IMG/VR virus record: IMGVR_UViG_3300003272_000012
Location: 16,966 to 80,965 of that record
Direction: 5' to 3' (one strand)
Source of the DNA: a virus
Length of the DNA: 64,000 nt
Positions 1 through 64,000 of this stretch are shown here, piece by piece. Every line of letters begins with the position of its first letter. Position 1 is the stretch's first letter. The position numbers were made by a program, and so were the translations under genes. The notes beneath the pieces are model-generated. The model saw nothing but the letters and a program-made list of their open reading frames with translations, made no database searches and was not told where the DNA came from.

Positions 1-1074
1 TTAGCGCAATGGCGACTACGACAAGGCACATCATATGCCGACTTTCGTTCAACTGTCGCTGGTGCATTTAACGCAGTCAACCAAGAACTACTTAATACTT
101 GGGGCGACTTAATCTATATCACTGAAGAAGACATGATGGAGTATCCAACTGGCGGGACAACCGGTGAAATGCCTGAACTGACCGAGATGGATGTTGCTGA
201 ACTCGTCAAGGGTGAAACCACCGCACACATGATTGATCTCAAGGCCCATGGGGATGGTATTGGTGGTAGTTGGCGTTATTTCGAAGATATGCGTCAAGCA
301 ACCCTTGAAGCATCAATCCGTCAGATCGTCCAACGAGGTCGCAATCTTTTTGAAAAGAAACTTTTGACCCGTGCGATGACCAACACGATCAATACACTCG
401 GTACCAATGGTAAAGATGTACCATTTGCAAGAGGTACAGGTGGTGGGGTTACATATGCCCCTCCGGCACATGGTGGTGAGACGTTTACAACCAGTCACAG
501 CCACTATATTGGTGTAGATAGTGCATCCAAAGGCTTTGACGATGCACTAGAAGAGACAGCCGAGCATCTCTTAGAACATGGCCATATGGCTCCCTTCACG
601 GTGAAAATTAGTTCGGCTGATGTTACCAACTACCATGCCTTAGCCAATTTTTCTAAACCTGTCTCTAGCAATGTTGTGTATGTCGACCAAGGTGGTGGGA
701 CCGGCCCACGATTTATTGAACGTGGTGAAATCGAACAAGTAGGCACTGGTGGCGCGGGATTCTATATTGGCAGCTATCAATCCAGCCGTGGTCTAATGCG
801 CTTATATGCAACAAGCCGGATCCCAACCGGTTATCTTTTTGGCTATAAGACCTATGGTCAAAACAATGCAATGAACCCAATCGCAGTTCGTATTCGCCCA
901 TTAGTTGGCTTCGGTTTTTTCATCAATGAAATCGCTAGCGACAATGACCGCTTCCCGATAGCACGCATCCAAATTGAATTTGAATTTGGTGTGAGTGTCG
1001 GTATGGATCGTACCAATGGTGCGACGGCTTATCTGGTATCAGGTGGTAGCTGGTCAAATCCATCGATCAGCTAG
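1..1074 (+). CDS. major capsid protein (5' truncated by window edge)
   Basis: Frame is open from base 1 (LAQWRLRQGTSYADF...) through ORF 133..1074. It lies directly upstream of head-tail and tail genes, and its size and composition fit a siphovirus capsid protein. Confidence 0.75.
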   Translation, partial: LAQWRLRQGTSYADFRSTVAGAFNAVNQELLNTWGDLIYITEEDMMEYPTGGTTGEMPELTEMDVAELVKGETTAHMIDLKAHGDGIGGSWRYFEDMRQATLEASIRQIVQRGRNLFEKKLLTRAMTNTINTLGTNGKDVPFARGTGGGVTYAPPAHGGETFTTSHSHYIGVDSASKGFDDALEETAEHLLEHGHMAPFTVKISSADVTNYHALANFSKPVSSNVVYVDQGGGTGPRFIERGEIEQVGTGGAGFYIGSYQSSRGLMRLYATSRIPTGYLFGYKTYGQNNAMNPIAVRIRPLVGFGFFINEIASDNDRFPIARIQIEFEFGVSVGMDRTNGATAYLVSGGSWSNPSIS

Positions 1075-1087
1075 GAAGTAGCAGACA

Positions 1088-2089
1088 ATGAAATTGAACT
1101 GGGTTGGCAATGGATTTAACCAATACACCGGATACGGGCGTATGGGGGCGTACTTTGTGCGTGAACTCTGTGCGCTTGGCGTTGAGGTCATCCCAACCAC
1201 AGTTCAAGCATTTGATGCGCCAGAGTGGCTGCAACCGATGCTATCTAATTTTGATGCTGATGCGCTAACGATTTCGTTGACATTACCGACATTGATGCCA
1301 GATATTGAGCATCAGTGGGGCTTCACGATGTATGAAGACACATCTATCCCTGATGGGTGGGCAGATTGCATCAACGAACGATGTGAGCGATTAATTGTGC
1401 TATGTGAACATAATGCCGAATCGTTCAAAAATGCCGGTGTCTCTGTGCCGATTCATATCGTACATGGTGGTACGGATCCGGATGAATTCCCTGTAATCGA
1501 ATCTGACCCGACATCACCATATACATTTTTGTGTTTGGGTGACAGAGGTGTTCGTAAGGGGATTGAACAGGCGTGGTTGGCGTTTTTCGACGCATTTGAT
1601 GATACCGATGATGTTCGGTTAATTATCAAAATTCGAGAGGGTAGTGAGTCTGTATTGAACTATGCAGAATTCACAGATCCACGCATCACCGTTGTGAGTG
1701 ATGATGTCGAAACGATGGCAGATGTATACCGCATGGCAGATTGCTTTGTCTTCCCATCATTTGGAGAAGGCTGGGGTATGCCGCCACGTGAAGCAGCGAT
1801 GATGGGCTTACCTGTGATCGCGACTGATACAAGCGGGTTGTCCGTGGGCATCGATAATTGGGCGATACCATTACGCGATTTTGTGCTTCGTCCTAGTCTT
1901 TTGAAATCCAAAGATGGGTTATGGGCTGTGCCATCGGTCAAGGGAATCGCAAACAAAATGCGGTGGTGTTACGAGAATCAATATCAAGCATCAATGATCG
2001 GGTATGCATCTAGCGAATGGTTGCGAGCGAATCAGACATGGGCTCATTCAGCACAGGCACTCAAAAACTTAATTGAGGAATATGTCTAA
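1088..2089 (+). CDS. glycosyltransferase family 4 (GT-B)
   Basis: C-terminal FVFPSFGEGWGMPPREAAMMGLPVIAT carries the GT4 E-x7-E motif. N-terminal TGYGRM is typical of the family. Confidence 0.9.
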   Translation: MKLNWVGNGFNQYTGYGRMGAYFVRELCALGVEVIPTTVQAFDAPEWLQPMLSNFDADALTISLTLPTLMPDIEHQWGFTMYEDTSIPDGWADCINERCERLIVLCEHNAESFKNAGVSVPIHIVHGGTDPDEFPVIESDPTSPYTFLCLGDRGVRKGIEQAWLAFFDAFDDTDDVRLIIKIREGSESVLNYAEFTDPRITVVSDDVETMADVYRMADCFVFPSFGEGWGMPPREAAMMGLPVIATDTSGLSVGIDNWAIPLRDFVLRPSLLKSKDGLWAVPSVKGIANKMRWCYENQYQASMIGYASSEWLRANQTWAHSAQALKNLIEEYV

Positions 2090-2469
2090 TGCCAACTCTA
2101 ACCGAAACACAACGTTCTAGCCTTCGCCGTAAGGTTGGTGATCCTGCAGGTGATGTGTGGACAGCTGACGAACTCAACACAATTTTCACTGAAGCTGGTG
2201 GTGACATCAATGAAGCGATTGCTATTTGCTTTGAAGAGCTGATGGTCGATGCAGCGAAGTTTGCCGATTACAAACAGAATGAGTCTGAGGAGAAGCGATC
2301 TCAGATTTTTAATAATCTGGCTAAATTAGCTGACCGTTACCGTGGTTTGTCAAATAGCCAGCAATCACAGGTGCGTATTGTCGGTATGAAACAACGTCCT
2401 CCGAGAAATAAACGGATACCAAGAGACCAACGCAGTCGTAAGCGGAATAGACCGATTGGGTGGGACTAA
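2089..2469 (+). CDS. head-tail connector/adaptor protein
   Basis: 126 aa helical protein (LRRKVGD...WTADEL) in the adaptor position, overlapping the previous stop codon. Confidence 0.6.
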   Translation: MPTLTETQRSSLRRKVGDPAGDVWTADELNTIFTEAGGDINEAIAICFEELMVDAAKFADYKQNESEEKRSQIFNNLAKLADRYRGLSNSQQSQVRIVGMKQRPPRNKRIPRDQRSRKRNRPIGWD

Positions 2470-2840
2470 TGGCGAATTTTCATGCGTGGTTAGGTCAAGG
2501 CAACAACGCGATTAATGCGACTAGCCGTGCAGTCGATGCGTGGAATCGGATTAACCGTAACCCAACGAGTGTGACTCTGGTGCGTGGTGCTGTCGAGTTA
2601 TCTGCGCAGATGATCCGCATTGAATTTGATAATCAAGTCGATAGTGAGATCAACGGTGATGGCGGTGGTATGTCATCACGACGCGATGCTGTGATCTATG
2701 GTGTCAAAGGGCATCCGACTGTGACAGATACAGATATTCAACGTGGAGATCGGTTTGCAATCAACGGGAAACGCTATCGGGTTGTGCAAACGATTGATGT
2801 CCCAGGTGAAGTTCAAGCAACTTGTGAGGTGTTGGCATGA
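2460..2840 (+). CDS. head closure / head-tail joining protein
   Basis: Beta-rich 126 aa with DIQRGDRFAINGKRYRVV, typical of stopper proteins; syntenic position. Confidence 0.6.
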   Translation: MGLMANFHAWLGQGNNAINATSRAVDAWNRINRNPTSVTLVRGAVELSAQMIRIEFDNQVDSEINGDGGGMSSRRDAVIYGVKGHPTVTDTDIQRGDRFAINGKRYRVVQTIDVPGEVQATCEVLA

Positions 2841-3211
2841 CATCTGTTCAATGGAGTGGTGTTGATGATATGGCCAAGCGCATGCAGGAATATGTCAAAA
2901 AAGTTGAGTTTGCTTTGGTGCAAGTTGCCACATATTGGAAAGCAGTCTTCGAGAAATACGCCAAAGAGAATGCACCTTGGACAGATCGATCGACAGCAGC
3001 GCGTACAAATCTGCACGGGTGGGTGAATCAGCTTTCCAATGATACCGTAGAGCTTTATCTTTCACATGGTACTGGTGACCAAGGGACTAAACAAATCCCT
3101 TATTCGGTTGCCTTAGAAACGATGTATGGTGGGAAATACGCCATCATCTGGCCAACCATACAGGCACATCTTAAGCATATAGAAGACATGCTGAAAGGTA
3201 TTTTTGGGTAA
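2837..3211 (+). CDS. HK97 gp10-like tail completion protein
   Basis: AKENAPWTDRSTAARTNL...LETMYGGKYAII motif; position in the neck module. Confidence 0.7.
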   Translation: MTSVQWSGVDDMAKRMQEYVKKVEFALVQVATYWKAVFEKYAKENAPWTDRSTAARTNLHGWVNQLSNDTVELYLSHGTGDQGTKQIPYSVALETMYGGKYAIIWPTIQAHLKHIEDMLKGIFG

Positions 3212-3651
3212 TGGCAACTTTAGCAGACGCGGTTAAAGCATTGTTAAACGCAGACGCAACCTTATCTGATCTGTTAACAGGTGGTGTCTTCAACGCATCT
3301 GATTTTACGTTTGATGGTGGTGGGGCAGATGAGATTCCACGCCAAGCAAATGGTGTGCTAGTTGATCCGTTTGCAATTATTCGGTTCAAGTCAATTGACC
3401 CCAAAGGACCCTATCTTATCGGTGGCGAGTTGCAAAGTATTGAAATTTATATTTATGACAACGTGGGATATACCACGATTGAGGCGAGCATATCTCGCAT
3501 AAAAACATTATTGCACAACACATATATCGATGCTGATGACCGAAGTTTGGTTTTTTTGATTCTGGGTCATATCAGTGGAGAGGGGAATGCTGAAGAGTTT
3601 GGCAATATCCCATTTAAGTTCATCCGATTTATGAATACACAAGTGAGATAG
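3211..3651 (+). CDS. tail terminator protein
   Basis: 146 aa directly before the tail tube gene, translationally coupled. Confidence 0.55.
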   Translation: MATLADAVKALLNADATLSDLLTGGVFNASDFTFDGGGADEIPRQANGVLVDPFAIIRFKSIDPKGPYLIGGELQSIEIYIYDNVGYTTIEASISRIKTLLHNTYIDADDRSLVFLILGHISGEGNAEEFGNIPFKFIRFMNTQVR

Positions 3652-3660
3652 GAGACTATC

Positions 3661-4245
3661 ATGCCAGAATATGGTGATGTCATTCAAAATATTACGTCTA
3701 TGTATGTCGCCACTTTAGGGAGCGATAATACATACGGTACGCCCTCATATATTGATTATGGGCAACAACTCAGCTGGGAATACGAATCTGATACCGATGA
3801 GATCAAAGCCTATGGTCTAATTGTCGAATCAATCAGTATCCCAATTAAAGCTACTGGTACGTTTATGCAAGCCAGCATGGATCTAACAAGCTATGCCATT
3901 TTAACTTCCAATACCGCCTCTGAAAGTGCTACGACACCCGATCGTGTTAAAACAGTCGATCAAGCTGTCGGTGGGGCAGGTTTACCATACTTTGGCATTA
4001 TTGCGGCATTTGCATCCACAAATGGTTCGAATGTAATCGCTGGCTTTCCGAAAGCCAAGTTATCTACGATTCCTGGTTTTAGTGTCGAGCAAAATACATT
4101 CCGTACAAGCGAAGTGGGTATTGAGATGTTTGCACCATCTGTCACTGTCCGTAAAGTATCTCGGTACAAAAAATATGAGACCGCTGCCAATATTCCGGCA
4201 ACGCCTAGTGACTTCGACACATTCTTTAGTGGGATGTTCTCATAA
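3661..4245 (+). CDS. major tail (tube) protein
   Basis: 194 aa, good RBS (AGGAG), between terminator and chaperone genes. Confidence 0.7.
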   Translation: MPEYGDVIQNITSMYVATLGSDNTYGTPSYIDYGQQLSWEYESDTDEIKAYGLIVESISIPIKATGTFMQASMDLTSYAILTSNTASESATTPDRVKTVDQAVGGAGLPYFGIIAAFASTNGSNVIAGFPKAKLSTIPGFSVEQNTFRTSEVGIEMFAPSVTVRKVSRYKKYETAANIPATPSDFDTFFSGMFS

Positions 4246-4733
4246 TGGCTAAACAAAAAAAGCTTGAAATTACGCCTATCTCTGCATGGCTTGAAGACTA
4301 CGAACTGGTCGAAATGCCTTCTGGGAAAGTTGTTGGGCTTCGTCAGGTTGATGTTCTCAGTATCATCACGGCTGACGGGCAAATTCCGAATGTTTTGTTG
4401 CCGATTATTCAAGGCAATATGACACCGCAAGAAGCTGGACAGATAGAAATGTCATTTGAGGATTTAAAACCACTCAATCAACTGCTAGGTCGCCTAACCC
4501 GTGCTTGTTTTGTAGAACCAGCGATTGTTGAAGATATGGAAGATGTCAAACGGGGTGACGGTATCTTGGTGGATATGGTGCCGTACAACGACAAAATCTC
4601 GCTGATTGCATGGAATCTGGGAGGGCAAGCGCGGGTCGATGCGGCACAGACGTTTCTTGAGCAACAAGAAGCAGGTGTGGTCGGTGTACAACCAAGCAAT
4701 AACGTTTCACCAGAGTCCGAGCCAGATTCTTAA
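4245..4733 (+). CDS. tail assembly chaperone (G-like)
   Basis: Lies between tube and tape-measure genes; VELPSG-like start (VEMPSGKVVGLRQVD). Confidence 0.75.
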   Translation: MAKQKKLEITPISAWLEDYELVEMPSGKVVGLRQVDVLSIITADGQIPNVLLPIIQGNMTPQEAGQIEMSFEDLKPLNQLLGRLTRACFVEPAIVEDMEDVKRGDGILVDMVPYNDKISLIAWNLGGQARVDAAQTFLEQQEAGVVGVQPSNNVSPESEPDS

Positions 4734-4929
4734 TATCCACAATCCTTGGATGGCATACCAAATTGATGAATCTGTGCTGTATTTTGGTCGCTGGGTTGAA
4801 AGTAAACTGAACGAGCGTGATAAAAAGGGTAAACCAAAGCACACGATTGATAGCATATTTAACAACTCAACCAAAGCTTCGGCAACAGCATTGTTTGAAG
4901 CATCTGACGCAGATGTCATTGACATCTAA
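4653..4929 (+). CDS. tail assembly chaperone extension (GT-like), reached by frameshift at TTT-C
   Basis: The +1 frame gives FLSNKKQVWSVY...PSQILNIHNPWMAYQIDESVLYFG, lacks a convincing start of its own, and ends just before the tape measure. Confidence 0.65.
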
Positions 4930-4959
4930 TTTTTTGCGATAAATATGAACAAATGATCT

Positions 4960-7900
4960 ATGGTACTTAACTCACAACAGCAGGGGTTCAACCTCGGCAA
5001 CGCACATGGCAAGGTCATTCTTACAACGAATGCAGCCGAAGCCATGCAACAAGCACAACGTGAAGTCCAAAACGGCGTTCGTGGAATTGGTGCGTCCCTG
5101 CAAAATATTGGTGGTGGGTTATCTAATATGGGTGGAGCCATGACTGCATGGACCGCTCCCATTGCAGCTGTTGGGGCTGTTGGCATTAAGACGGCAGCAA
5201 GCTATGAATCTGCAATGACCAATATTGCTGCAAGAACAGGTCTTGCAGGTGAAGAACTAGAAAAAATCCGACAAAAAACACTTGAATTAGGATCTGAAAC
5301 CAAATTTAGTTCTCAGCAAGCTGCTGATGCTTTTCTTCAACTTGTTACCGCTGGTTTAACAACAGAACAAGCATATGACGCTGTTGACAGTGTATTGTTG
5401 GCAGCAACAGCATCTGGTGAAGATTTAGGAAGAATGGCAGACCAAGTCACAAATGTGATGTCTGCTTTTCAATTGGAGGCTTCTGATACAGCATCGATAG
5501 TCGAATTTATGAATAGTGCAGCAGCGGCTTCACCGTCTACTATGGGACAAATGGGGGAGGCATTAGCAGATGTGGGTGGTTTGGCGAAGAGCTATGGTAT
5601 GGATCTCGAAACCACATCATCTGTACTCGCTATTTTCGCTAAAGCAAACATACGTGGGACAGAAGCATCAACAAAACTGCGCTCAATGCTCGACGCAATG
5701 AACGCTGGCACTGAACGAAGCGAAGGTGCTTGGAATGCATTAGGAACATCACTTTTTGATGCGAACGGTAATGCCCGTGACTTTGCTGATGTAATTGAAG
5801 ATGTTAAAAAAGGGTTGCAAGGTAAAACTGAAGCTGAAAAAACACGGATTATAAAGGACTTAGCAGGTTCATATGGTTTAAGCGCATTTAATGCTTTGTT
5901 GGCAAGTGATGGTATTGACGAAATGCGTCAAACATTGTCGGAACAAGCTACTGCAGCCGAGGTCGCTGCAAAGCAAGAAGAAGCTTTTGAATATCAACTC
6001 ATTAGCTTGATGGGATCAATTGAAAGACTTAACATCAACTTCTTCACACCGTTTATGAATGATGTACTTAAGCCATTTGTAAAACAAGTCATAGATATTG
6101 TAAATCATATGGCTAATTGGGCAGAAGCCAATCCGCAAGTAACAAAAACAATCGCAGGATTAATGAGTATAGTGCTCGGGCTAGGACCAGCTTTATTTAT
6201 CGCAGGTAAAGCCGTTACACTGATCGGCATCTTAGTAGGTGCTCTAGCATCACCGATCGCTCTGGTTGCTGGTGCTATAAGCGCATTAGTTGCTGCATTT
6301 ATGGCAGACTTTGCTGGTATTCGTACCTTTTTGATACCAATACTCGAACAGATCTGGCAGGGCATTAACCGGATTGGTTTTGCAATTAGAGCTTTTGTTT
6401 CTGACTTTCAAAATTACGGCATAGCAGAAGCTATTCGGGGGATATTTGGGACTGGAACGGATGAACGAGCTGAGAGCACGCTTGAGGGTGTGCTCGTGGC
6501 ATTCGGGATGTCACGTAAACATGCTATCCAAGCTGTTGATTTCTTAGTATCAATCATCGCGAATATCGAGAAACAACTAAGAAAACTATACACAATATTT
6601 CGGCTTTTCAAAGTTAGCTTACGTAGTCTTGGTCTTGTTAGGACGATTAACCTTGTTTTTGGCGATAAAGTTGCTGGGGTTATTGAGAAATTCGTCAAAG
6701 TGATAGATCGTGCAAAAGAAGGGATTCGAAGTATTTACAATGCAATTGGTTTCTTCGTTGCGGATATGCAAAATTTTGGTTTAGCAGAAGCAATTGCAGG
6801 TATATTCGGCACGGGATCATATGGGGAAACCGAGCAAGGCTCATTAGAAGGTGTTTTGGTTGCATTTGGGTTGTCACGCGATAACGCTATCTCAGTTGTA
6901 GATTTTCTAGTCGGTATATTTACCAGCGTTCGCGACACAATTAGCAGTGTTGTTGAAACTTTGCGTCCACTGTTCGTTCAAGTGGGTGAGTTCTTAGGCA
7001 ATATCTTTGCGAGTGTAGATCCTGAAAAACTCTTTCAAATCGGTCGTATCTTATTATCACTAACCAGCCCAATTGGCATTGTATTAACAGCACTGCAAGC
7101 TCTTGGTGTCGATTTAGGGCAAGTCTTCCAAGAGGGTGTTGCTGGTGTAACTCGCTTTTTTGAAGCGCTCAACAATGGCGGTACTGTCTTTGATGGTCTC
7201 CGAGCTGCATTTGGAGAATCAGGCTTTATTGATGCACTGGAAACTGGTTTAAATAATGCAATTACATTCATTCATACAGTCGTTCTACCCGGTCTACAAA
7301 CCTTAGCCAATTGGTTTATGGTCGATGTTTTGCCCGGTGTCATTAGTTTTATTCAAACAACAATCATCCCCGGTGTACAAAGCTTCATTGATATTCTGAA
7401 AAAAGTATGGACTGATGTCTCTCCATTCTTAGGCTTTTTATTCAATTGGTTTATAACAACTGGATTGCCTCTAATTATTGATTTTATCAATGTAGGAGTA
7501 ATCCCAGCAGTACAAACATTTGTTGACATATTGACTGGTATTTGGATAGCAGTATCACCAGCTTTGACAGCCTTATATGATTGGTTCATCACTTCTGGAT
7601 TACCAGCAATCAGGGATTTTATCGCAGGTCCTTTTACTCTCGCTTTAATCAGTATCCGAGATTTCCTTGCTGGGTTTTGGGCATCTGTAAAAGTTGGGGT
7701 TGAGCTGTTCCGCGACAAGTTAAAAGAAATTATGCAGTGGATTACAGACAATGTACTTCAACCATTTCTAGATTTCTTAACAAGTTTAATTGACACAATC
7801 AATAGCATCCCAGAGACAATTAACAACGCGATTGGCGGGTATCAGCAAGCTGGGCAGGGCATCCAAGCGATAGCACAAGCTACTCCTGAACAACGTGCAA

Positions 7901-8196
7901 ACCTCGATATTTGGGGCGCAATCCGAACTGCCTTCCCGAGCCGCGACAACGGCGGTCATGGTCTTGCTGGACAACCATATTACATTGGCAAGGGTGCACA
8001 ACCAGAAGTTTTCATACCTGAAAACAACGGAACATTCATCCCTAACATCGACAAACTGCTTGCAGGTGCGGGAGGTGGTATGACCATCAACGGAGATATT
8101 GTCGTGCAAGGTGCAAGTTCATATTCAGAAGGAAGACAGGCAGGGCAGGGTGCTCTCGATGCAATTATGGAACGGTATAGAGAGCGGGGGAACTAA
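4960..8196 (+). CDS. tape measure protein
   Basis: 1078 aa, Ala/Leu-rich; TP901-type core (LGSETKFSSQQAADA); periodic W/F repeats; follows the chaperone. Confidence 0.92.
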   Translation: MVLNSQQQGFNLGNAHGKVILTTNAAEAMQQAQREVQNGVRGIGASLQNIGGGLSNMGGAMTAWTAPIAAVGAVGIKTAASYESAMTNIAARTGLAGEELEKIRQKTLELGSETKFSSQQAADAFLQLVTAGLTTEQAYDAVDSVLLAATASGEDLGRMADQVTNVMSAFQLEASDTASIVEFMNSAAAASPSTMGQMGEALADVGGLAKSYGMDLETTSSVLAIFAKANIRGTEASTKLRSMLDAMNAGTERSEGAWNALGTSLFDANGNARDFADVIEDVKKGLQGKTEAEKTRIIKDLAGSYGLSAFNALLASDGIDEMRQTLSEQATAAEVAAKQEEAFEYQLISLMGSIERLNINFFTPFMNDVLKPFVKQVIDIVNHMANWAEANPQVTKTIAGLMSIVLGLGPALFIAGKAVTLIGILVGALASPIALVAGAISALVAAFMADFAGIRTFLIPILEQIWQGINRIGFAIRAFVSDFQNYGIAEAIRGIFGTGTDERAESTLEGVLVAFGMSRKHAIQAVDFLVSIIANIEKQLRKLYTIFRLFKVSLRSLGLVRTINLVFGDKVAGVIEKFVKVIDRAKEGIRSIYNAIGFFVADMQNFGLAEAIAGIFGTGSYGETEQGSLEGVLVAFGLSRDNAISVVDFLVGIFTSVRDTISSVVETLRPLFVQVGEFLGNIFASVDPEKLFQIGRILLSLTSPIGIVLTALQALGVDLGQVFQEGVAGVTRFFEALNNGGTVFDGLRAAFGESGFIDALETGLNNAITFIHTVVLPGLQTLANWFMVDVLPGVISFIQTTIIPGVQSFIDILKKVWTDVSPFLGFLFNWFITTGLPLIIDFINVGVIPAVQTFVDILTGIWIAVSPALTALYDWFITSGLPAIRDFIAGPFTLALISIRDFLAGFWASVKVGVELFRDKLKEIMQWITDNVLQPFLDFLTSLIDTINSIPETINNAIGGYQQAGQGIQAIAQATPEQRANLDIWGAIRTAFPSRDNGGHGLAGQPYYIGKGAQPEVFIPENNGTFIPNIDKLLAGAGGGMTINGDIVVQGASSYSEGRQAGQGALDAIMERYRERGN

Positions 8197-9074
8197 TGTA
8201 TCGGGTGACTCGGTTTGTTGTGCCATCGGACAACGGTAATATTTCATACAATTTGCAGTATGTGCAAGATTGGCGAGATAACTTTGGGGATCTTGTACCG
8301 CGGACAACACGTCTGCCGGGTACACATGGTGGATTTGATGAATATGGTGTGGATGAAGCACCTGCTGAAATTGGTAATGTGCAAGGCACGCTAAAGCTAA
8401 AACATTCGCTCTCATCCGACATGCGGCAATGGCTCGACTCTCTACGATCTATGTCACGGCAGAAGAAGGGGCGGTTGTATATGCAACCTGTCGATGACTC
8501 TGCACAGCAACGGTGGTGTGTAGCGCGGTTGAATAACTTAACAACCCCTCACAGCGAGCAATCTCACACAGGTGTGATGATGCAAGCTAACTTTAGCTTT
8601 CAGGTAAATGATCCGCATTGGTATACACAGGGCACATCTGCCCCTGCTTGGGGATTCTTTAGTTGGGGAGATGGTACTGTGTGGGGCGGTAGTGCAGTAG
8701 CGCAATCTGTCTCGGGTGTTTCTACAGATTTGACTGAAAACGTCATGGGGGGCACCGTCGAAACACTACCAACAATCACAATTAGCTGTGATACAGGGCA
8801 AACCGCACAGAATATTATTATTCAGCGTCTGGTTGGTGGCGTGATAAAAGACCAAATTACTTACACGGATACTTTAGGGGCAGGTGACAGCGTAGTGATC
8901 CAGTGTCGAGCAAAGTCTGTGAAGAAAAATGGCGTAGGGTCGTATGCAAATTTAACAGCCACCCGTGCTCAGTGGATGCGCCTTAAACCTGGAGCAAATT
9001 CCATCAGAGTATTGATGGCAAATAGCGGAGATGTCGCCAATATCAAGTTCGCATATCTTCATGCATATGTATAA
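8196..9074 (+). CDS. distal tail protein (Dit-like)
   Basis: Directly after the tape measure; C-terminal WMRLKPGANSIRV matches the common Dit ending. Confidence 0.75.
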   Translation: MYRVTRFVVPSDNGNISYNLQYVQDWRDNFGDLVPRTTRLPGTHGGFDEYGVDEAPAEIGNVQGTLKLKHSLSSDMRQWLDSLRSMSRQKKGRLYMQPVDDSAQQRWCVARLNNLTTPHSEQSHTGVMMQANFSFQVNDPHWYTQGTSAPAWGFFSWGDGTVWGGSAVAQSVSGVSTDLTENVMGGTVETLPTITISCDTGQTAQNIIIQRLVGGVIKDQITYTDTLGAGDSVVIQCRAKSVKKNGVGSYANLTATRAQWMRLKPGANSIRVLMANSGDVANIKFAYLHAYV

Positions 9075-9085
9075 GGGAAGACATT

Positions 9086-11128
9086 ATGACAACAGTTGCA
9101 AAAACAGCCGTCACATCAGATAAGTCTGAACTGGTTGATGGCGATTTATATGAAGCAAACGCTACGGATGTCACAACACCGCTGATTGACCTTGAAGATT
9201 ACATCAAGGCTGGTCACATGAGTGTTTCAGCTAACGATACGCATCTTGGTACACTCATCGAAAAATTGGTTGTGTCAGGTGATGGGATTGTACGATCCGA
9301 ACAGAATGATGGTGCTGACGAGACCTTACAGTTGAATCTATCAACAAAGCTTGAAGCACTGAATGCACTGTTGACCTCACTCGGGAAAGTCGGGGCATCT
9401 GCGATGGACTCGACAGGTGTGCCGAGTGGTTATATACCAAGAGCAAATGGATCGGGTGGTGTCTCATATGGTGCTGAAGGTGGTGGTGGTGCGCAGCCGA
9501 TTGACCTCACGGGAACTGCTGGTGAAGCATTGAGTGAACGCGACATGGTGTTCCTCGATGAGAGTGACGGGCAGTGGTACAAGATGGACATCGACGCAAC
9601 AGGTAGCATTCTCGCGGGTAAATGGCGCGGGTGTGTTAACGAGTCTGGTGGTATTTTGTCAGCTGCTAATGGTTCGATCAGAATATTAGGTGAAGTTAGC
9701 GGATTTACGGGGTTGACGGCGTGGAATCGGGTTTATGCTAACACCTCCCCCGGTGGCTACACACAGACGAAGCCAAGCGTTACAGATGGCGGTGGGCAGA
9801 TTGCTGTGGCTGAGATTGGGATGGCGGTTAGCACGACTGCAATATTGATTAAGCCGGAGCCGATTTCGTATATCAAACGTAAGACATTAGCCAACAATGC
9901 CACGATGACAGTTGAACATCATAGCGACCCTAAGTCACGTCAACGTGAGATCCGAGCGTATGTTGGGACGACAGTAGCAGGATCATCATTGGCGACGTAT
10001 GCGAGTGGTAACCAAGATGACTCTGTGTTATTGCGTCGGGCTGCGCTGGGTGGTAGTACGACTAGTCAGAGTTCTGATAATGTTGATGCATTGGTTGGTA
10101 ATAACGGTAGTTTTGATCGTGCACAGGCACAGGGTTTTCAGCTAACGGTTGGCGGTGAGTTATCAGAGATCACCGTTAAGTTTGGGGCGAATACAGGTTC
10201 TCCGTCAGGTACTGTTACATGGACAATTGAGACAGATAGCGCAGGGAGTCCGTCTGGGGTTGTACTGAGTACGGGTACATTTACGCCTACGGCAAGTGCA
10301 ATTAACACGATAACGCCAAGCGGTGGTGTGATATTAAGTGCATCAACACAATATTGGCTAACTATAAGAGCGACGGCCCCCCAAGCTAGCGGCGTGGGTT
10401 GGAACTTACGAATTGATACAACCGGCTCAGGTTACACGGGTGGTACTCGCTGGTTTAGCGGTGATAATGGCACGACATGGAGTAATGAAGACGTAACAAA
10501 CTTTTTGTATTTCAGTGTGACGGCAGATGCGACGACAGTTAAAGACAAATTGTCACAGAGCTTCCAAGTGACGGGGGCGCAGACACTTGGCTCAGTTAAT
10601 TTGTGGCTTAAGAAAGTTGGTAGCCCAACGGATACGATGACGTTACGGATTGAGACAGATAGTGCAGGGAGTCCGTCGGGTACGCTGGTTGATGCGAATG
10701 CGACAACCACAGTTAGTGAGTCTACCCTATCGACCTCTTATGGCGATATTTTGTTTACATTTGCGAGTTCGTTTAGCATCAGTGGCTCGACAACATATTG
10801 GTTGGTGTTGAGTACCGACCGAAGTGCATCAGGTACGGATTATGTTGAGTGGGGTGCTGATTCGTCTTCGCCGAGTTATGCAAATGGTGAGATGAAAAGT
10901 GAGGCATCGAGCACGTGGTCGGCTGAGTCAGCGGATGCAATATTTGAGGTATTTGCTGAAGGAACGCAGTATGATGAGCCGTGTGTGATTGGGCGGTGGT
11001 CTGGTGGCACTCGGGACTGTGCAGTTAGATTCGATGATGGGTCGGGTAGCAATGGCAACACGCAAACAACATTTAAGAATGTGACGGGCGGATCGTTGGA
11101 CTTCGTCTGTGAAGTAGAGGTGGCTTAG
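9086..11128 (+). CDS. tail fibre / receptor-binding protein with duplicated beta-sandwich domain
   Basis: Gly/Ser/Thr-rich. Two copies of Q.FQ.T...IETDSAGSPSG..L...T..YWL (DNA near-repeat at about 10225 and 10648). Confidence 0.7.
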   Translation: MTTVAKTAVTSDKSELVDGDLYEANATDVTTPLIDLEDYIKAGHMSVSANDTHLGTLIEKLVVSGDGIVRSEQNDGADETLQLNLSTKLEALNALLTSLGKVGASAMDSTGVPSGYIPRANGSGGVSYGAEGGGGAQPIDLTGTAGEALSERDMVFLDESDGQWYKMDIDATGSILAGKWRGCVNESGGILSAANGSIRILGEVSGFTGLTAWNRVYANTSPGGYTQTKPSVTDGGGQIAVAEIGMAVSTTAILIKPEPISYIKRKTLANNATMTVEHHSDPKSRQREIRAYVGTTVAGSSLATYASGNQDDSVLLRRAALGGSTTSQSSDNVDALVGNNGSFDRAQAQGFQLTVGGELSEITVKFGANTGSPSGTVTWTIETDSAGSPSGVVLSTGTFTPTASAINTITPSGGVILSASTQYWLTIRATAPQASGVGWNLRIDTTGSGYTGGTRWFSGDNGTTWSNEDVTNFLYFSVTADATTVKDKLSQSFQVTGAQTLGSVNLWLKKVGSPTDTMTLRIETDSAGSPSGTLVDANATTTVSESTLSTSYGDILFTFASSFSISGSTTYWLVLSTDRSASGTDYVEWGADSSSPSYANGEMKSEASSTWSAESADAIFEVFAEGTQYDEPCVIGRWSGGTRDCAVRFDDGSGSNGNTQTTFKNVTGGSLDFVCEVEVA

Positions 11129-11130
11129 TC

Positions 11131-11604
11131 ATGGCTAAAGAAATTACATATCAAACACCAAGTCCGCAGGTTGATGGGCGGATTAGTGTCAATTATTTGG
11201 TCCGCGAGAATACGACGGTTAAAGTCGCCGGGTTACTACTTCCGGCTGGAACGGATGTCGATGCTTATGGTGAGACGAATAAGGACGCGCTGTTTGCTGG
11301 TGGTGTGGATTTCCCTAGTGAGAGTGCATTAGTTTCGCCTGTGGCGGTTTTTGAAGCAATCAAGGGACGTAAGGCTCGATCTGTTCATTTAAAGGCGATA
11401 TTCTCTGCATTTGCCTTACTAAAACTTGATGGGAATATTACAGATATGAAGGTTGCCGCATTACAAGCTTATCAAGATGATAGCGAGCAACTTGCAACAC
11501 TACAGGCATTTATGACAAAGTATCAAGCCGCGAGTGAAGATGATCGCAATGCGCTGGATGCAATTGCTATATTTGCCGTAACGAGCTTAATTACAAGCCA
11601 GTAG
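11131..11604 (+). CDS. hypothetical tail-module protein
   Basis: 157 aa ORF tightly packed between fibre and Tal-like genes. Confidence 0.55.
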   Translation: MAKEITYQTPSPQVDGRISVNYLVRENTTVKVAGLLLPAGTDVDAYGETNKDALFAGGVDFPSESALVSPVAVFEAIKGRKARSVHLKAIFSAFALLKLDGNITDMKVAALQAYQDDSEQLATLQAFMTKYQAASEDDRNALDAIAIFAVTSLITSQ

Positions 11605-11611
11605 GTGTGTT

Positions 11612-13561
11612 GTGATTATTTATGCTGATGTATATGACCCGAGTGGTAACAAACTAGGAGATGGGCCAGTTGACTCACTCACCAGTGTGTCGGTCAAACG
11701 TCGACTAGATGCATCCGGATCTGTTGAGCTGTCATTTCCTTTAACTGACGAACGTGCCAATGATCTCATTCAAAATGAGCGACGGGTGCGCATATATATC
11801 GAGCATAACGAAGTCGTGCGTGAGTTAGGGCGGGGGGTGATTCGTCGCAAAAGCAAGAGCGATCCAGAGTCGAACGCGACATTGACCGCATCAGGACCTG
11901 ATGACATGGTCGAATTGACATTCCCATCATTGGGGCGTAATAGAGCATATACAAACCAAGCGTTAAGTAACATTGTCAATGATATTACCGCAGAAGCCAG
12001 TGGGTGGGGCGCAACTGTTGATAGCGGTCTTGGCGACTATGCCGTTCGGTTTGATGGGGGTAACCCCCTACAAGCGCTAATTCAAATTGCTGAGCAGAAC
12101 GGGTTGCATATTCGTCCATCGTTAACTGCTAAAACGATCGAATTAGGTGCATTTGGCAGTGACACCGGGTTAATCGCATTTGGACGGATGATCAACATCA
12201 ATGATGCTGTTGAACGTAACAATAGCCTTCTACCAATCGAGCGTATTGTTATCGATGAAGATACCCGAAATATTGTCAATTGGATTATACCGATTGGTGG
12301 CGGTGACGGTGATGCTGCGGTTACATTAAAAGAGGCATATGAAGCTGGTAATCGCACAACTGGTAATGGATATCGCTATAACATCCAACAAGTAACGATT
12401 AATGGTCGTACTGAATATGCCATTTCGGATGCATCAAGCATCAGCACATACGGCCAAATCGAGAAAAACCCCGTCAAATTTTCTAAAATTGTCCCTATTT
12501 CCAACTCAAAGGCGAATTTGACATTAGCATCTGAAGCAGTCTATGATGCAGCTTCTGCATGGCTCGAACGCAAAAGTGTCAAGCTCAACACCTACAAGAT
12601 TAACGTCAAAAAACCACGTACCACGATTCGTCCCGGTGACAAGATCACGCTAGATTACAAAGGATATGTAAAGCGCACAGGCACAGACGCAGAATTTGCA
12701 TTTGTTGACATCCGAGATGACTTCTGGGTGATGGAAGTTGAAGAGCGTGTGTCTACATCGGGTGTGTCTCTATCCCTTACAATCGCAAGTATCGATGAAC
12801 ATGTCAAAGATGCTCAGGATGTTGTGGTTGGCGCGATCGAAGCAATTGATATTCGCAATATCCAGATTCAACCATACCCGAATGTTTGGGGATATGTGTA
12901 CCAGCGACAGATGGATAGCAATCATAGTGCAATTGTTCCAGTACGCGTTGACGAAGCAATTTTGAGTATTCATCGCTGTTCTCTATACATCACAACCCGC
13001 CCGTTCCGATCCACTGCCAGCGCGGCAAGAAGTGGTGGTGCAGCTGCGACGACAAGTGCGGGTGGAGGCGATCATCGGCATCGCATGTTTGCTCAGACTA
13101 CGAACACCTATACATTCCCTGGAAGTGGTAGTAATCCGGCTACCTTACCAGCTCGCGTATTTAACGCTTTGCAAGCAGACTTAATAACACAAGCGAGTGT
13201 TGTCCTTTTAAATGCGGGGAGTTTGGATTTGTACACAGATGGTGCATCCGGTGAGCATACCCACACGATCAATCTACCGAATCATACCCATGAGCTAGAC
13301 TACGAAATTAATGACGATACCGATTACCCTGATAGCGTTGGCATTAAAATCAATGGAGTGGATCGCACCACTGCATTAGGTGGACCATGGGGAGTTGGTG
13401 GGTCGGCAATTGATATAGAAATCGACATCGCGCAATACATCGAGAGTGCAGCAATATTCCAGCAACGGCATCAAATAGAACTGTACTGTGATAGCGGGCA
13501 GGGTGAAATTGAGGTTGAAGTTGAGATGCAAGCCATTATCCAGTTTTTGAAGTCTAGTTAG
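11612..13561 (+). CDS. tail tip / baseplate hub (Tal-like) protein
   Basis: 649 aa (GTG start). IRPGDKITL and paired GxHxH motifs (GGDHRHR, GEHTHTINLPNHTH) are typical of phage tail-tip proteins. Confidence 0.7.
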   Translation: MIIYADVYDPSGNKLGDGPVDSLTSVSVKRRLDASGSVELSFPLTDERANDLIQNERRVRIYIEHNEVVRELGRGVIRRKSKSDPESNATLTASGPDDMVELTFPSLGRNRAYTNQALSNIVNDITAEASGWGATVDSGLGDYAVRFDGGNPLQALIQIAEQNGLHIRPSLTAKTIELGAFGSDTGLIAFGRMININDAVERNNSLLPIERIVIDEDTRNIVNWIIPIGGGDGDAAVTLKEAYEAGNRTTGNGYRYNIQQVTINGRTEYAISDASSISTYGQIEKNPVKFSKIVPISNSKANLTLASEAVYDAASAWLERKSVKLNTYKINVKKPRTTIRPGDKITLDYKGYVKRTGTDAEFAFVDIRDDFWVMEVEERVSTSGVSLSLTIASIDEHVKDAQDVVVGAIEAIDIRNIQIQPYPNVWGYVYQRQMDSNHSAIVPVRVDEAILSIHRCSLYITTRPFRSTASAARSGGAAATTSAGGGDHRHRMFAQTTNTYTFPGSGSNPATLPARVFNALQADLITQASVVLLNAGSLDLYTDGASGEHTHTINLPNHTHELDYEINDDTDYPDSVGIKINGVDRTTALGGPWGVGGSAIDIEIDIAQYIESAAIFQQRHQIELYCDSGQGEIEVEVEMQAIIQFLKSS

Positions 13562-13616
13562 TATTATGATATACTAAAACAGAACAAATATTCTAAATAA
13601 TGATCAAGGATTTACT

Positions 13617-14432
13617 GTGTCTGATATACCAGTAACAACAAATGAACACATCACTGAGTTGCAGTTACAACAGGCAATTCGTGATGCTATTTCTGGTATT
13701 CAGGAGAGTATCTCGGGTGCCAACAAAGCCTTAGAAAACAAAATGCTGGGTGCTGTTGATGCGCGGATTGATGCGGTTAAGCAACATGTGGAAGCTGTTG
13801 ACAAGCGCACCCAAAGTGATGTAGAGCGGCTTGAGCGTCGGGTGGATAGCAAAATTGATGCGCTTGACGAGAAATTAGACAAGCGACTTGATGAACAATC
13901 TCAGACATTGTTGGAAATCAAGGAAATGTTGCTACAGGAACAGGCACAATATTCAGTGTCATGGAACACTGCATTTGGCAGACTAGAAACACTGGAAGCA
14001 GACGCCGAACAGCGAAAACTCGATGTTGCATTGATTACCTCGAACCAACAAGCGTTGACCATGGACATCCATGGTGATGCGGATCGACCCGATACACCCT
14101 CTCTTTGGAAGATGTTAAAAGAAATGTCGGCGAAGACCAGCGACATTTTAACAGTAGCGACATCCAACAGCAGCCGTATTGCTCAGCTGGAAGAGACATT
14201 ACAAGCTGTCTCACAAAACACCAGTCGCATTCATCTGATTGAAGAGAAGATCCAATATTGGCAACGCATCAAAGATACGACTATCAAGGCAGGGCAGGTG
14301 GCGTCTCAATATCTATTTAGCCGAGTGGGTGCCGGTATAGCCGGGGTTGCTCTTTCAGCAAGTCTAGCATCTCTTGACCCGAATATCACAGATTTAATCC
14401 GCAATTTTTTGACCTATCTTATTGGAGGATAA
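13617..14432 (+). CDS. coiled-coil protein with C-terminal membrane anchor (lysis-position gene)
   Basis: Long heptad-rich region, then hydrophobic VGAGIAGVALSASLA. Own promoter (TGA-TATACT near 13567). Confidence 0.6.
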   Translation: MSDIPVTTNEHITELQLQQAIRDAISGIQESISGANKALENKMLGAVDARIDAVKQHVEAVDKRTQSDVERLERRVDSKIDALDEKLDKRLDEQSQTLLEIKEMLLQEQAQYSVSWNTAFGRLETLEADAEQRKLDVALITSNQQALTMDIHGDADRPDTPSLWKMLKEMSAKTSDILTVATSNSSRIAQLEETLQAVSQNTSRIHLIEEKIQYWQRIKDTTIKAGQVASQYLFSRVGAGIAGVALSASLASLDPNITDLIRNFLTYLIGG

Positions 14433-14862
14433 CATGAGAAACATTGTGAAGTTGATTGTACTTTTTTTGATGCTATTTGCATTGACAAGTCCAGCATTTG
14501 CCCAGGAGTCTAATACATTCCAAAGTGATCTAAATGCCGTATTTGCCACTGTTCTTATTGTGGTTGTGATTGTATTTGGTGTGCTTTCTGGATCGTTGCT
14601 CTATGTCATTCTAGCGATTTCGAAGAATCCGATCATCTTACAAGCTGCTGAGCGTAGTTATGATAATGCGCGAAAAGATACACAAGACTTAGTTAAGATG
14701 TTGCATACCTCGCTTGAATTAGCCGAACGACTAGCCACATCCGTCGTACCAGCCGATAGCAATATTGCCATTGGCATTGATAAAGCCGAAGATATCCTAG
14801 AAGAAATTGTTGATGGTGAGCCATTTAATCCGAATGATGCAAATTCAGCGGAGACTACTTAA
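14422..14862 (+). CDS. membrane protein, possible holin-like
   Basis: Signal/TM segment plus a second TM helix; likely start at 14434 after GGAGG. Confidence 0.5.
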   Translation: MEDNMRNIVKLIVLFLMLFALTSPAFAQESNTFQSDLNAVFATVLIVVVIVFGVLSGSLLYVILAISKNPIILQAAERSYDNARKDTQDLVKMLHTSLELAERLATSVVPADSNIAIGIDKAEDILEEIVDGEPFNPNDANSAETT

Positions 14863-15280
14863 GGTAGACATCGTCACAATAAAACAAAGCTAGTGAGACA
14901 ACCTTCTTCGCATTGACCTTGCCACGCCAATGCACGATGACATCTGGCGCAGTCGCCTTAACTAGAGTGGCGATTTTGCTGATTGTTCGAGTTGTATCAT
15001 CGTTGATATACACTGAAATGCTTGGGCGTTTATATTCATCTGAGTCATAAATCTCTGCATATGCTGCAATATCGATAGTGTGATCTTTTTGGGTGAGGTC
15101 TTTATACAAGCGCTCTGCACAAGATGATGCTACGATAGCTTTAGAAGCGTGGCCTTTGGCGATTACGAATTCTCCTGAGTTAAAGAACCCGGATTGTTTG
15201 TTTTCTAGGTAGTCTCGTAATCTTTCCAGATGAGGGGCCACAGATGTATTTAAGGTGATATGAGGTGAGGGATCTGGCAT
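14855..15280 (-). CDS. hypothetical protein
   Basis: 141 aa ORF with RBS (AGGAAG) and normal composition. Confidence 0.55.
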   Translation of the reverse strand: MPDPSPHITLNTSVAPHLERLRDYLENKQSGFFNSGEFVIAKGHASKAIVASSCAERLYKDLTQKDHTIDIAAYAEIYDSDEYKRPSISVYINDDTTRTISKIATLVKATAPDVIVHWRGKVNAKKVVSLALFYCDDVYLK

Positions 15281-15431
15281 GGTTTTGCTTCCTATTGTGT
15301 GTGAATATGATACGTCTATTGTACATGAATCCTGAGATTTATGCGATCTCTAAAGTATATTAAACTTTTTGATTAAGGACACCTTTCAGGGGTGAGCAGG
15401 ACAAAACATAGTATAATTAACATATATAGGG

Positions 15432-15477
15432 TAGCGGGTAGGCTTCAGGGGTGAGGCTTGCCCGCTATTTTTGTTTT
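15432..15477 (+). terminator. intrinsic terminator hairpin
   Basis: TAGCGGGTAGGC / GCTTGCCCGCTA 12-bp stem (2 G-U pairs) followed by TTTTTGTTTT. Confidence 0.75.
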
Positions 15478-15796
15478 ATGAGTTATCAAGGTAACGATAC
15501 TCGAAACCACTAATAATGGTGGTGTCCATATTGCGTCGTAACATAGCTATCTGAAACCCAATGTAGAACATATCGAAATTGTTGTTATTGAATATCTGTG
15601 CAAACATATCATCTTTACTATCTGTTTGACTCATCCATTTATCTGCTTGCATTTTGTCGAAAATGTCTTTTACCGTTTTTCTATCCCAATGATATACACC
15701 GTTGTCATCGGTTGTAATAGGGTAGTCATTACGTGTACACCACGACTCGACAGCTTTAGCTATATTCCCCTCGGTTTCACCATCAAAAATATCCAT
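15476..15796 (-). CDS. hypothetical protein
   Basis: 106 aa ORF with GGAG RBS. Confidence 0.55.
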   Translation of the reverse strand: MDIFDGETEGNIAKAVESWCTRNDYPITTDDNGVYHWDRKTVKDIFDKMQADKWMSQTDSKDDMFAQIFNNNNFDMFYIGFQIAMLRRNMDTTIISGFEYRYLDNS

Positions 15797-15950
15797 GTTC
15801 TCTCCAAGCTATTTGGCATTCTATTAGATTAGTGAGTATCTGAGATTGGTTGAATGACTTGGCGTGGGAAAGCACAACTTCAGGTGAAATCGAGATTGAG
15901 ACTATCCCTGACGGTGACTTCCAAAAAATCGTTAATGTTAATTCATGGGA

Positions 15951-15992
15951 AGGCAAGACAGCTTAACAGACCAAAGCCTTGCTGTCTTGCCT
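15951..15992. repeat. perfect 12-bp inverted repeat
   Basis: AGGCAAGACAGC (15951-15962) and GCTGTCTTGCCT (15981-15992). Confidence 0.8.
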
Positions 15993-16031
15993 AGATGCTG
16001 CTAACTCCTCAGGAAATGAGGGGTTTTGAGT

Positions 16032-17498
16032 TTACTCTGATTTATCTGTAGACGAAGGTAGGTTATCTGGTCGTCGATTCTCATGCCAGCCAAGACGTGG
16101 GGTCACCGAATTAGTTCCCATGCTCATCCAGTGTTGTGCCAATCGATGTACAAGTTCAATTCGGTCTATTTTTGGTAGGTTAGGAGCATGTTCGTCAACA
16201 TATGTCTCTGCTTCGGCAATATAGATATTAATGATCTCGACTTGTAGAGTGGCTTGTTTTTTCTGGACTTCCATGCGCTTTATTTCAAGATCAAGCTTTT
16301 TGTTTTCGGCATCTGCAATAATGGTTTCTAATTTTGCCCGCTCTACTTTAGACTGATTAGTGCTATCTAATCGAATTTGAGCTATCTGTGATCTAACTTC
16401 CTCGGTTTTTAGTGCATATGCTAACTTACGTTCTTCAATATCAATATCACGCAATGTAGCTTCTTGCCCACGCTTACGAAATTGGAACAACTCAATTAAT
16501 GATCTAATAAAATCACCCATACCAATAATCTCTATCTTGGGCGCTTCGTTATGTATCTGGATTACTCGCAATCCGTTAAAGCCTTTACCCGTCAACTCAC
16601 TATGGATACGTCCAAATACTTGAAAGTCTTGAAGATAGGGCACAATATCATTAGCTAAATTGTCGGGCGTAATGTTGGTCAGACCTTCTAATGTGATGTA
16701 GCGAAGATTATCACCCGCGATTTTCCATAAAACAGAAACAATCAAGTCAATGATAGATTTTTGTTCCGAACCAGTAATTTGTATTTGCACATTGAGAGCT
16801 TCATCAAGTGTATTTGCAAGTATTTTTCGATATGCTTCGTTTTGTCTACGTATAGTGTTGTTACCAATAGAAAGTATAGATTCAACAATCTGATAAAAAG
16901 CTTCAAGAATAGATATGAGGGATGATGCAAGAATGTAAGTATCATCACGGTCAAGGTCACTGGCAAGGGCACGGGCACGGGCAAGGAAACGGTCAAGTTC
17001 ACTGGCAAGGTCACGGGCACTGGCAAGGTCACGGGCAAGGTCATCGGTAAATTCAAGGGCGCGGGCAAGGGCGTGGGTACGGGCAAGTTCAAGGTCACGG
17101 GCAAGGACATTGGCACTGGTACGGGCAAGTTCAAGGGCACCGGCAAGGAAATGGACAAGGTCACTGGCAAGGTCACGGGCACGGGCAAGGTCACGGGCAA
17201 GGACACTGGCACTGGGACGGGCACTGGTAAGGTCACGGGCAAGGACACTGGCACTGGGACGGGCACTGATGCAAATTGATAATGCTAATAAATCTAATTG
17301 AAGAATATTCGTCTGTGGAATTTGTTTACCTAATTGCTCAAGAGTAGAAATTTGATCTATTCGCGATTCTAAAGATAAGATTTTATCCTCAGCCATTTGA
17401 TGATGACCTTCACGCAACTGCCGTAAAATTTGAGCAATGAATTCTTCTTGATCTTCGCCAATTTTTGTCACCACCATTTTGCTAATCCTATACTCCAT
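16032..17498 (-). CDS. ARDL-repeat coiled-coil protein (paralog of 34085..35338)
   Basis: Low-complexity LARDLARA repeat tract followed by a conserved middle domain and a coiled coil. Confidence 0.8.
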
Positions 17499-17549
17499 TA
17501 ATTGTTTTTAGTAATTAAGTATAGCCTACAAATAGCCGACGAGCGAAAC

Positions 17550-17611
17550 AAAAAACGCCCTACCGAAGTAGAGTGTTTCTGTCTGGGTCGGTCGTATAAG
17601 CCGCATTTTGT
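17550..17611 (-). ncRNA. unidentified conserved RNA motif plus terminator, copy 1
   Basis: ACAAAATGCGGCTTATACGACCGACCCAGACAGAAACAC-hairpin(TTCG)-TTTTTT; 35/39 identical to 49231-49269. Confidence 0.55.
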
Positions 17612-17657
17612 CCTTGCTCAGTAAAATTATTAGACGCATAACTCGATAGAATGATTC

Positions 17658-17768
17658 CTATAAAGAAATGATGTGAAGTATGAACGCGCTCATACTCACA
17701 ACGAGAATTGTAAAGAAAATTAGTCCTATGATTTGTCGTTTGTAGTATTCTGCTTCTTTTTGATCCAT
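17658..17768 (-). CDS. small single-TM peptide (36 aa)
   Basis: MDQKEAEYYKRQIIGLIFFTILVVSMSAFILHIISL; starts right after the 17770 stop; below the ORF-track cutoff. Confidence 0.5.
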   Translation of the reverse strand: MDQKEAEYYKRQIIGLIFFTILVVSMSAFILHIISL

Positions 17769-17769
17769 G

Positions 17770-17994
17770 TTATTTGTCTTTACGCTCCAATTCTTCAAAG
17801 ATTACCTTTATTGATAAGAACACACCAATAAACCCAAGCAATGCAAAAAAATACTTTTCTATTGTCATGAACCTTGAATCTGTCAAAATGTAAATTGTCC
17901 AAGCTAGACAGGTGAATCCTGATAATATTGCAAACCTGATATTGTCGCTCCATACTTCTTTGCGCTTGCGCTTCGGTTTACCTTGGTCAGTCAT
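17770..17994 (-). CDS. small two-TM membrane protein
   Basis: 74 aa, basic N-terminus, two hydrophobic helices. Confidence 0.6.
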   Translation of the reverse strand: MTDQGKPKRKRKEVWSDNIRFAILSGFTCLAWTIYILTDSRFMTIEKYFFALLGFIGVFLSIKVIFEELERKDK

Positions 17995-18157
17995 TATTCT
18001 TTACCTTGTCTCTAGTTGATCCTGAAATTACTAAATAGATGAATAGCATAATTCCTATAGAATTTACCTAAGTTGTGTATGTCGTAATGATTGTGATTAT
18101 CACAATAGCAATAGTTAAAACATTGATTGCAATTAGATACTTTTCATTATTTGTCAT
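17987..18157 (-). pseudogene. two-TM peptide gene interrupted by in-frame TAG (18068-18070)
   Basis: RBS AAAGGA; MTNNEK...TYTT*VNSIGIMLFIYLV...KNND; its TGA overlaps the next ATG (ATGACTGA). Confidence 0.4.
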
Positions 18158-18264
18158 TTTTTATCCTTTAGAATTTGCCATATTTAGTTCTAAAAGTATC
18201 TCTAAGAGTAATTACTTATCATTAGTTATTTTAAAAGGTAACTACGGCTCAATATTTCCGTTAG

Positions 18265-19062
18265 TCACCCTGCCCTGTTCACAAACATATTGAACTGAAT
18301 CGCCCCATTCGATTTGACTTCATCCTCAAAGGTCAATTTCTCACCTGTTCGATTCTGAGCTATCCGAACATACTCTGCAGATGAATCACCACAGATGTAT
18401 TTGCGTTTTGATCGAATGCAAGCAAGCGCAGTTGTGCCGCTCCCAACGCACGGATCAAATACTAAATCTTTTTCCTGTGTGTATGTTCGAATCAAATACT
18501 CAAATAACTTGACTGGCTTCTGTGTTGGATGGAGCTTCTGAGCATTATCTGTTGTTGGGATATTGAGAATTGTTTTTGGGTACTTTTCATCAGCCACATA
18601 ACTGACTGGTTCACGTTCACCATAGACCTCACCATTATTTTGATTCTTTGACCCGCCGCGTCTATGTGACTCAGATTTAACCATTTGCGGATAATAATTG
18701 ACTGCTTTATGAGAGAAGACCAACACATCCTCATGCTGTCTCATTGGCTCTCTGTTGCAGTTCAAGAAGTTTGGAGCACGGTTCTTATTCCAAATCCAGT
18801 TGTGCCGGTACATTTCGTAGTTGCTAGAAACCAGCACACTTGTGAATGGCTGAGTAGCAGTCAACACAATTGCACCGGTGGGCTTGATGATCCGCTTGAA
18901 GGATGCCCACATTGGCTCTAATGGGATCACAGTATCCCATCGGCACTCTGTTAAACCATATGGAAGATCGCAAAGAATCATGTCTGCGCTTTCATGCTCC
19001 ATTGCATTACACAAATCGAAGAAATCAGCCATATGGATTGAATTTGGCTTAATCTTCATCAC
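18265..19062 (-). CDS. DNA N6-A/N4-C methyltransferase (beta class)
   Basis: CDLPY motif IV, HPTQKP, and DPCVGSGTT SAM-binding motif. Confidence 0.93.
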   Translation of the reverse strand: MMKIKPNSIHMADFFDLCNAMEHESADMILCDLPYGLTECRWDTVIPLEPMWASFKRIIKPTGAIVLTATQPFTSVLVSSNYEMYRHNWIWNKNRAPNFLNCNREPMRQHEDVLVFSHKAVNYYPQMVKSESHRRGGSKNQNNGEVYGEREPVSYVADEKYPKTILNIPTTDNAQKLHPTQKPVKLFEYLIRTYTQEKDLVFDPCVGSGTTALACIRSKRKYICGDSSAEYVRIAQNRTGEKLTFEDEVKSNGAIQFNMFVNRAG

Positions 19063-19255
19063 CCTGCCCTACATTGCGTCTACGAACTTCATCAAACATT
19101 TCATCGACAAAAGATTGCATAATGCCTTTGATGCTGTATGTTGTACTGCCAGATTTAAACTTCATACCATCCGGCAATGATCCTGTAAAATCCTCAGCTT
19201 CGATAAGTAGCTGATCTATCTGTTCGAGTGTTAAATCTGATAAATTGACCACCAT
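19049..19255 (-). CDS. hypothetical protein
   Basis: 68 aa ORF coupled within the leftward operon. Confidence 0.5.
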   Translation of the reverse strand: MVVNLSDLTLEQIDQLLIEAEDFTGSLPDGMKFKSGSTTYSIKGIMQSFVDEMFDEVRRRNVGQGDED

Positions 19256-19271
19256 GTTTACCCTACCCCCA

Positions 19272-19979
19272 CTAGTAGTGTTCGCCGTGTTTAATTTCGA
19301 TACCGTTTGAATCTGAGACCATGTAAATGATTGAGCAACCTACTAGTGCCCACTCGATCTGCACAGGTTTATAGTTGAACCATTCATCATGATCGATAGG
19401 CTCAATCAAAATAGATTCGTCATCACCAGCAAGATAATCTTCGTTAACAATCTTGTAGATTTCTTCACGGAGCGATTCCATCGCGCTTTTATATGAATCA
19501 CCTTGAACAGTGGTTCTGTATTTAGCTTCTTGATACACAAGAACAAAAATATGTTGCTGAGGGTCTGTTAATTTACGTGCGTCTTCGATTACAGATTGCT
19601 CGTTGTTATTAACAATTGTTTGGTAAGTTAGGTCTTCGCTAATGTAGTCTTTCAAAGTATGAACCAAAGTCAGTAGATTTGTTAATCTTAGAGATCTTGA
19701 TTCTTTGATGAATTTCCCCATAAACTCTTTTTCAGCTTCTTCGCAACAAAGAGGTAAAACGATATTGTCATCCCAATCATCCCCACAATGGGAACACACG
19801 GGCATCTCGTCGTGATCAACGCTCATTTGACCAACCAAATCAATATGGCGTTTAATATCAGGAATCATGCCTTCACAAATTTCCTGCTTTGATTCTGGGG
19901 TTTCATTGCCATAAAAGCCTTTGTCTGTCGGGAAAACTTTTAAATACGTATAGAATTTATCGTATTGTGTCTCTCTCAT
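19272..19979 (-). CDS. hypothetical protein with Cys cluster
   Basis: 235 aa; CSHC...LCC. Confidence 0.55.
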   Translation of the reverse strand: MRETQYDKFYTYLKVFPTDKGFYGNETPESKQEICEGMIPDIKRHIDLVGQMSVDHDEMPVCSHCGDDWDDNIVLPLCCEEAEKEFMGKFIKESRSLRLTNLLTLVHTLKDYISEDLTYQTIVNNNEQSVIEDARKLTDPQQHIFVLVYQEAKYRTTVQGDSYKSAMESLREEIYKIVNEDYLAGDDESILIEPIDHDEWFNYKPVQIEWALVGCSIIYMVSDSNGIEIKHGEHY

Positions 19980-19983
19980 TTGG

Positions 19984-20274
19984 TTACTTCTCTACTTTCA
20001 ATTGATTGCTGAGTTCTTCAACTAGCTTTTCCTTGCCAGGTTTGAAACTGATTTTTACACCAATAGTTGGTAGCGGACACACATACAATGTGCGATTGTC
20101 ACGATCGTAGTATGTAGGGTCAAGTATTGGCAGAGTACCGTTGTCCACGGGCATAAATGATTCGTCATCGAGTTCAACCATTTGATTTAGAGTGTCTTCA
20201 TCAATCAGCGCCATTTGGTCTAAAATGCTCTTGAGCATCAAGCGCGCAAAAACAATTTCTTGTTGATCTGTCAT
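19984..20274 (-). CDS. hypothetical protein
   Basis: 96 aa ORF in operon. Confidence 0.5.
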   Translation of the reverse strand: MTDQQEIVFARLMLKSILDQMALIDEDTLNQMVELDDESFMPVDNGTLPILDPTYYDRDNRTLYVCPLPTIGVKISFKPGKEKLVEELSNQLKVEK

Positions 20275-20286
20275 AACTTGTTCCTT

Positions 20287-21078
20287 CTAAAATAAGTTGA
20301 GCTGTTGAGGAGAAACTGGGATGGGACTTACTTGCTGAGGGTTCGTGTCATTGGCTGTAAATGGTATTTCGTCCCAGGTGCGACCATCAAGCTCACGATC
20401 TCGACCGGGAAAGAAATGACTGCCCTGTTTGAACAAAAACGGGATCTCATTTAGTTGGCACACATCACGCATACCACGCACCCATGCTTTGTCAAATGGA
20501 CGACGATTTGCGCCTGACTCACCACCAACAATAACCCAATCGAGTGTGCCATCAGCAATCCATGGTTCAATCTTGGGATCACCAAGTAAGGGTTCTGCAC
20601 TGACAAATCGCCCTGTGTAATGAAATGCCTCCGCAAGACAATCTAGCCGCCAATTAACAGTGCTATCTTCTACGCTGGTACCAAGCCAAATATTGTTGCC
20701 AATCAGCAAATCATTCTGCAATTCAACTGCACGTTGGATTCGCTTGGTTAATACAAGCCAAGTAATATCTGGATTGCCAGTCATCGCATCATACATGCGC
20801 TGGATAGATTCTAATGGCACATCTTCATGGAAGGTGTCGCTGTGGCTATTGACAAAAACCACTGCCCCTGCGGGGATCTTACCTAGATCAGATATAAATG
20901 CCCGTTCACGAATTGTTGGAGGGTGCTTCAAGAAATCTCCACCGTTTGAATTTCTGCCGTTATAGAGTTTGCTGAATGTGAGAGCATAGCAATTACGGCA
21001 ACCTTGCGAAACTTTACTACAGTTATGCGTTAGGAAGTTGAGTGTGTGAGTTGCCCATTCGATTGATGTTTCGCCCAT
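20287..21078 (-). CDS. DUF5131 / phage Gp37-Gp68 family protein
   Basis: TSIEWATHT...CSKVSQGCRNCYA, FVNSHSDTFHE, LTKR, SAEPLLG, WVIVGGESG, FLFKQG. Confidence 0.92.
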   Translation of the reverse strand: MGETSIEWATHTLNFLTHNCSKVSQGCRNCYALTFSKLYNGRNSNGGDFLKHPPTIRERAFISDLGKIPAGAVVFVNSHSDTFHEDVPLESIQRMYDAMTGNPDITWLVLTKRIQRAVELQNDLLIGNNIWLGTSVEDSTVNWRLDCLAEAFHYTGRFVSAEPLLGDPKIEPWIADGTLDWVIVGGESGANRRPFDKAWVRGMRDVCQLNEIPFLFKQGSHFFPGRDRELDGRTWDEIPFTANDTNPQQVSPIPVSPQQLNLF

Positions 21079-21110
21079 TAAAATTTACCTTTCCAATATC
21101 TTATCTCATT

Positions 21111-21131
21111 ATAATGTATATCATACATTAT
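21111..21131. promoter_or_regulatory. palindromic operator candidate
   Basis: ATAATGTAT-ATC-ATACATTAT upstream of the 21078 start. Confidence 0.45.
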
Positions 21132-21176
21132 GTAAAGAAAAATATTAGAATTCTCATCTTCAAAATATGATGGGTT

Positions 21177-22883
21177 TTAGCCAATTTGAGAGATGGTATG
21201 TCTTAGTTGCTCCCGATAGGTCAAAGCTTCCGTAAAAAGGTCGAAATTTCGCAATTCTAGTAGCTCGTCCATCGTCCGCTGAGTGGCATCTAAGCGCAAG
21301 TACATGCAATTGAGAAGAAAATCAGGCAAATTGGGTTCATCGTAACAGACATGAGCGGGATCAATGTCGATGTGGTCTAGAGGCACGGTGTTATCGTTCG
21401 TCTCGATAATATCAACAATCTGCTGAAATAAACTACTATAAGGTGCAAAGTCATTGTGAGACAGCGGTTCAAGACCAAGCTTACTGAATTCTGCAATCAT
21501 CTGATAGTAGTAAGCGTTATCATGCTCCAATAGACACCGAATAACATAGCTTTCAGTTGTGTTATCTGGTGTTGGTATATCCAAAGTTTCTTCAGCTTTG
21601 TTCACTAGTTTTACAGTCATTAATTTATTTGCCATATCAACAAGAGCCAGCGGATTTAAACCAATTTCTAGCGCAAGTTGTTGTACACTCCACAATTTGC
21701 TAGATTCTTCTAATTTGTACAGTTTTGGGATGACTTCATTGGCAATGGCATGTCTCTGCCCTAGCGAGGGATTATCAGGCAATTTGGCAACAGCTCGTGA
21801 AATGAGATAATCAATCACCGGTGATGCATTGCTGATCACATCTTCCCAATTTCCAGCCTTAATGATGTCGTCCGGGTCTTGTCCAGCAGCTAATTCCGCG
21901 ATTCGGATATCTTTTTTATCAAGATGCTCAATAAGATTATCTAATGCGCGATCTGCAGCTTGTTTGCCTGCGTTGTCACCATCAAGGCATAGGACAATCG
22001 TTTTAATATTCGTATCCGCAATTAGTTTAATTTGCTCGTCTGTGAGCGCTGTACCCATCTGGGCAACAACGTTGGTATAACCGGCTTGATGGGCTTGAAT
22101 CACATCCATATAACCTTCGACGATGACAATTTGACTATCCCATTGCGCTTGTTTACGAGCGGTGTGCCAGCCGTAAAGCAAATGTGATTTGTGAAACAGA
22201 TCGGATTCGGTTGAGTTTTTGTATTTTGGTGATTTCCCATCGTCGAGCTTCCGCGCGCCAAATCCAACCACCTGCCCTGCTGCATTTTGAATCGGGATAA
22301 TTAGACGATTCCAAAATGAACATCGCAGTTGCCCATGGTCACTTGTATAAATAATGCCGAGGTCCTCAAGATCCTTAAGTTGATATTTAGCAAGCAACTG
22401 CTTAACGATGTTCTGCCGTGGCGCGTAACCAAGTCGCCATTGTTGGATGCTATCGGACGAGATACCACGATCAGCAAGATATGCTCGGACTGGTTCTGCA
22501 CCATCGTAATCAATCAAGAGATTGGTGTAACGGCTGGCTAAATCATCGAGGATATCGAGTTTGCGCTTTTGGTTATCGCTGAGTTGTTTTTTGTTGTATT
22601 TGGGCAATTCGATACCGGCCTCGTCAGCAAGTGCTTTGAATGCGTCTTTAAACTCAGCGTTGTGATATGTCTGGTAAAAGCTAAAGATGTCACCACCTTC
22701 AGCACAAGCACCGTAACAGCGCCATGTTTGGGTCTGTGGGTTCACCACAAACGATGGTGTTTTTTCGTTGTGGAATGGGCAACAAGCTTTATAGGTTTTG
22801 CCTGACTTCTTCAGCGATGGTACAAACCGCTCGATGTAGCTGACGATGTCGAGACGTGCTTTGATGTCTTGTGTGTGGGTCAT
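21177..22883 (-). CDS. dnaG: DNA primase
   Basis: CHC2 zinc finger (CCPFHNEKTPSF...CYGAC), KYKNS, TOPRIM VEGYMD...CLDGD. Probable start MTHTQ at 22883 (ORF track starts at 22982). Confidence 0.95.
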   Translation of the reverse strand: MTHTQDIKARLDIVSYIERFVPSLKKSGKTYKACCPFHNEKTPSFVVNPQTQTWRCYGACAEGGDIFSFYQTYHNAEFKDAFKALADEAGIELPKYNKKQLSDNQKRKLDILDDLASRYTNLLIDYDGAEPVRAYLADRGISSDSIQQWRLGYAPRQNIVKQLLAKYQLKDLEDLGIIYTSDHGQLRCSFWNRLIIPIQNAAGQVVGFGARKLDDGKSPKYKNSTESDLFHKSHLLYGWHTARKQAQWDSQIVIVEGYMDVIQAHQAGYTNVVAQMGTALTDEQIKLIADTNIKTIVLCLDGDNAGKQAADRALDNLIEHLDKKDIRIAELAAGQDPDDIIKAGNWEDVISNASPVIDYLISRAVAKLPDNPSLGQRHAIANEVIPKLYKLEESSKLWSVQQLALEIGLNPLALVDMANKLMTVKLVNKAEETLDIPTPDNTTESYVIRCLLEHDNAYYYQMIAEFSKLGLEPLSHNDFAPYSSLFQQIVDIIETNDNTVPLDHIDIDPAHVCYDEPNLPDFLLNCMYLRLDATQRTMDELLELRNFDLFTEALTYREQLRHTISQIG

Positions 22884-22896
22884 CAGTTGTCTCCAA

Positions 22897-24372
22897 TCAA
22901 TCTTGCATTTTAGCTTTATTGGCTTCATGGATCTCCCAAAGTGGTCGCGCAGGACCTGATGGGAAGCTGTTTTCTGGCACAAAGCGAAACATATTCATTT
23001 GAGGTGTGACATTGACAACAGTATTGCCAGCATATTCACTTTCACCATCACGGATTTTAACGAGCGCAAGGGTCGTTTTCAGTTTGTCGTCATCCTTGTT
23101 TTTGTTCGGGTGTAAAAACGCGATGGTATCAGCATTGTGCTTGAAGAAACTCGATGAATAGATCATGTCCTGTGTGTACCCACCGGGGTGTTTTTGAGGT
23201 GTGGGGTAACTGTACTGCGCCCCTGCAATGATCGGAATATTATAGCGTTTCTTCCAGCTATCGACACGTGTATAAATGTCTTGGTGATGCTTAAAATCAT
23301 CCGCATTGTTTTCAGGTGCAATCCGCGCGCCACCGGCATAGTCAAAAAAGATCGCATCATAGCCTTTGAGCATCATGGTATCTAATTTGATCTCGATATC
23401 ACTCAGTGTTGGTCGGTTCATCGTCAACAATGTAAATGAGTTTTCAGCATCGTATGTTTTTAACTTGTCATTTGCTGTTGCAAGACGAGATTGTTCCCAA
23501 CCTTGTAACTTTTGCCGTTTAAGTCGGTTGCTATCAATGCCTGCAAAAGCGCACAACAAACGACGATAGCATTGGTCTAAGGGGAGTTCGAGTTGCACCA
23601 TGAGCACCCGTTTACCTGCCATCACAGCATGGAGTGCGGATGTGGCAAGATAAACTGTTTTACCGGAACCAGGAGCACCAGCGATCACGTGTAATGTGGC
23701 GGGTCTGTACCCATCAATTTTGCCATCTAGCGCAGGAAATCCGGTGGAAATTACCGGAGATACCCTGCCCTCCTGCTGAGCTGTTTCGTAATTTTTTATA
23801 AACTTGCTCAATCCATCAGCAACTTTAACAGTTTGTGATTTTGTAGCATGATCCGTCCGCTTGCTCAGCTCAACCACAACTTGGTTTATACGACGCAGCT
23901 TCTCTGAGGCTTTGATCTTCGGATTTTTTATCACCGGCATGAGCTTGTTGACTGCATTTTCAGCCGAGCTACTGATGCTTGCATCAACAATATTCGCGGC
24001 ATGGGTACGATGTCCGCCAACATTCTGATTTGCAAGATAGACTAGCATATCCATCGTGACACGATTTTTAGCTTTGTCTGATTTTTGAATTTCTGACCAG
24101 ACGGTACTCAAGTCAATATCAGAGCCATTGGCGTACAACCGCATCATTGCGACCCAGATGTCACGTAATTCAACAGCATAAAAGTCGCTATGAAAAATTC
24201 CTGTACTATCAACTGCTTCTGCAAATGTTAGGCTTCCTCGCTCGCCTGTTCCGCTTCTGAGAACACAGCCAATCAGGGCTTTCTCGCTATATCGCCAAGT
24301 TGCGTCAACTTCTGGTGCTGTTTGCTGTTGGGTTGTCAATTTATTTGATGGTGCTACAGCTGGCTGTGTCAT
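22897..24372 (-). CDS. dnaB: replicative helicase, DnaB-like
   Basis: DnaB N-terminal (EKALIGCVL), Walker A GAPGSGKT, FFDY Walker B, VKIRDG. Confidence 0.88.
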   Translation of the reverse strand: MTQPAVAPSNKLTTQQQTAPEVDATWRYSEKALIGCVLRSGTGERGSLTFAEAVDSTGIFHSDFYAVELRDIWVAMMRLYANGSDIDLSTVWSEIQKSDKAKNRVTMDMLVYLANQNVGGHRTHAANIVDASISSSAENAVNKLMPVIKNPKIKASEKLRRINQVVVELSKRTDHATKSQTVKVADGLSKFIKNYETAQQEGRVSPVISTGFPALDGKIDGYRPATLHVIAGAPGSGKTVYLATSALHAVMAGKRVLMVQLELPLDQCYRRLLCAFAGIDSNRLKRQKLQGWEQSRLATANDKLKTYDAENSFTLLTMNRPTLSDIEIKLDTMMLKGYDAIFFDYAGGARIAPENNADDFKHHQDIYTRVDSWKKRYNIPIIAGAQYSYPTPQKHPGGYTQDMIYSSSFFKHNADTIAFLHPNKNKDDDKLKTTLALVKIRDGESEYAGNTVVNVTPQMNMFRFVPENSFPSGPARPLWEIHEANKAKMQD

Positions 24373-25869
24373 CTAAAAATCTCCTGTCAGGGAGAAGCCC
24401 AATTCGGCTTCCATTCGTCTGTAAAATTCAGCTTGTTGTTCTGGCGGCGGTGTATAGTCGTCGTAGTCTGGCTCCGGTTGTTTAAAAGGTTCGTCAAAGA
24501 CATCGCGGATTTTATAGCTGGCATAATTAACATGCTCAAAGTGGTTCCACAATTCACGAAATTCTTGAGCAAATTCGGCAATATCTTCGGCGGAACGGGG
24601 TTTATATGGGTGCTCAACACAACGCATGTCAAAGATCCAGCAACCAAATGCATAGAGTTCGTCTGGTTGCATCGGTTGCTCTAGCTTATATTTCTTCCAC
24701 TCACCCGATTTGGCAGTGCCTAGTAGCATCGTTGCCATTCGCTTGGCATGACCCGATTCTACACCCCAGAAATGTTTGACCAACTCAACTGTCATATCCC
24801 AAGTATTGGTATCTTGTCTAATCTGACAACGGAGTAAAGATTCTCGATCATCCCAAATGGTGTTCAGGACGAATGGGATAATCTTGCCATCGTTTTCACG
24901 CACCTTGGTGAAGTTATGCCAAACTGGACGATATACCGATTCACTCAGTTTCTTCTCGGTGCATCTGCCCGATTCAACAAACCATTTGTATTCTGCTTCG
25001 GTGTATGGCTTGTTGCTGAAATCTATAATCTGCTCAGAATATAATTCATCTTCTCGGGGTGATGTCGATTCAGTTACTAATTGTTTCTGTTGCAATTTGA
25101 GTTTTACGTTTTTGAGTAAAAGAGAAAATGCCCTTGGGCGCGCGTAGCGCAATAAATTGTTTATATCTTTTTCTTTTTTGTTTATAACTTGTATATTCTT
25201 GTTTATACCTTTGCGTGTACTCTGTACATGTATTTTTTCGTTTTTACATGTATCCTGTACATCTATTTCACCCAAATTACATGTACTCTGTACATCTATT
25301 TTTTTAGAAGTATGTGTATTCTGTACATGTATTTCGGTACTTTTAGATGTACTCTGTACACTTATTTGTTTATTTTTAGATGTATCCTGTACATGTATTT
25401 CATCATTTTTGCATGTTTCCTGTACACTTATTTGCTTGTCAAGAATAGGCAAAAGCTTGTCGGGAGCAATGGACTTGATGGTCGAAAACAGGTCATCGAA
25501 CATCTGAGATGATGCTTCTCCAACATAGAGATAATCAATCACCATGTCTTTAACTTTTAAAACGGTTGTCAATTGCCATACTTTTTTATTGGAATGTAAT
25601 TGGCGTTCTTTTCCTACACGATGCTCTGACGGAACATTAAATATTGCTCCGTGTGATTCAAGCCAGCTTAAAGCCTCCCCTATTGGCTTATTACTTAAGC
25701 CTGTATCTTGGCAGAGTCTGTCAATCCCTACATAGCAGCGTAAATTGTTATTGCATGCCATGATGAGGTACATCAAAACCGGAAAGCGAGCATCATACGA
25801 TTTCTTTTTGCCATCTGTACGAATATATTTAAGATGAGATCTGAGTTGCCAGTGTGGTGCTTTAATCAT
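24373..25869 (-). CDS. replication initiator (N-terminal wHTH) with internal 11-aa repeats
   Basis: CYVGIDRLCQDTGLSNKPIGEALSWLE HTH; upstream of the helicase; internal I(S/H/D)VQ repeats. Confidence 0.75.
   Translation of the reverse strand: MIKAPHWQLRSHLKYIRTDGKKKSYDARFPVLMYLIMACNNNLRCYVGIDRLCQDTGLSNKPIGEALSWLESHGAIFNVPSEHRVGKERQLHSNKKVWQLTTVLKVKDMVIDYLYVGEASSQMFDDLFSTIKSIAPDKLLPILDKQISVQETCKNDEIHVQDTSKNKQISVQSTSKSTEIHVQNTHTSKKIDVQSTCNLGEIDVQDTCKNEKIHVQSTRKGINKNIQVINKKEKDINNLLRYARPRAFSLLLKNVKLKLQQKQLVTESTSPREDELYSEQIIDFSNKPYTEAEYKWFVESGRCTEKKLSESVYRPVWHNFTKVRENDGKIIPFVLNTIWDDRESLLRCQIRQDTNTWDMTVELVKHFWGVESGHAKRMATMLLGTAKSGEWKKYKLEQPMQPDELYAFGCWIFDMRCVEHPYKPRSAEDIAEFAQEFRELWNHFEHVNYASYKIRDVFDEPFKQPEPDYDDYTPPPEQQAEFYRRMEAELGFSLTGDF
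25213..25440. repeat. seven 33-bp-period iterons (putative replication origin)
   Basis: CTGTACA core at 25222, 25255, 25288, 25321, 25354, 25387 and 25420, exactly 33 bp apart. Confidence 0.8.
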
Positions 25870-26533
25870 GGTAGAACATCCGACTAATTGACTTAATTTC
25901 TTCTAGTTGTATATCTGATAAATCAAACCATTCCCCGTTTATGTTTTGAGCTTCATAGCGTTTATGAAGGTCAGACTCAGCACAATCAATATCATCAGTT
26001 TCAATAAGATGTATGACATCAATGGCAAACGGTAACTTAACAGCCAGTTTATCTATACGTCTAAGAGCTTCCTTGCTTTTACCGATTTTGTAGGTTGGTG
26101 GATCAGTTACTGATTGAATTGTATAAATGTGTCCATGGATATTGGTGTTTTTTGTTGCAGAAGGTTGTAGCCAATGATCTCGATAACACATGCCAGAGGT
26201 TGTTAACATTTTATATAAGTGCTGGCGAAGAATAGCACTTTCTTGAGGGTATTTAGCGTTTCTCTTAGGTAGTGCGTATATAATTCGTTTCTCTGGCTCA
26301 ATCTTCATATGTTCTAGTAAGAAATTTAGAGCAATATCAAGATCATGAAACAAATCAAAAGCTAAATCTAGTGTTTGTATCCAAATAGCATCTATTTTTG
26401 ATGTTTCATGTACAGTCTCTATTGATATTGGGTCGCGCCAATTAAAGCGATATAGAATGCCATTGATTGTCATGTTTTGGAATGTATCCCCAATATTTTC
26501 AATCACATCACGTTTGTTTAATTGAATTTTCAT
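25862..26533 (-). CDS. T5orf172 / MUG113 (GIY-YIG-like) domain protein
   Basis: GHIYTIQ...YKIGKS...RRIDKL...ESDLHKRY...GEWFDL. Confidence 0.85.
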   Translation of the reverse strand: MKIQLNKRDVIENIGDTFQNMTINGILYRFNWRDPISIETVHETSKIDAIWIQTLDLAFDLFHDLDIALNFLLEHMKIEPEKRIIYALPKRNAKYPQESAILRQHLYKMLTTSGMCYRDHWLQPSATKNTNIHGHIYTIQSVTDPPTYKIGKSKEALRRIDKLAVKLPFAIDVIHLIETDDIDCAESDLHKRYEAQNINGEWFDLSDIQLEEIKSISRMFYHD

Positions 26534-26587
26534 ACCACGCTCAAATAATATTTAATGGATATTTAATGGGACAACCCAAAAAACAGG

Positions 26588-26725
26588 TTGCATGAAATGG
26601 AGCTATGCGATATACTTTTCACATAGCAACACGAAAGCTACCCCCTACCAATTCAGGTGGTGGCCTAATAAACTGAACATGTTTTGCAGAAGCACCCTCC
26701 GCCCAAGAGGGTTTTTTGCTTCTTA
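26588..26725 (+). ncRNA. candidate sRNA gene (promoter plus about 100-nt RNA plus terminator)
   Basis: TTGCAT-17 nt-TATACT (26588-26616); hairpin GAAGCA-CCCTC / GAGGG-TTTTT-TGCTTC (26689-26722); no ORF. Confidence 0.5.
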
Positions 26726-26782
26726 GAAACATGTACACCATACTAACACTACTCCAAAATTTCTGCAACTGAATCATAACTA

Positions 26783-28255
26783 TTACCCGAAGTACTCACC
26801 TAGATCAGTAGGATCTGATGGTGTCTCTAGCTGCTTGATGTTGGCGGATGTCAGCAAGTTGTAGTATTTGCCAGATTTATTATTGACCTTGGTTTCATAG
26901 CTGATCACGAGTTCGCGCTGGATGTTGTAGGGATCCTCTTTAGCGGTCCATTCAGCGATGTTGAGTGTATCGGTGAATTGTTTATCGCCGATCATCTCGA
27001 CAAACTTATTTCGTGAAAATGTAACAGCAAGGATTGGATGATAGGTTTCGATGCGTCCAGAGTTGCCGTAATCGACGTAGCGGAATTGATTACAAATCAG
27101 TTGGACATTGGTGTCTTGAGCGAATGTAACGGCTTCATTCCAGAGTTCAATCGGTGAGCTGTATTCTTTTTCAGGATGTTCGACACCCAACCCACCCCGG
27201 ATAAGGTCATCGCCATCTTCAGCGAAATATTGACTGAGCATGGCACAGAGATGTTGATACATGCCAGTGTCCCATTTATCAGAAAATTCTTTGCTCATAT
27301 CAAATGTATTTGTATATTGTGGTTGGGTTGGCTCGTCAATGATTTGTGCTTCTTCGATGGTATCGTCATCTTTTGGCATGGCATCGCTGATCGCTTTTTC
27401 GAGTGATGCACGATCTTTGTATTGTTTGGCGATGTCGGTCCAGCTCGATGCGTTGCTATCTAGCTTGAGATAAAAATCAGCTTTCAGACCATTGTCAGTT
27501 AGGGTTTGTAATAACCAAGCTTTATTCTCAGATTCTTGGAGCCATGTGGTAGCTGGTGGATCTTCAGGTGGTGACTCTGCTTCGTTTGTATTTTGTACCT
27601 GTGCTGCTTGGTTTGACTTGTTGGATTGAGCAGGTTGTTTAACTTGTGCTGGCGTGGCAGTTGATTCGATGATGTCACCGACCGGTGCACCAGATTCATC
27701 AATTTCTTGATTATTGTGGGCGATTTCTTCGAAGGTATAGAGACCACCGATCACATCACTAAATAGTAGTTTTGCTACATTGCTGACAGCGCGCCACCGG
27801 CACATATTTTTAGGATAGGATTTCCAGACACTTTTATTGAGTAGCCCGGCAACTTTGGCATCTTTTAGTGTGAACTCAACTGAGATGGTCTCGTTGGTGT
27901 CTTTGCGGGTCATTGAACATTTTGCACCGATGAACTCTCCGGATTCCGATCGGAGTTCTTCGATATTGCTTTGTGCGAGTAACCCACTGCGACGGACAAG
28001 GGCGAGCATCATTTCACCGGAGCATGTCGGTACACCGTTTACAACATAGATTGTGCGTAATGCGGCGAATGGTGAGATACCAAGTTCTTGGCCATAACCA
28101 ATCAAGAAGAAGGCATCAGCGACTGTGTTGACTTTAGCTAAGGATGACACAACTGCTTTTTCTGCGAGTGTCCAGCAGTATTCAATATTGACGGTAAGCG
28201 TATCTGTTTTTGCAACGAGCGATGGTTGATGTTGTGCTACTTGAATTTGATTCAT
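26783..28255 (-). CDS. recT: RecT/Red-beta family single-strand annealing protein with long C-terminal extension
   Basis: GQELGISPFAALRTIYVVNGVP...WKSYPKNMCRWRAVS...DVIGGLYTFEE. Confidence 0.82.
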   Translation of the reverse strand: MNQIQVAQHQPSLVAKTDTLTVNIEYCWTLAEKAVVSSLAKVNTVADAFFLIGYGQELGISPFAALRTIYVVNGVPTCSGEMMLALVRRSGLLAQSNIEELRSESGEFIGAKCSMTRKDTNETISVEFTLKDAKVAGLLNKSVWKSYPKNMCRWRAVSNVAKLLFSDVIGGLYTFEEIAHNNQEIDESGAPVGDIIESTATPAQVKQPAQSNKSNQAAQVQNTNEAESPPEDPPATTWLQESENKAWLLQTLTDNGLKADFYLKLDSNASSWTDIAKQYKDRASLEKAISDAMPKDDDTIEEAQIIDEPTQPQYTNTFDMSKEFSDKWDTGMYQHLCAMLSQYFAEDGDDLIRGGLGVEHPEKEYSSPIELWNEAVTFAQDTNVQLICNQFRYVDYGNSGRIETYHPILAVTFSRNKFVEMIGDKQFTDTLNIAEWTAKEDPYNIQRELVISYETKVNNKSGKYYNLLTSANIKQLETPSDPTDLGEYFG

Positions 28256-28296
28256 TAGATTTCTCTTTTAAAGTGTGTCCTACATTATTTTATATA

Positions 28297-28308
28297 GAAC
28301 TTATGTTC
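28297..28308. promoter_or_regulatory. LexA (SOS) box, GAAC-N4-GTTC type
   Basis: GAACTTATGTTC, perfect match about 42 nt upstream of the recT start. Confidence 0.65.
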
Positions 28309-28361
28309 CTATTATAGTTCAAGTTTGAGGCGTGACAAGACCGTCACGCCGAGAAATGACA

Positions 28362-28682
28362 TTATGCTGCAAAGTTGATGTACTCCATCATGATGATTTC
28401 GATGATGTCTTGGAGCATTTCTTGTTGACCATGGGCAACCTTGTATATTTGGTTGACTGCGTTGGCGGCATTAATGATCGGGTTGTCTGATGGTGTGTCC
28501 ACGGTGATGCATTGCACCAAAGTTTGAATAATGGGTGCGGTTTGTGGATGCGCTTCGGTGGGATAGACGCTGAGTGTGAGCATCTCGATCGCCATGTTGC
28601 GAGTGGTTTCATCCAATGTGTTTAGGATGGATAAAATTTTATTTTCATTTAATTCTGGTGATGGGTTTTGTTGATCGTTCAT
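28362..28682 (-). CDS. hypothetical protein
   Basis: 106 aa ORF with RBS (GAAGG). Confidence 0.6.
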   Translation of the reverse strand: MNDQQNPSPELNENKILSILNTLDETTRNMAIEMLTLSVYPTEAHPQTAPIIQTLVQCITVDTPSDNPIINAANAVNQIYKVAHGQQEMLQDIIEIIMMEYINFAA

Positions 28683-28835
28683 GTTTGTTTGCCTTCAAAG
28701 TATTTTCGTCTGTTGTTGTCTAATGATTTCGCTATATGTTGTTATTTAGTTTTTTAATTACAGTAATTTTAGTGAGAACAAATGATCTATGAATTATTAT
28801 CTTATCATAGGCGGGTTCTCTATTACTGTTAACCT

Positions 28836-29156
28836 TTACCAACCGCCATTTTTAGCCGATTCCCGTGAGTACGTTAGCTGGCTTGGGATAGCTGTGTAAC
28901 ATTTTGCCAACGTAGCGTTATAAATGGCAAACATTAAACGGACTAGTGTTACATTTAATACAATAAGCCAAGGTATGACACGGAATAGGCGTGACGATAT
29001 ACAATTGTTTTGGATTGAGATAATGCGGTGCGACGCACCATGGATTGAGGATGTCTGCAATTGTGCTTGATACACCCCAAGCACGTTTACATATTTTAAC
29101 CGATTTGTTACACGATTCCTGTTGGTGCTTGGTTTGATGTTGGTACAGATTTGCAT
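28836..29156 (-). CDS. hypothetical protein
   Basis: Strong RBS GAAAGGAGGA precedes MQICTN at 29156 (ORF track extends to 29243). Confidence 0.5.
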   Translation of the reverse strand: MQICTNIKPSTNRNRVTNRLKYVNVLGVYQAQLQTSSIHGASHRIISIQNNCISSRLFRVIPWLIVLNVTLVRLMFAIYNATLAKCYTAIPSQLTYSRESAKNGGW

Positions 29157-29187
29157 ACGATCCTCCTTTCGGTTTGTTGTGACATGC

Positions 29188-29296
29188 TTGTTAGAAAATA
29201 TGTTCCGTGATAAAATCTCCTTGTGTGAATTGCTGGCGTGCAATTAGTCAGTGATTGAATATGATTGCGAAGGGCACCCCATGTGGGTGCCTTTTT
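29188..29296 (+). ncRNA. candidate cis-antisense sRNA (about 75 nt)
   Basis: TTGTTA-17-TAAAAT promoter; AATTGC/GCAATT hairpin; GGCACCC/GGGTGCC plus TTTTT terminator. Confidence 0.5.
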
Positions 29297-29481
29297 GCGT
29301 TCATATAGATGGTAGCAGGCAACATCGCCGTATGGCTCGCCTACCCTGCTCGGTTAATGACATGTGTCTGGAGGTGTGTTACGATAGGAGCACACACCTG
29401 AATCTCAGGGTGCTTCACTCCCGCCTATGGAAAGGTCTGTCAAACTTTAGCCATAGGTGGGAGTTCCACACCACTAGTCAA

Positions 29482-29515
29482 AATATAACATGCAATTTAC
29501 AAAGATGCAAATTGC
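29482..29515 (-). promoter_or_regulatory. leftward promoter with overlapping operator
   Basis: TTGCAT-17-TATATT on the minus strand; inverted repeat GCAATTT-N10-AAATTGC (29492-29515) overlaps the -35. Confidence 0.55.
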
Positions 29516-29593
29516 TCTTTCATGAGTTTCAATTTTGTAAGGCGTTTGAGCTACTTATTGGGAGTCAAGTGATACACCCAAATGAGAGGTGGT

Positions 29594-29821
29594 TTATTCT
29601 TCGCTTTCTGGTGGGGTATAACCGCGGATTGTATTGCGATCAAAGATTGGTTGTATGTCTTTGTACTTAACTACGATTGTTGGTCCCATTCGCATATGCG
29701 GAATATCCAAGTCCTTAACTAGTTGCCGGACTCTTGCTCCACTCCGATCAATTAATTCAGCAACTTGCTTCACTGTCAGCAAGTCATCTGGTTCGTATTC
29801 GTGTTGCTTGTCTTCTGACAT
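29594..29821 (-). CDS. excisionase/MerR-like HTH_17 DNA-binding protein
   Basis: LLTVKQVAELIDRSGARVRQLV...MGPTIVV; probable start MSEDK at 29821. Confidence 0.8.
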   Translation of the reverse strand: MSEDKQHEYEPDDLLTVKQVAELIDRSGARVRQLVKDLDIPHMRMGPTIVVKYKDIQPIFDRNTIRGYTPPESEE

Positions 29822-29928
29822 GGTTAAATGTCCCATCTGTGTGTGAATTCCTCCAATCATACCAGACAACATTTTTTTTTGAATCAACTTTATGCGATAT
29901 AATTCAGAAAAATAAAGGTGAAAATATA

Positions 29929-30819
29929 GTGCGGATCAAACCATTATCCCTTCTACTAATTATACTAGGCATCCTAACACTTTTAATATTGCCGACAACT
30001 AGTTATTCGCTATTCTTTATATTCTTAGCCGTTAGCTTAGGTCTTTGGTTTGGCTACCAATATCGTTCAACAAATCAACCCGACCCATGGACTGTCATTA
30101 GTATGTTGATTTTTGCATTTATATTTATACTGATATATGGAGCAACAGAATTAATTAAAGGACACCATGTAAATTTGTGTTTGGGGTCTAACTATGATCT
30201 CGAAGTTTATGCTGACGATATACATTCTGGTGAATTCTTTGTTGAAATTCAGGTCACTAAAAGAATATTGTCCGAACTTCATTCTTTTGCTACACCCGTA
30301 AATTCAGCTGCATCTACCCAGTTTCCGACCCCTACTCCTACACTTACGCCAACCCCTATCCCTACTATGGTAGTAGACGGTCAACCGGCTGGTCCTTTGG
30401 TCAAGGTCGTCCATATTGATTTAGCTGGTGGTTGTAGCTCTGCCGATGTTGAAATTCAAGATTTGCCGGCTCAATCCTTCTTGAGTGCTCAAGATGGTAG
30501 TGATTTAGAAGTAGATCCCCCTCACCTTGATAAGCAAAATATCAGATGGTCAGATGGAGATTTAGCTGATGGGATTGAGTTTGCTTATGTTACGCCACCA
30601 TTACAATATCTGCGCCCAATCATCGCACCATTATTCGATATTACGTCATTTAGCAATTGGGTGCTGATAATCATTGGCGGTGCTATAGGTAGCGTAATCT
30701 CATTCTTTGTTGGCAGAATTGTCAAGCGGCTCAAGGATAAGTTTCTCCCTGAGTCGACTAAAGATGCCGGTGACAATGATGATGAGGATAAATTCGATCT
30801 AGAAGTTGTCAAACGATAA
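29929..30819 (+). CDS. multi-pass membrane protein (moron)
   Basis: Probable GTG start at 29929 after AAAGG; three N-terminal TM segments, a PTPT linker and a C-terminal TM. Confidence 0.65.
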   Translation: MRIKPLSLLLIILGILTLLILPTTSYSLFFIFLAVSLGLWFGYQYRSTNQPDPWTVISMLIFAFIFILIYGATELIKGHHVNLCLGSNYDLEVYADDIHSGEFFVEIQVTKRILSELHSFATPVNSAASTQFPTPTPTLTPTPIPTMVVDGQPAGPLVKVVHIDLAGGCSSADVEIQDLPAQSFLSAQDGSDLEVDPPHLDKQNIRWSDGDLADGIEFAYVTPPLQYLRPIIAPLFDITSFSNWVLIIIGGAIGSVISFFVGRIVKRLKDKFLPESTKDAGDNDDEDKFDLEVVKR

Positions 30820-30960
30820 AATTATTTATTGATATAAGTTAATCTCAGGGGCAAGTATACAAGCACCTGCCCTACTAATAAATTAAACTTCAGTCATTCG
30901 AATGACATACATCTTGGTGTGTGTTACTATATTTATACACCTTGTTGTATGGGTGGTTTG

Positions 30961-30994
30961 CTCTCACTTGTGAAAGTCTAGCCACAGGTGAGAG
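30961..30994. terminator. hairpin between convergent genes
   Basis: CTCTCACTTGTG / CACAGGTGAGAG 12-bp stem. Confidence 0.5.
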
Positions 30995-31013
30995 CTCTAC
31001 ACCGCTGGTTAAA

Positions 31014-31472
31014 TTAACTTGCCAATATCCCGACGTATAATAAGCTCACGCCTTCGTTTTTCCGTCGTCGCAATGTGCGCTTAGACATTCCAGCAAGCGC
31101 CTCATGTTCATCGGTTGATAGATTGAATGGCAAGCCTGTATAGTAGATATACATGACTGACCATGCCTCCAGCTGAGGATTTAACTGCCTGTAATCCTCC
31201 CCTGCCATCTGAACGAACGTGTCTCGACGGATCGACTGTGGATTTACCTCATCTAAGTTGTATATGCTCCTGAGATAGTTGTATTCTCCCGATACAAATT
31301 TAGCTAACCATAAGCGAATGTGGTAATCCTGTAGGATCTGTGGCGCATCGCTAGATACAATGTTGTGATGAATTGCCCAATCGTGTACTGATGATCGTGC
31401 AATCTGTTTGTTGTAGCGGATGCTACTTAAATACGCTTGTAGATCTTTTTTAGTCATCATGAGTAAATACAC
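31014..31472 (-). CDS. hypothetical protein, possible transcription regulator
   Basis: 152 aa; C-terminal ALAGMSKRTLRRRK resembles an HTH recognition helix. Confidence 0.55.
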   Translation of the reverse strand: MYLLMMTKKDLQAYLSSIRYNKQIARSSVHDWAIHHNIVSSDAPQILQDYHIRLWLAKFVSGEYNYLRSIYNLDEVNPQSIRRDTFVQMAGEDYRQLNPQLEAWSVMYIYYTGLPFNLSTDEHEALAGMSKRTLRRRKNEGVSLLYVGILAS

Positions 31473-31754
31473 CTCATCTAAATGTTCGATGTATGTGTAT
31501 TAGCACGATGACTAAACAAAGTCAGTTAGTGTATTGTTATAAAACTAGCAACAGATGTATTACCGATATTTTAATAGGTGTGTTACATCATTATTTATGT
31601 TCCACACCTGTAAAGGCTAATTATAGCTATTCAGTTGTTAACATGCACTGATGCTGGTGTATTCGTTTGTCAATCCGATGGTGTTTGTGTGGTGGCAGGT
31701 GATTGCGATGAAGGCACAATCTGCCCTGCCCTGCTGGTGCAACTTCTGCGAATG

Positions 31755-31927
31755 ATCGGACAAGGCAAGCCTTGTCCCTACAGATATGTTGAAGCGGTGT
31801 GGTAGGATTACTCCTATCACCTTTTAGGTGGTGAGGCAGGGGTTTCCCCCTGTTGTCTTTCCGGTACAGCCAGTTTCGGTTGGTCGCCTTTGGCTGGCTG
31901 TGCCTTCAAACCTCACCAGAATTCTAA
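31755..31927 (-). ncRNA. candidate multi-stem structured RNA / leader
   Basis: Minus-strand extended -10 TGA-TATGAT (31936-31944). Stems closed by GAAA, GTAA and G(CTTG)C tetraloops, plus an 8-bp enclosing helix. Confidence 0.55.
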
Positions 31928-32009
31928 TTTCGCATATCATATCAGATATAATAGAAGTGAATTTAATCATCAATGATAGACATATATAGTATAGCATATC
32001 TATCTAATA

Positions 32010-32036
32010 TTTCAATATCTAATATCTATATTGAAA
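32010..32036. promoter_or_regulatory. operator-like inverted repeat between divergent promoters
   Basis: TTTCAATAT-N9-ATATTGAAA. Confidence 0.5.
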
Positions 32037-32081
32037 TTATTGAAAAAATGTTCTATACTATTGGAAGGAACAAATTAGGAG

Positions 32082-32339
32082 ATGAAAGTGAACAATCGCA
32101 TCCCAGAATTGATTGCAGAATACGAATCGACAATCGGCCGAACTGTCTCTCAGAAAGAGATCGCCGAAGAAGCTGATGTGCCTCAAGGTACTTTGTCTCG
32201 CTACATAAATGGACGAGTTGATAGTCTGAACTTAAATGTTGAGTTCCGGTTGTGTTGGTTTTTCACACAAAAACTAGGTCGTGAAATTGATCGTGGCGAT
32301 TTGTTCAGCTTTGATTTCACAGAGTTACAGGCAAGTTAG
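32082..32339 (+). CDS. XRE/Cro-type HTH regulator
   Basis: SQKEIAEEADVPQGTLSRYING HTH; no S24 peptidase domain. Confidence 0.88.
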   Translation: MKVNNRIPELIAEYESTIGRTVSQKEIAEEADVPQGTLSRYINGRVDSLNLNVEFRLCWFFTQKLGREIDRGDLFSFDFTELQAS

Positions 32340-32341
32340 TG

Positions 32342-32488
32342 ATGAGCCAAAAACGCAAGCGCGACGATGAGCAAGACTCATTTGGATATCAAGCACGTGG
32401 CTGGATCGGCATCGGATTTTTGTTGATCGGGATGTTGGCAGCGCTGGGTGCGATGTTTTATGAGTTTTTTGTTTTGCCGGGGCTGTAG
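32342..32488 (+). CDS. small single-TM peptide (48 aa)
   Basis: MSQKRKRDDEQDSFGYQARGWIGIGFLLIGMLAALGAMFYEFFVLPGL; not in the ORF track. Confidence 0.55.
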   Translation: MSQKRKRDDEQDSFGYQARGWIGIGFLLIGMLAALGAMFYEFFVLPGL

Positions 32489-32570
32489 ATAGGTAGAATG
32501 TTTGGTTGGGCTATCTTTCGGGTATACAATATGATTAAGACTAATCGTATTGTGACGGAGGATAGCAACA

Positions 32571-33884
32571 ATGTTTCGCAGGAAGAAAGCTCAGTCCAAA
32601 TTGGTAACTGTCAAGTATGGTCCGTTTGGTAATCCGCATAAGAAACGGATCGAACAGGCGATTGAGAAGGCTAGTAAGCAGGGGTATGACTTGGCACAGC
32701 GTCAAGATGTACCAAATAAGCGTAAGACTGAGCTGACGTTTGTTTTGCCAACGATTGAAGAGGTGAAACCGGAACCAAAACCGACTAAGAAGAAGTCTGC
32801 GAAACAGTCAAAGCCGAAGCGGGAAGAGGTTCCGGAATTATCACGTAGCGCAGTAATATTCAGTATATTGACTATTTTTATGATGGGTGTTTTGCTGATT
32901 ATGTTATTTAGACCTAATGTCAGTAGTCGTAGTGTAAGTGTTGATGCGACGTTGATGCAGCTACCAACTCAAGTTCTCGACAGTGAATTAACTATGGTGG
33001 CGATGATGTCGGCTGAGCCGAGTGCAACGATTACAAACACGCCAGAACCGACTGCGATAATTACGAATACGGTTGAGCCTACGGTAACTATAACCAGCAC
33101 ACCAGTTGTTGCTCAAGTTGTTGAAGAACCAAGTATTTTGACATTTGATGATGCTGACACACAAGCTTTGCATGATGCGATTTTGGCAATGGATGAAGTA
33201 GCTTCAATAGAAATATTCTCAACAGAATCTTTTGACTCAATTCGAGTATTTGGTGAAATTACAGTACAAACCAATATGGTCAATGAAAATGTAGCAAACC
33301 AAATTATAGATATAGCGGTGAATTATTATCCAAATGCTGAAAGTGTTGATATATTCCTTGCCGACGGTGTAAATGTACCATTCAATTATTATTGGCAAAC
33401 CTCGCAAGAACGATTAACTATCACAGAGATGCAGATCAACGCACCTGCTAGTGCTGCCAGTGTTGAAGGTGTAACAGAAATTCCAATAACCATTGGTGAG
33501 ATTATCAGCCAAGCAAATATTCGTACCTGTCCACAAGCTAATGAAGCCTGCTCTGTTGTTGCTACATTAGTTCGAGGACAAGATGGGTTGATAGGGTTCC
33601 CCATCAATGGCTCTGTGACTGGTGAAGCTATCAACGGCAATAGCTTGTGGTATCGCGGTGCATATGATGGGCAAGAAGTTTATGTGCATTCATCATTAGT
33701 GATTCTTGGTGGTAGTAATCAGTCAAGCAATACGTCTTCAGAAACAACAAATGCTGGTCCAACTGCCCTACCTCGTCCATCAAATTGTGCGGAAGCGGTC
33801 GAATGGGGATATACAGCTGAACAAGCGGCGCAATGGTCGCACCTTGATCGGGATAATGATGGTGTGGCGTGTTATGGGGATTAG
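32571..33884 (+). CDS. membrane-anchored protein with SH3-like and C-terminal Excalibur Ca-binding domains
   Basis: One TM; ANIRTCPQ...WYRG SH3-like segment; SNCAEA...HLDRDNDGVAC Excalibur motif. Confidence 0.8.
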   Translation: MFRRKKAQSKLVTVKYGPFGNPHKKRIEQAIEKASKQGYDLAQRQDVPNKRKTELTFVLPTIEEVKPEPKPTKKKSAKQSKPKREEVPELSRSAVIFSILTIFMMGVLLIMLFRPNVSSRSVSVDATLMQLPTQVLDSELTMVAMMSAEPSATITNTPEPTAIITNTVEPTVTITSTPVVAQVVEEPSILTFDDADTQALHDAILAMDEVASIEIFSTESFDSIRVFGEITVQTNMVNENVANQIIDIAVNYYPNAESVDIFLADGVNVPFNYYWQTSQERLTITEMQINAPASAASVEGVTEIPITIGEIISQANIRTCPQANEACSVVATLVRGQDGLIGFPINGSVTGEAINGNSLWYRGAYDGQEVYVHSSLVILGGSNQSSNTSSETTNAGPTALPRPSNCAEAVEWGYTAEQAAQWSHLDRDNDGVACYGD

Positions 33885-33886
33885 GC

Positions 33887-34081
33887 ATGTTCTACCGAGT
33901 GACATACAAGCAGGGGCTGGAGCGAAATGGTTTGATCACATGGGATACCACACGTTACACAATGCGGGTTGATGGTCGTGATGTGGTTGATGCAGAAGCG
34001 AATTTCTATAAAGTCCGGTGGATTGATGGTGATCGGTTTAATCGGATGCAGGTGTTGAGTATACGACGGGATGTGGAGTGA
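33887..34081 (+). CDS. hypothetical protein
   Basis: 64 aa from ATG 33887, coupled to neighbours. Confidence 0.5.
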   Translation: MFYRVTYKQGLERNGLITWDTTRYTMRVDGRDVVDAEANFYKVRWIDGDRFNRMQVLSIRRDVE

Positions 34082-34084
34082 GGT

Positions 34085-35338
34085 ATGACGACTAGAAATT
34101 TAACTGATGAGAAGCAAGAAGACATTATTGAGCGTGTTCGTCGATTCATTGATGAAGGTCGTGAGGATGATGCAGTTGAATTGATTCAAAGTGTTGATGA
34201 TATTGAACAGATGCGGATTGTTTCCGTGATTGATGATCATTACCAATATGAATTAATTTACGACTTGGCGAGGGCTTATAATAAGAGTCTCCTGTTGCAT
34301 ACAACGATTATTTACATCCGTGCCCGAGTCCGTGCCTATACCCGTGACCTTGCCTATGCCCTTGCCTTTGCCCGTGACCTTGACATTGCCTATGCCCATG
34401 CCATTGCCCGTGCTGTTGCCCGTGACCTTGACATTGCCCGTGCTCTTGCCCTTGCCTTTGCCCGTGACCTTGACATTGCCCGTGCTCTTGCCCGTGACCT
34501 TGCCCGTGACCTTGACCGTAGTCTTACCAGTGACCTTGCCGGTGACTTTTCCCTTAACCTTGCCCGTGCTAGTGGCATATTAGAAATTGTTACAAGTTAT
34601 TTGATTGTACAAATTACAGATTTCATTAGAGAGTTGTCGGAACAAGATGAGCCAACAGTATTGAGCAGGGTAATTCAACGGGTGTTGGAAGCACAATATG
34701 CCAAGTTAGCATTGCCAGTTAGATTTGAAGGTGTGGAGTCGATTACGGCTGATGTGCTTGAGCGTGAGTTTATGCCCATGTTTCGCGCATTACGGGATAT
34801 GCAAGAACTCTGGTGTGAATGGCATGAGATTGAATTTATCGAGCCAACAATTGAGAAGATGGAACCGGGAAGTATTGTGACACGACTTAAGAATATGTTT
34901 GAAGCCTCGCGTTACTTGGTTAATGCAGAGTTGAAACGAGAAGTTGAGGAACTTCGACTTGAAAACAGTAGGCTTAAGCATGCCCTTGAGGTGAAGGATA
35001 AGGAATATGAACGAAAACTGGCTGAGCAAGCTCTAGCTTATAGAGAAAGCCGTGTCCAAGAGATTGAAGTGTTGGAGACGGAACGATCTAGGCTAGAATC
35101 TCAGCTTCAAAGTGTTTTAAACAATATGAAAAAAGAATATTTAGAGATGGCACGAGAATTTATAGATGTTGATGCCCCTCACCTATCCCCTGAGGATAAA
35201 CTAGAACATACTCTTCGTCTTGCTACTGTGTTGCGTCAGTGGTTTGAAACTAATCTGGATATGAAGTTGGCTATTAAAATATTAAAGCCTAAGCCAAAGA
35301 ACTTACCATATACGCCAAAGGATAAGCAAGATGACTAA
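34085..35338 (+). CDS. ARDL-repeat coiled-coil protein (paralog of 16032..17498)
   Basis: ARDLDIARALA repeats, FEGVESITADVL domain, coiled coil. Confidence 0.8.
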   Translation: MTTRNLTDEKQEDIIERVRRFIDEGREDDAVELIQSVDDIEQMRIVSVIDDHYQYELIYDLARAYNKSLLLHTTIIYIRARVRAYTRDLAYALAFARDLDIAYAHAIARAVARDLDIARALALAFARDLDIARALARDLARDLDRSLTSDLAGDFSLNLARASGILEIVTSYLIVQITDFIRELSEQDEPTVLSRVIQRVLEAQYAKLALPVRFEGVESITADVLEREFMPMFRALRDMQELWCEWHEIEFIEPTIEKMEPGSIVTRLKNMFEASRYLVNAELKREVEELRLENSRLKHALEVKDKEYERKLAEQALAYRESRVQEIEVLETERSRLESQLQSVLNNMKKEYLEMAREFIDVDAPHLSPEDKLEHTLRLATVLRQWFETNLDMKLAIKILKPKPKNLPYTPKDKQDD

Positions 35339-35957
35339 CACAAAATGGGTATATCGCGGTTTTGGGCATTGGAAGGAGTTTCCTGTAGATAGCCCAGAAG
35401 CCCTCGCCTACCAGAAAGCGCTGAATGGGATGTTGCCCAAGTGGCGTGAACGTCGTGAGCTGGAGTTCAGAACTTGGCATGCACGTCATACACAGCTGAT
35501 GGCTCAGCGGGCGGCACTCGATTGGCAGATGGTTGCATTTAAAGAACCCGTTGTTGATCTGTATAAGGCGCTCGCACCAGACTATCGTGATTGGGTACTA
35601 GAAGCAGATGGTCGCGACGAATGTGTTCGGTCACAAATGGTGGCGTTGGACCGGATTATCCCGACACAAGACGATGTAAATCTAGAATTGGTGCGGTGGT
35701 ATAAACGTAGTGGGTATACTCGAGATACACAGAACAAGTTACCGCTAGGATTGCGATTTGATGGTAGTGACGATGTGTATCTGATCAATGGGCATCACCG
35801 GTATGCAGCTGCAATTGATAGGGCACATGGTGCGCATAAAACGATGTATATGGATGTCGATAGCATCGATATATCATTTGATGAGGCATGTGGTAATTTA
35901 GAGGACTTCCCGATCAATTTAGTGGAATTATTTGAGCTTCTAACAGAGGTTGCCTAG
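35331..35957 (+). CDS. ParB/sulfiredoxin N-terminal-like domain protein
   Basis: LDRIIPTQ...YLINGHHRYAAA (GHHR motif); no following HTH. Confidence 0.75.
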   Translation: MTNTKWVYRGFGHWKEFPVDSPEALAYQKALNGMLPKWRERRELEFRTWHARHTQLMAQRAALDWQMVAFKEPVVDLYKALAPDYRDWVLEADGRDECVRSQMVALDRIIPTQDDVNLELVRWYKRSGYTRDTQNKLPLGLRFDGSDDVYLINGHHRYAAAIDRAHGAHKTMYMDVDSIDISFDEACGNLEDFPINLVELFELLTEVA

Positions 35958-36862
35958 TGAGCATATTGGCTGATACATCCCCTACCACGAACCGTGTGAT
36001 GATGACGGAAGATGAAGCGACCCGGACACACAAGCGGATCTTAGCGCGTGATAAAGCTCAGTCACGGGATATGCAGTCGATGTATGATCTCGATGGATGG
36101 AAAGTGCTTGGGTATGCGTCGTGGGATGAGTATTTGAGCCAAGCGTTTGATTATTCAAAATCTTATTTGTCGCGGTTGAATGCGAATATTAAAGTAAACC
36201 ATCAACTAGGTACTGGCGAAACACCACTGCCAGAACGTCAAACCCGCCCGCTCAACCGATTACCAGATACATTGCGCTCGGAAGCCTATGAAACAGCTAA
36301 AGCGCTGGCAAAGGCTGAAAACGGCGACTTGCAGGTACGTCATATGGAGATGGCGAGCGAGCAGGTCGAGTTAAAACAAACCGTGCGTGACTCTGGCCAT
36401 CGTGTGATCAGTGTGATGATGGATGCTGGTGATGTCTCCCCAAAAACGGCACAGGCGATGTGTGAGCAATTGGATATACTTGATCCCAGTACATATAGTG
36501 GTGTGATTCAGATTATTGGTGAACATGGCTTAGCAGATCCGTTATTGATTCCAGAATTTGCTGATATGATAAACCGAGACTCACGAACATTAGCGCGGGT
36601 GATGGCGACAGGTTATATTAATGATAAGCCAATAGGGCAAGCGTCACTGGAAGATTTGAAGGCTGAGAAGCTGGTTAGCCAGTCTGAGATTATTGGCGAG
36701 AAGCAAGAACAAGCCCGTCAGAAAGCGAGTGAGCAGGGCAAGTTAGCGGTTATCGCACATGTGGTGACGGTGTATGAGAATGCGCCAGAACGGACGTTGA
36801 AGTCCTTGAAACGTGCCCTATCCGATGAGGATTTGAAAGCATTGAAGGAGTTGATTGCGTGA
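35957..36862 (+). CDS. hypothetical phage protein
   Basis: 301 aa (GTG start); GYASWDEY...LPERQTRPLNRL segment. Confidence 0.65.
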   Translation: MSILADTSPTTNRVMMTEDEATRTHKRILARDKAQSRDMQSMYDLDGWKVLGYASWDEYLSQAFDYSKSYLSRLNANIKVNHQLGTGETPLPERQTRPLNRLPDTLRSEAYETAKALAKAENGDLQVRHMEMASEQVELKQTVRDSGHRVISVMMDAGDVSPKTAQAMCEQLDILDPSTYSGVIQIIGEHGLADPLLIPEFADMINRDSRTLARVMATGYINDKPIGQASLEDLKAEKLVSQSEIIGEKQEQARQKASEQGKLAVIAHVVTVYENAPERTLKSLKRALSDEDLKALKELIA

Positions 36863-37794
36863 GCCATTTCTTTATTTCTTACAGTCGAAAAAACAGCGCT
36901 GATGTTGAGAAGCTTGAACTTAAAATGCAAGAAGAAGGCATACTTGTGTGGACAGATCGACGCATTGAAGCTGGGGAGGAATGGCGCAAAATGATCGATC
37001 TAGCAATTGAAGATTCAATTGGCGTCATACTTATTGTTTCTGAATACTCAATTAAGTCAAAGTATGTCGATTATGAATGGTCATATGCAATGGGAAAAGG
37101 CAAAAAAATTATCCCTGTTGCGATAGATGTTACCAGTGAGAGCGATGACGATGTTCATCCGAAACTATCTCCTATCCAGTGGATTAAAGTCCTAAATGAC
37201 CCACTTGGATGGCAAGATGAATTGGTTGATAAGCTAAAACATTTGGCAGGAGTTGTTGAGGACTTTCCACCGCATATTCAGAATGCTGTTAAGTTATTTG
37301 ATAGTCTTGAGAAAAGTGACTGGAAAAAGGCGGTCGAATTTCTCAAGCAAAATCGTTCTCCTTATGCAATTGATGCACTTGCGTTAGGTTGTCATCATGA
37401 TACCTACGGAGTGCGAGAGGCGTGTGGGTTGTACTTTGTAAGGAACATGGATAAAAGAGGTATTCCCATAATCGAGGAAATTTATGGCACACTTGAGGTA
37501 AAACGAACTTCAAATCCAAGTCATTTGCCATTTATTCGGAAATTCAAGATTTCGAGTGTACAAAAAAATATTATCGATTTTATTGAACACAGTGATAGAA
37601 AGCACGCAGAAAACCCAACGAAATACGATCGATATGCGAATTTGAATGTGATAAATAGAATTATTGCAACACTTGAGCACATTATAACTGAAGACGGAAT
37701 CGAAGAATTGCGAAGTGCATCTGTGCAACTTGAGTCTGATGGGCTTTGGAAAAGGCAAGTCGACTCTATGTTATCAAAGTTCAATGCTGAATAA
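36859..37794 (+). CDS. TIR domain protein with HEAT-like C-terminus
   Basis: FFISYSRKN...WTDRRIEAGEEW...SKYVDYEWSYA (putative catalytic Glu). Confidence 0.9.
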   Translation: MSHFFISYSRKNSADVEKLELKMQEEGILVWTDRRIEAGEEWRKMIDLAIEDSIGVILIVSEYSIKSKYVDYEWSYAMGKGKKIIPVAIDVTSESDDDVHPKLSPIQWIKVLNDPLGWQDELVDKLKHLAGVVEDFPPHIQNAVKLFDSLEKSDWKKAVEFLKQNRSPYAIDALALGCHHDTYGVREACGLYFVRNMDKRGIPIIEEIYGTLEVKRTSNPSHLPFIRKFKISSVQKNIIDFIEHSDRKHAENPTKYDRYANLNVINRIIATLEHIITEDGIEELRSASVQLESDGLWKRQVDSMLSKFNAE

Positions 37795-37882
37795 ATCAAA
37801 AACCACCCGGTGTAGACGGGCGGTTGTTGAAAAGGTCAAGGGCATGTGCCCTACGATGTGATTGTATCACAGGAAAGGAAAT

Positions 37883-38689
37883 ATGATGAATATTGCGGTT
37901 ACTAATCGTAAAGGTGGTGTTGGCAAGAGCACCATGAGTTTGCATCTAGCTAGTGGGTTGGCAACACTTGGTTATCGGGTTGCACTTGTTGATACTGATA
38001 GCCAAGGGCATGTATCGTTATCACTGGATTTGCCGGAGACTGATGGATTATATCGTGCGCTGGTTAATGATGAACCTATCGAAGATATTGTGATTTCCGT
38101 TGAAAAAGATGCGTATTCCCCTGCTGATAATCCGGCAAAAGGTCATTTATTTGTGATTCCGGCAGAGGATAAGACATATCAGATTTCTAGTCATATTGAG
38201 CAACAGCCCTTTAAGTTTTTGAACTTCACGGATGATTTGAAAAAGGTGCTTAATCTGCACTTTGTTGTGATTGATACTAGCCCTACTATTAAAGATTTGG
38301 ACAGCCAGATTTTTATGGCAACAGATGGTTATCTGTATGTGTCTGAAGCTGAGAAATTGTCACGGCATGGTGTTGAAAAAGCAATCAAACAAATGAGTGG
38401 CTTGGTGAATGATCGTGTCCGTCACTTACGTCGCCCTACGACTGTACTAGGTGTTTTGCCTAATAAAGTACGTAATACAGACAGCCACATCTATAATCTA
38501 GAAGAGATGGAAGCTGCTTATGGTAAATATATGCTTGACCCTATCCGTCTGAGAACAGCATGGAGTGAGGCATCGGTGTATACCGAGACATTATTCACAT
38601 ATGCACCAACCAGTGAAGCAGCAAAAGAAGCATGGCGAATGATTCAACAAGTTGTGGAGGCGGTAAACGCATGGCATCAGACAAAATGA
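37883..38689 (+). CDS. parA: ParA/Soj family ATPase
   Basis: NRKGGVGKST deviant Walker A, VDTDSQG, IDTSP; probable start at about 37883-37886. Confidence 0.92.
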   Translation: MMNIAVTNRKGGVGKSTMSLHLASGLATLGYRVALVDTDSQGHVSLSLDLPETDGLYRALVNDEPIEDIVISVEKDAYSPADNPAKGHLFVIPAEDKTYQISSHIEQQPFKFLNFTDDLKKVLNLHFVVIDTSPTIKDLDSQIFMATDGYLYVSEAEKLSRHGVEKAIKQMSGLVNDRVRHLRRPTTVLGVLPNKVRNTDSHIYNLEEMEAAYGKYMLDPIRLRTAWSEASVYTETLFTYAPTSEAAKEAWRMIQQVVEAVNAWHQTK

Positions 38690-39432
38690 GAAAAGATCGC
38701 AAAAAGGGTAAGTCTACTGGTAACTTAACACAGTCAGACATTATGGATAATATGCTGAGTGGGAATATGGTTGAAATCCCTGATCCAATGGCATTTAATC
38801 AGATGGGGTTATCGTCGGCAATTGTCAAACATGATGATGGTGCGCTAGAAATCAATAGTATTAAGGTACATCGGACTGGGCTCGAATTCGTCGGTAGCGT
38901 CACAGAAGAAGATTATCAATTATTTGGTGAAACACTACTGCAGATTGAAACAGCATATCAATGGATTGTCGGTGATTATCTGGCATATGGTGTTGATAAT
39001 AACTATGGTATGGCTAAGGAGTTTGCTGAGAAATTGGGGCGCGATCCATCAACTGTTCGAGATTGGACATATGTATGCAATCAGATTGAATTATCGTACC
39101 GGTACGATAATCTTAGTTTTAAACATCATCGTATGGTTGCGCCAATGGATAGCCAACAACAGAAATATTGGCTTAGAGAAGCATCTGAGAATAGATGGAG
39201 TACATCAAAGTTACAGAAAATGATTGCAGAAGCACAGGGTGATGCATTACCTGCAAAGGTAACCGAGCCAATGTATAAGAAGTGGGCTGAGCAATCTCAA
39301 AACCGTGTAGAATTGGCAGTTGAAAAATATCAAGGTGAAACTGATGGGCGCAAGAGAAATGCTTGGAAGCGGTATATTGAGTCAGAGGTTGAGCGTTGGC
39401 AACAGGCATTAGCTAGTCTTGAGGATAAATAA
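38632..39432 (+). CDS. LmbU-like DNA-binding protein
   Basis: QWIVGDYLAYG...STVRDWTYVC...LSFKHHRMVA...WLREA...WSTSKL resembles the LmbU family signature. Confidence 0.65.
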   Translation: MANDSTSCGGGKRMASDKMRKDRKKGKSTGNLTQSDIMDNMLSGNMVEIPDPMAFNQMGLSSAIVKHDDGALEINSIKVHRTGLEFVGSVTEEDYQLFGETLLQIETAYQWIVGDYLAYGVDNNYGMAKEFAEKLGRDPSTVRDWTYVCNQIELSYRYDNLSFKHHRMVAPMDSQQQKYWLREASENRWSTSKLQKMIAEAQGDALPAKVTEPMYKKWAEQSQNRVELAVEKYQGETDGRKRNAWKRYIESEVERWQQALASLEDK

Positions 39433-39434
39433 CT

Positions 39435-40247
39435 GTGGGTGTGCCTCAACTGACATTAGCAAAAATCAGGGGATATGCTCGATATTGGGCTGAGAATTTC
39501 ATATCAGGTGAAATAAGCAACCAATTTAGTGAAGGTAATCTGGCGCGGATTGGGGCGTACATTGGACAGGATCTCGGGTATGATCTAGCTGATTTTCTAG
39601 GAACTACTCCTCAGGATTCACACCTCGCGCGAGTTATTGTCGATGGTACTGAATATACTGGTTATAAACGTGGTGAAGTCTTTGATGCAATTAGAACATT
39701 TAGATCTGCAATGAGATCATTGGGTTATGTTTCACTAGATTATAGAGAACGAGAAGTCTTATCGTCAAAGTGCATTGAATTACTCGATGAAAAACCTCTA
39801 GCAAATATTAATATCTTTATCTCGTATCGCCGTGCTGAAAGTAGTCTCCTTGCGTTATATTTACAAGCACGATTTAGGAATGTAGGTGGTGAAGCATTCG
39901 TTGATGTCAATAGTTTAAAACTCGGTGACCCATGGCATTCTGCTTTAGAGGAAAAAGTAAAATCTAGTGCTAATTTTGTTTGTTTGATTGGACCATCGAC
40001 ACTCGAATCAGCATATGTTCGCCAAGAAATTGAATGGGCAATTGAAGCAAATGTTACCATCATTCCAGTGATGCATGATGGATTTAACGCAGAGGATAGC
40101 CTCAATAAAATGCTAGTTGAGAAGCACCCCTTTTTAGAAAAAATTACACAGAAACATGGGCATGTAATCACTGAAAATGACAACCCAAATGCGTACCGAA
40201 ACGCAGCTGATGAGATCCTGACGAGCCTTGGTTATGCGGTATTGTAA
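39435..40247 (+). CDS. TIR domain protein (C-terminal TIR)
   Basis: IFISYRRAES...FVDVNSLKLGDPW...SAYVRQEIEWA. Confidence 0.9.
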   Translation: MGVPQLTLAKIRGYARYWAENFISGEISNQFSEGNLARIGAYIGQDLGYDLADFLGTTPQDSHLARVIVDGTEYTGYKRGEVFDAIRTFRSAMRSLGYVSLDYREREVLSSKCIELLDEKPLANINIFISYRRAESSLLALYLQARFRNVGGEAFVDVNSLKLGDPWHSALEEKVKSSANFVCLIGPSTLESAYVRQEIEWAIEANVTIIPVMHDGFNAEDSLNKMLVEKHPFLEKITQKHGHVITENDNPNAYRNAADEILTSLGYAVL

Positions 40248-40380
40248 TTAATCTTGATAAGTTATAACCCAATCCTAACTTGGGATAAATCAACTTGCTC
40301 CACGAACTCCCCCACCGTGTAAGGTGCCCCCTCTCGCTATGTAAAAGGCTAGTATTTATGCGGGATAGGGCGGTTGGGAT

Positions 40381-40410
40381 AAAAAAAGAGTGCTGTGATG
40401 GCACTCTTTT
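40381..40410. terminator. bidirectional terminator
   Basis: AAAAAAGAGTGC-TGTGATG-GCACTCTTTT. Confidence 0.7.
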
Positions 40411-40545
40411 GGGTTATGTTGAGAAGGGGGTTGATTAGCTGTTTTGAATAATCATTTGCCCATGGTCAACTTATCATTCCTACCCTACAAAGTCACATAA
40501 ATGTATGCAGAGATGCTAAACCTTGGGTAGACTTAAGATATTGTT

Positions 40546-43500
40546 GTGAGTGGAGAAATATTGATGCAGAATCTGCCGATAATTTTTTATGTCATATTAG
40601 GTTTGGGTATACCTGGGCTTTTTGCATTTGGTCTGAATGTTACTGAAGATCTCGGTCAAGCGACTTTAATTACAGTCGCATATGGATTGATTCTAGTTGT
40701 GGCTGAGTTCATCCGGCAGGTTTGGAATAGAGTACAAGCAGATCTTGCTGACGATGCATCTAACAAAATTATCAAAGCAATCGATCAGTTCTTTTCGACA
40801 GATGAAAAGCGATATCGTGAACAGATGGTTTATAAACATCGAGCTATTGTTACTGAAGGGGTAACGCTACCAGGTGCGGGGAATCTATGGATCCAGAATA
40901 TTTTTGTGCAACTGGATATTATGCATACTGATGATCCCAAGAATGTTGGAGCAGGGTTAATCTCCAAAGAAGAACGAGGTGATGATGCAATAGATATTTG
41001 GTCAGTATTTGAAAAGGATGAATGGTTGCGATGCGCAATTATTGGTCCACCAGGTTCAGGTAAAACAACTCTTCTACATCATATTGTCATTGAAATATGT
41101 GATGACAAACATAAGCGCAAACGCCCTAAACTTATACCGATTTATATCACATTACGACGACATGCATTAACGATCAAGGAGAACCCTGAAGTTGCTTTGT
41201 ATGATTTGGCCGTTGGTGAGAAGTTATTTCGTAATCCGGAGCAGATGCCACCACGTGAATGGTTTGATGCACAATTGGATGCTAACCGCTGTCTGATTTT
41301 GTTTGACGGTCTCGATGAAATTGCGCCGTCATTGCGAGATGATGTTATGACATGGATTGAACAAGTCATGGATGGGAACAATCGTGTACTTATTGCATCG
41401 CGTCCGGGTGGCGCATATTCACAGCGTCATAGTTTGCTTGAAATGAATTTGACGGTGTTCAAACTTTTGGAATTCACACCGGATCAACAACGTGAGTTTA
41501 TTATGCTGTGGTATAAGACGAAAGAAGCTCGGCTACCTAAGCGAGATGCAAAAACCTATCAACGTGCTTTAGAAGAGGCAGAAGATCTCGTTCAAGAGAT
41601 TCAGCGACTACCAGCACTATCACAATTGGCTGTAAACCCACTGTTGTTAACGCTTATCACAAGTGTTAAACAGCCAAGTATTGACTTACCTCGATCCCGC
41701 CCAGATTTGTATGATGAAATTGTTGAAGTATTCCTATGGCGACGAGAAAGTGGGAAGAAGCGTGATGTGCCTAATGATGAAGATTTGCAAGATACCTATG
41801 AATTGAGCAAGAGTCAACGCCGTGAATTGCTTCAATTGCTTGCTTATGAATTAATGAAATGTGGCAAGGAGGATATTGATCTCGATACGGCTAAGGAGAT
41901 CTGGGAATTTGAGATTAGTATGTTGCCCGGTGAAAATAATAAGGTTGAGACGTTACTTCAATACTTTAAAGATAATACTGGTTTTCTGGCGGGGAGTGAA
42001 CATGAGGGTTATCGGTTTGCACACCGATCATTTTTGGAATATTTTTCTGGACATTATGTTGCATCGAAGCAACACGATCAAGATTTGATGCACGAGTTTG
42101 TTACTAATAGTGCATCTGATAGTTTCTTCTGGCATGAAGCTGCATTGCACTTTTGTGAAAGCGGTGCTGATGCCACTAAGATTATCGCTGAATGCATTAT
42201 GAAAGAGAAATCAATTCCACCGTTAGTTCTTGCTATGACGTGTATGGCGTTGAGTAATATTAGAGTGGCGCCTGATGTACGTGAACGCTATAAGGCTTTT
42301 GAGATTGAAAGTTTGAATCATGAAGATCCCGCTATTAGGCGCTGGGTGGCAGAAGCACAGTTACAAGTGCATCTGACTAAGATTGAGAAATCGCTTGGTG
42401 GTGGTCTGTTGTTGGTTGATGGATTCATTACGCAGGCAGAATATCAGTTATTTATAGATGACATGTTGGCACAAAGAATTAGTGTAATTCCTGATCATTG
42501 GGAAACAACAACCTATGAAGGTGATGGTACTGATCCAATGTTAGGTATGCGACACAAGGATGCTGAGATGTTTTGTGACTGGTTAACAGAACGAGATACT
42601 GTTTATGAGTATTTATTGCCAGATCTTCCCATAAATCATGGTGATTTTATAGTTTCCTACCATGTTAATAGTACTGACATTTTTAATACTCGTGCTAATG
42701 CTCTTGCTGGTGCTCGTGCTCGTGCTCTTGATCGTGCTGGTGATCTTGCTGGTGCTGGTGATCTTGTTCGTGCTCTTGATCGTGCTGGTGATCGTGATCT
42801 TGTTCGTGCTGGTGATCGTGTTCTTGATCTTGCTCGTGCTCTTGATCGTGCTGGTGATCTTGCTCGTGCTCTTGCTGGTGCTGGTGCTCTTGATCGTGCT
42901 CTTGATCGTGCTCTTGATCGTGCTGGTGCTCGTGATCTTGCTGGTGATCTTGCTGGTGCTCGTGATCTTGCTCGTGATCTTTCTCGTGCTGGTGCTCGTG
43001 ATCTTGCTCGTGATCTTACTAGCGATCTTGCTCGTGCTCTTGATCTTGATGGTGATCTTTCTCGTGCTCGTGCTCTTGCTGGTGATCTTGCTCGTGATCT
43101 TGCTCGTGCTAGCGATCTTGCTGGTGATCTTGCTCGTGATTTTGCTAGCGATCTTGCTCTTGATCTTGCTCGTGCTCGTGATCTTGCTGGTGATCTTGCT
43201 AGCGATCTTGCTCGTGATCTTGTTGGTGATCTTTCTCGTGCTGGTGCTCGTGATCTTGCTCGTGATCTTACTAGCGATCTTGCTCGTGCTCGTGATCTTG
43301 CTGATGATGTAGAGATAAGGAGAGTAATCGCCTATAGGCTATGTATTGCTATAACCGTCATTTCGAGCAGACACAAGCTAACTGATCACGAAATGATTTT
43401 CGACCCTAGGCTTTCTCAAGTGTTATTACAGGCTATTTTAAGTCAGTATTTAGAAACAATAATTGCATTATGGGGTCAAAATCATAGAACTTATCGCTAC

Positions 43501-43770
43501 TATCAAGCTAGCTTCTTTGAGCTATATATTTTATATCAGGTATCACAAGTTTCTCACCTGATAGATGATGTTAAAAATAAAGCTGGCTTGCTCAATCGAT
43601 ATCGCGAGGATTTGAAAAGCCTTGATCAGGTTAAAGAAGATCTAATTAACTCGTATAAAGCAAATCGTACTATTATCCTCCGTCAAACGGGTGACTTGAA
43701 ACCGACTGAGGCAATTCGGATTGTTAAACGGCGAAAACAGCATGATAAAAATGAGGTGACATCTGATTAA
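40546..43770 (+). CDS. NACHT (STAND) NTPase with N-terminal TM segments, FGE-like remnant and ARDL repeats
   Basis: Walker [40 protein letters not shown]; about 200-aa ARDL tract. Start may be ATG 40564. Confidence 0.9.
42690..43310 (+). repeat. low-complexity coding repeat tract (GATCTTGCT / CGTGATCTT units)
   Basis: Dozens of 9-18 nt degenerate tandem units encoding ARDL/AGDL. Confidence 0.9.
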
Positions 43771-44003
43771 ATGACCTTCACTTTATCAATATTAGCTGTT
43801 GGCTCAATAATTTGTAAATTATCAGTGGTGTCTTTGTCTTGGTGAAGTTGGTGTGTTTGTTGGATATTTCTCACACGCTCCACATAGCGTAAGGTTTGGT
43901 GCACTGGGTTGGGTCGAGTTGCCCAGTGCTTATTGAGTGACATACGGATAAGCATCTCTAAGCGGATCTCTTCGTCGGTTTTGGCAAGGTATGGATTAAA
44001 CAT
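43767..44003 (-). CDS. hypothetical protein
   Basis: 78 aa, coupled to the helicase stop. Confidence 0.5.
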   Translation of the reverse strand: MFNPYLAKTDEEIRLEMLIRMSLNKHWATRPNPVHQTLRYVERVRNIQQTHQLHQDKDTTDNLQIIEPTANIDKVKVI

Positions 44004-46987
44004 TACTGAACCTCTGCTCTACGTTCTTCGATGATCTGATCAATGAGTTCACGGATTTCAATTAAGTGGTCGATGCTGACTTCTTTGCGGCTAACGATTT
44101 GCTTAACTTGCTTGCGCGTCATTTCTGGAATACGTTTTTGCTTAGGCATTTGCACAACATTATCTGGTGCTTTATCTAACTTGGATTGTGCAGGTTTAGG
44201 TGACGGTACCAATACAATGTCTCTGCGTGGGTAGGCGTGGGTCTTTTGGTCGTCAAAGCGCACAGAAATGAGCTTGCCACCATCATCAGCAAAGACATCC
44301 CCCTGTTGGTTAATAGGTTTCACCAGAACACGAATGCCCTTCTCATATGGTGTGATTGCCAGTTCTTTTGGCTCAGCTATTTGGGTTGTTGGTGCTGGAT
44401 CAGGTCCAATCGGTGCATCGTATTGGAAGCGGGATTGGAGTTGCTTGGCTTCGTAATTGTTGAATTTGCCCTTGCGATTGCCTTCCATGATATGAACAGA
44501 GAAAAGGCCTTTGATATGGTCATAGGCGTGGATGATACCATGCTTACGAATGGGTTTAATGGTGACATGTTCACCACGACTGAATTCATCGGGTTCAACG
44601 ACGGTGAATGGTAGTGGTGTGTCGTTGTTATCTTTAAAAGCAGTAACTTCTGCACCTGCCATCGACTGAATGACAGTTAGAGTTGCGCGGACATCTGCGA
44701 GCGCATTGTGAAAGTCGATACCATCGGTATCAACACCTTCTTGTTCGAGCGCTTCTTGAAGTTTCCACCATGCGCCTGCACCATACCGACCAATTTTGTT
44801 GGGGTTATAGGCGACGTAGCGCAACATGGCACAGTGCCAGTCTTTTTGGTGTACGAGATACGGTACGCCGTTGGTGGTGGCTGAGTTATTGACCATCTGG
44901 CGATCAAATTTCATGTTGTAGGCGATGATGGTTTTACCTTTAACAACATCAACTAGGGTTTGGAATACATCACGGAATGTAGGGGCATCGACTAGCATAT
45001 CGTCAGTAATACCGTTTATCTCAGATGCTTTGGCGGACATTTTGTGTTTGACGGGTTTAATAAGTGTGTTGATGAGAGCGTTACCGTCATGGTCGATAAC
45101 AGCAAGTGAAACAATTTCGCCCTGCAGATGAGTGGTTTCGGTATCGAGGATGACGAAGTTTTTATCTGCTAGTAGCTGCTTGGCCCACTTAGCTGCATTT
45201 TCACCTTGTGGTGTTAATTTTGGTTCTTCGATTATTTCTTCTTCATCTGTATCAGCAGGTTGTTCAATGGTTTGTTCAGTTGCTGGTGTGAAGGCTGGAA
45301 GTTCGTAACCTGCATGACCAGGTAAGTGACCGATCAACCAATCTGGACAAACATCTTTGAGTACCACCAAACGATTTTTGGTGCGGGTAACAGCCACAAA
45401 CCAGACATATGTTTCGTCGATTGGGTTGGCGGTAACACGTGGTTCATTGGCTACTTTGCTGATGCGAAAATCGTCATAAAGGATAACGGTATCAAACTCC
45501 ATGCCTTTGGACTTATGGGCAGTCATCAACTTGATGATATGTGATCCAGCGTCTTTAACTTCAGTAAATAGGTCGTTGATTCTGGATTTAAGATCATCGA
45601 GATTGGTAGCGGGATGGTGATGCGATGAAGCAGTATGGCGTTCAACAATGACACGTAGGGCATCCAATGTATCGGCGAAGGCTTCGATTTCTTTCTCGTC
45701 CATCATTTTCTTGGTCATGCGTTCGACGTGCATGAGTTTGTATTTCTGGATGGTGTCGATTAGATTATTAAAGGTATACCCAGTGGTATCTGCAACTTTA
45801 TCAAGTAGGCGGGTGAGTTGTTTACCAATGTCACGACCTAGGACAGTTGCGGGAATGTCTGCACCAATGAGATCGAGGCACATACGAACGAGTGGGGCAG
45901 TTGTGCGAGCAATGATTGCAATTTCACCATCATTCTCATTACGGGTTTTAATGACCTCGGTGAGAGTGTCAGGATGTTTGTATTCAATTACACCCTCTTT
46001 ATCGAAAAACGGCTGTAACGACGGTTTAACCATATTGGCTAATCGCACTACACGACGTGGGCAACGGAAGGTGGCTGATAACGGAAAAACAGTTGCATTA
46101 AAATATTTGATGACGCGCTGAAATGACCCCGGCATAGCACCCTTAAAATTCATGATGGACTGACTCGGGTCTCCGACTATGACAACATAGCCACCATTGC
46201 GAACACATTTACTAAGTAGACGCAGTTCCATCTCGCTAATGTCTTGGGCTTCATCGATGAAGAGATATTGGGTCTGCCATGGGCGTAAGTTCCATTTGAC
46301 GGTGTAATAAACTTGATCAGTAAACGTCATCCAAAGTTCAGTTTCAATAACTTTTTCACCAAGGCTCATAAAAGCTTGCAAATTATCTAAACCAAAGTTT
46401 TTGATTTCATCATTGATGGCTTCCGCTTTAATATCATCTTCAATATCAACACTCGGTTCAAAGTCATACTGGTCGATAAGGCGAACCAGTGCTTTGATGT
46501 CGGTGTTATTCGTCATGGTGACTTGTGTTTTGACAACGAGTTCATCCATGAATTTGATGGCATCGTATTTGCAGTTGTCGGGGATGAGCAGGGCAGAGAT
46601 ACCATAGTCGTTGAAGTAGTCGCCCTCAAAGGCTTTAGCAGCTAGTTTTTTGTACTTTGCACCATCTGCGCCCATCTCGTCGAATGTCGGCTGGCGACCG
46701 ATACGGTTCTTCAATTCTTTGCGCATCGTTGACCATGCGATACTGTTAAAGGTCTTAGCATCAAAATTACTGTCTTTAAGCTTCTCATTTAGGTCTTTAC
46801 GAATGTCTGCACCAAAGCAGGTCATTTGCCCTTTATCCGTGACATATTGTGAAAGCAGGACGAGGGTGGATGATTTGCCACAACCGGGACCGGCTTCGAT
46901 ACCGATCGATTTAAGGTCTTTGGCTTTGATGGCTTCAATCAGCCGTTGTTGTTCAGGTGTTGGGTTGAAGGTCATGATATCCCTCAA
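44003..46987 (-). CDS. UvrD/Rep-like SF1 helicase fused to DEDDh 3'-5' exonuclease
   Basis: GPGCGKS, DEAQD, VGDPSQSI, TAHKSKGMEF, AVTRTK; then ILDTETT...HNALAD; two small C-terminal beta domains. Confidence 0.9.
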   Translation of the reverse strand: MRDIMTFNPTPEQQRLIEAIKAKDLKSIGIEAGPGCGKSSTLVLLSQYVTDKGQMTCFGADIRKDLNEKLKDSNFDAKTFNSIAWSTMRKELKNRIGRQPTFDEMGADGAKYKKLAAKAFEGDYFNDYGISALLIPDNCKYDAIKFMDELVVKTQVTMTNNTDIKALVRLIDQYDFEPSVDIEDDIKAEAINDEIKNFGLDNLQAFMSLGEKVIETELWMTFTDQVYYTVKWNLRPWQTQYLFIDEAQDISEMELRLLSKCVRNGGYVVIVGDPSQSIMNFKGAMPGSFQRVIKYFNATVFPLSATFRCPRRVVRLANMVKPSLQPFFDKEGVIEYKHPDTLTEVIKTRNENDGEIAIIARTTAPLVRMCLDLIGADIPATVLGRDIGKQLTRLLDKVADTTGYTFNNLIDTIQKYKLMHVERMTKKMMDEKEIEAFADTLDALRVIVERHTASSHHHPATNLDDLKSRINDLFTEVKDAGSHIIKLMTAHKSKGMEFDTVILYDDFRISKVANEPRVTANPIDETYVWFVAVTRTKNRLVVLKDVCPDWLIGHLPGHAGYELPAFTPATEQTIEQPADTDEEEIIEEPKLTPQGENAAKWAKQLLADKNFVILDTETTHLQGEIVSLAVIDHDGNALINTLIKPVKHKMSAKASEINGITDDMLVDAPTFRDVFQTLVDVVKGKTIIAYNMKFDRQMVNNSATTNGVPYLVHQKDWHCAMLRYVAYNPNKIGRYGAGAWWKLQEALEQEGVDTDGIDFHNALADVRATLTVIQSMAGAEVTAFKDNNDTPLPFTVVEPDEFSRGEHVTIKPIRKHGIIHAYDHIKGLFSVHIMEGNRKGKFNNYEAKQLQSRFQYDAPIGPDPAPTTQIAEPKELAITPYEKGIRVLVKPINQQGDVFADDGGKLISVRFDDQKTHAYPRRDIVLVPSPKPAQSKLDKAPDNVVQMPKQKRIPEMTRKQVKQIVSRKEVSIDHLIEIRELIDQIIEERRAEVQ

Positions 46988-47166
46988 AATATTGGACTAT
47001 TTGTTTGTTGTACATGTGTATTGCTCCGACAAAATTGTGTGTGTGAGTGACTGAATATGACAAATAAAGTATGATATACTTTATATAATCAGTATACTTG
47101 ATTACGATATGAAAATCAAGCAGTGTGGCATACAAAACCCATTGACTATAAGAGGTATATAGAGGG

Positions 47167-47307
47167 TTGAAGCAATCTGACTTAGAGCGCATATTTGATA
47201 CACGCTGGATACAGCTTAAAGTAAATCAAGCATTACCCGATCCGGTTAGTGAATACAAATTTCACCCGACACGAAAATGGCGATTTGATCGGGCATTGTT
47301 TCGGTAG
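47167..47307 (+). pseudogene. truncated PD-(D/E)xK endonuclease fragment
   Basis: MKQSDLERIF...LPDPVSEYKFHPTRKWRFDRA* resembles the N-terminus of phage EY.FHP.RKWRFD nucleases and stops before the rest of the catalytic core. Confidence 0.55.
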
Positions 47308-47336
47308 GGAGAAGCCCCCAAAACGGGGGCACGGAA

Positions 47337-48179
47337 CTAGTAGGATTCAAAGTGATCCCATAACTTGAGGATTTGTGCAACAATAGCGCCACATGTCGCA
47401 AATGCAAGGATAAGGGGCTCAAACGATTGGTCTTGGATTAACCAAGCGATAGACAGCATAAATATTATGAGGGATGTCAAATACTGAAAGTAGATACCGA
47501 ATTCAGTTCTACGGCATGAAGGGGAACTAAGTGAGAGTTGATAAGGCGGCGTTACCGCATGCGACGGCGGCTCGGGGTCAGAGTCATCATCATCACCACT
47601 GCCACCACCGCCACTCTGGCCACCACCTGAACGCTTTGAGCCAGAGGCGCGTGTGTTTGTTGCTACGCGGTTTTCTGTTGAGCGACGTTGGTGATGATGA
47701 TGTTGGGGTGGGTGATGATTGTTAAGTGGCTTGCTTGGATAAGAAAGTAACAAACGCTTTGGGCGATATCTACCCAAGTCTTCCCAAACTTCGCAATATC
47801 CCGAGACTTCTTCTGTGTTGGGGAAGTGATACGAATATACTTTAATAATGCCTAGTATGCCTGGTGTACTTGTATGTTGGCTACACCAGTTTTCTAATTG
47901 ATCCAATTCTGAGACCCTAGTAATAGTTGCAGCTTTGGTGTCAAATTCAGACAGAGCCTTATCTATATTTGAACGGTATTTATTCAAATCTTGACGAAAG
48001 TTCCTACGAATACGCCTAATCTCGCATTGAATAACCTGAGACTCTGGCACTAACTGACTTGGTTTTGGCTGAAACGCTTTAAAATTGTCAGCTATGAATT
48101 TAACCTGCTTTGCTGATGAAACATCTGTTAATGAAATGCTTGATGATTTACTTGAGCTATAATGGTTATTAAAAACCAT
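47337..48179 (-). CDS. hypothetical protein with Gly/Asp linker and C-terminal TM pair
   Basis: 280 aa; GGGQSGGGGSGDDDDSDPEPP low-complexity linker. Confidence 0.55.
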   Translation of the reverse strand: MVFNNHYSSSKSSSISLTDVSSAKQVKFIADNFKAFQPKPSQLVPESQVIQCEIRRIRRNFRQDLNKYRSNIDKALSEFDTKAATITRVSELDQLENWCSQHTSTPGILGIIKVYSYHFPNTEEVSGYCEVWEDLGRYRPKRLLLSYPSKPLNNHHPPQHHHHQRRSTENRVATNTRASGSKRSGGGQSGGGGSGDDDDSDPEPPSHAVTPPYQLSLSSPSCRRTEFGIYFQYLTSLIIFMLSIAWLIQDQSFEPLILAFATCGAIVAQILKLWDHFESY

Positions 48180-48350
48180 ACAACTATCCTTAACCTAATC
48201 TTCCGATACTAATATCATACGACATCTGAGGAAGCGCGCGCAAGCAAATGGAGTCGTGTGATTGCCGATACGAGCAAATACCCCCAGCGAATGGGGGTGC
48301 GATATTTGTATGAGATGTTATCCTTTGGTTATTTGAGATTGGAGGATGGT

Positions 48351-49130
48351 ATGTTATCAAGACTAGAAAATATTACAAATGCACAAGTTGGTTTATTACT
48401 TGGGATTTTGGCAGTTGTTGGATTAGGTATTTCAGCATCGGCGCATATTTTGGATGCAGGTATGAGCAGTGCTCTTGAGATAGACGACTGGTGGGCGTGG
48501 ATGGATGGCGCATTTCAGAACTTCAGCACAGAAGTCATTGGCGCAATATTGACTTTTGGTTTGATTGAGGTGTTGGTTGGAGCACGTGATAGACGTGCAG
48601 CGGATGCAGTGCAAGTGCAAAAAGACGAGCAAGAACGGGAAGAGCGACGCAAGAGCAACCAATTGCAAGCAGTTTCCGAGTTGAAACGGGCACAGACACC
48701 AGAGGAACGCCAACCGATTTTGGATCGCATGAAAGCTGATGGCTTGTTGCAGGGGGCGAACTTAAGGAGAGTGAATCTGCTGGAGGCGAACTTATTAGGT
48801 ACTAAGCTGCAAGGGGCGAACTTACATGAGGCGGATCTTGAATTGGCTCAATTAAGAGTCGCAAATCTGCAAGGGGCGGGCTTAAAGAAAACGAATCTGC
48901 GGGGGGCGAACTTATGGGCAGCGAAGCTGCAGGGAGCGACCTTATGGGATGCGAATCTGCGGGGGGCGAAATTAAAGGGAGCGGATCTCGACTCTAGTAC
49001 AATGTTACCTAATTTTACGATGTGGACACCCGAGACGGATATGTCCCGCTACACCGACCCTGAGCATCCTGACTTCTGGCAGCCAGATTGGGTGAAAGAG
49101 CAAAAGGATAGTGATGGAGAGGATTCATAA
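48351..49130 (+). CDS. membrane protein with pentapeptide repeats
   Basis: GGAGGA RBS before ATG 48351; two TM segments; A(N/K)LxG repeats (LQGANLRRVNLLEANL...). Confidence 0.88.
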   Translation: MLSRLENITNAQVGLLLGILAVVGLGISASAHILDAGMSSALEIDDWWAWMDGAFQNFSTEVIGAILTFGLIEVLVGARDRRAADAVQVQKDEQEREERRKSNQLQAVSELKRAQTPEERQPILDRMKADGLLQGANLRRVNLLEANLLGTKLQGANLHEADLELAQLRVANLQGAGLKKTNLRGANLWAAKLQGATLWDANLRGAKLKGADLDSSTMLPNFTMWTPETDMSRYTDPEHPDFWQPDWVKEQKDSDGEDS

Positions 49131-49230
49131 TTATCTATCTACAAAGTTTTAACAACCAGTAGTTGTCCATGGGCAACATGTTGGCTATAGATTTGAGCTA
49201 GTTCGATACGTATACATCACAGCTAAGTGT

Positions 49231-49290
49231 ACAAAATGCGGCTTGTGCGACTGACCCAGACAGAAATACCCCGTGAAAGCGGGGCATTTT
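49231..49290 (+). ncRNA. unidentified conserved RNA motif plus terminator, copy 2
   Basis: ACAAAATGCGGCTTGTGCGACTGACCCAGACAGAAATAC-hairpin-TTTT; matches 17550-17611 on the minus strand. Confidence 0.55.
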
Positions 49291-49330
49291 ACATAATTGG
49301 GCTTATGGCATCAATCCAGACAAAAGTACC

Positions 49331-49594
49331 TCACTTCGGTGGGGCATTTTTTGCTTTGCTTATGTAGTGTTTGTAATTTCTCTCAAATAAATACGCTGCT
49401 AACCAAGCGAAAAGCATAAGTCCAGCTGATGCCATTGCGATCTTTATATAAGTTTGACGTGGATCAGTTCCCATTGCAAGCTCAAAAGCACTTGGCTCTA
49501 TTTGAGTAGATTCATAAAGGATCACTAGTGTGAGAACTGCCGATATGTTTCTACATACTTTTAAAATGAAGATACCAGCAGGATTGAGAATCAT
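49331..49594 (-). CDS. small membrane protein
   Basis: 87 aa, two hydrophobic segments; near-duplicate of 49723..49923. Confidence 0.6.
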   Translation of the reverse strand: MILNPAGIFILKVCRNISAVLTLVILYESTQIEPSAFELAMGTDPRQTYIKIAMASAGLMLFAWLAAYLFERNYKHYISKAKNAPPK

Positions 49595-49722
49595 CTAAAA
49601 TCACCTCTAATCTTAATAACCAAAGTATATCAAATATTATACAGTAATAGGCAAAAGAGATATAAGACATATCGAGTTTTTCGTCGATTTACGACGACCG
49701 CTCGCGGTCGCCATAGGCGAAT

Positions 49723-49923
49723 TTAACGCCAAATACCTAGGCTTCTACAATGGTTATCTGCTCTTAGACCTGGCATGATTGCTATCTTTATATAAGTTTG
49801 AGGTGGATCAGTTCCCAATGCAAACTTAAAAGCACTTGGCTCTATTTGTATCGCCTTATAAAAAACTACCAATATGTTTTTACATACTCTTAAAATGGCG
49901 ATACTAATATGGACGAAGGTCAT
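49723..49923 (-). pseudogene. degenerate paralog of 49331..49594
   Basis: Shares IQIEPSAF.(L/F)A.GTDP.QTYIKIA and the upstream region; has an internal deletion and lacks the C-terminal TM. Confidence 0.5.
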
Positions 49924-49991
49924 CTAAAATTATCTCTAAATATTAATAAGCAAAGTATATTATCTACCTCAATATATTGTAAGGAGAAACA

Positions 49992-51935
49992 ATGATTAGC
50001 AGCTTAAGACTTGATGGTTGTCTTCTATTAGTAGAAGATGAAAATGGAGACTGGCATGAGGTTGGTGACTTATCCCAATGTGATCCGCTTTATAATCAAA
50101 CTGGTGGTGGTGATGGCAATCAGAAGCGTTGTAATATAGCAACACGGCTAGTAGATCCGTATCTGAAAGACTTGTTTTATAAAACACTACTTGAATATGA
50201 AGCAAATCAGAATGACTCAGAAGATCTTATTATTGCCCTTGGTGCAGTTGCTGTCACTGTCGGAGGGACAATACTTACTGCTGGTGTTGGAACAATATCT
50301 TCGGCTATCGTCATGGCAGTTGCCTATGCAGGTAAAACAGTGGTCAGTGCTGGATTAATTGGCGCTGGTATATATGCAAGTGTAGACCCGACTGAGGTAT
50401 TGGTTAATGTTTTAAATGAAACAGACTACGTGCTAGCACGAAATGAAGCAGACATTCCGCAGTTTTGGGCTGATGTAAGGCAGATGATTTATTGTGCAAC
50501 TCCTGCCAATGGTCAAATTACTCTTGAGACAATGGCAATTTATGCTGATTTGATCGAATCATTGACTGCATATCCGCAAGCCTCAAAAGTACTTGCTACT
50601 ATGATAAGGGTTAACAATATTGAGGCTCCAATTAGTGTGGCTCAGTTTGGAGCGCGTCTCGAGAGTGATTTGTTTGATTGCCAGTCAACTAATTGTATAG
50701 AAATGTGTGATTTGATACTTGATACGGAAAAGTCTCCAGTAGGTAGCTCGGTCATACGAAAAGCCAACACTGAGAGTACGTGGATTGTCACTAGTGCTCC
50801 TGATGAAAACCAACAACACAAAGTAGTTGTTAAATCTCGTGGTTCGTCAATACCACTGTATCTCAACACAATTAACTATAGTGGTAGTGTTGTACCAAGT
50901 GTCATTAATTATGAATTAGTTGAGCCTTTGAACGATAATAGAACAACTGTCATACCCTATACCAAAAAGGATCAGGTAGAAAATCGTCAATTTACCCGTT
51001 TAACTTTCTATAGTCATCAGGAACTCCAAATGGAAATTGATATTGATGATTGTCGTGAAGAAGAACAAGAACCAGACTCAGAGCAACCTTGCGCCTTGTT
51101 TGTCGGGGAGACATATGGTGAAAGTCCGATACCATCCGGTACATACGGCGCATACGATAATGTATTTGTACTTTTTGATGGACAACGCGTATCTGATGTT
51201 GACGGTTGGCGCACCTATTATCTCAGCGATGCTGATAGTTGCTGTTCTTTAATTCAATTGCCAATTTCGCCTGCAGATGAAGTCCCCCCACCTGATCCTC
51301 CAGAATATGGTATCTTGCCAAGTGAGATAGAATATAAAGATTGCACAGGGTCTGATTGGCTCCCGTTGTCTGAACTTCCGAAAGATGAAAATGCGCCGCT
51401 TAACTTTAATGCGATTCGCTTCAAGGGTAGCTATGCGATTCAGGTAGCACTTATCAATCCAGCTATCAATTGGCCATATGTATCAGACTTTGCGGATAGC
51501 AAAAATAGCTGGGTGCCGGAAGACCTAGACGGAAATGATACTGCAATATATGATGACGGCAATTGGCGGTATGCTGATGTAAATTACGAAGTAGTCAACT
51601 ATGGGCGTTTTTTGTCAATGTCGGTTAATTTTGCGACACCTGTATTTGTTAGTGAGTTTACCATAAACTATGATTTTACCCCTACTTCATATCCATTCCC
51701 TAACCAAGTAATAAGAACCTTCTATCAGGGTAATCAAACGTCAGAAGCGCGACAGGATAATGCTAGCGGTACTGGCTTGTCAATGACAGTAAACCCCAAT
51801 GAGTTGGTGGATAAGCTTAATATATGGTTTAGAACCTCGATTGCAAATAATCCAACCGATGGCTATGCTGGTAATATTGTGATCAATAGCATCACTGTAA
51901 ATGGTAATGGCCCATTCCCAACAGAGTTAACATGA
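49992..51935 (+). CDS. large hypothetical protein (Cys-containing, beta-rich C-terminus; possibly virion or surface protein)
   Basis: 647 aa with AAGGAG RBS; hydrophobic segment at about aa 80-125; followed by a terminator at about 51983-52008. Confidence 0.7.
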   Translation: MISSLRLDGCLLLVEDENGDWHEVGDLSQCDPLYNQTGGGDGNQKRCNIATRLVDPYLKDLFYKTLLEYEANQNDSEDLIIALGAVAVTVGGTILTAGVGTISSAIVMAVAYAGKTVVSAGLIGAGIYASVDPTEVLVNVLNETDYVLARNEADIPQFWADVRQMIYCATPANGQITLETMAIYADLIESLTAYPQASKVLATMIRVNNIEAPISVAQFGARLESDLFDCQSTNCIEMCDLILDTEKSPVGSSVIRKANTESTWIVTSAPDENQQHKVVVKSRGSSIPLYLNTINYSGSVVPSVINYELVEPLNDNRTTVIPYTKKDQVENRQFTRLTFYSHQELQMEIDIDDCREEEQEPDSEQPCALFVGETYGESPIPSGTYGAYDNVFVLFDGQRVSDVDGWRTYYLSDADSCCSLIQLPISPADEVPPPDPPEYGILPSEIEYKDCTGSDWLPLSELPKDENAPLNFNAIRFKGSYAIQVALINPAINWPYVSDFADSKNSWVPEDLDGNDTAIYDDGNWRYADVNYEVVNYGRFLSMSVNFATPVFVSEFTINYDFTPTSYPFPNQVIRTFYQGNQTSEARQDNASGTGLSMTVNPNELVDKLNIWFRTSIANNPTDGYAGNIVINSITVNGNGPFPTELT

Positions 51936-52047
51936 TATTTGAGCTATATCAATAATTAAGTTAAACATAGTACATAAAATTCAAACCCCTCACATTGTGA
52001 AGGGTTTGGTTGGATATATCCATGCCCGCGGAGTTTAAAAGCTGAAT

Positions 52048-52575
52048 CGTGCTATACTGATGTTGAGTTTTTCTTTAACTCCCTATCCTTTAACTGCACA
52101 GCCCTAGCTTGATGTTGCTGGGGTTTTGTGTTTATGGGTTTATAAGTCCAAAACTTTTGTGGTGTGCTATACTGATATTGCGTACCCGACGCTCCTATAA
52201 AGAATTGCACAAGCCTAAGCCTTAAACAGCTTGGGTTTTGTGTTTGTAATGTTAATCATGATATACTAAAAATGAGAATAAGCACTAACCCTCCTAACAC
52301 ACACAGACTCTGGCTCAAATGGCTGGAGTTTTGTGTTTGTAGGGTCAATAGGTCTACAGTTTTCTGCGGAATAGAGGCTGTGATATACTGGCGTGAGTTT
52401 CATTTATGAAACCTCTTCAATCTTTTGAATGCACGAACCCCAGTCCTGACGCTGGGGTTTTGTGTTTATATGGTAAAACTTTGTTGTTATTTGGTTTAAT
52501 GCTATACTGAAATTGAATCCTTACTTCATATGCTCCGCACAAGCCTTAGGTCTCATCCCCTAGGGTTTTGTGTTT
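52048..52575 (+). ncRNA. array of five independently promoted small-RNA units
   Basis: TGn-TATACT at 52053, 52168, 52262, 52384 and 52503. Each is followed by 28-41 variable nt, (G/A)CAC(A/G), a 9-bp stem and invariant GTTTTGTGTTT. Confidence 0.72.
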
Positions 52576-52782
52576 TAAATCTCCCCAATAATATCTATTT
52601 TCATATTGTGGTGACCTGCGATTTTCTGCAAGACATCGGCCGCAAGGTAGCGATGGCAGTTGCATTACGCTATCTTATAGAAATATAATTACTAACCGTT
52701 GGTAAAGGGTAGAAATACTACTCAATATAAAATGATATTATTACTTCTAATTTTTTGCTGTTAGATATAGGTAATTTGATTA

Positions 52783-53715
52783 ATGGACAATAAATCATTC
52801 ATAATTTATCTGCTTCAACCATATGTTACTAGTCGTTTACTTAATATTGCTATTCGAACCCTAGCAGCTGCAAAGCATCTTTCAATACGTGAGACTGAAT
52901 ACTATGTAATGAATCGTATCGAAGGATTAAGTATATCAACAATGAGATCTTGGAAAGGTAATAGACCTCCAAGATCGATAGTATATGGTGATATATTTCT
53001 GAGCTTAGTATGGTTGATATTAACTGATGGTTACTTACGCTTGGGTAATGAGTCACTAGCTACTGAATGGCTAATCGATATATTAAATACAACGGATGTT
53101 GGTCGAGGTAAGCAGTTCACAAGCAATAATTTGCAAGAGTTTGATTCTATTTTTACTAATTATGTCAGGCTCGATGGGAAACCACTAAGCGAAGATCAAT
53201 ATATTGAAGTTATTGTTAGACTAAGGAGTAAATCATTGGATTCAGAGCATAAACACCTTATAGATTTGAGACAAAACGATATTTTTGGACCACCACATGA
53301 TGACCTGCAATATATATGCGATATATTTGTTATTATGCCCTTTGCTGATAAGTTTGAGCCAATTTATACTGACCACATCAAAAAAATCTCTGAAGTGTAT
53401 AACTACACTGTGAAACGTGGTGATAACTTCTTCTCAAAAAGATCAATCATGGCAGATGTTTGGTCAGCAATGGTAAGTTCTAGGTTGGTAATCGCTGACT
53501 GCACTGGTCGTAATGCAAATGTTTTCTACGAGCTTGGGATGGCTCATACATTAAATAAACCAGTAATTACTATTGTTCAAGATCTTAAAGATATACCTTT
53601 TGATATACGGCATATGCGTGTTATTGAATATAAACATTCATATAGTGGTATGCTCCAATTGGAGATTGATCTGGGGGATGCGTTTGAAACTATGATGCCT
53701 GAAGAAGGTGATTAG
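52783..53715 (+). CDS. nucleoside 2-deoxyribosyltransferase-like (TIR-fold) domain protein with N-terminal putative DNA-binding domain
   Basis: IFVIMPF...RLVIADCTGRNANVFYELGMAHTLNKPVI...IPFDIRHMRVIEY. Confidence 0.82.
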   Translation: MDNKSFIIYLLQPYVTSRLLNIAIRTLAAAKHLSIRETEYYVMNRIEGLSISTMRSWKGNRPPRSIVYGDIFLSLVWLILTDGYLRLGNESLATEWLIDILNTTDVGRGKQFTSNNLQEFDSIFTNYVRLDGKPLSEDQYIEVIVRLRSKSLDSEHKHLIDLRQNDIFGPPHDDLQYICDIFVIMPFADKFEPIYTDHIKKISEVYNYTVKRGDNFFSKRSIMADVWSAMVSSRLVIADCTGRNANVFYELGMAHTLNKPVITIVQDLKDIPFDIRHMRVIEYKHSYSGMLQLEIDLGDAFETMMPEEGD

Positions 53716-53886
53716 TGTAAATTTGATTCTGGCAGTGCCAATGATGGTCATCTTATAACCTTTATTGTGTTGAGTACCCTTAAGTATTAAGCGCTGTAAA
53801 TAGGTATCATTGTTTTACCTATGTTCAGATTAATGTGCATTATACATCATGTTATTGAAATTTCTCCTAAATCTATGCTAATATTA

Positions 53887-53898
53887 GAATATTAGTTC
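53887..53898. promoter_or_regulatory. putative LexA box (1 mismatch)
   Basis: GAATATTAGTTC inside palindrome TAGAA-N6-TTCTA, 29 nt upstream of 53927. Confidence 0.45.
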
Positions 53899-53926
53899 TA
53901 TAAAAATACTATAGGTTGGTCGCCAA

Positions 53927-55216
53927 ATGAGTCATAAGTCTGTTAAGCATAAGAAGCTGACAGATTATGCTCCTAATCCTCAGAACTCTAATACAGGGTC
54001 TGAGCGTGGTCAGGGCATGATTGAAAACAGCTTTCGTAAGTATGGGGCAGGTCGTAGCTTGCTAGTTGATAAGAACAACAAGATTATCGCTGGGAATCAT
54101 AGCCAAGAGGGTGCACTTGAAACTGGTCTTGAGAATGTGATCGAGGTTGAAACAGATGGCACGCAAGTTGTCGTTGTGAAACGTAGCGATCTGGATTTGA
54201 GTGATACTGATGATATGCGCGCGGTTGAATTGGCATATATAGATAACCGGTCCAATGAGGTATCTCTGAATTGGGATGCTGCACAGATTATGGCTGATGT
54301 TGAAGCTGGAGCAGATTTATCGGGTATGTTCACCGAGATAGAGATTGCCGAGTTAATTGCCAGTCAAACTGATTTAGGTCCATCGGATCCAGATGCTGGT
54401 GCTCAAGTTGATCGTGCAGAAGAACTTAATGAAAAATGGAAAGTCAGCTATGGTGATTTGTGGATTATCTCTTCAAAGCACGGCGGAGAGCATCGGTTGT
54501 TATGTGGGGATAGCACAGTTAAGGATGATGTTGATCGGGTGATTGATGGCTTGGTCACGCCGTTAATGGTTACGGATCCTCCGTATGGTGTGGAGTATGA
54601 CCCATCATGGCGAGTGGATGTTGATGGTGGAACACGTCATGCTTTGGGCGTTGTAAAGAATGATGATAATGCCTCATGGCTTGATACTTGGCAATTAGCT
54701 CCATGTGATGTTGCTTATGTATGGCATGCTGGGATATATGGTCATATTGTAGCCACTGATTTGTTGGCAGCAGGATTTAATATCCGTTCGCAAATTATAT
54801 GGAATAAACATCAATTCGCCCTTAGCCGAGGTCATTATCACTGGAAGCATGAGCCTTGTTGGTATGCTGTGAAACAGAATAAGACTGGTCATTGGATTGG
54901 CGACCGTAAGCAAACGACGATGTGGGATATAGCAAGTTTGAATCCTGCAGGGGGATTAAAAGATGAAGAAGCGACAGGGCACGGAACACAAAAACCTATT
55001 GAATGCATGTCGCGTCCAATTAGTAATCATTCAGGGAATGTATATGATCCTTTTGGTGGGAGTGGGACGACGATGGTTGCTTGTGAACAGCTGGGTCGTC
55101 AGTGCCGGATGATTGAAATTGAGCCGAAGTATGTGGCGGTGATTTTGGAACGAATGAGTGGGATGGGGTTAGAGCCTAAAAAGGCGGACGTGGAGAAGCA
55201 CATCCCTACGGATTAA
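53927..55216 (+). CDS. ParB-like N-terminal domain plus DNA N6/N4 methyltransferase
   Basis: LTDYAPNPQN...IIAGNH ParB-like part; TDPPYG, HGTQKP, DPFGGSGTT; usual position ahead of terminase. Confidence 0.92.
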   Translation: MSHKSVKHKKLTDYAPNPQNSNTGSERGQGMIENSFRKYGAGRSLLVDKNNKIIAGNHSQEGALETGLENVIEVETDGTQVVVVKRSDLDLSDTDDMRAVELAYIDNRSNEVSLNWDAAQIMADVEAGADLSGMFTEIEIAELIASQTDLGPSDPDAGAQVDRAEELNEKWKVSYGDLWIISSKHGGEHRLLCGDSTVKDDVDRVIDGLVTPLMVTDPPYGVEYDPSWRVDVDGGTRHALGVVKNDDNASWLDTWQLAPCDVAYVWHAGIYGHIVATDLLAAGFNIRSQIIWNKHQFALSRGHYHWKHEPCWYAVKQNKTGHWIGDRKQTTMWDIASLNPAGGLKDEEATGHGTQKPIECMSRPISNHSGNVYDPFGGSGTTMVACEQLGRQCRMIEIEPKYVAVILERMSGMGLEPKKADVEKHIPTD

Positions 55217-55219
55217 TCG

Positions 55220-55417
55220 TTAATCAGTGTTGTCTATTACTTTGTTTATTTCTTCAGCGGATAGCTCAAGGTCGATTTTGGGAGATTGCAGTTGTTGGTA
55301 TAGGCGGTCGATGGCGATGATTAGTATCTGCGTTTTTGTGAGATCATGAATCTCGGCTATTTCGTCGATTTGGTTATGTGTTAGTTCTGGGAGGCGTGTG
55401 TTGAATTGTTTAGGCAT
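55220..55417 (-). CDS. ribbon-helix-helix (CopG-like) protein
   Basis: MPKQFNTRLP...LTKTQILIIAIDRL beta-helix-helix pattern. Confidence 0.65.
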   Translation of the reverse strand: MPKQFNTRLPELTHNQIDEIAEIHDLTKTQILIIAIDRLYQQLQSPKIDLELSAEEINKVIDNTD

Positions 55418-55631
55418 TTTGTTCCTCCGCTGTGTCGTATCCCCAGCGTTGGAGAATACTAGCTGCGCGGTTGGTACTCGTCAGCCAGAATTTACCGTCG
55501 TTGCCGAGAATAATTGGTGTAGTTTTGCTACTGTTACGGGTTGAGCGGTATTGTATGGCGTTTGCTAGTGTGCTGAAGCGTGTTATGTATCCGTTACCTG
55601 TTTCAATTGATTTGCGTAATCTGTTTTCCAT
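55410..55631 (-). CDS. small hypothetical protein
   Basis: Probable start MENRLRK at 55631 after AAAGGA. Confidence 0.55.
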   Translation of the reverse strand: MENRLRKSIETGNGYITRFSTLANAIQYRSTRNSSKTTPIILGNDGKFWLTSTNRAASILQRWGYDTAEEQNA

Positions 55632-55665
55632 TTTGTTTGTCCTTTTGTTTAACCTTATGGCTATA

Positions 55666-55688
55666 TTGTATAGCAATATGCTATACAA
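55666..55688. promoter_or_regulatory. palindromic operator candidate
   Basis: TTGTATAGC-AATAT-GCTATACAA. Confidence 0.55.
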
Positions 55689-55731
55689 GTCAAGAGGAAT
55701 TGTAGGGTTACTTTGCCCAATTTGAGGGATT

Positions 55732-56307
55732 ATGAGTAAGAAACGTAAGAATGTATCACCAATACCTAAAACAAAACGCAACGCTCACCAAGATGTCATG
55801 GCTTTGCGTCGTGAGCGTGTGGCGACATTACGTAACCGGTTATTGAGTGAGCGCGAAATTTATGTGGCGATGTCTACTCCTAATTCGCCTTTTTTTATGC
55901 TTAACCCTAACCCAAAAGATGGTGAAGATCCCAAGCCGTACAGTGCAGGCACGATTCATAACGACCTTGTTTATCTTCGAGAGCAATCTATCAAAAATGC
56001 CACCGAGGAATATGAGTCGTATAAAGCCATGCAGTTGGCAGAAATCCGTGAGGCCCGTAAGGCATATGGTTGGGCTAAAAATGACTGGAAAGCGATTGCG
56101 AAGTTTCTTGAATTAGAGATGCGGTTGACGGGAACGATGGATGCTGGATCGATGACGTTCAATCAGTTTAACCAGCAGAATAATCTATTTATGAATGAGG
56201 CAGGCGAGCCGAAGACGGTGCGCGATATGACGGATGACGAATTGAGGTTGATAGCCTCTCAGGCGTTGCCGGATGCGGTTGAAGGGGAGATTGTTGATGA
56301 TAAGTAA
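55732..56307 (+). CDS. terminase small subunit
   Basis: 191 aa helical protein after the methylase and upstream of terL; C-terminal DMTDDELR motif. Confidence 0.65.
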   Translation: MSKKRKNVSPIPKTKRNAHQDVMALRRERVATLRNRLLSEREIYVAMSTPNSPFFMLNPNPKDGEDPKPYSAGTIHNDLVYLREQSIKNATEEYESYKAMQLAEIREARKAYGWAKNDWKAIAKFLELEMRLTGTMDAGSMTFNQFNQQNNLFMNEAGEPKTVRDMTDDELRLIASQALPDAVEGEIVDDK

Positions 56308-56683
56308 ACCGACGAAATACGCAATTGGTACAGTGCATGTTCTACAAGATGAAATCGAGCTAGAGCATGATGATGGTAGCTGGTCATATGTTGAGCCGGG
56401 TCTTGATATCACGGTTGATACTTATGATTCTGATCGCGACGAATACACATTAAGTTGCCGTACTCATAGCGGGTTCTTTCTCTGTGCTGATGACATGGAT
56501 AGATTCTTCGACCCGAAAGAATACTACAAATATGAGCCAAGCTATTGTGCGAATTGTAACGTATGGATGCAATTACAAGGTGATGCTGAGCATCTAGGCA
56601 AACCATCAACACAATGGGAGTGCCTTATTTGCGGTCATGTTACTTATGTGGAGATTACAAAGGGATTGCTTAATAGAAAGTAA
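56297..56683 (+). CDS. zinc-ribbon hypothetical protein
   Basis: CANC...CLICG; probable start ATG 56297. Confidence 0.6.
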   Translation: MISKPTKYAIGTVHVLQDEIELEHDDGSWSYVEPGLDITVDTYDSDRDEYTLSCRTHSGFFLCADDMDRFFDPKEYYKYEPSYCANCNVWMQLQGDAEHLGKPSTQWECLICGHVTYVEITKGLLNRK

Positions 56684-56690
56684 AATAGAT

Positions 56691-57041
56691 ATGACATTAC
56701 CAGAATATATAGATTACTCAGAGCTAGAGTTCCCAGAGGGGTGTGATGATCTCGACTGGGCAGATGTTCCAGGTGGATACTTAAATTGGGTCGATTATTG
56801 GATGGCGCGGTTTGAAGAAGAGCGAGACGCTAACCAAGAAACGCAAGCACAGATTGCTGCTATACATCGGGTGATTAATTTTGCGAAGTTGGATGTTACC
56901 ACAGGCGGTCTGATGAAACGGGTTATTTCGATGTTACATCGCTTACGGAATTTGTCGCAGATTTGTGATGAGCAACGGACATATATACGTAAACTGGAGG
57001 ATGTGCGCTATGACCTCGCCGACAAAAAGAAAGTCAGTTGA
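56691..57041 (+). CDS. hypothetical protein
   Basis: Probable start MTLPEY at 56691. Confidence 0.55.
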   Translation: MTLPEYIDYSELEFPEGCDDLDWADVPGGYLNWVDYWMARFEEERDANQETQAQIAAIHRVINFAKLDVTTGGLMKRVISMLHRLRNLSQICDEQRTYIRKLEDVRYDLADKKKVS

Positions 57042-57405
57042 TGGCAACGAGTATGATATGACAAACTTCTCAAAGGTCATGCAAGAGTGCTTTGTGATTA
57101 TCATGAATTGTATCCAGAAGGTCGAGAAAAATGAAGATGACTTCTGGAAGACACAAAAGCAGGTTGTACCGTTGCGTCAGGCGATTGAGAAGTTTTATCG
57201 GTGGCAGAATCAGAAATATCAAGGAGAGGCACTGCCATTGTGGGTGTTTGGTGAAGTTGCTTTGCGTGAACTAGAACAGGGCGCATCGATCGACAAAGTT
57301 AAAGGTGTGTTCTCGCTGGCGGTCAAGAAGAAGTATGAGGCGACGATGGAAACCGCGCGTAATATTTATGATCAGGTGATGCTAGATGCCGACACATCGA
57401 GTTAA
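56965..57405 (+). CDS. hypothetical protein
   Basis: Helical ORF before terL; true start uncertain. Confidence 0.5.
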   Translation: MMSNGHIYVNWRMCAMTSPTKRKSVDGNEYDMTNFSKVMQECFVIIMNCIQKVEKNEDDFWKTQKQVVPLRQAIEKFYRWQNQKYQGEALPLWVFGEVALRELEQGASIDKVKGVFSLAVKKKYEATMETARNIYDQVMLDADTSS

Positions 57406-57422
57406 TTAAGTCTCTATTTCTT

Positions 57423-58937
57423 ATGCTTCCACCAACCCTACATAACGAACAGGTTACCCCACAAGAGGCGGCACAAGAATATCTACAGCGACAAGCAGCA
57501 CGTCAGTCGTCTTTGGCGTTCGCACAGTATGTTGATCCCACATATCAAGTCAATGCGTTTTATCGACATCTCAATGGAATGTTAGATAAGGTAATGGCAG
57601 GGGAGATCAAGCGGTTAATGATCTTCGCGCCTCCTCAGCATGGTAAGTCGCGCACCTCGACAGAGATATTTCCTGCACGTTGGATTGGTGAAAATCCGAA
57701 TTTACCTGTGGCAGTGGTGTCGTATGGTGCAACGCCCGCGCAGAAGTTCTCGACCAGCACACGCGATATTATCGAAAGTCCGGAGTATGCGCGGTTGTAT
57801 GGTGACTTGTCGCATATGGGACAGCCGATTAAGATTCGGGAAGATGCGAGGGCAAAAGGTCTATGGCGACTTGGTTACCCACATAAGGGCGGTTTATGGG
57901 CTGGTGGTATCGGTGGGCCGATTACATCACATGGTTTTGGTGGTATTTTGCTAGATGATCCATTTAAAGATTGGAAACAGGCACATTCGCAGGTGTATCG
58001 GCAGTCGGTATATGAATATTATCGCGGAACGCTGATGACACGCTTGTGGCAAGATGGGTGGGTGATCATCATCATGACACGGTGGCATCCAGACGATATT
58101 GCAGGGCGATTACTTGCTGAGGAAGGTGACAAGTGGTGTATTCTGCGGTATCCGGCGATTGCTGAAAGCCAAGAGGAGCGTGACAAGAATAATAAGATGA
58201 TGGGATTGCCGATCGGTGAATCTGATCCACTCGGGCGTGAAGCTGGTGAGGCATTATCTCCTGTGCGTTTTTCGATTGATGGTCTACAAGAAAAGCGTGA
58301 AAATGTTGGTGAGCGAGCATGGGCGAATGAGTATCAGGGTGCACCACGGTTGGCTGACGGTGACATGATTAAGCGCGATTGGTTTGATACTGTGGCGAAA
58401 GTACCGAGTGGTGCAAAGCGTGTTAGATATATCGACAAAGCAGGTACACAAGGGGGTGGAGCTTATACAGCGCTGGTTCTAATGGCAGAATATCACGGTA
58501 CATATTATGTGGAAGATGTTGTCCGTGGGCAATGGTCGGCGCATCAACGTGAAGAGATCATCCACAAGACGATTAAGCGAGATACTCAGCTGTATGGAAA
58601 ATATGTCGCCTATATTGAGCAGGAACCGGGTAGTGGTGGTAAAGAGTCGGCAGAGCATACGATCAAGAAAAATGCGGGGTATCGTATCAAGGCAGATCGT
58701 CCAACAGGTGATAAAGATGCTCGATTACTTCCATTCGCCGATCAAGCTGAGGCAGGGAATGTGTTGCTGGTATCAGGGCTTTGGAATCATGCGTGGTTGG
58801 AAGAGATGACCGCCATCCCCAATGGTACCTTTCGTGACCAAGGGGATGCGACAGCAGGTGCGTTCAATAAGTTGACAGGTAGAAAATCGTCTACAAAAGT
58901 AGGCAGGGCTAGTGGGTTGTATTCGAGTCGAGGTTAG
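57423..58937 (+). CDS. terL: terminase large subunit
   Basis: APPQHGKS Walker A, LLDDPFK Walker B, MTRWHPDD, EYQGAP, RNase H-like C-terminus (YIDKA...DQGDA). Confidence 0.95.
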   Translation: MLPPTLHNEQVTPQEAAQEYLQRQAARQSSLAFAQYVDPTYQVNAFYRHLNGMLDKVMAGEIKRLMIFAPPQHGKSRTSTEIFPARWIGENPNLPVAVVSYGATPAQKFSTSTRDIIESPEYARLYGDLSHMGQPIKIREDARAKGLWRLGYPHKGGLWAGGIGGPITSHGFGGILLDDPFKDWKQAHSQVYRQSVYEYYRGTLMTRLWQDGWVIIIMTRWHPDDIAGRLLAEEGDKWCILRYPAIAESQEERDKNNKMMGLPIGESDPLGREAGEALSPVRFSIDGLQEKRENVGERAWANEYQGAPRLADGDMIKRDWFDTVAKVPSGAKRVRYIDKAGTQGGGAYTALVLMAEYHGTYYVEDVVRGQWSAHQREEIIHKTIKRDTQLYGKYVAYIEQEPGSGGKESAEHTIKKNAGYRIKADRPTGDKDARLLPFADQAEAGNVLLVSGLWNHAWLEEMTAIPNGTFRDQGDATAGAFNKLTGRKSSTKVGRASGLYSSRG

Positions 58938-59344
58938 GCGAGTCGAATTGATCGTCGGGCATATGGGATTCGTTTAATTTTACCATGTTGTTCTAAGACC
59001 ATGATATGCCTGCCAACCGTCTGCGGAGCGACTTCACAATCCTCAGCAATTTCTTGTTGTGTTGGGTAATTACCAGATTTGATGTGCAAGTAGATACATT
59101 GGAAGATGCGCTCGCTCAATTGGCTGTAGCGGGGTAGGGGCTTGGATGATGTATTCAGCACTTTGATATTGTCGCCATGACGCTCGATCATGCCGTATTC
59201 TTCTAGCACTCTTAAGTGATGTTGTACTGTTTGGTCTGAGCGGATGTGACAAGCCTCTTTGATCTCATAGAGTTCGGGTGATGTATTGTAGTCCCACAAA
59301 TATGCGTTAATAAATGCGAATACAAGACGGGATTTGGTATTCAT
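58934..59344 (-). CDS. tandem LexA-type winged-HTH protein (no peptidase domain)
   Basis: Two repeats: SPELYEIKEAC...TVQHHLRVLEEYG and YPTQQEIAEDC...TVGRHIMVLEQHG. Confidence 0.8.
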   Translation of the reverse strand: MNTKSRLVFAFINAYLWDYNTSPELYEIKEACHIRSDQTVQHHLRVLEEYGMIERHGDNIKVLNTSSKPLPRYSQLSERIFQCIYLHIKSGNYPTQQEIAEDCEVAPQTVGRHIMVLEQHGKIKRIPYARRSIRLA

Positions 59345-59961
59345 AGATATTCTCGTTAAGTTAGTTTTTTGTTATAAATTTAGCATATTTGTTCTGTTTT
59401 TGCAGTTAGAAGTTGGTTGGAGAAAGGAAAAGCACTCAAATCGGGTTATAATACAGCGCGCTACTCCTGATAGAGGAATAAGCACATTATCAGATAATCC
59501 TAACAATGTCTCTGGGGAAACTTATGGTCAACTTTCTTTGAGATCTTCTTGTGAAAAAACTTCTAATTACTATCAATCTACTTATCTCCAAATCAAAGCT
59601 GATTACCGATAGCATTGTTGGAGTCGTTGATTGATGGGATAGTTAAAGAGTAAATGTGAAATATGAAAAGCTATTGAGAGAAATTGCCAGAAAAAACAAA
59701 CGCTGTTCCAATTGATTAGAACAAATTTTCGTAGTAAGATGACATTCTAAGATATATAACAATAAACAAACGAATTGAAGTTATTTGTGGAGATTGTTGT
59801 ATAAGGTAGAAAACATAAAGCCACTGTTGGAGCAGTGGCCTGTGTTATGAATTATTCCATATGTTGCGATATGGGGTGAAGTATAACAGGTTTATAGATG
59901 TTGACCAGTATGTGTTCAATATCAAGTTAACTTACCTAAATTCAGTTCAATTGGAGGTCAC

Positions 59962-60204
59962 ATGAATCAGGAACTGATAGAGCAAGTGTATCAAGTTATA
60001 AAATCCGCAGTTAAAGAAAAGGGAAGACCACCCAGTCATCAGGAAATAGCTGATGCCTGTTTTATCTCTAAAGGATCAGTCGGAACCTATCTCACCCATC
60101 TTGAACGACAGGGGAGGATCTATCGCGAACCGAATGTAGCACGTGGGATTCAGTTGATTGAGGAGGAATCTGAACAAACGTCTGAACATTTGCCTACATT
60201 GTAA
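59962..60204 (+). CDS. LexA DNA-binding-domain-only protein
   Basis: PPSHQEIADACFISKGSVGTYLTHLERQGRIYREPNVARGIQL. Confidence 0.85.
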   Translation: MNQELIEQVYQVIKSAVKEKGRPPSHQEIADACFISKGSVGTYLTHLERQGRIYREPNVARGIQLIEEESEQTSEHLPTL

Positions 60205-60515
60205 AAGAACTTTTGTGCTACAGTGGAATCATAGAAATTTGACCTGATACGAGATATCAAAATATTGTAGGTCTAGTGAGATCAGGTCTATGTTTCAACT
60301 ATTAAAGGAGGTGCTGATCAGCAAAATCCAAGATTCAATAACGCAAAACAACCATCTGTAGAAATTGGCAGATTTCCGCAGATGGTCGTCTCAACAGCAG
60401 ATTGGAATCGATCTGTTGAGAATAGTGTACAGCAAATACTGGACATTTGTTATATCTGACAAATGTGTTGCTCTGTTCCAAAAATACTAATCAAAATTAA
60501 ATGAAAGGAAAATAA

Positions 60516-61397
60516 ATGACACAGACATACAACGACAATGTTGTCATTAATGACACACTTGAAGTAAATGGTACATCAGATACTGTTCAAGTTGCGGTGA
60601 AGGGTGCTGCTAATCAATCAGATGCACTGCAACAATGGCAAGATCATTCAGGAAATGTGTTTGCTGAAATAGATGCTGATGGTCATTTACTAATTGGGGA
60701 TCAAGATGATACACCAGAGGCATTAATCGAAGCTCACAATCTAGATGATGTGTATAAACCGTCACGTGGCTTACATCTTCGCGGTATTCTCTCAGGCACA
60801 TTGAGTCATCTCATTAGTTGGGTTGTTCAAGAGCTTGCACTAAAAGGAACTGGTGGGTTATCTGCTTTACATCGTGTACTGCGGGTGCACGCAACCAATG
60901 AAAATACAGGTCCAATGGAAGTCGGAGCGGAAATTCGTGCTGGTGATTTTGAAGTGACCAATGTCGGTGGTAATCCAGATACCAACAACCTTGAGATGAG
61001 TGCAGTTGTCGCTAAGGTGAATAACGACTCATCTGCTCATTTGCAGACAGCATATGGTGTCAAGGTTGATATGAGTGTTCCAGAAGGATCGGCGAGTGAT
61101 GTCTACTCAGTTTATACAGAAGGTGGCACAGTTTATATTGGTGATAGTGAAATCTATGCACCATTGAATCTCAGTCCACGTTCAACAGCCCCGTCAGCAC
61201 CTCGAGATAATGATATTTATCTAGATATAAGCAGCGATCCAAATCAACCCCGATTACGACAATATAGTCAAACCGAAGATGTTTGGTTAGACATCAGTGG
61301 AACTGGGTCAACATTTGATCCAGAAGTTGATGGATATTGGTCGAATTATGGTGGGTATTTTGTATTTTCAGATGGCGATTATGTATCTCAGTCATGA
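60516..61397 (+). CDS. fibre-like / phage-tail-like protein
   Basis: Beta-rich; contains QWQDHSGNVFAEIDADG and PSAPRDNDIYLD modules also present in 62165. Confidence 0.6.
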   Translation: MTQTYNDNVVINDTLEVNGTSDTVQVAVKGAANQSDALQQWQDHSGNVFAEIDADGHLLIGDQDDTPEALIEAHNLDDVYKPSRGLHLRGILSGTLSHLISWVVQELALKGTGGLSALHRVLRVHATNENTGPMEVGAEIRAGDFEVTNVGGNPDTNNLEMSAVVAKVNNDSSAHLQTAYGVKVDMSVPEGSASDVYSVYTEGGTVYIGDSEIYAPLNLSPRSTAPSAPRDNDIYLDISSDPNQPRLRQYSQTEDVWLDISGTGSTFDPEVDGYWSNYGGYFVFSDGDYVSQS

Positions 61398-61460
61398 TGC
61401 ATCAACAGCCTTTATTCAATATCAAACTAAAGCAAACAAACAAATAAGAAAGGTAAAACA

Positions 61461-62123
61461 ATGCCAACAAAACTAATGAATGAAGCACTTTATAACGATC
61501 GTTTTAAAGCCCGATTTGGGAATGACCAAGAATTTGGTACAAAGCCAACAACGCCGGAAGGTCCTGGTGATGTCTGGTTTGAACATTCGACAGGTGTCTT
61601 GTCTCTCAGCAATGAAGCTGGTAATGCATGGGTCGATTATGATCTATCTGCTATTGGAAGTAGTGGGGGAAATCCTATTATTTTCACTGGTTATTTAGCA
61701 TCTAATCATGATTGCACTAGTTCAAGTGCTGTCATTGACTGGGTTGAGATTATTGATGCAAATAACTTGCATGATGATTCAACTAATCCCGACCGTATTT
61801 ACTTTACTGGTCAAGGTGCAGGATGGTATGAAGCTGAATTAACAGTCGCATTATCCCATAACACAAATAAAGGGGAAGCATTCACTATCCCAATGACATT
61901 AAATGGAACAACCACTGTGGCAATTCAAGTATTCTACATTCGAACAGAGACTACTGAGAAAGATTACAAAGTTCTCAAGTATTTATTTGAGATAACAAAC
62001 CCAGAGTCGGATTATATCTCTCTAAGTACAACATCTGGTTCACTTACTGTTGCAAATACTTGCGAATTGGTAGCCATGAATTTCTCAGCAAAAGAGACTA
62101 TTTTCAAGATAACTAAATTATAA
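61461..62123 (+). CDS. fibre-like protein with C-terminal beta-sandwich
   Basis: PTTPEGPGDVWFE motif, then a C1q/TNF-like beta pattern (GAGWYEAELTV). Confidence 0.55.
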   Translation: MPTKLMNEALYNDRFKARFGNDQEFGTKPTTPEGPGDVWFEHSTGVLSLSNEAGNAWVDYDLSAIGSSGGNPIIFTGYLASNHDCTSSSAVIDWVEIIDANNLHDDSTNPDRIYFTGQGAGWYEAELTVALSHNTNKGEAFTIPMTLNGTTTVAIQVFYIRTETTEKDYKVLKYLFEITNPESDYISLSTTSGSLTVANTCELVAMNFSAKETIFKITKL

Positions 62124-62164
62124 GTCCCCCTCTATACAAGTTCGAGTAAAGTGAGTGTTATAAA

Positions 62165-64000
62165 TTGACTGATTTTATCAATAAATCAAACCCGGTAATC
62201 ATCCGTAGTGGAATGAGTGCGGATAGACCATCGGAACCCAGTTCCGTAGGCGAATTTTGGGTAGATGTGGATACAACATACATCTACAAAGCGAAACTAG
62301 AAGTTGGTGTTGGCTTGATCTGGCAATCTACTGGTACAGGTGCACAGGGACCTGCAGGACAAGATGGTCAGGAAGTATCATTACAAAATGATGGAACCTA
62401 TATCCAATGGCGATTGGGTACAGGTTTATGGCAAAATTTGGTTGCCGTTGCTGATCTGAAAGGCGATAAGGGTGATACAGGTGATGTTGGTCCGCAAGGT
62501 TTGCAAGGTGTTGCTGGACGCGAGATTGAACTTCAGCAAGGAATAACACATATTCAATGGCGTTATGTTGGAGATCCTACATGGATTGATCTTGTGCTTC
62601 TGTCTGAGCTTAAGGGAGATACGGGTGCTACTGGTGCTACCGGGCCACAAGGTGAAAAGGGCGATACCGGGGATGTCGGACCACAAGGTCCACAGGGACC
62701 GCAAGGGGAACAAGGACCTGCCGGAACTGGTTCTAGTGTACCTATTCGAGAAGATGATGTCTTGGTGGTTACTGCTGACAATATAGATTTCGACGGCACG
62801 TCATTTGATGTAACAAATCCGAGTGGAAACAAAGCATTTATAAGATCGGTTGGCGCACCAGACGGATTTGATGTAACAGGAAAGCTTACATCTACAAACA
62901 ACTCAGATTCTCCTTTTAGAATATTTGCAAGAGCTACAGTGCCGTCATCCCCACAACAAGGCGACATTTATTACGATGACGGAACAAATACAGATTCGAC
63001 TGATCCGGGTTTACGCCATTACGATGGTACGCAGTGGATAGATGTTGGCACAGGTGGTGGCGCATTGCCTGTTTATGAAAACAGCTCATTGGTCGCAAAC
63101 GCGCTGGCATTAGAATACGATAATGACAGTTTTGATGTAACTAGCGAGACATCACCAGAAAACCCAACCGCACATGTTACAAATATTGGTTCATCGGGTG
63201 ATTTTTACATTAGAGGTAAACTCGGAGTTGACAGGGACGTAAGTTCAACATTTCAAGCGTATATACGTAAAGACGGTGCGGAAAGCACGAGTGCAAATGA
63301 AGGTGTAGCTTATTTTTTCCGGCGTATTCCCAGCTCGTTAAACGGTACACCCATAACAGGAAAAGTATACGGCATATTTGTAGATACCCAAATCGCCCCT
63401 AGCTATGACTCTGATGTAGAAGCAGTTGAGGCTATCCGATTCGTCGGTAATCACTACGGATTAGGCACAGTTAATAGTATGTATGGCTTTGTCGCTCAAT
63501 TGCATAACCGTGATGACGGTATTATTGACAACGCGCGAGGCATTTACATTGATAGTACACGTAATCATGGTGTGGGATCAATCACCAACTCTTACGGTAT
63601 TTACATTAATGATATAGATGAAGGCGTAAACAATTATGCAATCTGGACTCGCGATGGTTTAAATCGTTTCGGGGATCAGGTTTCAATTGATGGACAACAA
63701 GATGTGCCTCAGCTTATTGTAACAGGGCATTCTACACAAACATCGAAGATTGTCTCATTTGAAAAAGATGACGCGACAGTGTTGTTAGACGTGGACAATG
63801 ACGGTATTTTAAGACTGCCTGAAAATAAAATTGTATTAAATGATACAGGCGTACAATCGAATACTGTTGCACAATCTACTGAACCATCATCGCCTGTTGA
63901 AGGAGATAGATATTTAGATGATGGTACAAACACAGCAACAGGCTTGCCAGCAGATAGGGTTTACTTAAGCGGCGCATGGGTAGACTTAGACACAGATACC
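62165..64000 (+). CDS. collagen-repeat tail-fibre-like protein (3' truncated by window edge)
   Basis: Open frame from TTG 62165 to the window end (absent from the ORF track); G-x-y repeats GDKGDTGDVGPQG..., REIELQ...HIQWRY repeats, PSSP..GD.Y.DDGTNT modules. Confidence 0.85.
   Translation, partial: MTDFINKSNPVIIRSGMSADRPSEPSSVGEFWVDVDTTYIYKAKLEVGVGLIWQSTGTGAQGPAGQDGQEVSLQNDGTYIQWRLGTGLWQNLVAVADLKGDKGDTGDVGPQGLQGVAGREIELQQGITHIQWRYVGDPTWIDLVLLSELKGDTGATGATGPQGEKGDTGDVGPQGPQGPQGEQGPAGTGSSVPIREDDVLVVTADNIDFDGTSFDVTNPSGNKAFIRSVGAPDGFDVTGKLTSTNNSDSPFRIFARATVPSSPQQGDIYYDDGTNTDSTDPGLRHYDGTQWIDVGTGGGALPVYENSSLVANALALEYDNDSFDVTSETSPENPTAHVTNIGSSGDFYIRGKLGVDRDVSSTFQAYIRKDGAESTSANEGVAYFFRRIPSSLNGTPITGKVYGIFVDTQIAPSYDSDVEAVEAIRFVGNHYGLGTVNSMYGFVAQLHNRDDGIIDNARGIYIDSTRNHGVGSITNSYGIYINDIDEGVNNYAIWTRDGLNRFGDQVSIDGQQDVPQLIVTGHSTQTSKIVSFEKDDATVLLDVDNDGILRLPENKIVLNDTGVQSNTVAQSTEPSSPVEGDRYLDDGTNTATGLPADRVYLSGAWVDLDTDT

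Follow-up and report, generated by a model that had tools for sequence, protein, structure and literature searches.

A stretch of 64,000 nucleotides of phage DNA (the window, whose numbering is used throughout) contains five tandem units on the plus strand between positions 52050 and 52575. Each unit consists of an extended -10 element (TGMTATACT), a body of 28-41 nt, a conserved 3′ module and the tail GTTTTGTGTTT. By analogy with LhrC and RsaE, the five units and a diverged, dispersed sixth one may be sRNA genes of the phage, which would specify independently transcribed, base-pairing RNAs of the sibling type, with C-rich anti-Shine-Dalgarno (SD) seeds. This reading is tentative, and is given a little less than an even chance. 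Five units with these elements had been proposed in the original prediction, and every element was found where it had been placed; the sixth unit had been overlooked.

The array is carried by a ~98-kb (97.8-kb) phage of coral metagenome origin with Anaerolineae-type (Chloroflexota) hosts. The nearest relatives of its large terminase are found in Anaerolineae MAGs, and an earlier guess that this is a Chloroflexota phage is thus borne out. The phage is plasmid-like in appearance, with ParA present and no integrase seen; two pieces that resemble tRNA 3′ halves are candidate att sites. Positions 51500-53100 agree without any difference with an independent contig in Logan for the same coral sample, which rules out an assembly artefact as the source of the array. 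In a search of sequence runs, array DNA was found only in the DNA metagenome of one coral study.

Architecture of the units

The coordinates of the units and of neighboring features are in Table 1. The region around the array is plastic and accessory, with genes of orphan and defence types, i.e., TIR, NACHT, a GajB-like helicase with a DEDDh exonuclease domain and a TIR/NDT-like effector, and packaging genes are found downstream of the array region. The hairpin at the left border of the array is also kept in a bacterial homolog of the 647-aa gene (L023); in the phage, it is the minus strand that gives this hairpin the better T-run.

Table 1. Features of the array and its surroundings. Positions are those of the window; RNA ends are predicted; R1 is the covariance model used for the synteny-based search; z is the fold z-score relative to shuffled sequences.
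Feature	Position	Strand	Description
647-aa protein gene	49992-51935	+	upstream neighbor; Cys-rich, no known family; not linked to array
Hairpin ending the 647-aa gene	51982-52008		12 bp; left border of array
Unit 1	52050-52133	+	-10 box TGCTATACT at 52050-52058; R1 50.7 bits
Unit 1 RNA (predicted)	~52065-52133, 69 nt	+	5′ hairpin, CUCCCU single strand, terminator module 52096-52133; z -4.75
Unit 2	52165-52245	+	-10 box TGCTATACT at 52165-52173; R1 58.3 bits
Unit 2 RNA (predicted)	~52180-52245, 66 nt	+	short 5′ hairpin, CUCCU, terminator module 52207-52245; z -3.44
Unit 3	52259-52338	+	-10 box TGATATACT at 52259-52267; R1 45.4 bits
Unit 3 RNA (predicted)	~52274-52338, 65 nt	+	unstructured body, CCCUCCU, terminator module 52301-52338; z -2.52
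Unit 4	52381-52467	+	-10 box TGATATACT at 52381-52389; R1 49.8 bits
Unit 4 RNA (predicted)	~52396-52467, 72 nt	+	two small 5′ hairpins around CCUCUU, terminator module 52431-52467; z -5.61
Unit 5	52500-52575	+	-10 box TGCTATACT at 52500-52508; R1 53.3 bits
Unit 5 RNA (predicted)	~52515-52575, 61 nt	+	unstructured body with CUCC at its end, terminator module 52537-52575; z -3.23
310-aa protein gene	52783-53715	+	downstream neighbor; C-terminal ~140 aa match TIR/NDT-like effector models; not linked to array
Unit 6 (diverged, dispersed)	59797-59888	-	-10 box TGTTATACT at 59880-59888 (-); R1 13.7 bits, E 1.2, weak alone

One copy of the box TGNTATACT heads each array unit. The window has 11 copies, compared with 2.3 expected from shuffled sequences, and the same box is found upstream of genes with an SD sequence and ATG start at 49632 (-) and 13567 (+). 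In all five units the box has the TGn and the TATAAT-like hexamer of extended -10 promoters, at a sensible distance to the transcript feature. No conserved -35 element is present among the array units; promoters of the extended -10 class work without one. The predicted start region is conserved as (U)GAGU. Spacing from unit to unit is irregular (112, 93, 129 and 108 nt, a range of 93-129), and the gaps of 13-42 nt between a hairpin and the next promoter are unconserved.

The 11-nt tail is found in exact form at 52123, 52235, 52328, 52457 and 52565, with no further exact copy in the window, a count reached in none of 100 shuffles. Five terminator-like hairpins are present on the array strand where shuffling gives 1.0. 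Their stems are of 9-11 bp and each is followed by TTTTGTGTTT; they follow the -10 boxes by 55-66 nt and the predicted start by 28-41 nt, and the RNAs would be expected to end in the UUUUGUGU tract. A G+C-rich stem-loop followed by a U-rich tract is thus present, as in intrinsic terminators. Folding shows that GCAC(A/G) forms the 5′ strand of a lower helix whose partner is the UGUGU of the tail, therefore the 3′ module is a single hairpin of 14-15 bp. The nine-base stem arms of the original prediction were correct, but the tail and the CAC motif are not the separate parts described there, as they pair with each other. The stem of unit 3 has one additional base pair and is off by one base in alignment register relative to the other units. 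The computed RNA lengths of 61-72 nt agree with the 60-75 nt estimated before, and the fold z-scores are between -2.5 and -5.6 relative to shuffles.

In the stem alignment 94% of cells are paired, compared with 27-62% after a shift of the partner strand by 1-3 columns. Two pairs (3 cells) are changed on both sides, which was equalled in 21 of 500 shuffles. Thus the pairing in the stem that had been termed covarying is well kept, but the covariation itself is modest. The upper stem is 20-25% diverged while GCAC and the tail are invariant across the five tandem units, and among ~20 terminator-like hairpins in the phage, flanks of this type are found only in the array units and unit 6. This conservation exceeds what a terminator needs, and sequence-specific recognition by a protein could be considered. 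However, the same A-tract/U-tract shape is present at ordinary gene ends in an Anaerolineae genome (G004), which leaves the proposal that the constant 3′ hairpin is a protein handle without support; judged by its sequence, the hairpin would more simply be an intrinsic terminator.

Unit 6 lies in an intergenic region of 1.1 kb. Its body of ~34 nt has a 5′ hairpin and the motif CACCCC, and its 3′ part at 59809-59845 (-) shows ACACAGG, a stem-loop-stem and CUUUAUGUUUU. A different RNA motif that occurs twice, at 17550 and 49231, has an unrelated sequence and is outside the array family.

Bodies of the predicted RNAs and searches for targets and relatives

Sequence identity between units is 73% in the promoter and start-site block and 74% in the terminator, with the constant modules 66-79% identical; bodies and spacers are at the level of shuffled sequences. 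Composition shows a sharp split: the bodies have 6% G and 31% C, while the untranscribed spacers between units have 25% G and 9% C, a bias that would not arise if a duplicated unit had drifted neutrally. Each of the five bodies contains CUCC or CCUC, as had been claimed; the chance of this is ~3e-6 by genome sampling and 3e-4 by composition-matched shuffling, for a motif picked post hoc. In the predicted folds, units 3 and 5 have this core fully unpaired; in units 1, 2 and 4 it overlaps a small hairpin at the 5′ end. Of the five bodies only these three fold such a hairpin, which had been attributed to the variable parts generally. The reverse complements of units 3-5 had been read as ribosome-binding sites with start codons; for unit 4, this sequence is mostly the reverse complement of the unit's own palindromic 5′ hairpin.

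The units have no coding capacity. Six-frame translation of 51936-52783 shows all three types of stop codon in each frame, with none rescued by recoding, and leaderless peptides read from the NTG starts differ inconsistently between units. The minus strand of the array displays no conserved open reading frame or other feature, and no tRNA was found. The earlier view that these are autonomous promoter-to-terminator units, and not CRISPR-like, is upheld, with the addition that no frame is open. With respect to anti-SD sRNAs, promoter and terminator bracket a predicted non-coding transcript of 61-72 nt, which is poor in G and has a C/U-rich motif complementary to GGAG that is unpaired in units 3 and 5 only. 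SD sequences are in use in this phage, with an SD-like motif upstream of 32 of 90 ORFs compared with an 11% background.

Searches for targets gave results at chance level. In the 97.8-kb phage, the longest antisense runs (Watson-Crick or G-U) equal those of shuffled sequences, as do the best duplex energies between the bodies and 208 phage start regions; the original prediction had likewise seen no convincing target in the window. Complementarity in 3.3 Mb of related loci is not above that of shuffles. A 24-mer of unit 3 with up to 3 mismatches has no match in 401 Anaerolineae genomes, and 20-mers of units 2, 3 and 5 have none in IMG/VR. The proposed check for target complementarity thus revealed nothing above chance in the phage, the related loci or IMG/VR. 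The earlier antisense-sRNA reading fits the G-poor, C-rich bodies with CUCC.

Relatives of the units were also not found. No Rfam family is matched at the gathering threshold, and at a lenient threshold only chance-level matches appear; the units can therefore be said to work like LhrC/RsaE, if the present reading is correct, but not to be members of that family. A blastn search of phage and plasmid collections with the array gave no match. Two tandem tails have 18 matches in IMG/VR, all of them microsatellites or coding repeats, and promoter plus tail has 20 matches in metagenome contigs, the best of which (L047, L050) are ordinary gene-end terminators. The R1 model detected no unit in 246 kb around terminase homologs of 65-79% identity (L026-L034) and homologs of the 647-aa protein (L023-L025), and no related unit in 1.0 Mb from 80 terminase-related IMG/VR loci or in 0.68 Mb around ParB-methylase homologs (80 loci), ~1.9 Mb of related phage loci in total. 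Among 151 Anaerolineae genomes there is no R1 match at E <= 1e-4, and weak matches in G004 are gene-end terminators. A generic scan of all related loci for clusters of at least three terminators did not reveal a comparable array. The covariance-model search that had been suggested thus showed no conservation of the units in any of the related loci and genomes searched. A full-text literature search did not find small RNAs of Chloroflexota-infecting phages described. These null results, drawn from the phage and from sparse relatives, count against a new RNA system as claimed, yet leave the sRNA reading unrefuted.

The two flanking genes had been put forward as partners of the RNAs. The 647-aa protein has no family, PADLOC match or Atlas look-alike; its homologs L023-L025 are without the array, and a host-genome scan with an alignment of this protein gave no match. 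In Chloroflexota, fusions of the ~140-aa TIR/NDT-like domain of the 310-aa protein to other sensor domains are widespread, and the full-length homolog of the gene (L140, L141) is also without the array. The suggested partnership is therefore not sustained. A search of the phage proteins that covered TnpB/Cas12f-type domains among the Cas families, as well as reverse transcriptase and Hfq, found none of these; with protospacer-like matches also missing, the guide-RNA idea gains no support.

Known systems and rival explanations

Each LhrC gene of Listeria monocytogenes has its own promoter and terminator, and four of the five genes lie side by side. The likeness of the array to LhrC1-5 and the C-rich anti-SD class (RsaE/RoxS, FsrA, RNAIII and the streptococcal csRNAs) is in the presence of several sibling sRNA genes, a size of similar order, and the 5′ hairpin, single-stranded seed and terminator. 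Both are G-poor RNAs with CU-rich motifs; LhrC blocks SD sequences by way of CUCCC/UCCC motifs, UCCC being typical of such sRNAs, and its binding to SD regions has been described (PMC4132741). The LhrC siblings are however homologous over their full length and have common targets, whereas the array units conserve only the start-site region and the terminator and have bodies that are unrelated except for the CUCC core. In addition, the carrier here is a phage, the host belongs to the Chloroflexota, and the array is known from sequence alone.

Among phage systems, tandem arrays of PasB/EcOnc-type sRNA genes were reportedly described by Pearl Mizrahi et al. in 2021 in Stx prophages, with the PasB family said to be validated and conserved across many prophages. 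These are similar in that diverged tandem sRNA genes with promoter and terminator occupy a phage intergenic gap, but they have no sequence relation to the present array, which is known from a single phage record. The c4 RNA pairs at a ribosome-binding region, and seed differences set immunity specificity; P4 CI RNA and P22 sar are further phage immunity antisense RNAs. In the immI region of P1, c4 antisense RNA regulates ant expression (PMC8201110). The c4 RNA of P1/P7 (Rfam C4 antisense RNA) resembles the sRNA reading as a small phage RNA that controls translation by pairing, in a phage that is also plasmid-like; it differs in that only one RNA is made, by processing of an operon transcript, and in that its targets are in cis, while the array has no Rfam match and no target found in the phage. 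CRISPR arrays, the solitary repeats of RNA anti-CRISPRs and type III toxin-antitoxin repeats share with the array the alternation of constant and variable segments of ~30-40 nt upstream of a putative effector gene. CRISPR and solitary repeats are near-identical and regularly spaced, with variable segments that match foreign DNA, whereas the modules here have diverged, are irregularly spaced and gave no such match (phage and related loci; units 2, 3 and 5 in IMG/VR; unit 3 in the 401 Anaerolineae genomes). Type III (ToxIN-like) systems have near-identical repeats under one promoter, an endoribonuclease toxin and conserved linkage, unlike units with a promoter and terminator each and a TIR/NDT-like neighbor whose homologs are without an array.

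A role at the DNA or transcription level should also be considered, although it is judged unlikely. Here the short RNAs would be by-products, and the array would either be a stack of terminators that insulates the 310-aa gene and the packaging operon from read-through of the accessory region, or a set of now-empty promoter/terminator scaffolds for the gain and loss of morons, similar to the PeSLs of T4-type phages. The confinement of conservation to the promoter and terminator blocks with dissimilar bodies, the location in a plastic region between two orphan/defence-type genes and upstream of packaging genes, and the absence from all searched relatives, as fast-turnover cassettes would give, are consistent with this. 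PeSLs are repeated cassettes of a strong sigma-70-type promoter and a terminator hairpin in hyperplastic regions, as is the array, and have the hairpin beside or over the promoter, followed by an SD sequence and an ORFan (Arbiol et al. 2010, PMC2839356). In the array, however, the hairpin ends the unit's own predicted transcript of 60-72 nt, 28-41 nt past the start, and no open reading frame follows. A lost moron should leave a sense SD (GGAG) rather than CUCC, insulation needs one terminator and no promoters, and the low G content of bodies relative to spacers, together with the similar RNA lengths, points to constraint on the RNA. It is very unlikely that the units are functionless remnants, left by drift after a promoter-terminator unit was duplicated or arising as a side product of recombination, and retained only because they do no harm. 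Such an origin would agree with a single phage lineage, null target searches and weak covariation. It does not agree with the retention of both functional blocks in five copies next to sequence saturated with change, the compensated stem changes and loss of pairing upon sliding, the composition bias that tracks the borders of the transcription units, or the motif common to all five bodies. Least probable is that the sRNAs are cis-antisense to a long minus-strand transcript. This transcript would begin within the 310-aa gene, at a TGATATACT box at 52930-52938 (-), pass through the whole array and end at the minus-strand terminator at 52008-51982. The box is a perfect copy, the T-run of the terminal hairpin is better on that strand, and the array hairpins would not stop the transcript because they have no T-run on the minus strand. 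However, chance alone should give about 2 of the 11 boxes, and the one in question is within a coding region, the minus strand displays no conserved feature, and nothing points to the existence of the transcript.

That the RNAs act by way of a protein is rather improbable. The lower helix (GCAC/GUGU) and tail would serve as the handle, and the variable 5′ part would act as a guide, decoy or antitoxin, either in restraint of the TIR/NDT-like neighbor (loosely similar to type III toxin-antitoxin systems) or in an RNA-guided system with an unrecognised effector. The invariance of GCAC and tail next to a diverged upper stem, the restriction of such flanks to the array units and unit 6, the putative toxic effector directly downstream on the same strand, and the guide-array logic of a constant module with a variable segment argue for such a role. 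Against it are the homologs of both flanking genes that have no such units, the missing TnpB/Cas12f-type domain, reverse transcriptase and Hfq, protospacer-like matches that are nowhere above chance, the near-identity and single promoter of type III antitoxin repeats, and the ordinary terminator shape of the module, as seen in G004. A bolder proposal, to be taken as a long shot, is a modular RNA weapon of multiple specificity, in which a candidate phage or host protein would bind the constant 3′ scaffold (GCAC/GUGU lower helix and tail) and interchangeable 5′ seeds would be directed at transcripts of competitor phages or host defences. This would be an "RNA immunity array", with a promoter for each guide and an evolutionary origin separate from CRISPR and from single-RNA immunity such as P1 c4.

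A proposed scheme for sibling sRNAs

In the preferred reading as anti-SD sRNA genes, host RNA polymerase would read each unit separately from its extended -10 promoter, start at the conserved (U)GAGU and stop 60-72 nt further on at the strong intrinsic terminator. The body of the RNA, different in each copy and always G-poor and pyrimidine-rich, would present a CUCC/CCUC core, all or part of which is single-stranded in predicted folds. Transcription, pairing and targets are what we infer beyond the observed anatomy, statistics, non-coding nature and composition bias of the units. The RNAs may pair with different mRNAs at purine-rich SD and start-codon regions and thereby block translation, as do LhrC, RsaE/RoxS and the streptococcal csRNAs; their putative targets would belong to the host or to competing mobile elements rather than to the phage. 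As the array sits in a region similar to a defence island, the RNAs could have a part in the takeover of the host or in rivalry among mobile elements.

The present value of the array is that of a lead, a clean sequence-level prediction from one uncultured phage. If expressed, it would be a compact case of a phage with several separately promoted regulators that have a common promoter/terminator chassis and different seeds. The layout suggests that new sRNA specificities may arise by the swapping of bodies between fixed promoter and terminator modules.

Anatomy of the units and their 3′ module

Five plus-strand units occupy the gap between a 647-aa gene (ending at 51935) and a 310-aa gene (starting at 52783). 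Each opens with a TGMTATACT promoter box and has a conserved TGAGT-like start region 4–5 bases 3′ of the box, a body of 28–41 nt without similarity between units, and a 3′ module of 37–39 nt that ends in GTTTTGTGTTT. The box is found 11 times in the window (2.3 expected), and two boxes outside the array, at 49632 (−) and 13567 (+), precede protein genes with a Shine-Dalgarno (SD) sequence and ATG; TGMTATACT is the ordinary promoter type of the phage. The tail GTTTTGTGTTT is exact in all five units and absent elsewhere in the window, and a hairpin scan found five terminator-like hairpins at the array where 1.0 is expected. No open reading frame survives across the array on either strand. The predicted RNAs are 61–72 nt long, with folding z-scores of −2.5 to −5.6. 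The five units of the original prediction are borne out, with promoters, bodies, hairpins and tails located, and are extended by a sixth.

Coordinates of the array features and of the sixth unit
Feature	Position	Strand	Description
Hairpin of the 647-aa gene	51982-52008		Left border of array
Promoter boxes TGMTATACT	52050, 52165, 52259, 52381, 52500	+	One opening each unit
Sixth unit, diverged	59797-59888	-	Box TGTTATACT at 59880-59888; 34-nt body with 5′ hairpin
Sixth-unit module	59809-59845	-	ACACAGG-stem-loop-stem-CUUUAUGUUUU

RNAfold pairs GCAC(A/G) with UGUGU of the tail, so that the 3′ module is predicted to be a single hairpin of 14–15 bp with a U bulge of 1–2 nt. Standard pairs make up 94% of cells in a model-based alignment, but 27–62% once the 3′ strand is shifted by 1–3 columns. 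Changes on both sides are seen in only two pairs (three cells) and one-sided changes in four further pairs, and 21 of 500 shuffles match the observed covariation. These counts are lowered because unit 3 has one extra base pair and lies one position out of register. The stem arms are diverged copies with mostly compensated differences, which gives real but modest support; of the covarying hairpin first proposed, the maintenance of pairing stands and the two-sided change is modest.

A covariance model of the module, R1, detects the five copies in the phage at 45–58 bits and nothing else above 14 bits. The weak R1 matches in an Anaerolineae genome (the MAG G004) are plain gene-end terminators, ACACAAAAG-stem-loop-stem-CTTTTGTGTT. 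Thus an A-tract/U-tract terminator with G's in its tail is also present at ordinary gene ends, at least in G004. Gene-end terminators in G004 loci L222–L225 often have complementary A-tract/U-tract flanks containing C/G pairs, ACACAAAAG...CTTTTGTGT, and are longer, near-perfect palindromes compared with the textbook terminator.

Among about 20 terminator-like hairpins of the phage, CAC.../...UGU flanks are displayed only by the array units and one more, that of the sixth unit. The sixth unit is situated in a 1.1-kb divergent intergenic region between ORFs 58934–59344 (−) and 60516–61397 (+). It might just as well serve as a leader or attenuator for the 136-aa gene, which lies about 450 nt downstream.

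The phage, the flanking genes and the search for relatives

The window represents bases 16966–80965 of a 97.8-kb IMG/VR virus record (completeness estimate 92%) whose DNA source is a coral metagenome. A Logan contig from the same coral sample spans 51500–53100 with zero differences from the window; no RNA sequencing run matched the array DNA. Its genes include those for a tape measure and other tail proteins, a large terminase, a DnaB-type helicase, a ParA ATPase and a DNA methylase with a ParB domain. Positions 32571–47000 form a defence-island-like accessory block, whose products are a pair of TIR proteins encoded around ParA, a NACHT ATPase and a 994-aa protein in which a GajB-like UvrD helicase is joined to a DEDDh (RNase T) exonuclease; a pentapeptide-repeat protein is also assigned to the block. 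The nearest large terminases are from metagenomic contigs (65–79% identity), and because the closest among named genomes are in Anaerolineae MAGs (53–54%), the earlier guess of a Chloroflexota phage holds.

Two tRNA 3′-half-like stretches, each a T-arm plus acceptor strand and one with a GGTTCGAATCC-type T-loop, are found about 2.9–3.1 kb upstream of the window start (G000:C1, the phage's own genome, about 13860–14090). ARAGORN called no tRNA over the whole phage genome, and the stretches may represent either degenerate tRNA genes or tRNA fragments of the attP type. The motif ACAAAATGCGGCTT..GACCCAGACAGAAA followed by a terminator occurs twice, at 17550–17611 (−) and 49231–49290 (+); it is genuine and has no relation to the array units.

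The 647-aa protein is a Cys-rich orphan. A homolog with 43% identity (locus L023, 10001–11914, within a 572-kb bacterial contig) adjoins TIR-FHA, Imm11 and TnpB genes. The phage gene and this bacterial-chromosome homolog have in common a terminator hairpin after the stop codon, and a recent exchange between phage and host-like chromosomes is suggested. In the 310-aa protein, about residues 170–310 (the C-terminal ~140 aa) match TIR/NDT-like effector models: a PADLOC TIR-effector model and, weakly, Pfam Nuc_deoxyrib_tr. This domain is very widespread in Chloroflexota (491 matches), with fusions to TIR, REC (receiver), DUF4062, YukD, TPR and integrase domains. Both flanking genes had been put forward as partners of the RNAs, which is not borne out: the array is absent beside all homologs examined. 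In addition, the gene set of the phage lacks a TnpB/Cas12f-type domain, a reverse transcriptase and Hfq. On both counts, the earlier ideas of guide RNAs, a protein handle or antitoxins are left with a single basis, namely that GCAC and the tail do not vary.

A DNA search of phage and plasmid collections revealed no relative of the array. The tandem-tail pattern in IMG/VR returned repeats and coding sequence only, and what matched the promoter-plus-tail pattern in metagenome contigs was either ordinary terminators or chance. R1 detected no unit around homologs of the terminase and the 647-aa gene, in 1.0 Mb from 80 IMG/VR terminase loci, in 0.68 Mb around ParB-methylase homologs, beside the sole full-length homolog of the 310-aa gene, or in 151 Anaerolineae genomes (E ≤ 1e-4), and a generic scan of related loci for clusters of at least three terminators found no analogous array. 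As far as the collections searched go, the unit family is confined to a single phage.

Probable constraint on the RNA bodies and possible roles

Pairwise identity between units is 73% in the promoter/start block and 74% in the terminator, and is at the shuffled level in the bodies and the untranscribed inter-unit spacers. Such block-wise conservation is hard to square with units that are neutral remnants. It agrees, as does the array's location, with a PeSL-like cassette or insulator, but the geometry does not fit: unlike in PeSL (PMC2839356), the hairpin is internal to the unit's own predicted transcript, with neither an SD nor an ORF after it. Bodies and spacers, both unconserved, are sharply distinct in base content (G 6% and C 31% in bodies; G 25% and C 9% in spacers), a sign that the RNA bodies may be under constraint; a PeSL-like cassette or insulator leaves the composition of the bodies unexplained. 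A cis-antisense scheme, with a minus-strand transcript that runs to a terminator at 52008–51982, is possible but unsupported. A perfect TGATATACT box at 52930–52938 (−), inside the 310-aa gene, points at the array, and the T-run of the left-border hairpin is better on the minus strand; the two could define an antisense transcript of ~940 nt over the 5′ end of the 310-aa gene and the five units.

CUCC or CCUC, a motif picked post hoc, is found in all five bodies (chance 3e-6 by genome sampling, 3e-4 by composition-matched shuffling). In units 3 and 5 the predicted fold leaves it entirely unpaired; in units 1, 2 and 4 it overlaps a small hairpin at the 5′ end. SD sequences are displayed by 32 of 90 long ORFs of the phage, versus an 11% background. 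An established class of G-poor RNAs blocks SD sequences by means of CUCCC/UCCC motifs, with LhrC1–5 of Listeria as a multicopy case (PMC4132741); the likeness of the array to LhrC1–5 would be one of function (G-poor, CUCC-bearing RNAs), with no homology claimed. Because this class is established, anti-SD-type sRNAs offer the best explanation of the units.

The longest antisense runs of the bodies in the 97.8-kb genome are 10–12 nt with Watson-Crick pairs and 12–15 nt with G-U pairs, no longer than those of shuffled bodies, and for 208 start regions the best duplex energies are the same as the shuffled minima. Body complementarity to 3.3 Mb of related phage and Anaerolineae loci is also no better than shuffled. 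The unit 3 24-mer has no match with up to 3 mismatches in 401 Anaerolineae genomes, and IMG/VR contains no exact copy of the core 20-mer of unit 2, 3 or 5. These results speak against guides of the CRISPR type that would match perfectly over a long stretch; short sRNA seeds may still act against the host.

The original interpretation is supported in part: antisense sRNAs fit the G-poor, CUCC-bearing bodies, and the guide, handle, antitoxin and partner proposals are poorly supported. The best description is that six predicted phage sRNA genes form an orphan family, in which a promoter and terminator chassis is shared and the bodies are C-rich and anti-SD-like.
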